Positions 1 through 32,563 of a stretch of DNA of 32,563 nucleotides are shown piece by piece. Origin of the DNA: Candidatus Deferrimicrobia bacterium (GTDB lineage Bacteria; Desulfobacterota; Deferrimicrobia; J040); the NCBI GenBank assembly GCA_041563215.1, contig JBFFNJ010000003.1:1-32563 (forward strand), read 5' to 3'. The notes under the pieces are model-generated. The model searched no databases and was not told the DNA's origin. It saw only the letters and a list, made by a program, of their open reading frames with translations. A program made the translations under genes and the position numbers. Position 1 is the stretch's first letter; the number at the start of each line of letters is the position of its first letter.

Positions 1-581
1 ACAAGCAAGGTTATCTGCTTATTTCCTTCGGAAAGGGATATTTCCGCGACCTCGCCGTCAATCTTCAGGACGCTTTTGTCGCGAAGGGCCAAAACGTCTT
101 TGTCGAAGGTGCCCTTCAGGTTTCCGCTCGCGTGGTAGACCCGGTGGTCGTCGCCGATTCGAACGAAGGTGTGGCGGTGGGAGGGCGCCGTCTTCCCGAT
201 GTCCATCTTTCGCAGTGCGCCCCGGGGGCCGGCTATTTCCACGGAGGTCCTCTGGTTATCGTCAAGGTCGTAGATCCCGTAGTTCTTCGATTCAGAGGCG
301 AGGGCGGTCAGCGTGGGGGAGCCTACCCCGTCGATCATGTCCTTGACCTGGGAGGGGTCGGCCGGGTATTTCTGGGGGAGTATCAGCCACCGCTCGTGAT
401 CCCGCTCGAGGGTTATCTCTGACGATCCCTTTCGTATCGTTATTTTCGCTATGTCCGGTGCGGCTATCTTTTCCAGCGCCGGCAGCGCGTAGTGCGTCTT
501 CCCTCTCTTCTGGAGAAAGATATAGAGCGACAGCGCCGCGATGACCGCAATCAGTATGAAAAGCTCTCTTTTCACCTTCAT
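1..581 (-). CDS. DUF4340-type membrane-anchored protein (3' end runs off the window)
   Basis: Not in the ORF track. Hand translation from ATG at 581 gives MKVKRELFILIAVIAALSLYLFLQKRGK..., an N-terminal TM anchor, then W-x-I-x-P-x-K-YPAD and YGIYDLD; open to the window edge. It is the fourth gene of a GldA/F/G-like operon, the usual DUF4340 position. Confidence 0.75.
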   Translation of the reverse strand, partial: MKVKRELFILIAVIAALSLYIFLQKRGKTHYALPALEKIAAPDIAKITIRKGSSEITLERDHERWLILPQKYPADPSQVKDMIDGVGSPTLTALASESKNYGIYDLDDNQRTSVEIAGPRGALRKMDIGKTAPSHRHTFVRIGDDHRVYHASGNLKGTFDKDVLALRDKSVLKIDGEVAEISLSEGNKQITLL

Positions 582-595
582 GATCCGCGCCCCCG

Positions 596-2785
596 TCACG
601 CTTTCCCGAACATTTCCTGGACCATCCGTTTTCGCGACTTCCGCCTGAACCAGACAAAGAGCCCTGCGATGACCACGATCACGGGAAGCCCCACGATGTT
701 GGCCGTCTTGACGAAGGTCCTCGTTGCGGGCCTCACATCCGTCAGGGGGTTGAACCGCTGGGCCTTGGTGCGCATCAGGGCGTTGTCCTCCCGGTCGTTT
801 GCGTAATCGATGACGTTCATGATGAACTGGGCATTCGGGCTCCTGCCCTCGTCGTCTATGACGTTGTTCTTCAGGATTTCTGCGGTGCCGATGAGAAAAA
901 TTTTCCCCGGCTTGCCTTTTTCGATGGTTTCGGCCGTGGTCAGGAGGGTGGGTGTAACGCCGCCTTTCGCCTTATCGGCAGCACCCTTCCCGGCCGTCCC
1001 TTCCCCCTCGGTCTCCTCCTCCTTCACCGGGACGGGCCTGCCGGCAAAATAGCTCGGGAAGGGGCCTTCGAGGGTATAGGCGATGGCCATCTGCCGGTAT
1101 GCATGCTCCTCCGTTGGCGGTTGCATGAACAGGGGGTTTTGGTTTATCCCTTCCGCCATTTCCCAGGATCTTTCGGAGGAAGAGAAGAGCTTTTCCGCCT
1201 TGAGGCCGGCTTTCTTTATTTTTTCGTCTTCTATCTCCACCGGTGATGCCTTCAGCATGACCAGGCCCTTGATGTTTTTCAGAAAGGGTACGTCATTGTT
1301 GATGAACTCGCCTTTGATGATCGGCGCGAAGTAGATGGGCCGCTCTCCTCCGCCAAAAGCCCGTGAGATGCTCTGCTTGAAGCAGTTTTCATCCATGACG
1401 TAGGACTTTTTGACCGTTACCCCGTAATGGGCCAGGAGCTTTTCCAGCCCCGTCTCGATTGGCCTGGAAGCAGCCGGTCCGCCTCCCATCGCCATCCCCC
1501 CCTGTGGTGCCGACTCTTCGAAGGGGTCGAGGAAGATAGCGAGGTTTCTCCCCTTCATCAGGAACTGGTCGATCTGGTAGAGGTCATAGTCCGTGAATGG
1601 CTCTCGGGGGCCGGCGATGATGAGGGAGCGCAGGCCCTCGGGGATACCCTCCTCTTTGAGTTTCACCGGGGTGACCGTGTACTCCGCCGAAAGGAGGCTG
1701 CCGAACCGGGACAGGGGCTCCGTCCCGGGCTGGCCGAAAGCACCCTGCGTGGTTTCGAGGGGATGGGAGCCGTGGTCGGCGAGGTACCCGATCTTTTCGT
1801 TGACGTCGATTATGTTTTCAATGGTGTTTTCTATGTCCCCCGAAAGCTCCTCCATTTCCGCGAGGAGGTACTGGGTTCCGAAGACGGGGATCCGGACCAC
1901 CCTGATGATGGGGATCTCCTCTACCCTGTCGCCGTGCTCGACGATGATGCCCGCGTACCCGCTGTCTGCCGGTATCGTCCTGCCACTCCTGTCTTTGAAT
2001 GCCTCCCACCTGAGGGAGAGGATGTTGTATTCTTCCGCCTCCTTCCTGCCGTCTGCATCCCGGCTCGGATCGAGGTGCGTAAATGCGAGCCTGCCGTAGT
2101 TCTTTTCGTTCAACCGGGAAACGAGCTTCTCTGTTTCACCCGGGAGATCGGAAAGGCCGGGAAGGTTCATGTAGGGGGCCACGACCTCGAGGGAGGAGGA
2201 GAGGAACAGCTTTACGGAGATATTTTCCTTCAAGGACAGGAGGGCGCTGATCTTGTTGTTCATTTTCCTGATCGTCGATGTTATCTGGAACTCGAGCCCC
2301 TCCGTGGAGGTGATCGTGGGAATGGTTTCGATGATGTCGCCGTGTATGAAAACCATCCCCATGTGGGCCGTCTGAAACTTTACCTCGTCCTGCTCTATTT
2401 TCTGTATCTGTACGGGAAAAACACCGTAGTTCCGGGCGGCCTCCTGGTTTTGCCGGGCCCTTTCGTCGCCATCACTGGAGACGTTGTAGAACGCGTAGTT
2501 GAAATATCTGTTTCCGGCCAGGGAATACTCCTGCAGCAGGTCGCCGAGGTAGCGCTCGATGTTGTTGTACGGCGCGGGGAGGTTGCCCGTGAAGAACACC
2601 TTGATCGTGAGGGGTTCTGAGAGGGTTGCAACGGCGTCCCTGCTCGCCCGGGACAGCGAGTAGACTCGGCTGGAGGTGAGGTCGACCCTGAAAAAGAGGG
2701 TGGCGCCGGCAACGTTTAGCAGGACCACGACGATGGCGTACATGAGGAACCGGTAATACCTGGTGAGGTTGAGGGCTCTTCTCAT
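596..2785 (-). CDS. GldG-family ABC-transporter auxiliary protein
   Basis: N-terminal TM plus RVDLTSSRVYSLS; IGYLADHG, LIIAGPREPFT..DLYQIDQFLMKG and NAQFIMNVIDY motifs; C-terminal TM followed by a basic tail. Confidence 0.85.
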   Translation of the reverse strand: MRRALNLTRYYRFLMYAIVVVLLNVAGATLFFRVDLTSSRVYSLSRASRDAVATLSEPLTIKVFFTGNLPAPYNNIERYLGDLLQEYSLAGNRYFNYAFYNVSSDGDERARQNQEAARNYGVFPVQIQKIEQDEVKFQTAHMGMVFIHGDIIETIPTITSTEGLEFQITSTIRKMNNKISALLSLKENISVKLFLSSSLEVVAPYMNLPGLSDLPGETEKLVSRLNEKNYGRLAFTHLDPSRDADGRKEAEEYNILSLRWEAFKDRSGRTIPADSGYAGIIVEHGDRVEEIPIIRVVRIPVFGTQYLLAEMEELSGDIENTIENIIDVNEKIGYLADHGSHPLETTQGAFGQPGTEPLSRFGSLLSAEYTVTPVKLKEEGIPEGLRSLIIAGPREPFTDYDLYQIDQFLMKGRNLAIFLDPFEESAPQGGMAMGGGPAASRPIETGLEKLLAHYGVTVKKSYVMDENCFKQSISRAFGGGERPIYFAPIIKGEFINNDVPFLKNIKGLVMLKASPVEIEDEKIKKAGLKAEKLFSSSERSWEMAEGINQNPLFMQPPTEEHAYRQMAIAYTLEGPFPSYFAGRPVPVKEEETEGEGTAGKGAADKAKGGVTPTLLTTAETIEKGKPGKIFLIGTAEILKNNVIDDEGRSPNAQFIMNVIDYANDREDNALMRTKAQRFNPLTDVRPATRTFVKTANIVGLPVIVVIAGLFVWFRRKSRKRMVQEMFGKA

Positions 2786-2795
2786 GGCTGGCTCC

Positions 2796-3500
2796 TCACG
2801 ACTTTTCCTGAATAACCAGGTGGGTCAGGTAGAGCATGACGAAGCAGACGCTCAAAAAGTAGAGAACGTCCCTCGAGTCCAGTATCCCCCGGGAAATGTT
2901 CTGGAAGTGAAAATCGGCGCCGAGGAACTGGAAGACGCCGAGGGCGGCTTCGGGGAGGAAGAAGAGCATCTTGTCGACGAGGGTTGTGACGATGCAGATG
3001 GTCATCCCGACGATGAAGGCGATGATCTGGTTCCGGGTGAGGGAAGAGGCGAAGAGCCCGATGGCCGAGAATGCCGCGCCAAGGAGCATTGCCCCCGCGT
3101 ACCCGCCGATCCACGGGCCGATGTCCAGGTCTCCCATGAAGGAGATGAAGATACCGTAGGAGAGGGTGGGGATGAGCATGAGGACGACGAAGGAAAAAGC
3201 GGCAAGGAACTTCCCGATGATGATCTCCGCGGAAGATACGGGCATGGTGGAAAGAAGCTCGAAGGAGCCCGTGTTGAACTCCTCGGAGAAGAGGCGCATG
3301 GTGACGGCGGGGATGACGAAGGAAAACATCACCGGAAGCAGGGAGAAGAAGCTCCGGAGTTCCGCCTGATTGAAGAGGAAGAAGGTGGAGAAGAAGAACC
3401 AGCCGGACAGGATGAGGAACAGGGAGATGACGATGTATGCGATGGGGGAAATGAAGTACCCCTTGAATTCCTTGGCGAATATGTGGGCCGCGTTTTTCAT
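2796..3500 (-). CDS. ABC-2 type permease (GldF-like)
   Basis: KEFKGYFISPIAYIV, PAVTMRLFSEE..TGSFELLSTMPV..IIIGKFLA and SSLTRNQIIAF motifs; about 6 TM segments. Confidence 0.9.
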   Translation of the reverse strand: MKNAAHIFAKEFKGYFISPIAYIVISLFLILSGWFFFSTFFLFNQAELRSFFSLLPVMFSFVIPAVTMRLFSEEFNTGSFELLSTMPVSSAEIIIGKFLAAFSFVVLMLIPTLSYGIFISFMGDLDIGPWIGGYAGAMLLGAAFSAIGLFASSLTRNQIIAFIVGMTICIVTTLVDKMLFFLPEAALGVFQFLGADFHFQNISRGILDSRDVLYFLSVCFVMLYLTHLVIQEKS

Positions 3501-4438
3501 CGCTGGCCCTCCCGGGTCAGCTCCCGGAAAATCGTCTCGAGGGCCCGTGTATGCCTCCGAAATTCCAGAAGGAGCCAGTTCCTCTCCCTGATGATGCGGT
3601 AGATGTCGGGACGCAGGTCCCCTTCATTGCTGATGGAGAGGGAAAAGTCGAGGATCCCGTTTTCGAAGCTGTTCAGCGTCGTTTCCGTGACGCCGGGAAG
3701 CCCGTCGAAGGCGTTTTTGACCTCGAAAAATTCGGTGTTCTTCAGGGAAACGCTGACGGTGTATTCCCTTCCCGTTCCCTCTTTCAGCTCCTCAGTCGCC
3801 CCGTCGGCGACGATCCTGCCCCGGTTGATTATGATGACCCTGTCGCAGGTGGCCTCCACTTCGCTCAGGATGTGGGTCGACAGGATCACCGTCTTTTCCC
3901 TGCCGATTTCCTTGATGATGTCCCGGATCTCGACGATCTGGTTCGGGTCGAGCCCCGAGGTGGGCTCGTCCAGCACGAGTATCTCGGGCTCGTCCATCAT
4001 GGCCTGCGCGAGGCCGACCCGCTGCTTGTACCCTTTGGAGAGCTCCTGCACGGGCTTGTGCATGACCTCTGAAACTCCGCACAGCCCGGCCACCTCCCCT
4101 ATCCTTGATTCTTTCCTTTTTCCCGATAGCCGCCTCACATCGGCCACGAAGGCGAGGAAGTCGTACACCAGCATCTCCGGGTAGAGGGGGGCCGATTCGG
4201 GAAGGTAGCCGATCATTTTCCTGATTTCCAGCGGGTGCTCGTGAATGCTCAAGTTTTTCACGCTGATATTTCCCGAGGTTGGCTGAAGGAAGCAGGTGAG
4301 AATCCGCAGGGTTGTCGTCTTGCCGGCGCCGTTTGGCCCCAGGAGCCCGATGATTTCTCCCCGGGCAATCTTAAAGCTGATCCCGTCCACGGCGCGGACG
4401 CTGCCGTAGTGCTTGGTGAGCCCATCAATACGGATCAT
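3497..4438 (-). CDS. ABC transporter ATP-binding protein (GldA-like)
   Basis: Walker A GPNGAGKTT, signature LSKGYKQR, Walker B ILVLDEPTSGLD, H-loop STH. Start moved to ATG 4438 (MIRIDGLTKHYG), which has a purine-rich RBS; ATGA overlap with the permease gene. Confidence 0.92.
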   Translation of the reverse strand: MIRIDGLTKHYGSVRAVDGISFKIARGEIIGLLGPNGAGKTTTLRILTCFLQPTSGNISVKNLSIHEHPLEIRKMIGYLPESAPLYPEMLVYDFLAFVADVRRLSGKRKESRIGEVAGLCGVSEVMHKPVQELSKGYKQRVGLAQAMMDEPEILVLDEPTSGLDPNQIVEIRDIIKEIGREKTVILSTHILSEVEATCDRVIIINRGRIVADGATEELKEGTGREYTVSVSLKNTEFFEVKNAFDGLPGVTETTLNSFENGILDFSLSISNEGDLRPDIYRIIRERNWLLLEFRRHTRALETIFRELTREGQR

Positions 4439-4561
4439 GGATCCCTCTCTTTCCAATGCGGTGCCGGTTTGCATTTTGGGTTCGTTATTGATGTCTGACC
4501 GGGTAGCGGCCCCTTTTTTCCATGATAGTGAGGGTTCGGGAGGAAAATTCCCGTTCCCGGT

Positions 4562-4591
4562 AATATAGTATACCCCCCTTTGGCCTGTCAA
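4562..4591 (-). promoter_or_regulatory. Putative sigma-70 promoter of the Gld-like ABC operon
   Basis: Minus strand TTGACA-N18-TATATT, about 120 bp upstream of ATG 4438. Confidence 0.55.
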
Positions 4592-4618
4592 GCGGTGACA
4601 CCTGCGGCTCCTTCGCTC

Positions 4619-5491
4619 CTAGATACCCGACGCCTCCCGGATGCTGCGGGCGATGGCCGAGATATCCTCGTCGCCGTATCCCCGGGCGATCAGTCCCGTC
4701 TCCGCCTGCGCAACGCTGGCAGCCACGGGCATAACGACGCCCAGCTCCCGTCCGATTTCAAGGGCGATGTCCAGATCCTTCCGGTGGAGCCGGAGCCTAA
4801 ATCCCGGGGGGTAGGTGTTGTCGATCATGTTCCCGGACCGGTGTATGAGGGCCCAGGAGCTGGCAGCCCCGCCGGAGGTCGCCTGGACCACCTTTTCCAT
4901 GTCGAGCCCCGCTTTCAGCCCCAGCGCGATACCCTCGGCAACGCTGAAGTAGGTTCCTGCCACGATGATCTGGTTGATGGCCTTGGTGAGCTGGCCGGTC
5001 CCCACCGGCCCCGTGTGGGTGATCGTGCTTCCCATTACGGCCAGCACCGGTCCCGCCCGTTCCACGTCTTTCGCCTCACCCCCCACCATGATGGACAGGG
5101 TTCCCTTCCTGGCCCCCTCCGAGCCGCCCGAGACGGGCGCATCGATCATCTGAACGCCCTTTTCCGCGAGCCTTTCCGCCATCCGCCGGGTGGCACGCGG
5201 GCTGATCGTGGACATGTCCACCACGAGGGCTCCCCGTTTCGCCCCGTGGATCACCCCTGCCTCTCCGAGGATGACATCTTCCACGTCGGGGGTGTCGCTG
5301 ACGCAGGTGATGATCAGGTCGCAGCCTCCTGCCGCGTTACGGGGCGTCTGGGCCCGTGATGCCCCCTCTCTGGCCAGGGCCTCCTCCTTTTCTCTCGTCC
5401 TGTTGTGCACGGTGAGATCATATCCCGCCCTGAGGATGTTCAGGGCCATGGGTGCCCCCATGGTTCCCATGCCGATAAAGGCGACTTTCAT
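4619..5491 (-). CDS. NAD(P)-dependent beta-hydroxyacid dehydrogenase (3-hydroxyisobutyrate dehydrogenase / tartronate semialdehyde reductase family)
   Basis: MKVAFIGMGTMGAPMA Rossmann motif, DAPVSGG, GTGQLTKAINQ (catalytic Lys), F-x-L-x-L-x-x-KDL. AAGGAGG RBS precedes ATG 5491. Confidence 0.9.
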   Translation of the reverse strand: MKVAFIGMGTMGAPMALNILRAGYDLTVHNRTREKEEALAREGASRAQTPRNAAGGCDLIITCVSDTPDVEDVILGEAGVIHGAKRGALVVDMSTISPRATRRMAERLAEKGVQMIDAPVSGGSEGARKGTLSIMVGGEAKDVERAGPVLAVMGSTITHTGPVGTGQLTKAINQIIVAGTYFSVAEGIALGLKAGLDMEKVVQATSGGAASSWALIHRSGNMIDNTYPPGFRLRLHRKDLDIALEIGRELGVVMPVAASVAQAETGLIARGYGDEDISAIARSIREASGI

Positions 5492-5728
5492 ACGCACCTC
5501 CTTCGCTTCTTCACACACGATAGTTGTATCACCCTCCGGGCCGGGAATCCAGCCGTCCCGTGGAGCCCGGTTTGCCGCGGCTCTTGCCCGCCGCCGATCC
5601 ATTCGGGGCATCTCACGGGGCCGCACCGGTGTGCATCTTTCCGATTTCTCGAGCCGGGCAGTTCCGTGATAGTATTGGTGAAATGCTGGGCGGAGGTCTT
5701 TACCGTGGCGCCTGAGAATGGGGAAAAG

Positions 5729-6535
5729 ATGGCAGATTTCAATGCCCATGTCTCCCTGGGGCGCACGGGCCTTGCCGTGAGCAGGCTCTGTATCGGGGCA
5801 TCTTACGGGGCCCCCGCTGCGGCCCTGGAGAGAGCCTACCACGAGGGCGGCGTCAACTTTTTCTATTGGGGTGCCATCAGGCGCCGGAGCATGAGAGATG
5901 CCATACGGAACCTGGTGCGCCATCAGCGGGACCGTATCGTGGTAGCGCTCCAGTCCTACGATCACCTGGGGTACCTCATGGAAACATTCCTGAACAGGGG
6001 GCTGCGCGCGCTCCTGATCGAACGGGCAGACATCCTGATCCTTGGCGGATACAACAGGGTCCCGTCGAAACGGGTCATCGACGAGGCGGTGAGACTCAGG
6101 GATAAGGGGGTTGTCCGGTATCTCGCCCTGTCGGGCCACAACCGCGCCCTTTTCGGCGAGCTTGCACAAAGGGACGATCTTCCCATCGACGTCTACATGA
6201 TCCGCTACAACCCCGCCCACCGGGGAGCGGAGGAGGATGTCTTCCCATACCTGCCCCGGGAAAACCGGCCCGGTATCATGGCCTTTACGGCAACCCGCTG
6301 GGGGAGCCTGCTCAAGGCGAAGCGGATGCCCCCGGGCGAGCGGCCTCTGACCTCATCCGAGTGCTACCGCTTCGTTCTCACGAGCCCGTACGTGGACGTC
6401 TGCCAGACGGGGCCGAGAAACGAAGGAGAGGTGGACGATGCCCTGGTCACTCTCGATGGGGGCCCCCTCACCGAAGCCGAGATGGCCCGGGTTTGCAGGA
6501 TCGGTGATTACGTGTACCGGATCGGGAAGAGGTGA
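5729..6535 (+). CDS. Aldo/keto reductase-fold protein (divergent)
   Basis: SLGRTGLAVSRLCIG, LRDKGVVRYLALSGH and MIRYNPAHRGAE motifs. Start set at ATG 5729. Canonical catalytic residues appear replaced. Confidence 0.8.
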   Translation: MADFNAHVSLGRTGLAVSRLCIGASYGAPAAALERAYHEGGVNFFYWGAIRRRSMRDAIRNLVRHQRDRIVVALQSYDHLGYLMETFLNRGLRALLIERADILILGGYNRVPSKRVIDEAVRLRDKGVVRYLALSGHNRALFGELAQRDDLPIDVYMIRYNPAHRGAEEDVFPYLPRENRPGIMAFTATRWGSLLKAKRMPPGERPLTSSECYRFVLTSPYVDVCQTGPRNEGEVDDALVTLDGGPLTEAEMARVCRIGDYVYRIGKR

Positions 6536-6542
6536 GGGCTGA

Positions 6543-7427
6543 TCAGGGACGAACGTCTTCGCTGCTGCCGACCCGGGCCGCCTCCCATCCCAGGATCGCC
6601 TTCTTTCTCGCCGGTCCCCCGCCGTAGTTGCCGAAGGCCCCCGTCGATCTGATAACCCGGTGGCACGGGATGAGATAGGCGACAGGGTTCTGGCCCACGG
6701 CCGTGCCGACGGCTCGGGCGGCCCCGGGGAAACCGGCACTTTCGGCGAGATCACCATACGTGACCACGGCCCCGGGAGGTATGTGCAGCAGTGCCTCCCA
6801 GACCCGGATCTGCAGGTTCGTCCCCGCAAGGTGGAGGCTTAACGGGTATTCGCCCTCCCTCCGGTTCCGGGAAAAAATCCGCTCTATCAGGGGACGGGTA
6901 CCCTTCCGGTCCTCCCGGAATGTTGCCCCGGGCCAGAGCAAAGTGAGATCGGCAAACTTCCGGTCAAACTCTCCCGGTGGAATGAACGTGAGCCTGGTAA
7001 CCCCGCGCTCTGTGGCGGCGATCAGGCATTCTCCGAAGGGGCTGTCGTGAACTCCGTACCGGATGGTCGAACCCTCCCCGAAATTCTTCACCTCACCCGG
7101 CGTCATGGCGTGGACGCTGACCATGAGGTCGTGGAGGCGTCCGGGCCCCGACAGGCCCGCATCGATTGCCGCTTCGAGGACGGTTCGAGACCTCGAGAGG
7201 ACCCGCCGTGCATATTCAGCGGTCAGGAATTGAAGAAACCTCTTCGGGCTGACGCCGGAAAAGCGCCTGAAGAGGCGCTGAAAATGGTATTCGCTCAGTC
7301 CCACGTGCTCTGCCACCTCGGCGAGGGAGGGCTGGCTCCCGGTTTTTCCTTCGAGGAAGCGTATCGCCTTTTCCACTCTCTCGTAATCCCTCGTCAGGGA
7401 GCTCTTTGCAACCGATTGCCGGCTCAT
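6543..7427 (-). CDS. AraC-HTH / methylated-DNA-protein-cysteine methyltransferase fusion (Ada-like, without the N-terminal Zn domain)
   Basis: LAEVAEHVGLSEYHFQRLF HTH; GTNLQIRVWEALLHIP..TYGDLA..ARAVGTAVGQNPVAYLIPCHRVI with the PCHR active site. Confidence 0.9.
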   Translation of the reverse strand: MSRQSVAKSSLTRDYERVEKAIRFLEGKTGSQPSLAEVAEHVGLSEYHFQRLFRRFSGVSPKRFLQFLTAEYARRVLSRSRTVLEAAIDAGLSGPGRLHDLMVSVHAMTPGEVKNFGEGSTIRYGVHDSPFGECLIAATERGVTRLTFIPPGEFDRKFADLTLLWPGATFREDRKGTRPLIERIFSRNRREGEYPLSLHLAGTNLQIRVWEALLHIPPGAVVTYGDLAESAGFPGAARAVGTAVGQNPVAYLIPCHRVIRSTGAFGNYGGGPARKKAILGWEAARVGSSEDVRP

Positions 7428-7619
7428 GGTTCAATGGTGGGCGAAAGAGGGGAAAGAAGCAACCCGAATCTTGCTCTTTTCGCCGTTCCTGAAATTCGCA
7501 GCCGCTGCTCGTCCCGCCCGGGGCCGGCACCCGATAAATGGCCTATGACGAATTTACGCCGCGGGTTACAATGTCCTGGTAGAAGGGGTGTCATCTCAAA
7601 CGAGCGGGAGGGAAGAAGG

Positions 7620-8396
7620 ATGAAGAGAGTAGGGGGAGTTTTCCTGACGGTTTTCGCTCTTGTGCTTCTGTTTGCCGCCACCTCCGGGGCCGGCGTGATA
7701 CTCGTTGACCGGAGCGGGAGCAAGACCCTCATATCCGGGGGCAAGTTCAAGGAGGTCTCGGAGGAGGATGCGCAGACGATGATCTTCGATGTGAACAGCG
7801 GTGTGCTGACCATCGTCGATCGTGAGCGGCAGGTTTACACCAGCGGGACGGTCGACGAGTTCTGCAGCGAGGCCTCCGGGGCGATCGGGGCAGCCATGGA
7901 GGGGATGAGCGAAGAGGAACGGGCGATGGTGAAGCAGTTCATGGAGATGGCGAAGCAGAAGAGAACGCAGGCTCCTCCCGATGTGAGGGTGACCGGAACG
8001 GGCAGCGGCGGTGAGGTTGCGGGGCTTCCCACGACGAAATACCGGGTTGAGGTCGACGGTGCGCTCTTCGAGGAGATCTGGCTCACCGACGACGAAACGA
8101 TACTGAAAGAGTTCAGGAGCTTGAGCAAGCTTGCGGACATGACGTCGAAGATGGCCGGCTGCACCCTGGGAGAGGCGGGCCTGGATGTCTCGAGCTCGCC
8201 CTATGCCACGCCGCAGTTCAGGGAGCTCTTCACGAAAGGATATCCCCTGAAGGTGCGCTCCTACGGGGAAGGATCGGTGTCGGACCAGGAGGAGGTGGTG
8301 GAGGTCAGAAAAGAAGCCATCCCCGACTCAGAGTTCGATCCGCCCGGCGGGTACAGGAAGATCTCCTTCGGGGAGATGCTGCAGCAGGACAGGTGA
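7620..8396 (+). CDS. Secreted protein, DUF4412-like
   Basis: Signal peptide MKRVGGVFLTVFALVLLFAATSGA; TG-x(4)-VAGLPTTKY, EIWLT, GYPLK and IPDSEFDPPGGY motifs. RBS upstream of ATG 7620. Confidence 0.7.
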   Translation: MKRVGGVFLTVFALVLLFAATSGAGVILVDRSGSKTLISGGKFKEVSEEDAQTMIFDVNSGVLTIVDRERQVYTSGTVDEFCSEASGAIGAAMEGMSEEERAMVKQFMEMAKQKRTQAPPDVRVTGTGSGGEVAGLPTTKYRVEVDGALFEEIWLTDDETILKEFRSLSKLADMTSKMAGCTLGEAGLDVSSSPYATPQFRELFTKGYPLKVRSYGEGSVSDQEEVVEVRKEAIPDSEFDPPGGYRKISFGEMLQQDR

Positions 8397-8644
8397 CGGC
8401 AAAACCGAAGGACGCTTGCCGGCATCTGAAATATACAGGGTGCCAGATTTCCCGACACGGGAAGGGAGGCGAGCGTGATCTGCCTGGTTTTCTATCGTGC
8501 CGCAGAAGGTTTCTCTAGGAGAGGTAACCTGTCCGGGGCATTTTGGCAGGGGATTCTCTTCCCTGAATTTCTGACGGGGTGTTTTCCGCTCGAAAGGATT
8601 TTTCTTCCCCGGTTCCCCCCGGCTGCCGTGGAGGTGGTGAGGCC

Positions 8645-9604
8645 GTGAAGATCCTCATCTACGGCGGCGGAGCGGTGGGGCTCGGCGTGGCGAGCTGCCT
8701 CATCAAGTCGGGCCAGGAGGTGGACGTCATCGCCCGTGATCAAACCGCCTCCCTCCTTTCCGGGGAAGGGCTGGCAAGAGAGGGGATCTTCGGCACCCAC
8801 CATGCGGGGCCGGGAACCTTCCGCGCCTGTTCCTCCCTCGACGATCTTCCCGGGGGTGCCTACGACTTCGTCATCGTCAGCACGAAGGCCCACGATTCAA
8901 AAGAGGCGGCGCGGGACCTCTCCTCCCACCCCCGCCTGCTGGGAGACCGCGCCAACATCGTCCTGTTCCAGAACGGCTGGGGAGGCGCCCAGCTGTTCAC
9001 CGCCTTCTTCCCGGCCGAACGGGTCTTCAATGCCCGCGTGATTACCGGCTTTATAAGGCCCCGAAAGAACCGCGTGGTGGTAACCGTTCACGCCGACGCG
9101 ATCCGTATCGGGAACCTGTTCGCCGACGTGCCTTCCGGGCTGGATGCCCTCTGTGAGGCGATATCCGCCGGGGGGATACCCTGTTCCGTGACCCCCTCTG
9201 TCGGCAGGGACCTGTGGGCAAAGATGCTCTACAACTGTGCCCTCAACGCGCTCGGGGCCATATTCGAGGTTCCCTACGGGGTGCTCGGCGCGTTTCCCCA
9301 TACCCGGGAAGTCATGGGGAGGGTGGTGGAGGAGGTTTTCCTGGTCATGCAGCGCGCGGGCAACGAAACCCACTGGGAGTCTGCCACCGATTACCTCGAC
9401 GCCTTCTACGGGACGCTGCTTCCGCCCACGGCCGAGCACGAGTCCTCGATGCTCCAGGACATCCGGGAGGGGAAAAAAACGGAGATCGATTTTTTGAACG
9501 GGGCCGTCGTTTCGCTGGGAAGAGATGCGGGCGTGGACACCCCCGTGAACCTGGTGCTGTGGGATATGGTGAAATTTTTGGAGGCGCGCTCCGCCTCCCG
9601 CTGA
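8645..9604 (+). CDS. panE: 2-dehydropantoate 2-reductase (ketopantoate reductase)
   Basis: ILIYGGGAVG, VSTKAH, LFQNGWG, LWAKMLYNCALN and SSMLQDIREGKKTEIDFLNG motifs. GTG start after GGAGGTG. Confidence 0.88.
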   Translation: MKILIYGGGAVGLGVASCLIKSGQEVDVIARDQTASLLSGEGLAREGIFGTHHAGPGTFRACSSLDDLPGGAYDFVIVSTKAHDSKEAARDLSSHPRLLGDRANIVLFQNGWGGAQLFTAFFPAERVFNARVITGFIRPRKNRVVVTVHADAIRIGNLFADVPSGLDALCEAISAGGIPCSVTPSVGRDLWAKMLYNCALNALGAIFEVPYGVLGAFPHTREVMGRVVEEVFLVMQRAGNETHWESATDYLDAFYGTLLPPTAEHESSMLQDIREGKKTEIDFLNGAVVSLGRDAGVDTPVNLVLWDMVKFLEARSASR

Positions 9605-9715
9605 AGGACCCCGTTCACTACCTAACCTGCTGAAATAGGTTCACTTTATATGCTCGGCGACTTTCCGTGAAAAGTCGGGCAGGGGGGGAGTACGGCCGGG
9701 GGAGCCTGCCAATTT

Positions 9716-9732
9716 TGTGGAAAAATTCCTCA
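9716..9732. promoter_or_regulatory. 17-bp imperfect palindrome, candidate binding site of the NtrC-type regulator
   Basis: TGTGGAAAAATTCCTCA; matches TGTGGAAAATTTCCATA at 13333 at 14 of 17 positions. Confidence 0.5.
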
Positions 9733-9788
9733 ATATAATATATATTTAATTATAGTGGAAAGCCGGATCGAGGGAGGGCGGTCCCGCC

Positions 9789-11387
9789 GTGAAAGACTTG
9801 AAATGGCACAAAAGTATCGGATTTAAAAGTGTAATGTCTGTGGGAATCACCGCCGTCCTCGTCAACGGCCTGTTTGGATACCTGACCCTCGCCATTCAGG
9901 AGCGGCATTTAAACGATACCATCCTGCGATCGGCCACCCAGATGAGCGAGACCATAGAAAAATCCATCAAATTCGACATGCTCGAGAACAGGAAGGAGAA
10001 TGCCTACCGCATAATGCGGACGATAGCCGACCAGGAAGGGATCGATCGCGTGAGAATCTACAGCAGCGAGGGCAAGATCATATTCTCCACCGACAGGAGA
10101 GAGTTCGGGTCGATGGTGGACAAGAAAGCCGAGGCGTGCTATGGCTGCCATACCGAGGAGAAGCCGCTGGAAAAGCTTACCACCTCAGCTCGGAACCGAA
10201 TCTTCACCTCCCCCGCAGGCTTGCGGCTTCTCGGCATCGTCAACCCCCTCTCCAACGAGAGTGAGTGTTTCTCTGCTGCCTGCCACTTCCACCCCGAGTC
10301 GCAGAAGGTTCTCGGCGTCATCGACATCACCATGTCCCTCGAGGAGATAGACAAGGAGATTGCCATAACCCGGAATCGGGTCATTTTGTCGAGTGCGCTT
10401 TCCATCATAGTCATATCGACGATCATCGCGATTATATTCATGCGCCTCATCGGCAGGCCCGTCCGGGAGATCATCAAGGGGCCAAGGAGGGTTGCCGGCG
10501 GAGACCTGGAGTACATGATACCGATTGCCACGGACGACGAGATGGGGTTTATCGCGCAATCCTTCAATCGCATGACCCAGAACCTGAAAAGGGCAAACGA
10601 CGAAATCCACGACTGGATCAGGACCCTGGAGAGCAAGGTCGAGGAGAGGACGAAAGAGCTCAACGAGGCGCAGTTTCAGCTCATCCAGTCCGAAAAGTTA
10701 GCCGCCATCGGAAAGATCGCCGCCACCGTCGCCCACGAAATAAACAACCCCCTGAGCGGCATCTTCACCTACGTGAAGCTCATGCAGAGAAAGATTGTCG
10801 AGGGGCACGTGGGAGATGAGGACATCGAGAAATTTGGCGGGTACCTCTCGTCTATGAGCAGGGAGATCGAGCGAACCAGGTCCATCGTGGGGGACCTCCT
10901 CGACTTCACCCGGCCCAAGGAGCCGTCGAGAATAGAGACCAACATAAACAGGGTCATCGATGAGTCGGTCAGGCTCATCACGAACGAGATCCGTATCAGC
11001 AACATCAGGCTGGAAAAGAGCCTGGAGCACCTTCCTAAAATCATGGTTGACCCCTCCCAGATCCAGCAGGTCTTCATAGACACCATGGTCAACTCCTGCC
11101 AGGCAATGGAGGAAGGAGGGCTTCTCACGATACGCTCATTTTATCTTTCCGAGAGCGACGAGGTGGTCGTTGAGATCATCGACACCGGGGTGGGGATCTC
11201 GCCGGAAAATCTGTCGAAGATATTCGATCCCTTCTTTACCACCAAGACCAGGGGAACGGGTCTGGGCCTTTCCGTCGTGTACGGGATCGTCACCCGGCAC
11301 GGCGGGAAGATTGAAGTGGAGAGCGAGGTAGGCAGGGGGACGCTGGTGAGAATCCGGCTCCCGGCTGAAGCGGGGGAGAAACGATAG
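9789..11387 (+). CDS. Sensor histidine kinase with periplasmic heme-c-type motifs, HAMP, HisKA and HATPase_c domains
   Basis: Two TM segments flank a periplasmic domain containing CYGCH and CFSAACH. HAMP (DEMGFIAQSFNRM); H-box VAHEINNPL; DTGVGI, FDPFFTTK and GTGLGL boxes. Confidence 0.93.
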   Translation: MKDLKWHKSIGFKSVMSVGITAVLVNGLFGYLTLAIQERHLNDTILRSATQMSETIEKSIKFDMLENRKENAYRIMRTIADQEGIDRVRIYSSEGKIIFSTDRREFGSMVDKKAEACYGCHTEEKPLEKLTTSARNRIFTSPAGLRLLGIVNPLSNESECFSAACHFHPESQKVLGVIDITMSLEEIDKEIAITRNRVILSSALSIIVISTIIAIIFMRLIGRPVREIIKGPRRVAGGDLEYMIPIATDDEMGFIAQSFNRMTQNLKRANDEIHDWIRTLESKVEERTKELNEAQFQLIQSEKLAAIGKIAATVAHEINNPLSGIFTYVKLMQRKIVEGHVGDEDIEKFGGYLSSMSREIERTRSIVGDLLDFTRPKEPSRIETNINRVIDESVRLITNEIRISNIRLEKSLEHLPKIMVDPSQIQQVFIDTMVNSCQAMEEGGLLTIRSFYLSESDEVVVEIIDTGVGISPENLSKIFDPFFTTKTRGTGLGLSVVYGIVTRHGGKIEVESEVGRGTLVRIRLPAEAGEKR

Positions 11388-11932
11388 GAGCCAGGGCTAT
11401 CTACATCAGGCCCATAGAGGCTGTTGACGACGATGTTGTCGGCTGGTTGCGACAGGATATAAACAGGTTTCTCAACCTGCCCGTGGAGGTGATGGAAATG
11501 ATGACCGCATCTCCGGACTGCTTCGAGGAGAAGAGGAAGCAGTATAATTCCACGAAGATCCTGGGTGAGATGCTCCGGGAGATCCCCACCGATGCCCTGA
11601 AAGTACTCGGGATCATCGACAGCGACATTTCCATACCGATTCTCACCTTTGTTTTTGGCGAGGCCCAGCTTGGCGGTCAGGCAGCCATCGTCTCCCTGAC
11701 CCGGCTCCGCCAGGAATTCTACGGCATGGAACCGAACCGGCATATATTTCTCGACCGTCTCCGCAAGGAGAGCTTCCACGAGCTCGGCCACACCTTCGGC
11801 CTCTACCACTGCGCGGAGGATGCCTGCGTCATGAGGCTATCGAGCACGATCTTCGACGTCGACAGGAAGGGGAGCACGTTCTGCAGGGATTGTTACCTGG
11901 CAATGTTTTCAAAAATGCAGGAAGGAGGGTGA
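11384..11932 (+). CDS. Archaemetzincin-family Zn metalloprotease (peptidase M54)
   Basis: QYNSTKIL, FVFGEAQLGG and AIVSLTRL motifs; HELGHTFGLYHC-x4-CVM Met-turn and C-terminal FCRDC. Start uncertain (ATA 11384 or TTG 11447). Confidence 0.88.
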   Translation: MGARAIYIRPIEAVDDDVVGWLRQDINRFLNLPVEVMEMMTASPDCFEEKRKQYNSTKILGEMLREIPTDALKVLGIIDSDISIPILTFVFGEAQLGGQAAIVSLTRLRQEFYGMEPNRHIFLDRLRKESFHELGHTFGLYHCAEDACVMRLSSTIFDVDRKGSTFCRDCYLAMFSKMQEGG

Positions 11933-11935
11933 GTG

Positions 11936-13300
<1,365 letters not shown>

Positions 13301-13332
13301 GCCCGGCCACCCCTTGATGGGAAAACGGCATG

Positions 13333-13432
13333 TGTGGAAAATTTCCATACGGTGCTGTTTTTTTCAACTCGCTAACATCTTGATAATTATAGAGAAATGA
13401 CGCTTCCGCGGAAAGTGTAGAATAAAGCCACA
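13333..13432. promoter_or_regulatory. Candidate upstream activator sites plus IHF site
   Basis: TGTGGAAAATTTCCATA (13333-13349) and TGTAGAATAAAGCCACA (13416-13432). The minus strand of 13373-13385 reads TATCAAGATGTTA, an exact match to the IHF consensus WATCAANNNNTTR. Confidence 0.6.
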
Positions 13433-13530
13433 GATTCGTCCGGACGGCTTTCAGGCAGCCGCCCCCCTTCTTCCCTGAAATATCTATTGTTTTCAGGTGG
13501 TTGCAAAGTTATCGCGCCCATGTCCCGGGT

Positions 13531-13545
13531 TGGCACGGTCATTGC
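13531..13545 (+). promoter_or_regulatory. Sigma-54 (-24/-12) promoter
   Basis: TGGCACG-GTCA-TTGC, an exact match to TGGCACG-N4-TTGC, directly downstream of a sigma-54 activator gene. Confidence 0.9.
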
Positions 13546-13583
13546 GAATGAAGAGAGTAGAAACGGTTGGTCGGGAGGCGAAA

Positions 13584-13691
13584 ATGGGATACGCGATAAT
13601 AGTCGTCACCTATCTCGTGGTTGCCCTGTTAGCGGCGACAAGAACCGGGCCCGCTGAAAGCGATGGAGCCGTGAGGGTACACCTTCCCTAG
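13584..13691 (+). CDS. Putative 35-aa hydrophobic peptide
   Basis: GGGAGG RBS, then MGYAIIVVTYLVVALLAATRTGPAESDGAVRVHLP; first ATG after the sigma-54 promoter. Confidence 0.5.
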   Translation: MGYAIIVVTYLVVALLAATRTGPAESDGAVRVHLP

Positions 13692-13757
13692 GCAGTGGCG
13701 TTATCTTCTCCTGCCAAAGGGATGCGGGTCGTCATTTCTGAAGGACAGGGGGTAGAC

Positions 13758-14471
13758 ATGAAAGGGGATACCTGCCCGTTTCTCGAAGTCAAGACGGTCA
13801 TATATTGCAAGGCCTTTCCCGTCAAGAAGATGATACCCGTCGAGCGTCTCTCGTCTTCCCGGGGCCTCTGCGGGACCTCCCATTTCCAGGAGTGTTCCCA
13901 TTTCAAGGAGGTAAGCTGCGCCGAGAGAGAGACGCAGAATGTCAGGGGGTTCCTCATCAAATCGGACTACTATTACCACCCGGGGCATCTGTGGGTCTCC
14001 TTCCCGGAAGACAGCGAAAACGACGTGAGGGTGGGAATCGATGATTTTGCCCAGAGGATCATCGGGAAAATTGACAAGGTTTCCCTCCCCCCGACGGGCA
14101 CGGCCGTGAAGGAGGGAAGCGTATGCTTCCTGCTCCACTCCGGCAAGCGCAAGATCCGCCTGGCGGCTCCCGTGACCGGGATCATCAAGGAGGTCAACGA
14201 GAACCTTGTATCCCACCCTGCTGTCATCAACGAGGATCCCTACTGCGAAGGATGGCTGTTCAACGCAAGGCTGACCGGGGACGGGATCAAGGGCCTCTTC
14301 TACGGGAGCGCAGCTCAAAACTGGCTCAAGTGGGACGCCGAGCGGCTCATGAGGGTGTGCGCGGCAAACTTCGGCATCACGGCAACGAACGGAGGTGAGG
14401 CGGTTTCGAACATCAGCGCCCAGCTGAGCACGCAACAGTGGAGCAAGATCGTCGGCATTTTCCTGGAGTAG
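13758..14471 (+). CDS. GcvH-fold protein 1 with Cys-rich N-terminal domain (soluble)
   Basis: N-terminal C-x10-C...C-x7-C; YYHPGHLW, VRVGIDDFAQ, APVTGIIKEVN and INEDPYCEGWL (GcvH fold); C-terminal extension containing TNGG. Confidence 0.85.
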   Translation: MKGDTCPFLEVKTVIYCKAFPVKKMIPVERLSSSRGLCGTSHFQECSHFKEVSCAERETQNVRGFLIKSDYYYHPGHLWVSFPEDSENDVRVGIDDFAQRIIGKIDKVSLPPTGTAVKEGSVCFLLHSGKRKIRLAAPVTGIIKEVNENLVSHPAVINEDPYCEGWLFNARLTGDGIKGLFYGSAAQNWLKWDAERLMRVCAANFGITATNGGEAVSNISAQLSTQQWSKIVGIFLE

Positions 14472-14525
14472 GGGTATGGATTGCAATAAAGGGGTCAACG
14501 CGAACCGGCAAAGGAGGTGAGAACA

Positions 14526-15227
14526 ATGGTCCCCATCCTTGTCATATTGACATTTGCTGCCTTTATCCTGGTCCAGATTGCTCTCGAGAAGAGAGCCGAG
14601 GTGAGGGCAAGGGAGCTGGCGAGCCAGTACGGCGAATCTCCGGAGCTTGCCGTACCTCCACGGGTATCACCCGCCCTTTCGGGGTATGCGGTCCCGGAAG
14701 GCGTGTTTCTCCATCCCGGGCACACCTGGGCCCACCTGGGGCTCACGGGTGAGGCGAGAGTGGGAATCGACGACTTCGCCCGGATGATCGTGGGGGACAT
14801 AGACGGTGTTCTGCTGCCGCGTGAGGGTACCCAGGTTGCGCAGGGAGGCAAGCTGTTTGCCCTGGTCAAGGGGAAGCGGGCGATCGATTTCGTGTCTCCC
14901 CTTGACGGTATCGTCCAGGTGGTCAACGATTACGTCGAACTGTCACCGGAGCGGATAACGAACGACCCGTACCAGTCCGGATGGATACTCGAGATCAGGC
15001 CCACCAATTTCGTAAAGAACATCAAGCGGCTCAGGATAGCTGCCGAGGCGGCCAACTGGTTCGAGAGGGAGATGGAGCGATTTTCGGAGTTTATCGACCG
15101 TCACATGGGACGGCAGCGGGAAGTGGGAGTGACCGCCCGTGATGGTGGCGCCTATCTTGCGGGCATCGTCGAAAAAATGGACGATGAGCTGCTCCAGAAG
15201 CTCGGGAGGGCCTTCTTCGGGCTGTAA
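14526..15227 (+). CDS. Membrane-anchored GcvH-fold protein 2
   Basis: AAGGAGGTG RBS; N-terminal TM MVPILVILTFAAFILVQIAL; FLHPGHTW, RVGIDDFA, SPLDG and NDPYQSGWI motifs; C-terminal RDGG. Confidence 0.85.
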   Translation: MVPILVILTFAAFILVQIALEKRAEVRARELASQYGESPELAVPPRVSPALSGYAVPEGVFLHPGHTWAHLGLTGEARVGIDDFARMIVGDIDGVLLPREGTQVAQGGKLFALVKGKRAIDFVSPLDGIVQVVNDYVELSPERITNDPYQSGWILEIRPTNFVKNIKRLRIAAEAANWFEREMERFSEFIDRHMGRQREVGVTARDGGAYLAGIVEKMDDELLQKLGRAFFGL

Positions 15228-15307
15228 GGGGAAGAAAAGGACCGTGTCAGGCCTTCCCCGGGATATGAGAGCGGTGATGGCGAAACCGGGAGAAAGGAGA
15301 GGAAGCA

Positions 15308-16192
15308 ATGAGCGTGAAGAGGAGAGATTTCCTGAAGATCGCCGGATGCGCGGGGATGGCACTGCTCGGCGGAAGTGATGCCCGGGCCAGAACGAAAGAG
15401 CCGGATCCCGAGTTTTCCGCGATGCTCATCGACACGACGCTTTGTGAGGGCTGCCGCAGCTGCGAAGAGGCCTGCAACGAGAAGAACAGGCTCCCCGAGC
15501 CGGCGACGCCGTTTGCGGAGGGGAGCGTGTATGAGGGGAAAAGGGATACTTCCATCGGCGCCTACACGGTAATCAACCGGTTCCCGAACCCCCGCGATCC
15601 CGGCAGCCCCATATACGTGAGGAGGCAGTGCATGCACTGCAACCAGCCCGCCTGCGCGTCGGCATGCCTTGTTAAGGGGCTCGAGAAAACGCGGCAGGGG
15701 CCGGTCATCTATAACAAGGAGAGGTGCATGGGCTGCAGGTACTGCATGATATCGTGCCCCTTCGACATACCGAAGTTCGAGTATGACAGCCCGTCACCCT
15801 TTATCAAGAAATGCTCCTTCTGTTACGACAGGCAGCTGGTGGGGAAGATTCCCGCGTGTGCCGAGGCGTGCCCCACGGAAGCGACCCTCTTCGGCACCAG
15901 GAGGGAACTTGTGGAGGTTGCGAGAAAGCGCATATACAGGAATCCGGGAAAATACTTCCCCCACATATACGGTGAGCATGAGGTGGGGGGCACCGGCTGG
16001 CTCTACCTCTCTGCAATCCCCTTCGACCAGATCGGTTTCAGGACAGACCTGGGCGCGACGCCCTACCCTGAGCTGACGTCGGGTTTTCTCTACGGGGTTC
16101 CCCTGGTTTTCGTGCTGTGGCCGTCCATGCTGCTTGCCTTGAACCACTTTTCGAGAAAGAAGGGGGAGCGAGGCGATGAAGAGAAAGAATGA
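15308..16192 (+). CDS. Tat-exported 4x[4Fe-4S] electron-transfer protein (HybA/HmcB/NrfC family)
   Basis: Tat signal KRRDFLK. Sixteen Cys in CEGCRSCEEAC, CMHCNQPACASAC, CMGCRYCMISCP and CSFC..PACAEACP; IYGEHEVGGTGWLYLS; C-terminal TM anchor. Confidence 0.92.
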   Translation: MSVKRRDFLKIAGCAGMALLGGSDARARTKEPDPEFSAMLIDTTLCEGCRSCEEACNEKNRLPEPATPFAEGSVYEGKRDTSIGAYTVINRFPNPRDPGSPIYVRRQCMHCNQPACASACLVKGLEKTRQGPVIYNKERCMGCRYCMISCPFDIPKFEYDSPSPFIKKCSFCYDRQLVGKIPACAEACPTEATLFGTRRELVEVARKRIYRNPGKYFPHIYGEHEVGGTGWLYLSAIPFDQIGFRTDLGATPYPELTSGFLYGVPLVFVLWPSMLLALNHFSRKKGERGDEEKE

Positions 16193-17468
16193 AGCGAGGA
16201 AGGGCAATCCGGGGCCGGCGCCGATGCTTCTTCAGAAGGCAGGAGAGTTCATCCGCTTTTTTCTCGGCGAGCTCAGGCCGAAAGGGAGGGTGCTCACTCC
16301 CTTCAACGTCATCAGCGGGGCGATCATACTGCTCGGCGCCGTACTCGTCGTGATCCGCTTTGCCAGGGGGCTCGGCGCGGTGACGAACCTGAACCAGGAT
16401 TACCCCTGGGGCCTCTGGATCGGTTTCGACGTGGTGACGGGAGTGGCCTTCGCCGGTGGCGCATACGTGCTCACCTTCGTCGTCCACGTCCTGCGGTTCA
16501 AGAAGTACGAACCCATCGTGCGGGCCACGGTTTTAAACGGATTTCTCGCCTATGTTTTCTACGCCGGCGCACTCCTCCTGGACCTGGGCCGCCCCTGGAA
16601 CGTGATCAACCCGATCATCGGGAAAGCCTTCGGCCTCAGCTCCGTGCTCTTCCTGGTGGCGTGGCACTTCATGCTCTACATGATATGCGAGTTCGTTGAA
16701 TTCGCTCCGGCCGTTGCCGAGTGGCTGAACTGGAAGAGGGTGCGCAAGTTCGTCATGAGCCTGACCATGGGCGCCGTCATATTCGGGATAACGCTCTCAA
16801 CGCTCCATCAGTCGGGACTGGGGGCGCTCTTCCTCCTCGCACCGTCGAAGATTCACCCCCTGTGGTACTCGGGGAGCATACCCGTTCTCTTCTTCGTTTC
16901 GAGCATATTTGCGGGCCTTTCCATGGTGATCATCGAGAGCTCCATATCCCACAGGATTTTCAACAGCCAGATGGATGGCGAGCACCGGGCGTCCCATGGC
17001 GAGATCGTCCTGGGACTTGGGAAAGGGGCAGCCTGCGCCCTCTTCGTGTACCTGTTTCTCAAGATCATCGATTTTGTCCACGGCAGGCACTGGGACCTGA
17101 TCGCCACGCCCATGGGGTACTGGTACCTCCTGGAGACGGTTGGATTCGTGCTCATTCCTGCGGGCCTGTTCGTTTACGCGGTGCGGAAAGAAAGCGTCCC
17201 CATGGTTCAGTTCACCGCTGTCCTGGCGGCAATCGGGGTTGTGCTGAACCGGCTCAACGTCTCCATCATCGCCTTCAAGTGGTACGAGCCGGTGCGGTAC
17301 GTTCCCTCTTGGATGGAGGTGGAGATAACCCTCGCGGTTATCTTTCTCGAGATCTGGGTCTTTCGGTGGGTCGTGAACAGAATGCCCGTTTTGCGGAAGT
17401 ACCGGGAACCGGAAGGTGAGCCGGTAAAAGAAGCGGAGGTGGTGAAATGGAGACCTTCACATATGTAG
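16176..17468 (+). CDS. NrfD/PsrC-family integral membrane protein (HybB/HmcC-like)
   Basis: GLGAVTNLNQDYPWGLWIGFDV..GVA, DLGRPW, LSTLHQSGLG, KIHPLWYS, NRLNV and YVPSWMEV motifs; about 10 TM segments. Confidence 0.92.
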   Translation: MKRKNEARKGNPGPAPMLLQKAGEFIRFFLGELRPKGRVLTPFNVISGAIILLGAVLVVIRFARGLGAVTNLNQDYPWGLWIGFDVVTGVAFAGGAYVLTFVVHVLRFKKYEPIVRATVLNGFLAYVFYAGALLLDLGRPWNVINPIIGKAFGLSSVLFLVAWHFMLYMICEFVEFAPAVAEWLNWKRVRKFVMSLTMGAVIFGITLSTLHQSGLGALFLLAPSKIHPLWYSGSIPVLFFVSSIFAGLSMVIIESSISHRIFNSQMDGEHRASHGEIVLGLGKGAACALFVYLFLKIIDFVHGRHWDLIATPMGYWYLLETVGFVLIPAGLFVYAVRKESVPMVQFTAVLAAIGVVLNRLNVSIIAFKWYEPVRYVPSWMEVEITLAVIFLEIWVFRWVVNRMPVLRKYREPEGEPVKEAEVVKWRPSHM

Positions 17469-18142
17469 ACATCTATGCGACAAAGGGAATCGAGTACATC
17501 ATCGTCATTGCCTTTCTCTTCATCGTCGTTTTCTTCTGGCGCTTCATCTGGCCCCCCCTTCCGGAGGTGGCAGAGGAGGAACGCTTCCCTGGAGCGGCGG
17601 AATGGTTTCACGTTCCGGAGGGGTACTATTTCCACCAGGGGCACAGCTGGCTGCGAAGAGAGCGCCCGGACCTGGTAACCGTCGGGCTCGATGATTTCGC
17701 CCAGAAACTGCTGGGGAGGGCTGAAAATCTCCGGCTTCCCGGTTCGGGTGCCACCATCCGTCAGGGGGAGGTAGGGTGGAGTATAGATGTCGCTTCGAAG
17801 ACCCTCGATATGCTCTCCCCCGTCGATGGGGAGGTCGTCGCTTTGAACGCCGAGGTGATGGAATTTCCCGAGATCGTCAACCAGGATCCCTACGGGAGGG
17901 GCTGGTTGATGAAGATCAGGCCCACGAGGCTCTCAGGGAACATCACCCACCTCCTCTCGGGAAGGCTGGCGAAGGACTGGGTCGAAGGGATCGTCGACTT
18001 TCTTCGGGAGAGGGTGGGGGGAGGCCTGGGGCCCGTGTACCACGACGGCGGACAGCCCGTATCGGGTATTGCCCGGGCCCTCTATGGTGACCGATGGCAC
18101 GAGCTGGTTGAGGAGGTTTTTCGAACGGGGGAGGAGGTTTGA
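17447..18142 (+). CDS. Membrane-anchored GcvH-fold protein 3
   Basis: GGAGGTGG RBS; N-terminal DIYATKGIEY plus TM helix; YFHQGHSW, TVGLDDFAQ, SPVDGEVVALN and NQDPYGRGWL motifs; C-terminal HDGG. Confidence 0.87.
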   Translation: METFTYVDIYATKGIEYIIVIAFLFIVVFFWRFIWPPLPEVAEEERFPGAAEWFHVPEGYYFHQGHSWLRRERPDLVTVGLDDFAQKLLGRAENLRLPGSGATIRQGEVGWSIDVASKTLDMLSPVDGEVVALNAEVMEFPEIVNQDPYGRGWLMKIRPTRLSGNITHLLSGRLAKDWVEGIVDFLRERVGGGLGPVYHDGGQPVSGIARALYGDRWHELVEEVFRTGEEV

Positions 18143-18268
18143 GCCGTGGGGGCACCGCCGGGAAGAGACTGCCGGCATGGAAGACACCGCCGCAAAATTC
18201 GATCGGGGATGCCATCGGCGTCATCCACCACTTATATCGAAATATATAATTTTTTTGATATTAATTGA

Positions 18269-19078
18269 TTATCCGGCCGAAGATTTTGCCTGGCGCACCT
18301 GAAAATCCTTCGTGAAATCCTTGAGGAGGCCCATCGCCTTTTCCCGCAGCTCGGGCGGGACGTGGAAAAACCGTATTTCTATCGTTTTTGCTTCCGCCAA
18401 GGATAGTTCGAAGAGATCGGTGTCGAGGCCGAGGTTCAGCGCAATCCTGTTCGTCGCGGCAGCAAGGAGGTGCTTTTCCTCGATGATCGTCTCCCCCGTG
18501 GCTGCATAATCCCTTTCGACCCCCAGTATCTCGGCGAATTTCACGACCGCTTCGGCGCACGGTTCGATTCCCGTCGAAAGGGGTGTCAGGCAGAGATGAA
18601 AGTGCCAGGGGTCGGGCCAGTCCACACCGCAGTAGTACTTGATGAAACCCGCTTTTTCCCTGTCTACCTTCCTGATCTTCTCCCTGGCTTCGGCCAGCTT
18701 TATCTTCTCGGTGAGGGACAGGTGGCTTGCCCGGAGATCGGGGATGTCCGTCAACAGTATGTTGAGGACGCCCTTTATGTTCCTGAGAATGTCAAAGGCA
18801 CCCCGTCCCAGCAGGATAACCCTCCCCTGGGTGGCGAAAAAAAGGATGGACTCCTTCAGCAGGCATTTGAGCACGTGGATGTCGCCCGTGAGGCGGTCGA
18901 TGATATTCGGGGCTTTCTCCGCGATTACCCTTTTGGCCGTACCCTCGTCGGCTATCTCGATGAGCTTCTTCTGTATCTCCACGCGGTCTACGATCCGGTA
19001 GCCCATCCGGGACGATACCTTTTCGACCAACTCCTGTGCCCCGGCACCGTATTGCCGGGAAACCGTTATGACACCCAT
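18269..19078 (-). CDS. Cytidylate kinase-like family protein
   Basis: VITVSRQYGAGA, VILLGRGA and DREKAGFIKYY..DWPDPWHFHLCL motifs. Start set at ATG 19078 after a G-rich RBS. Confidence 0.8.
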   Translation of the reverse strand: MGVITVSRQYGAGAQELVEKVSSRMGYRIVDRVEIQKKLIEIADEGTAKRVIAEKAPNIIDRLTGDIHVLKCLLKESILFFATQGRVILLGRGAFDILRNIKGVLNILLTDIPDLRASHLSLTEKIKLAEAREKIRKVDREKAGFIKYYCGVDWPDPWHFHLCLTPLSTGIEPCAEAVVKFAEILGVERDYAATGETIIEEKHLLAAATNRIALNLGLDTDLFELSLAEAKTIEIRFFHVPPELREKAMGLLKDFTKDFQVRQAKSSAG

Positions 19079-19424
19079 TGCCATCCCCCCTTGGTGAGAG
19101 GTTGAGAAAATGACGCCCTTTCTTATCTTTTCAGCAACAGAATCGGCATGTTTCGATAAACTCCCCGTATCTAAATTGTAAAATATTTGACTATCCAGGC
19201 ATAGACATTTATCGTTGCGCGGTCTGCCCGCGGCCTTTAATCGGGGGTCTTTTGGCCGGGGTGTGCTGCCGGGGCTCTCTTTTTTCGGGACGGCGGAGGC
19301 TGAATTTGATACATATAGGGGAGGTTCCCCGTTGCTTCGCCTTTGCCGGTAAACAGCGGGCGGGCAGCGGAAGGCCATGAATTGCCGGTTTCGGCGCCCG
19401 TTTCGAGGGCCGGGCGCAGGTGGG

Positions 19425-20024
19425 ATGATTATGGTCACCATTGCCTTGCAGCTTCTGGGAATTTTTACCTTTCTGACGGGTGTCTCGTCACTCGGGAGGA
19501 AGCTCGGTAAAAACCCCGACAGGGATTCCGCCGAGCGGCTGAGCAGGGTCGGCCACCTCCTGATCTACGCATGCCTGGTGTTTCCCGCCACCCTCGGGAT
19601 CGTCCACCCGGGGCTTGGCGGCTTCGACCGGATAATCGGTATCAGCCCGATACCGTTCCGGAATATCGCGCTCCCGGCGGGATGCATTCTTCTTCTTGCG
19701 GGCCTTACCCTTATGTTTGCCGCCAATCAGAGCCTCAAATACCGCGGGAAGGGGGCCCCGGCATTCAAGCTGACGAAAAAGCTCGTTGTCGGTGGCATCC
19801 ACAGAAGGGTTCGAAACCCCATGTCTCTCGGGTTTTACCTCACCTGCGTCGGGGTAAGCATGGCAGCAGGGTCAACCTATTGCACGCTCGGTTCCCTTCT
19901 CGTGCTCATCCCTTCCCATCTTTTTTATCTCGTATATTTAGAGGAGCGCGAGCTCGAGATACGCTTCGGCCAGACCTACCGGGATTACAAAAGGAGCGTC
20001 CCCTTCATGATCCCGAAACTTTGA
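19425..20024 (+). CDS. Isoprenylcysteine carboxyl methyltransferase / PEMT-family membrane protein
   Basis: Multi-TM; LVVGGIHRRVRNPMSLG and EERELEIRFGQTYRDYKRSVP family motifs. Confidence 0.85.
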   Translation: MIMVTIALQLLGIFTFLTGVSSLGRKLGKNPDRDSAERLSRVGHLLIYACLVFPATLGIVHPGLGGFDRIIGISPIPFRNIALPAGCILLLAGLTLMFAANQSLKYRGKGAPAFKLTKKLVVGGIHRRVRNPMSLGFYLTCVGVSMAAGSTYCTLGSLLVLIPSHLFYLVYLEERELEIRFGQTYRDYKRSVPFMIPKL

Positions 20025-20040
20025 CCCGATTACCAACGCA

Positions 20041-20183
20041 CAGAATAACCGAGAGTCGTCAGTTGAGAGGAGGGAGTAGAAAGTCGTATAATAACCACTC
20101 TCCCCTATCTCCTCTCTCCTTCCTCCTATCAGGATTTGAACTCTAAACTCGAAACTCTGAACTGTTCTTATTCCGAATTACCA
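20041..20183 (+). repeat. Degenerate direct repeat, copy A
   Basis: Shares collinear blocks ACCGAGAG, AGAAAGTCGTA, TCCCCTATCT, TTTGAACTCTAAAC, TCTTATTCCG and ATTACCA with 20945-21102. Confidence 0.75.
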
Positions 20184-20197
20184 TCCATACCGATGCG

Positions 20198-20767
20198 TTA
20201 CTCTGTTGTTTCTTCCTTCCCGGCACAGGTGGGCATCGTCTTTTCCACCTCGAGGTCCACCGAAAATTCCTCCTGGCTTTGAACGAATCGGGCTGTGAGG
20301 GAATATGCCTGCTGCTCGAGGGGTATCGCTTCGTAGCGGTATCCGTTTTCCACCCACCCCAGGACGTAGCGGCGGGAAAACTCGGAGACGCCCAGAAGGC
20401 GGTACTGGACGACGTGGACGATTTCGTGAAAGAGAAGGGAGAGGGGTGGCGGCCCGCTGAGAAACCTGCTGCTCAGGAGCACCGTATCGACGAAGGCGAT
20501 GCCCGTCGCCCTGCGAAAGTCCAGCAGCAGGATCTTTCTGCTCGTGAGAAGGGTGCCGTAGAATGCGGGATTTTCGATGAGGGGCACACGGACGATCCTG
20601 ACGGATTCGAGCGTTTCCGGGAAAAAGAATGGCGCAAGAGAGGCGTGTGTTTCGGGAGGAAGGGGTTTCCCGCGAGGATGATACTGCTCCCGTTGCCGTT
20701 TTACCCAGGCGCTTCCCATACGGATCAGATAATCTGTCATGTTATCGGAAAGTTTCACGGGTACCAT
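20198..20767 (-). CDS. HExxH zincin-like protein (DUF4157 / eCIS-core-like)
   Basis: LAPFF..ETLESVRI, GIAFVDTVLL, LLFHEIVHVVQY and YEAIPLEQQAY motifs. Start moved to ATG 20767 because the upstream extension is repeat DNA. Confidence 0.7.
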   Translation of the reverse strand: MVPVKLSDNMTDYLIRMGSAWVKRQREQYHPRGKPLPPETHASLAPFFFPETLESVRIVRVPLIENPAFYGTLLTSRKILLLDFRRATGIAFVDTVLLSSRFLSGPPPLSLLFHEIVHVVQYRLLGVSEFSRRYVLGWVENGYRYEAIPLEQQAYSLTARFVQSQEEFSVDLEVEKTMPTCAGKEETTE

Positions 20768-20944
20768 TGTCTCTGATTCGCCCTGGAAACTGCAAGCCGC
20801 GCTGAACGGATGAAAATCAAAAGTGACGGGACCGAAGAGAAAAAGTCCCGGGTCCAGTGTCCCGGGAAACCGGTTTCGCGTTAAGAGTTTAGCGTTTCGA
20901 GTTTCGCGCTGGGTTTTCATTCCGAAATCCGCATTCCCGCCAGG

Positions 20945-21102
20945 CAGAGATACCGAGAGCAGACTGTCGGTAGGAGGAAGGAGAAAGTCGTAAACACAGC
21001 GACTATCCCCTATCTACATGCTCCTGTCCTATTCCCAGATTTTGAACTCTAAACGTTGAACTCTAAACTGTCTTATTCCGCACTCCGAAATCCGCATTAC
21101 CA
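20945..21102 (+). repeat. Degenerate direct repeat, copy B
   Basis: Collinear with 20041-20183; contains an internal duplication of TTGAACTCTAAAC and ATTCCGC/ACTCCGA/AATCCGC heptamers. Confidence 0.75.
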
Positions 21103-21162
21103 ACACGCAGAAAAACCGAGATCAGACAATCGAAAGGCAACAGTTGTCCCTCCTCCTTTCCC

Positions 21163-24100
21163 CTACGGCCTCACCGGCCCGACGGGAATCTGTTCCACCA
21201 CCGCAGGCGCCCTGCCGGATAGAACATCCGTCACCAGACCGTAAAATTCCTGCTCTCTGCCGGGTTCGGGGGTCGAAAGCAGGCTGATGTTGACTCTCTT
21301 CGCCGGATAGAGGAAATGCTGCTCGGCAAGAGCGGTGCGGACCATCTGCCTGACTGCGGCCCTGACCAGGTGCCCCTCCTCGCTGGAGGGAGGCGGGACG
21401 ACGACGATCAAATGGCCCTCCTCCTCGACCGCCCGCAGGGACTCACCGAACAGGGACAGTACCGTGCTCAGGTGGCCGAGGAATTTTTCCATGTCCTCGA
21501 GGGGAAATTCGAGGATCGGACCTTCCGGAGACGACCTGCCGGTCAAGAGGATGAAACCGCCGATCCGGGGTCCTCCCAGGAGGGTGTTGTCGAGCCAGGG
21601 CTCGATGACCCTGGGATCTGAGAGGTCTATCTCGCGGGTGAGCGTGTCGAAGGACTGCCCTTCCCGGGCCTTTCCCGCTGTGTCTTTCGGCCTGAGGATG
21701 GTTACCTGACCCGGGGATTTTTGCGATTGCACGATCTGGGTGACGTGACCGCCCTTTCCTGCTATGGCCTCTCCTATCGGGGAAATGGCGGAGCCGTCGA
21801 CACCCGCCGAACCCGCGGCCAGGACGAGGAAGGACCTTCCCGCTATGGGCCTCTCTGCTCCCTTCTGCTCCGGCGGGAAGGAGAGAAAATGCGGCAGAGA
21901 AGAGACGCTGATAAAGCGGTCCTCCATGAACTTCGCGTTTTTGGCCCCGAACAGAACGGCGTCGGCAACCTGCCCGTTCGTGGGGGGGTGGTCCGGAACG
22001 GTGGACCGGAACCACTCCTGTATCCTTCCGTACCAGGATTCCATCTCTCCACGGGTCGATCTGGGGAGCTTGCTCTGCCTCACGGCGGTGAGGTAGGAAG
22101 CGGCTGCTTTTTCCCTGTTTTCTGGCTTCTCGGTCCGGTCGAAGGAGAGGATGAACTGCTCCCTGAGCTTCGATCCGTCAGAGGGTTTGAGTCCCGGAAT
22201 AAACTCGAACTGGGCGGCAAAGGTTTTCGCGTAGTTGCTCATCACCCAGTCCATCCGGGGGCCCGCGATGAGGCTCGGGGCGACGTCGGCTATGAAGATC
22301 CCTTCGCCTGCCAGGGAGTCTTTGAGTGCCAGGGTGAGGGCTTTGATGGCGATCTTCGAAACCGTGTAGATGGTCCTAAAGAGGTAGGGATGGTCGGAAT
22401 AATGGGTCGACACGTTGACGATGGCGCCGCCGCCCTCCTGATTTTTCATGATGGGGCAAAGCAGCGATGTGGCATACCAGGGGCCGAGGAAGTTGCTTCT
22501 AAGGACCAGATCCCAGTTCTCCCGGTGATCACGCATGACGTTGGTAATGAGAGAAAAGCTCCCCCCTGCTCCGGCATTGTTGACGAAAGAATCTATGCGG
22601 GTGAAACGCCTGATGGTTTCATCGATGAGAGCGCGAACCTGATCCGGAGAAGATATGTCGGTGTCGATCCAGGCCGTTCTTCCCCCCGTGGAGCGCATTG
22701 CTGCAAGGACCCCTTCTCCCGCCTTGAGCGCTTCTCTCGCGCTGGCTGCCTCCTCGCCGGTGAGCCCCGTGGTTCCGGGATGGCGGCTCGCAGCGACGAC
22801 GGAGGCCCTCTCCGCTGCGAAGCGAAGGGAAATTTCCCTGCCCAGGTTGCGGATTCCTCCCGTCACCACCGCCACCCTGCCCGCCATGGTCCCGACTTTT
22901 TCATCGGGCTCCCCGGGGAGCCCCGCGATGCTGTTTTGCTCGTCAGGGAGAATGACCGCCCCGGAGACGCGCTTTCCCTCCTCTGCGAGCCACAGGATCG
23001 AAGCTGCTGTTTTCCGGGGATCGGCCTGTTTGTTCCGTCCGTCTGTCCTCCCGGGAAGGATCAGGCCGATGTTGACGGCGCTCACGGTGACGGGCGACGT
23101 CTTTTCCGCGTGGGCCTTGCGCATGAGGGCGCGCTCCATCGATTCCGTGGCTACCGCGGGCCTGAGCATTGCCTGGAACACCTGAACCAGGTCGCGCTCT
23201 TTTATCGAGGGAACGCCGGAGAGGTCCGGCCCGACCAGGATGATCGTACCGTCTGTCCCGTCCCTGTCCATCCTCTTTTCCGCCTGCCAGGACAGAAGGC
23301 GGGGAACGAAACCGAACTGCTCCACTGCATCTGTCCACTCTCCGTAGGGAATGTTCGCGAGCGACCGCTTCCAGTCCACGCTTCCGGAGAAGTGGAGGAG
23401 CAGGTCTATCCGCGGAAGATTGTCGAACAGTTCCTGCACCTCGGCCAGGTTGCCGATGTTCGTGGGGCATGCGGTGGCCGTGCCGTCGAAACCGGAACTG
23501 TTTACCTTCCGGGCGAGGCTTTCCAGATCCTCCGCCATGCTTCCAGCAAGGTATATGTCAGCCCCCGAGCGGGCCAGTGCGAGAACCGATTCCTCGAAGA
23601 GGGACCTGTCGTTTCCGAATAGGCGGTGGAGGCTGACCAGGGCAACTTTTCCGATCATGTTCGGGTATTGCCTGAGGGCTGCCGGAGAGGGGACGACGCC
23701 GGGAGGCTGCTCGTAGGTAACTCCTCCCATGGGGATCCGCTGGCCGCCGACGGTCCTTCGAAACTCCGGGCGGTGCATGTCCAGGGCGACGCGGGCGAAA
23801 TCCCGGGGGAGCACGAAAGAGTGAGTCACGGTCCGGTCGAGGGTGTCCTTCCGCAGTGCTTCAGCATCGACGTGTCTCCCGATCCTTGCGCGGGCAAGAG
23901 AGCCCTTGTCGAATACCCCTGAGCCGATCTGTATGCGCTCGGTGTGGACCGCAGAGGGGTTTAAGGAGAGGACGGTGATATTTTTGTCGGCCAGGAGCCA
24001 CGCGAGGTAATCGCCGAGGGCAAGCTTCGCCGACTGTGCCGATGTATAGGGCAGCCTGCCGGGGTAGGCGTGCAGGACGTGGCGGTGGATGCTCTCGCTG

Positions 24101-26208
24101 TAGAAGGTGCCGATCATGACGATCAGACCTCCTTCCTTCTGTTTCTCCATCCTTTTTGCCGCCTCGAGGCTTGCAAGCCAGGCGCCGGTTAGGTGAATGT
24201 TCACCGCCTCGCGGTACTGGTCGAAGTGCTCCTCCTGGTAAACAGAGCCGAACTCGACGGGGCCGGAGACACCGGCGTTGTTGTAGAGGATGTCGATCCT
24301 GCCGAACTCGCGGCTGATTTTGTCGAACATCTCGCCCACGTACTTCGAGTCGCTCACGTCCCCCTGGACGGTGAGGGTCCTGTTCGTGAGGCCCAGGTGG
24401 CCGATGAGGTCCTCCATGTCGGCCCGGGTCTCCTCCAGGGGTTCGGGGCGCCTTCCCGTGATCACCACGTTTGCGCCGTGGGTAGCCGCCTCGAGGGCAA
24501 GGGATCTGCCCATGCCTGTCCCGCCCCCGGTGATGACGACCACCTTGCCGGCCAGGGAGGTGTCGGGGTAGCGGACGTAGTTGAAGGAGTGAGTCTTCGA
24601 TATGGTGTCGCGGAGCAGGTGAGTGGCCCGTGCGACGTTGCTCTCCTCACCCAGGGAGATGAAGAGCTGGTAGAGGCGGTCGACACTTCCCCTGGCGGCG
24701 TAAAAGGCGGCAATCTCGTCGTGGACCTCCCCGGGCAGCTCGCTGAAGAACCGGTACGCCTCGAGGGCTCCCTTGACGGCCAGCGTGAACTGCTGTTCCA
24801 GCTTCAGCTTTTCATCGGGGAAAGCGCCGTCGCGCACGAAGCGGCAGGCCATGATTGCCGGGATGCCCTTCGGGGCCTTGCCCGAAGCTTTCCCCGCCAT
24901 GAGAGCCTCCACGAAGGAGCGTTCGAACACCCAGTGGGCCCGGTCGTGGCCGTCGATGAACCTCGCCGAAGGTCGCTCCAGCTCAGGGAGCACGTGTATG
25001 ATCCTTGGCTTCCCCGTCACGCCGAGGGGATCGATGCTGTCTTCCCCCCTTTTCTTCGTCCTGCCCCTGCTGCTCTTTATCATCCCCACCGACTCCCTGA
25101 GGAGTTCGGCAAATTCCCTCGCTTTCTTTTCCGCCCACGGCTCGGAGACGATGTTCCCTTTTTCCAGCCGGAGCCCCTCGTATGCGGGGTCGGCGCTCAG
25201 GGCGAAGCAGCGTATCGCCACCTCGAGCAGCCCTGACACCTCTTTCCGGGACAGGCCTTTTACGGAGGGGTCCTGTTTCAGCCTCCGCAGAATCGTCAGT
25301 GCCTGCTCCGGGTTTCCCTCGCCCAGTATCTTTCGTGCCTCGTCCACCTCTTCGCTGGAAATTACCTCCCGCGTCTCGCCGAGGAGGGTTTCCATGAGCT
25401 TCCGGTAGTTGATGCCCAGGGCACGGGCACGGTAGACCACCACGTTTCTCTTTTCCACGTCGTCGCCGAACCGCGCGTTGAGCTCCTCCAGCCGAAACTC
25501 GTCGGGTTCGTACTCGGTTCCCAGGATCCGGTCGAAGTAGGCGAAGTCACGGTCTCTTGCCGCCTCTTCGGCGATGAAGCGGTTCAGGTCGCTCACGTCG
25601 TCCCCTCCCGGGCTCGGCTCTTTGTCGTTGTATGCCGACTCGCAGAGGACGGCGAGTATGTGGGGCAGGTCGAGGACCCATTCGAGAACGGGGTGGAGGA
25701 CTGCCTGGAGGAGCAGGCCGGGGCTGTTCTTCGCCCGCGCAAAAAAGGCAGAGGTGATGTAGATCGTCGGGACGCCCCCGCCGGGAACGAGGTTTTTTCT
25801 TCCCGACCAGAGAAGGTCCCCCTTTTTCTCCACGAGCATGACCTCGCAGCTCGGGCGCGCGTTCTCCCGGGGGAAGCCTGTCATCTCTCCCAGGTCCACG
25901 ATACGCACGCGGATCTCCTTTTTCCTGAGGACCCGGGCAACCTGATTTTCTATGGCTTCTGCGGCAGCAGGGTCCACCGTCTGCAAAATCGAGGGGACGG
26001 GCCGTTTTTTGAGGAGAGCGAGAATACCTTTCAGGGATGACCCCGGGAGATTCGACACCTTCTTCTCGGCCTTCTTCCCCATGATGAGGGATGCTGTCTG
26101 GCGGATTTCCTGGTCCGTAAACGGCCGGTCCCCCGGCGCCTTTTTGGTGATGGGAGGCCGGTTACGACGCCTGCTCCTGGCGTTTTTTGAAGCGCAAACT
26201 CTATTCAT
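21163..26208 (-). CDS. Giant multidomain SDR oxidoreductase, malonyl-CoA reductase-like, with unknown N-terminal region
   Basis: AAGGAG RBS 7 nt before ATG. SDR-A has TGGGTGMG, NNAG and YPGRLPY, followed by a degenerate Rossmann domain. SDR-B has TGGIRNLG, NNAG, NVST and YLFRTIYTVSK, followed by a second degenerate domain. Confidence 0.85.
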   Translation of the reverse strand: MNRVCASKNARSRRRNRPPITKKAPGDRPFTDQEIRQTASLIMGKKAEKKVSNLPGSSLKGILALLKKRPVPSILQTVDPAAAEAIENQVARVLRKKEIRVRIVDLGEMTGFPRENARPSCEVMLVEKKGDLLWSGRKNLVPGGGVPTIYITSAFFARAKNSPGLLLQAVLHPVLEWVLDLPHILAVLCESAYNDKEPSPGGDDVSDLNRFIAEEAARDRDFAYFDRILGTEYEPDEFRLEELNARFGDDVEKRNVVVYRARALGINYRKLMETLLGETREVISSEEVDEARKILGEGNPEQALTILRRLKQDPSVKGLSRKEVSGLLEVAIRCFALSADPAYEGLRLEKGNIVSEPWAEKKAREFAELLRESVGMIKSSRGRTKKRGEDSIDPLGVTGKPRIIHVLPELERPSARFIDGHDRAHWVFERSFVEALMAGKASGKAPKGIPAIMACRFVRDGAFPDEKLKLEQQFTLAVKGALEAYRFFSELPGEVHDEIAAFYAARGSVDRLYQLFISLGEESNVARATHLLRDTISKTHSFNYVRYPDTSLAGKVVVITGGGTGMGRSLALEAATHGANVVITGRRPEPLEETRADMEDLIGHLGLTNRTLTVQGDVSDSKYVGEMFDKISREFGRIDILYNNAGVSGPVEFGSVYQEEHFDQYREAVNIHLTGAWLASLEAAKRMEKQKEGGLIVMIGTFYSESIHRHVLHAYPGRLPYTSAQSAKLALGDYLAWLLADKNITVLSLNPSAVHTERIQIGSGVFDKGSLARARIGRHVDAEALRKDTLDRTVTHSFVLPRDFARVALDMHRPEFRRTVGGQRIPMGGVTYEQPPGVVPSPAALRQYPNMIGKVALVSLHRLFGNDRSLFEESVLALARSGADIYLAGSMAEDLESLARKVNSSGFDGTATACPTNIGNLAEVQELFDNLPRIDLLLHFSGSVDWKRSLANIPYGEWTDAVEQFGFVPRLLSWQAEKRMDRDGTDGTIILVGPDLSGVPSIKERDLVQVFQAMLRPAVATESMERALMRKAHAEKTSPVTVSAVNIGLILPGRTDGRNKQADPRKTAASILWLAEEGKRVSGAVILPDEQNSIAGLPGEPDEKVGTMAGRVAVVTGGIRNLGREISLRFAAERASVVAASRHPGTTGLTGEEAASAREALKAGEGVLAAMRSTGGRTAWIDTDISSPDQVRALIDETIRRFTRIDSFVNNAGAGGSFSLITNVMRDHRENWDLVLRSNFLGPWYATSLLCPIMKNQEGGGAIVNVSTHYSDHPYLFRTIYTVSKIAIKALTLALKDSLAGEGIFIADVAPSLIAGPRMDWVMSNYAKTFAAQFEFIPGLKPSDGSKLREQFILSFDRTEKPENREKAAASYLTAVRQSKLPRSTRGEMESWYGRIQEWFRSTVPDHPPTNGQVADAVLFGAKNAKFMEDRFISVSSLPHFLSFPPEQKGAERPIAGRSFLVLAAGSAGVDGSAISPIGEAIAGKGGHVTQIVQSQKSPGQVTILRPKDTAGKAREGQSFDTLTREIDLSDPRVIEPWLDNTLLGGPRIGGFILLTGRSSPEGPILEFPLEDMEKFLGHLSTVLSLFGESLRAVEEEGHLIVVVPPPSSEEGHLVRAAVRQMVRTALAEQHFLYPAKRVNISLLSTPEPGREQEFYGLVTDVLSGRAPAVVEQIPVGPVRP

Positions 26209-26549
26209 GGGTATTCTCCTTTGACAGGTTACTGCGGCTTTGCCGCATCCGGTTTCCTCTGGATAGGGCCCCCTATTCCTGGTACAATGTTCCCAAGTCT
26301 TCTCTCCTGAAAGCGGGCAGATAACTCATAACTTTAGATTTTACTAAAAAATGAAAGATTCAGTCCGGGAAGAGAATCGGGTATCTTTGTCGCCCCTTTT
26401 TCGGTGGTCACTTCGTGCCCCTTTACCGCCGGCTTCCCCGGCCGGGGACGCACCCATTTTTGTCAGGATAGGAAATGCTGCGGGGAAGGTGGCTCGTACG
26501 GCGTGCATATGTTTATTGGATTCCTGAAACGGGCGGGGTATTGAAACCC

Positions 26550-27296
26550 ATGAGACTCATTGTCCTTGGCAGCGGCACCTGTGTTCCCTCGGTGGAGAGA
26601 AACGCACCGGGGTACCTCCTCGAAATAGGCGGGAAAAGTCTCCTCGTCGACTGCGGAAGCGGCACCCTGCGGCAGATAGAGCGCTCGGGGAGGAGCTACA
26701 AAGACATAGACTGCGTGTTCATCTCCCACACCCACCCTGACCACGTTGCCGATCTTTTGCCATTCCTCCATGCACTCGTCTCAACGCCGCAATTTACAAG
26801 GAAAAAGGAGCTTTTGATCGTGGGGCCGAAAGGGATGGAATACTACTACAACCACTGCGTCAGCCCCGTTGTGCGCGATCCGGACGAGTTCCGGTTGACG
26901 GTTCGGGAAATCGAGGGACCCATCGACTTTGATGGTTTCCGCGCGGACAGTGCAAAAACGGTTCACTCCTTCAACAGCGTCGCCTACCGGTTCACGTGCG
27001 GGGACAAATCTGTCGTCATCACTGGGGACTGTGACCTCGATGAGGGTATCGTCACCCTCTGCCGGGGGGTGGACCTGCTCGTTATCGACTGTTCCTTTCC
27101 CGATGCCCTGAAAGTACCCGGCCATCTCACGCCGAGAGAGTGCGGCACGGTGGCCCAGCAGGCGGGGGTGAAGAGAGTCATCCTCTCGCACATCTACCCG
27201 ACGGGATATCCCGACGACGTGAGGGTTCTGGAGTGCAGGGCCGTCTATGGGGGAGAGGTGGAGCTGGCCTTCGACCTGATGGAGGTCGACGTCTGA
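26550..27296 (+). CDS. MBL-fold metallo-hydrolase (RNase Z-like)
   Basis: MRLIVLGSG, LVDCGSG, SHTHPDHVAD, ITGDC, GHLTP and LSHIYP motifs. Confidence 0.88.
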   Translation: MRLIVLGSGTCVPSVERNAPGYLLEIGGKSLLVDCGSGTLRQIERSGRSYKDIDCVFISHTHPDHVADLLPFLHALVSTPQFTRKKELLIVGPKGMEYYYNHCVSPVVRDPDEFRLTVREIEGPIDFDGFRADSAKTVHSFNSVAYRFTCGDKSVVITGDCDLDEGIVTLCRGVDLLVIDCSFPDALKVPGHLTPRECGTVAQQAGVKRVILSHIYPTGYPDDVRVLECRAVYGGEVELAFDLMEVDV

Positions 27297-28129
27297 TGGG
27301 GGTGACGCCGGAGTTTCTCGTAATTCCGGCGGCCGGGCGCGGCCTGCGGATGAAAGACCTTCGTCCGGGATTGCCGAAGGAGATGCTTCCCGTAGGACAG
27401 AAGCCGGCCATTCAGCACGCGGTCCTCGAAGGCTTTTCAGCAGGCATAGAGCAGATCGTCATTGTCATCAACCGCCGGAAGGAGATCATCAGGAGGTATT
27501 TCGAGGAGAGAAGGTTCAGGGAATCGGCCTACCCTCTCGCTGCAGGCGAGATGGATGAGGTTTTGAGAGCCTGTTCCATTCGCTTTTCCTATCAGGAGAC
27601 CCCGACGGGTGAGTGGGATGCCATCTCGCTTTCCAGGGAATTTGTGGGAAACAGCTCCCTGGCAATTCTCTTTCCCGACAACGTGTATTTCCCCCCGGGG
27701 GGCGCGTTGCGGCTTCTCAGAGAGATATTTGAACAATACGGGATAGACGTTACCGCCCTCGTTTTTGTCCGCGAAGCGTGGGTGAAGGGGCTCGGCAATT
27801 CGGGGAGGGTGGACATACTTCCCCTGGCCGGGGGCGTTTTCCGCATTGAACGCTTTTACCCCAAGGCCGGAGGCACCTTCATCCCCCGCCACCCCGGGGA
27901 GCTTCGCAGCTGCGGAATCTCGATCTACGGGCCCCACCTGTTCGATTATATCGAGCGTGCCCGGGGATCGTTGAAGGAGGGTGAGGAATTCACGGATGTG
28001 TCCGTCCGCAGCCTCATTTTGCAGGAGAGGGAGGTGCTCGGCTGCCGCCTGCCCGGGACCCTGTTCGACATAGGTAATCCCGCCGGCTACCGTCACTGTC
28101 TTTCCTATACCGGGGAAGATCGATCGTAA
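27296..28129 (+). CDS. Sugar-phosphate nucleotidyltransferase (GalU/RmlA-like)
   Basis: VIPAAGRGLRM..LPKEMLPVGQKPAIQH, YQETPTG, FPDN and FDIGNPAGY motifs. TGATG overlap with the upstream gene. Confidence 0.85.
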   Translation: MGVTPEFLVIPAAGRGLRMKDLRPGLPKEMLPVGQKPAIQHAVLEGFSAGIEQIVIVINRRKEIIRRYFEERRFRESAYPLAAGEMDEVLRACSIRFSYQETPTGEWDAISLSREFVGNSSLAILFPDNVYFPPGGALRLLREIFEQYGIDVTALVFVREAWVKGLGNSGRVDILPLAGGVFRIERFYPKAGGTFIPRHPGELRSCGISIYGPHLFDYIERARGSLKEGEEFTDVSVRSLILQEREVLGCRLPGTLFDIGNPAGYRHCLSYTGEDRS

Positions 28130-28205
28130 CGTCATCTCCTTATCGTTTCGACACCCTGACAGGGGGAGAGAGATCTTAGCGTCGACGGCCGGCGTGAGGG
28201 GCGGG

Positions 28206-28235
28206 TTGACAGCAGCACGTATCCGGCGTTATAAG
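28206..28235 (+). promoter_or_regulatory. Putative sigma-70 promoter of the PPIase gene
   Basis: TTGACA-N18-TATAAG, about 115 bp upstream of ATG 28349. Confidence 0.55.
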
Positions 28236-28348
28236 GGAATGAGGCCGATGGTGTTTGGCTGAGGATACCAGGTCGATAACTGCCCCGTCCCGGGTTATCC
28301 ATCCTATTTTCTGTCGGACGTCATCAAAACAGAGTCAGGAGGAAAGAT

Positions 28349-28777
28349 ATGCCCAAAGCGAAAAATGGAGATGCTGCGACTGTCCATTATACCGGCAGCC
28401 TCGATGACGGCACGGTGTTCGATTCATCCAAGGACAGGGAACCACTTCAGTTCGTCATCGGGGAGGGGAAGCTGATCCCCGGTTTTGAAGAGGCGGTTAT
28501 TGGCATGGTGCCCGGAGACACGAAAACGGTGACGCTGTCTTCCGATGAGGCCTATGGCCCCCACCGCGGAGAGCTGACGGTGCAGGTGGAGAAGAAGCAG
28601 TTTCCCCCGGACATAGACCCTCAGGTGGGGCAGCATCTTCAGATCCCGCAGCCAGGTGGTGAGGTGGTAAATGTAAGGGTTACCGGGCTGGACGATGCAT
28701 CGGTTACCCTGGACGCGAACCATCCCCTTGCCGGAAAGGATTTGACGTTTCAGATCGACCTTCTCAAACTCAAATGA
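28349..28777 (+). CDS. FKBP-type peptidyl-prolyl isomerase (SlyD/FkpB-like, no His-rich tail)
   Basis: VHYTGSLDDGTVFDSS, LIPGFEEAVIGM, EAYG and LDANHPLAGKDLTF motifs; AGGAGG RBS. Confidence 0.95.
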   Translation: MPKAKNGDAATVHYTGSLDDGTVFDSSKDREPLQFVIGEGKLIPGFEEAVIGMVPGDTKTVTLSSDEAYGPHRGELTVQVEKKQFPPDIDPQVGQHLQIPQPGGEVVNVRVTGLDDASVTLDANHPLAGKDLTFQIDLLKLK

Positions 28778-28877
28778 CGATCCGGTCGCTGCCGGACCGA
28801 AGCTCGCCGGCGATACGGATTTTCACATGCCCTCCGTGAGCGCTGCTCCGCACTGCTTCGGATTTCTGCTTCTCCGG

Positions 28878-29315
28878 CTATTCCCTGATTTCCCCAGCCC
28901 GCCTGATATTGTAGACGGCTTTTCCCTCGGCGATGACGGTCTCTCTGTCCCTGGCGGAATAGACCCTGGTGTTGACGGCTGCAACCCTGTTGCCCACGCG
29001 CAGGACCTCTGATTCAGCGATCAGGTCGTCGTCGGGCCCCGGCCGGAGGTAGTCGACGCGGATGTCGAGAGTCGATATTTTATCCTCGATTTTAAAGTGC
29101 GTCCAGGTCGCTGCCCCGCCACACACATCGATGAGGGTCGCGATTATCCCCCCGTGAATGGCGGGTCGCCGCTGGTCACCGATGAATTCCTGCCGGAAGG
29201 GGAGGGTTAATCTGGCATAACCTTCCCTCAACGCGAGGGTTTTCAGCCCCAGGTGCTTGTTGAAGGGGATCTCGTTCTCCATTAACCGTTTATGCTCATT
29301 AAACTGCTTTTCCAT
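28878..29315 (-). CDS. PaaI-family hotdog-fold thioesterase
   Basis: IPFNKHLGL, IHGGIIATLIDVCGG and STLDIRVDYLRPG motifs; GGGAGG RBS before ATG 29315. Confidence 0.9.
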   Translation of the reverse strand: MEKQFNEHKRLMENEIPFNKHLGLKTLALREGYARLTLPFRQEFIGDQRRPAIHGGIIATLIDVCGGAATWTHFKIEDKISTLDIRVDYLRPGPDDDLIAESEVLRVGNRVAAVNTRVYSARDRETVIAEGKAVYNIRRAGEIRE

Positions 29316-29389
29316 GGCCACCTCCCTGTCTCCGATGCATGATACCACAACTCTTCGGTGAGAGAAGGGCGGGGCAGGGAGCAAAAGAG

Positions 29390-29535
29390 AACCGGTTTCC
29401 CGTTTCCCGTTTCCGGTTGAACTCTAAACGCAAAACTCGAAACTGTATTCCCGTGACTACCGATTCCTTTATTCGCAGTTTACCGTTCATGGTAATGGTA
29501 ATGCGGAATTCGGATTTCGGAATGTGGAATGAAAA
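29390..29535. repeat. Intergenic heptamer tandem-repeat element
   Basis: GTTTCCC-type unit three times; GAACTCTAAACGCAAAACTCGAAACT; GGTAATGCGGAATTCGGATTTCGGAATGTGGAATG. Confidence 0.75.
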
Positions 29536-29607
29536 GCAGGAACGGGGTTCTGTTTGCCTTTGTGAATCAATTTAGAGCAGATATCATCCATAGGAAAGGA
29601 GGATACC

Positions 29608-30183
29608 ATGGCTCATCACAAAAAAGAGGTGCCCGACTCCCCGAGGGACATATGTCCGCTTTTGATAGGTTCCCAGATCCCCGAATTGACGCTTACGGGG
29701 GCCGATGGGAGCCCCGTTGACCTGCGCACGGCGGTTTCCGAGCGGCCTTCCGTCCTGATATTCTACCGCGGCGGCTGGTGACCTTACTGCGACACGCAAT
29801 TGGGACAATTGCACACGATAGAGCAGGAGCTGATAAAGCTGGGTTATCAGATCATCGCAATCAGCCCCGACCGGCCGGAAAAGCTTGTGGAGACTCTCGA
29901 TGCAAAAGGGCTTGGCTACACCCTGTTGTCCGACAGCGGGGTCGAGGCGGCGCGAGCCTTCGGGCTGGCATGGAAGCTGGGACCGGACATTCTCAAGCGG
30001 TACGAGGAGTTCGGTATCGACGTGGAGGAGGCTTCGGGCAGGACGCATCACATGCTGCCCGTCCCGGCGGTCTACATCACCGGGTCCGATGGGAGGGTTG
30101 CATTTCAACACGTCAACCCCGATCACACCGTGAGGATAGACCCCGAGGTTCTCCTGGTTGCGGCGAAAAAGGTGATACAGTAA
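29608..30183 (+). CDS. Selenocysteine-containing AhpC/TSA (peroxiredoxin-like) protein, 191 aa
   Basis: AAGGAGG RBS and ATG 29608. The frame reads ...VLIFYRGGW-TGA(29779)-PYC... and continues in frame into the 29800..30183 ORF (IIAISPD, LLSD, LPVPAVYI). Confidence 0.92.
29796..29812 (+). promoter_or_regulatory. Candidate bacterial SECIS hairpin
   Basis: GCAATTG-GGA-CAATTGC perfect stem; the G-rich loop starts 21 nt after the UGA. Confidence 0.7.
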
Positions 30184-30250
30184 AATAACTGCCTGAATTC
30201 GGGAGCATCTGGCGAAAGTCCCGGGGCCTGTTTCATGGCCGAACGGAAAA

Positions 30251-31525
30251 GTGAGGGAAGACGCCGTGACCCATCCTGCTGGCAGCCCGGGGGGGCGGGC
30301 CGGCTTACTGAAAAATGTGAATGTTCACTACGGCTGGGTCATTGTACTGGCCGGCGGGCTGACGTCGTTCTCCTGCCTCGGGCTGGCCCGGTTCGCTTAC
30401 GCCATGCTCCTGCCTTCGATGGGCAAGGCTCTTGCCCTCGGTTACGACCAGATGGGGTACATCGGAACGGGCAACTTTGTCGGCTATCTCGTTTCCGTCG
30501 CCATGGCCCCCTTTTTCATGAGATGGTTTGGCGGCCGGAGGACGATCACGGCAGGCCTCGTCCTTCTCGCCCTCTGCATGCTCATCATAGGAAAGAGCAG
30601 CGGTTTCACCCAGGTGATCATTCTCTACGTGATGACGGGCATGGGAAGCGGCCTTGCAAACGTACCGATGATGGTGCTGGTCTCTCACTGGTTCTCCCCG
30701 GCAAAAAGAGGGAGGGCTGCAGGCCTCATGCTGGTGGGCAACGGGATAGCGATAATCTTCGCCGGCATGCTCGTGCCTGCCCTCAACCGGCATCTCGGAG
30801 CGGAAGGTTGGCGGGCGGGGTGGTATACCCTCGGGGGCCTCTCACTTGTCATCGCGGTGATTGCAGGTGTGTTCCTTCGCAACTCGCCGGAAGAGAAGAA
30901 CCTCGTGCCCCTTGGGTCGGAGGTGGAAGGCAACCCGGAGAAAGGCCGCGGTACGGAAAACCCCTCCGGGAAGGGCGTTCTGTTTCATCTCGGTATTCTC
31001 TATCTTCTGTTCGGCGCAACCTACATGATATACGGAACCTTCGTCGTCACGACCATGGTAACCGAGCGCGGTATGGCCGAGGTGCTGGCCGGCCGCTTCT
31101 GGGCATGGGTCGGTTTCTTCAGCATCCTTTCCGGGCCCCTCTTCGGTGCCCTCTCGGACCGGATAGGGAGGAGGGGTGGGTTTATGGCGGTTTTCGCCGT
31201 GCAGACCCTCGCATACGGGCTGGTAGGCGTCAAGCTCGGGATGTGGGCCCTCTACCTTTCCATCGCATTGTACGGCCTTTCTGCGTGGAGCATACCGACG
31301 ATCATGGCCGCTGCCGTGGGGGATTATTTCGGGGCGGCGGGCGCTGCCGCCGGATTTTCGATCGTCACCTTCTTCTTCGCGGCAGGCCAGACCATAGGGC
31401 CGAGTCTGGGCGGCATCGTCGCCAAGAGCACGGGCTCATTCGGCAGCAGCTACACGATGGCTGCGGCAATCACGGCGCTTGCCGTTCTTCTCACCTCCTT
31501 CCTGCGCAAGCCGCTTCAGCGGTGA
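30251..31525 (+). CDS. MFS transporter (YbfB/YjiJ-like)
   Basis: GLARFAYAMLLPSM, WFSPAKRGRAAG, GALSDRIGRR and GQTIGP motifs; about 12 TM segments. Start uncertain. Confidence 0.9.
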   Translation: MREDAVTHPAGSPGGRAGLLKNVNVHYGWVIVLAGGLTSFSCLGLARFAYAMLLPSMGKALALGYDQMGYIGTGNFVGYLVSVAMAPFFMRWFGGRRTITAGLVLLALCMLIIGKSSGFTQVIILYVMTGMGSGLANVPMMVLVSHWFSPAKRGRAAGLMLVGNGIAIIFAGMLVPALNRHLGAEGWRAGWYTLGGLSLVIAVIAGVFLRNSPEEKNLVPLGSEVEGNPEKGRGTENPSGKGVLFHLGILYLLFGATYMIYGTFVVTTMVTERGMAEVLAGRFWAWVGFFSILSGPLFGALSDRIGRRGGFMAVFAVQTLAYGLVGVKLGMWALYLSIALYGLSAWSIPTIMAAAVGDYFGAAGAAAGFSIVTFFFAAGQTIGPSLGGIVAKSTGSFGSSYTMAAAITALAVLLTSFLRKPLQR

Positions 31526-31723
31526 CCTGGCTCGATCAGCGTTAGAGTATCAACCTTTTCTGGCGTGAAGGGGCGTTTCGAAAGGGCCCGAAGGGGCTCG
31601 AAATCGCCTCGGGGGGGCTGTACTATAATGGTTGAGAGAGGGGATTGATATTCCTGCCGGCGTTCCGTGGGGGAGACAAGCAGAGCCCCCCATGAAGCTG
31701 CGTGATACAGGAGAAGTGAATAC

Positions 31724-32449
31724 ATGGTGAAAAATATGGTTCTCGCCCTGGCCTTTGCACTGCTTTGCGCCTCGAGCGCACGGGCAGGGGAGGCAGGGGA
31801 TGTGGAAAGGTGGATCGGGGAGGCCGAGGCAGTTCTCTCCCGGACAAAGAGCTACACGGCGGTTTTCCACAAGCAGGAGCGGATCGGAGGAAAGCTTCGT
31901 CAAAAGGAGACGATTTTTTTCAAGTTCAAAAGGCCCTTCAAGATCTACATGAAGTGGATCGAGCGGCCCTACAGGGGGCGTGAGCTGATCTATGTGGAGG
32001 GAAGGAACAAAAACAGGATCAAGGCCCGCGAGGGAGGGCTGCTGGGGCTGTTTACCGTAAACCTCGATCCGATGGGCTCGAAGGTGATGCGCGAAAACCG
32101 CCACCCGATAACCGAGTCCGGCCTCGAGAACCTGGTGAAGCTGATCGCGGAGCAGGTCAGAAGGGGCGTGGCCTCAGGAGAGCTCGCGTCAAGGGATCGG
32201 GGGGAGGATGAGGTTTTCGGACGAAGGACGAGGAAATTGGAGGGGATCTTTCCCGGTGATGAGAGGAAGGGCTACTATTGCTACCGAACGGTCCTGGACA
32301 TGGATGTGGAGGCGAAGGTCCCGATCAGGATTCTCGTCTACGATTGGGAGGACAGGCTCATTGAGAACTACGGGTTCGAGGACCTCAGGCTTAACGCGGG
32401 GCTCGCCGAGGAGGACTTCAACCCGGACAATCCCGAATACGGCTTCTGA
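31724..32449 (+). CDS. Secreted DUF1571-like protein
   Basis: Signal peptide (ASSARA); YTAVFHKQERIGGKL, KRPFKIYMKW, GRELIYVEG, RHPITESG and LNAGLAEEDFNPDNPEYGF motifs. Confidence 0.78.
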   Translation: MVKNMVLALAFALLCASSARAGEAGDVERWIGEAEAVLSRTKSYTAVFHKQERIGGKLRQKETIFFKFKRPFKIYMKWIERPYRGRELIYVEGRNKNRIKAREGGLLGLFTVNLDPMGSKVMRENRHPITESGLENLVKLIAEQVRRGVASGELASRDRGEDEVFGRRTRKLEGIFPGDERKGYYCYRTVLDMDVEAKVPIRILVYDWEDRLIENYGFEDLRLNAGLAEEDFNPDNPEYGF

Positions 32450-32494
32450 CAGGGTAGACGCGGAACGAGAGATAACAGCCACATTGGAATACGC

Positions 32495-32563
32495 GGTAAT
32501 GCGGAATTCGGAATTCGGAATGCGGAATGCGGAATGGGAAATAAAACCAGTTTAGAGTTTCTC
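32495..32563. repeat. Intergenic heptamer tandem-repeat element (truncated by window edge)
   Basis: GGTAATGCGGAATTCGGAATTCGGAATGCGGAATGCGGAATG..CAGTTTAGAGTT; homologous to the reverse complement of about 21058-21101. Confidence 0.8.

What the first reader, a model, noticed from the sequence alone, without database searches (positions are those of the whole stretch)
13531..18142. Sigma-54 operon coupling a HybA/HybB-like quinone module to three atypical GcvH-fold proteins, with no catalytic subunit
Seen: one apparent transcription unit of small TM peptide, GcvH-like (Cys-rich), TM-GcvH-like, Tat 4x[4Fe-4S] protein, NrfD-family membrane protein and TM-GcvH-like. It is closed by a convergent gene. 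Known: NrfC/NrfD-type pairs normally serve a hydrogenase, molybdoenzyme or multiheme cytochrome, and GcvH normally works with GcvP/T/L or, as LbpA, with the sHdr complex. None of these partners is in the window. Inference: a membrane redox or redox-signalling complex of unknown function, in which GcvH-fold subunits link the quinone module to cytoplasmic carriers or partners. I know of no characterised example, though similar clusters may exist unannotated in other anaerobes.
Basis: partly seen in the sequence, partly recalled or inferred. Interest (0 to 1): 0.88.

Follow-up and report, generated by a model that had tools for sequence, protein, structure and literature searches.

The report
Quinone module with lysine-less GcvH-fold partners
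A sigma-54-controlled operon joins a membrane quinone/iron-sulfur electron-transfer module to three proteins that keep the fold of the glycine-cleavage H protein without a conserved lipoate-carrying lysine; the gene set recurs in several bacterial phyla and I found no description of it.

Summary
At 13531-18142 a TGGCAC-N5-TTGC sigma-54 promoter precedes a 35-aa transmembrane micropeptide, three GcvH-fold paralogues, a Tat-exported 4x[4Fe-4S] protein and an NrfD-type membrane protein. One paralogue is soluble with a 4-Cys N-domain and two are membrane-anchored. A convergent gene closes the unit. No hydrogenase, molybdoenzyme, multihaem cytochrome, GcvP/T or Hdr gene lies in the window.

New here:
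- Synteny: HmcC-like lies beside the G3 homologue in 71 of 80 loci, whose record titles name at least six phyla.
- Control genes: the upstream sensor kinase, archaemetzincin and sigma-54 activator belong to the conserved set. The kinase sensor domain carries CxxCH plus Cx4CH in 40 of 40 orthologues.
- Lipoylation: the lipoyl lysine is not conserved in any subfamily. All share a C-terminal extension with a (D/T)GG loop.
- Sister loci: GcvH-fold genes keep the kinase/activator/archaemetzincin trio in 19 of 26 loci. They sit beside Hdr-like genes in 11 of 26 and never beside HmcBC.

Best reading (0.45): an inducible periplasm-to-menaquinone module of the Hmc/Nhc/HybAB kind, with GcvH-fold proteins as cytoplasmic-side partners. 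Physical association is inferred, not shown. Nine literature searches found no description.

The parts
9789..11387 (+). Sensor histidine kinase with a membrane-flanked sensor domain that carries CYGCH (from residue 117) and CFSAACH (from residue 160), followed by HAMP, HisKA and HATPase domains
   Evidence: Pfam HAMP/HisKA/HATPase_c. Sequence. CxxCH plus Cx4CH is present in 40 of 40 orthologues whose sensor region was recovered. Adjacent in 54 of 80 loci.
11447..11932 (+). Archaemetzincin-family Zn metalloprotease with an HELGHTFGLYH motif. Its end abuts the activator's start codon.
   Evidence: NCBIfam NF033823, 160.5 bits against a cut-off of 145. Sequence. Adjacent in 53 of 80 loci and in 19 of 26 sister loci.
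11933..13300 (+). NtrC-type sigma-54 enhancer-binding response regulator (REC, AAA+, HTH_8)
   Evidence: Pfam Sigma54_activat 6.6e-71, Response_reg 5.1e-30, HTH_8 2.4e-12.
13333..13349 (.). 17-bp palindrome TGTGGAAAATTTCCATA. It is a candidate activator site, or the stem of a terminator for the upstream operon.
   Evidence: The exact 17-mer pattern and its 13-nt core occur only here in the 2.33-Mb MAG. TGT-N11-ACA-type palindromes recur in orthologous intergenic regions. It also scores as a terminator-like stem followed by a T-run.
13416..13432 (.). Second TGT-N11-ACA element, TGTAGAATAAAGCCACA, about 100 nt upstream of the -24 element
   Evidence: Read. Similar GTGT(A/G/T)(A/G)A...(C/T)CACA elements lie at the matching place in L006, L044 and L062. 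Function is inferred.
13531..13545 (+). Sigma-54 promoter, -24 TGGCAC and -12 TTGC
   Evidence: A strict match lies in the same position in 11 of 18 window-type loci. Five more show GGCAY-N5-TTGC in the printouts.
13585..13691 (+). 35-aa single-helix micropeptide, MGYAIIVVTYLVVALLAATR...
   Evidence: Conserved micro-ORF in 17 of 18 window-type loci.
13758..14471 (+). G1: soluble GcvH-fold protein with an N-terminal 4-Cys domain (C6, C17, C38, C46) and a C-terminal extension holding ITATNGGE
   Evidence: Pfam GCV_H 4.2e-22. The four Cys are invariant in 14 of 14 orthologues and in 28 of 28 domain copies. The domain was found in 325 proteins of the 1.84-billion library. Of the 10 hits scanned, 7 carried a GCV_H domain and 3 matched no Pfam family.
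14517..15227 (+). G2: N-terminal membrane anchor, GcvH fold and an extension holding VTARDGGA
   Evidence: Pfam GCV_H 5e-18. K/R counts summed over 17 orthologues: 6 before the helix and 86 after it.
15308..16192 (+). Tat-exported, tail-anchored 4x[4Fe-4S] protein of the HmcB/HybA type
   Evidence: NCBIfam HmcB 354.9 bits (cut-off 420), HybA 229.9 (cut-off 263). Best solved relative is FdnH, 1kqf_B, at 2.5e-36.
16176..17468 (+). NrfD-family membrane subunit of the HmcC/HybB type, with no redox cofactor motif
   Evidence: NCBIfam HmcC 419.5 bits (cut-off 550), HybB 238.5 (cut-off 450). HybB quinone-site and proton-path residues are conserved in the family.
17447..18142 (+). G3: membrane-anchored GcvH-fold protein whose start overlaps the NrfD gene's end by 22 nt. 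The extension holds PVYHDGGQ.
   Evidence: Pfam GCV_H 6.7e-24. AF2 model pLDDT 80.2. Foldseek top hits are solved H-proteins at TM (target) 0.83-0.93. 805 homologues. 307 loci encoding a relative in the species-genome collection.

Best explanation
The region is the structural operon of a conserved nine-gene system.

Control. A membrane kinase, whose sensor domain carries c-type haem-binding motifs, signals to an NtrC-type activator. The activator drives the sigma-54 promoter at 13531.

Products. A Tat-exported four-cluster ferredoxin-like protein and an NrfD-type subunit form a cofactor-less quinone/proton module of the HmcBC / NhcBC / HybAB kind. I infer that it moves electrons between periplasmic carriers and the menaquinone pool, coupled to proton movement through the NrfD subunit. 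The carriers would be small c3-type cytochromes, encoded next to the module in some lineages and elsewhere in this genome.

GcvH-fold proteins. The micropeptide and the two membrane-anchored GcvH-fold proteins (N-terminus outside, GcvH domain in the cytoplasm) are proposed to sit on this module. The soluble 4-Cys paralogue would join them on the cytoplasmic face. These proteins are not lipoate carriers. I take them to be a distinct family of cytoplasmic partner or adaptor proteins, possibly metal- or thiol-based through the Cys domains. They plug into different redox engines: this quinone module here, and HdrC/HdrB/HdrA-like enzymes in sister loci.

Shown: the gene content, the families, the fold, the promoter, conservation of the set, loss of the lysine, and conservation of the HybB functional residues.

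Inferred: physical assembly, topology, direction of electron flow, and the signal sensed.
For: Families and fold.

Synteny around 80 G3 homologues. Most misses lie at contig ends.
- HmcC-like 71 of 80, HmcB-like 70 of 80.
- Activator 56, kinase 54, archaemetzincin 53.
- All five together in 44 of 80.
- Record titles name Thermodesulfobacteriota, Deferrimicrobiota, Bacteroidota, Ignavibacteriota, Calditrichota and Gemmatimonadota.

Coupling. The G3 start overlaps the NrfD stop by 22 nt. The same overlap (7001 against 7019) appears in many loci.

The NrfD subunit looks functional. Against E. coli HybB, the residues listed in passages of PMC8076601 are kept in the 21-member family:
- D109, Y84, Y99, Y141, E148, E155, H184, E291, H200 and R329: 21 of 21.
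- R89 and S129: 20 of 21.
- D58: 18 of 21.

Topology from K/R counts:
- G2: 6 before the helix, 86 after (17 sequences).
- G3: 20 K/R against 47 D/E before, 52 K/R against 34 D/E after (21 sequences).

Periplasmic partner. A class III tetrahaem cytochrome gene lies in the locus in 15 of 80 loci, beside the module in the examples read, and one was checked by Pfam. The MAG has c3-like genes at 31-37% identity on three other contigs.

Sensor. CxxCH plus Cx4CH in 40 of 40 kinases.

Not lipoylated. At the column of the canonical lipoyl lysine, K is found in 5 of 35 G1-type, 7 of 38 G2-type, 4 of 93 G3-type and 0 of 41 other members.

Family partners elsewhere. Hdr-like genes lie directly beside a GcvH-fold gene in 11 of 26 sister loci.
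Against: - No direct evidence that the GcvH-fold proteins touch the NrfD or FeS proteins.
- No fused HmcC-GcvH form was found among longer proteins. One hit, carrying GCV_H only, came from a weak search.
- Two loci with at least 6.8 kb of flank on both sides have the GcvH-fold genes without HmcBC (L036, L069).
- In the 26 sister loci the family occurs with the kinase/activator/archaemetzincin trio and without HmcBC. It need not be a respiratory subunit at all.
- An NrfD protein without haem cannot pass electrons across the membrane. Cytoplasmic GcvH-fold proteins therefore cannot simply receive electrons from the periplasmic FeS protein.
- Receiver-GcvH fusions point to regulation.
- The G1 model was poor (pLDDT 57.7), so nothing is known about the 4-Cys domain's fold or ligand.
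Confidence: 0.45

Rival explanations
1. The GcvH-fold proteins belong to the signalling unit rather than to the respiratory module. Together with the kinase, the sigma-54 activator and the archaemetzincin they would form a regulatory circuit, acting as feedback regulators, membrane-tethered adaptors or protease substrates. HmcBC would be only one of several outputs placed under that circuit.
For: - In 26 hand-picked sister loci of the same phylum, kinase, activator and archaemetzincin lie beside a GcvH-fold gene in 19 of 26. HmcBC is absent in all 26.
- A strict sigma-54 promoter lies directly upstream of the GcvH-fold gene in 3 of 4 such loci examined.
- In Ignavibacteriota, Bacteroidota and Calditrichota loci the GcvH fold is fused to receiver domains. 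L054:3655-4815 scores REC 9.8e-29 and GCV_H 4e-18.
- The archaemetzincin is co-located with the two-component genes and lies outside the sigma-54 unit.
- All subfamilies keep an invariant (D/T)GG loop. It is modelled at low confidence between two helices, which fits an exposed recognition site.
Against: - In the window type the GcvH-fold genes lie inside the structural operon, and one overlaps the NrfD gene by 22 nt.
- Two paralogues carry membrane anchors.
- In sister loci the GcvH-fold gene is the first gene of Hdr-like operons. That looks like a partner of the enzyme, not of the regulators.
- No DNA-binding or enzymatic output domain is present.
Confidence: 0.3
2. The FeS and NrfD pair is an orphan membrane anchor of the hydrogenase-2 (HybA/HybB) or formate-dehydrogenase type. 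It would serve a catalytic enzyme encoded elsewhere, and the GcvH-fold genes would be incidental neighbours.
For: - HybA and HybB are the second-best NCBIfam hits, at 229.9 and 238.5 bits.
- HybB functional residues are conserved.
- The MAG has molybdopterin-enzyme matches on other contigs (4 matches).
Against: - No [NiFe]-hydrogenase large subunit was found in the MAG, which is 86.5% complete, so absence is not proven.
- Both scores fall below the HybA and HybB cut-offs of 263 and 450.
- No ORF cluster other than the known set (which includes the regulators) and their overlapping frames is shared by more than 21 of the 80 loci, and none of those inspected is a hydrogenase or molybdoenzyme.
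- The GcvH-fold genes are conserved neighbours in several phyla, which chance adjacency does not explain.
Confidence: 0.08
3. The three proteins are lipoylated carriers like GcvH or LbpA, and shuttle reducing equivalents or sulfur on a lipoyl arm.
For: - In this window G1 and G2 have a lysine at the canonical column, and G3 has one a position later.
- Sister loci place the family beside HdrB/HdrC-like genes, as LbpA sits beside sHdr.
Against: - The lysine is not conserved. K occupies the canonical column in 5 of 35, 7 of 38, 4 of 93 and 0 of 41 members of the subfamilies.
- All 95 LbpA proteins aligned in PMC6067878 keep it (passage read).
- Scores are below every NCBIfam GcvH cut-off.
- No lipoate ligase, GcvP/T or Hdr gene lies in the window.
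- No HdrB/C homologue was found in the MAG at E below 1e-6.
Confidence: 0.05

Closest known systems
HmcB/HmcC of the Hmc complex and NhcB/NhcC(/NhcD) of the Nhc complex of sulfate reducers
   Same: - A Tat-exported 4x[4Fe-4S] protein plus a 10-helix-type NrfD subunit. These are the best NCBIfam hits.
- A small membrane peptide is encoded alongside. That HmcD and NhcD are small membrane proteins is my recollection.
- A c3-type cytochrome gene is adjacent in 15 of 80 loci.
   Different: - Scores fall below the equivalog cut-offs: 354.9 against 420, and 419.5 against 550.
- There is no 16- or 9-haem cytochrome gene, and no HmcE/HmcF-type cytochrome b or CCG protein.
- Three GcvH-fold proteins are present instead.
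- The system is under sigma-54 and two-component control and is found outside sulfate reducers.
HybA/HybB membrane module of E. coli hydrogenase-2
   Same: - Same two-protein architecture.
- HybB residues for quinone binding and the proton path are kept (residue list from PMC8076601 passages).
- The FeS protein is tail-anchored.
   Different: - 27.5% identity to HybB (106 of 385 aligned positions).
- No hydrogenase genes in the locus, and none found in the MAG.
- GcvH-fold proteins have no counterpart in the hyb operon (annotation of NC_000913 read).
LbpA lipoate-binding proteins of the sulfur-oxidising sHdr system
   Same: GcvH-fold proteins dedicated to a redox complex rather than to glycine cleavage. 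In sister loci the family sits next to HdrC/HdrB/HdrA-like genes.
   Different: - LbpA keeps a strictly conserved lipoyl lysine and comes with its own ligases (PMC6067878, passages). This family has lost the lysine.
- This family adds membrane anchors, Cys-rich N-domains or receiver domains, and a (D/T)GG C-terminal extension.
- No Hdr gene is present in this window.
Canonical glycine-cleavage H protein (GcvH)
   Same: The fold: Foldseek TM (target-normalised) 0.83-0.93 to solved H-proteins. Motifs such as HxW, DDFAQ and NxDPYGxGW are kept.
   Different: - No conserved lysine.
- Extra anchor and extension.
- No gcvP or gcvT nearby.
- The MAG has two ordinary GcvH genes elsewhere, on C295 and C34.

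Membership tests
GcvH (glycine cleavage H protein) | H-protein fold | tested here: met
   Pfam GCV_H at 4.2e-22, 5e-18 and 6.7e-24. The G3 model matches solved H-proteins at TM 0.83-0.93.
GcvH (glycine cleavage H protein) | Conserved lipoyl-lysine at the hairpin tip | tested here: not met
   K at the canonical column in 5 of 35 G1-type, 7 of 38 G2-type, 4 of 93 G3-type and 0 of 41 others.
GcvH (glycine cleavage H protein) | Score above NCBIfam cut-off (NF002270, 117 bits) | tested here: not met
   84.7, 68.0 and 93.1 bits.
LbpA (sHdr-associated lipoate-binding protein) | Strictly conserved lysine, and neighbourhood of shdr genes and a dedicated lipoate ligase | tested here: not met
   Lysine not conserved. 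No Hdr or ligase family in the window. The criterion comes from passages of PMC6067878.
HmcB / HmcC (Hmc complex) | NCBIfam equivalog cut-offs (420 and 550 bits) | tested here: not met
   354.9 and 419.5 bits.
HmcB / HmcC (Hmc complex) | Operon with the HmcA multihaem cytochrome and HmcD/E/F | tested here: not met
   No cytochrome, cytochrome b or CCG family in the window. The Hmc operon composition is recalled.
HybA / HybB (hydrogenase-2 membrane module) | NCBIfam cut-offs (263 and 450 bits) and adjacent hydrogenase subunits | tested here: not met
   229.9 and 238.5 bits. No PF00374 match in the 86.5%-complete MAG.
NrfD-like subunit family (PF03916) | Pfam gathering score, and the quinone-site Asp/Ser and proton-path residues | tested here: met
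   50.8 bits against a cut-off of 25.8. HybB D109, E148, H184 and Y99 kept in 21 of 21, S129 and R89 in 20 of 21.
Sigma-54 promoter with cognate enhancer-binding protein | -24 GG and -12 GC elements at the right spacing, an EBP gene adjacent, and conservation of the promoter | tested here: met
   TGGCAC-N5-TTGC at 13531. EBP at 11933-13300. Strict promoter in 11 of 18 window-type loci. Transcription from it was not tested.
c-type haem sensor kinase | CxxCH motif in an extracytoplasmic sensor domain; covalent haem | tested here: inconclusive
   Motifs conserved in 40 of 40. Haem attachment and the location of the domain are inferred, not testable here.

The most novel reading that the evidence does not exclude
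A widespread, undescribed signalling-and-redox system. A sensor kinase (c-haem or PAS type), a sigma-54 activator and an archaemetzincin would together control a new class of lysine-less GcvH-fold proteins. These proteins would act as protein redox partners or adaptors that plug into interchangeable engines: an HmcBC-type quinone module or an HdrCBA-type enzyme. The archaemetzincin would act on their invariant (D/T)GG loop. That would give bacterial archaemetzincins their first physiological substrate, and the H-protein fold a lipoate-independent role in energy metabolism.
Probability: 0.15. Interest if true: 0.85.

Novelty: new variant of a known kind. Interest (0 to 1): 0.68.

Why it matters
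NrfD/FeS pairs are the standard membrane anchors of anaerobic respiration. The review read here in passages (PMC8076601) lists about sixteen complexes, and the word 'glycine' does not occur in its main text.

If the GcvH-fold proteins are partners of this module, they would be a new kind of cytoplasmic-side component on a cofactor-less quinone and proton subunit. In some phyla such a component would be under direct phosphorylation control.

Independently of that, three results give concrete, testable handles on proteins now annotated only as 'glycine cleavage system H protein':
- the lysine-less GcvH-fold family with a (D/T)GG extension;
- its steady company of a sensor kinase, a sigma-54 activator and an archaemetzincin;
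- its alternation between HmcBC-like and Hdr-like neighbours.

The family was found in 82 of 301 sampled genomes of this phylum and in 307 loci of the species-genome collection. Misannotation is therefore widespread.

Tried and rejected
- Complex prediction of the HmcC-like and G3 families (alignments A2 and A3) gave no verdict: ipSAE 0.08 and 0.07 against a mark of 0.32. It counts neither for nor against binding.
- The G1 structure prediction was poor (mean pLDDT 57.7, N-terminal 57 residues below 50), so I ran no fold search on it.
- The Atlas look-ups returned only GCV_H clusters.
- A sequence search of the PDB with the HmcC-like protein found nothing. With G3 it found only ordinary H-proteins.
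- The search for fused longer forms of G3 gave one 417-aa protein with GCV_H only. This is weak evidence.
- Regulon hunt. The exact palindrome is unique in the MAG. A degenerate TGT-N11-ACA pattern gave 587 loose hits and 5 stricter ones, with no convincing link to sigma-54 sites. The regulon stays open.
- RNA evidence. Contigs of RNA libraries X15-X18, from two studies, match the operon at 95% or better. Single contigs bridge the G1/G2, G2/FeS, FeS/NrfD and NrfD/G3 junctions. X15 and X16 cover the flanking genes as well, and the tool warns that such contigs do not prove transcription. In X17 and X18 no cover was seen beyond 18175.
Supplements were closed and may hold gene lists that mention it.
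- Pfam PF28260, which the protein database lists on about half of the G3 homologues, is not in the local Pfam copy. Its name and extent are unknown to me, and it may already describe part of this family.

Full report
**What is there.**

The plus strand between 9789 and 18142 carries nine co-oriented genes.

The first three are regulators.
- A histidine kinase lies at 9789-11387, with HAMP, HisKA and HATPase domains.
- An archaemetzincin-family zinc protease lies at 11447-11932. It scores 160.5 bits on NCBIfam NF033823 against a cut-off of 145.
- An NtrC-type sigma-54 activator lies at 11933-13300. It scores Sigma54_activat 6.6e-71.

A 230-nt spacer follows. It holds a 17-bp palindrome at 13333-13349 and a second TGT-N11-ACA element at 13416-13432.

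The sequence TGGCACGGTCATTGC lies at 13531-13545. It is a textbook -24/-12 promoter and one of 7 strict matches in the MAG.

Downstream lie six genes.
- A 35-aa hydrophobic micropeptide (13585-13691).
- G1 (13758-14471).
- G2 (14517-15227).
- A Tat-signal FeS protein (15308-16192).
- An NrfD-family protein (16176-17468).
- G3 (17447-18142).

A cytidylate-kinase-like gene converges at 18269-19441.

**The quinone module.**

The FeS protein starts MSVKRRDFLK. It has 16 cysteines in four ferredoxin-type groups and ends in a hydrophobic helix followed by a basic tail.

Its best NCBIfam hits are HmcB (354.9 bits, cut-off 420) and HybA (229.9 bits, cut-off 263). The membrane protein hits HmcC (419.5 bits, cut-off 550) and HybB (238.5 bits, cut-off 450). 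Both proteins are therefore relatives of these families, not members.

I aligned the 21-member family with E. coli HybB, fetched. I checked the residues that passages of the NrfD review PMC8076601 list for HybB.
- D109, Y84, Y99, Y141, E148, E155, H184, E291, H200 and R329 are kept in 21 of 21.
- R89 and S129 are kept in 20 of 21.
- D58 is kept in 18 of 21.

The subunit looks like a working quinone-binding and proton-conducting NrfD protein.

The MAG is 2.33 Mb and 86.5% complete. It holds four other NrfD genes and several c3-like cytochromes. No [NiFe]-hydrogenase large subunit was found in it.

**The GcvH-fold proteins.**

All three match Pfam GCV_H. The G3 model has pLDDT 80.2.
- It has a membrane helix at residues 9-34.
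- It has an H-protein core at about residues 55-166. The core superposes on solved H-proteins at target-normalised TM 0.83-0.93.
- It has two C-terminal helices joined by a low-confidence loop.

That loop holds the most conserved feature of the extension. It reads DGG in G3 and G2, NGG in this window's G1 (DGG in 12 of the 13 other G1 orthologues aligned), and TGG in sister proteins.

I aligned 207 family members from 81 loci with the MAG's own two ordinary H-proteins. At the column of the lipoyl lysine, K occurs in the following counts.
- 5 of 35 G1-type.
- 7 of 38 G2-type.
- 4 of 93 G3-type.
- 0 of 41 others.

A basic residue one position later is common. The family as such cannot depend on lipoylation. 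This window's G1 and G2 do happen to have the lysine.

G1 carries an N-terminal domain with four invariant cysteines (C6, C17, C38, C46).
- A profile of it found 325 proteins in the 1.84-billion-protein library.
- Of the 10 hits I scanned against Pfam, 7 carried a GCV_H domain. One of those also had a NUDIX domain. Three matched nothing.
- Some short hits I read look like stand-alone domains or truncated G1-type proteins.

K/R counts place the GcvH domains of G2 and G3 in the cytoplasm. This topology is an inference.

**Conservation.**

G3 has 805 homologues at E below 0.001 in the word-indexed protein search. A scan of the one-genome-per-species collection gave 307 loci that encode a relative.

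Of the best 80 loci, tblastn with the window's proteins gave these counts.
- HmcC-like in 71.
- HmcB-like in 70.
- Activator in 56.
- Kinase in 54.
- Archaemetzincin in 53.
- All five in 44.

Most misses are contig ends. Two loci, L036 and L069, have at least 6.8 kb of flank on both sides and no HmcBC.

Gene order varies between lineages while content stays.

Record titles name Thermodesulfobacteriota (Syntrophales among them), Deferrimicrobiota, Bacteroidota, Ignavibacteriota, Calditrichota and Gemmatimonadota. A few titles, such as Arthrobacter and Limnocylindria, look like binning errors.

The micropeptide recurs in 17 of 18 window-type loci and the strict promoter in 11 of 18. Five more loci show GGCAY-N5-TTGC.

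Lineage-specific variations are as follows.
- An 88-aa anchored peptide ending in ADGG occurs in 21 loci.
- A second Cys-rich N-domain type, CxWM...C...CxxC, occurs in a fourth paralogue.
- Receiver-GcvH fusions occur.
- A class III tetrahaem cytochrome gene lies in the locus in 15 loci, beside the module in the examples read, and one was checked by Pfam.
- Membrane multihaem cytochrome and cytochrome b561 pairs lie nearby in 9-10 loci.

**The sensor.**

The kinase's sensor region contains CYGCH and CFSAACH. CxxCH followed about 40 residues later by Cx4CH is present in 40 of the 40 orthologues whose sensor region was recovered.

I read this as a periplasmic c-haem sensor. Haem attachment is inferred.

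**A wider family.**

A profile of G3 matched 82 of 301 sampled genomes of the window's phylum at E below 1e-30.

I fetched 26 loci around matches that are not G3 orthologues. I picked them by hand, one per genome, favouring long flanks, so they are not a random sample.
- Kinase, sigma-54 activator and archaemetzincin lie beside the GcvH-fold gene in 19 of 26.
- HmcBC lies beside it in 0 of 26.
- Hdr-like genes lie directly beside it in 11 of 26. These are HdrC/HdrB/HdrA-like in 5, a large HdrA-like flavoprotein alone in 5, and HdrC-like in 1.

Pfam confirms the CCG, Fer4_8/17 and flavoprotein domains. It shows that these kinases are PAS kinases, and their ORFs hold no CxxCH motif.

A strict sigma-54 promoter sits directly upstream of the GcvH-fold gene in 3 of 4 loci inspected.

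The constant elements are therefore the lysine-less GcvH-fold protein and the kinase/activator/archaemetzincin trio. The redox engine varies.

No HdrB or HdrC homologue of that type was found in this MAG.

**Interpretation.**

The most economical reading has three parts.
- The FeS/NrfD pair is an inducible Hmc/Nhc/HybAB-like link between periplasmic carriers and menaquinone.
- It is switched on by a periplasmic redox signal.
- The GcvH-fold proteins are cytoplasmic-side partners.

Four things support partnership.
- The genes lie inside the operon.
- One gene overlaps the NrfD gene.
- Two paralogues carry membrane anchors.
- The genes are co-inherited across phyla.

Four things weigh against a simple subunit role.
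- A haem-less NrfD protein offers no electron path across the membrane.
- The family occurs without HmcBC.
- Receiver fusions exist.
- There is no interface evidence.

I give the membrane-complex reading 0.45, the regulatory-circuit reading 0.30, an orphan anchor for a distant enzyme 0.08 and lipoylated carriers 0.05. The remainder is unassigned.

**Novelty.**

The module type is known. The GcvH-fold partners, the haem-motif kinase, the archaemetzincin and the alternation with Hdr-like engines are not described in anything I could search. The search covered nine full-text searches and passages of four papers. Supplements and the scan's earlier findings were closed.

A newer Pfam entry, PF28260, exists on many G3 homologues. 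I could not read it. Some part of the family may already be catalogued as a domain.

Noticed in passing
L088:9362-16456 (also L090, L091, L106, L107): A sigma-54-promoted operon in other genomes of the phylum. A Cys-rich, lysine-less GcvH-fold gene is followed by HdrC-like, HdrB-like (two CCG domains) and a 1494-aa HdrA/GltD-like flavoprotein gene. A PAS kinase, a sigma-54 activator and an archaemetzincin lie beside it.
   Followed up: partly
L054:3655-4815, and the matching genes in L031, L039, L043, L053, L084, L085: Receiver (REC) domains fused to the GcvH fold, encoded upstream of the HmcBC-like pair. In L039, L043, L054 and L085 a second kinase with the CxxCH motif is encoded alongside. 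This suggests direct phosphorylation control of a GcvH-fold protein.
   Followed up: partly
P0140 (489 aa, from the representative library): A NUDIX hydrolase domain fused to two copies of the CPFL-type 4-Cys domain and a GcvH fold.
   Followed up: no
window 21163-26208 (minus strand): A 1681-aa ORF in which Pfam reports short-chain dehydrogenase families in two stretches, the best at about residues 555-782. I looked no further, and most of the protein is unassigned in my notes.
   Followed up: no
window 6543-7427 (minus strand): An Ada-like fusion of AraC-type HTH domains with a 6-O-methylguanine-DNA methyltransferase domain.
   Followed up: no
G000:C34:7982-8332 (minus strand; locus L002): The MAG's second ordinary H-protein lies in an open frame of 175 aa. 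That frame has a stretch of about 40 residues before the H-protein core, and the protein keeps the ESGK lysine. Its start codon and neighbourhood were not examined.
   Followed up: no
L011:2005-4690 (minus strand), L029:2236-3929 (minus strand): A membrane-anchored multihaem cytochrome c plus a cytochrome b561 (Ni_hydr_CYTB) pair lies next to the cluster in 9-10 of 80 loci. The pairing recalls the Cbc-type quinol oxidoreductases of metal reducers; that comparison is from memory.
   Followed up: partly
window 13331-13366: The palindrome proposed as an activator site is followed by GTGCTGTTTTTTT. It also scores as a terminator-like site for the kinase/archaemetzincin/activator operon.
   Followed up: partly
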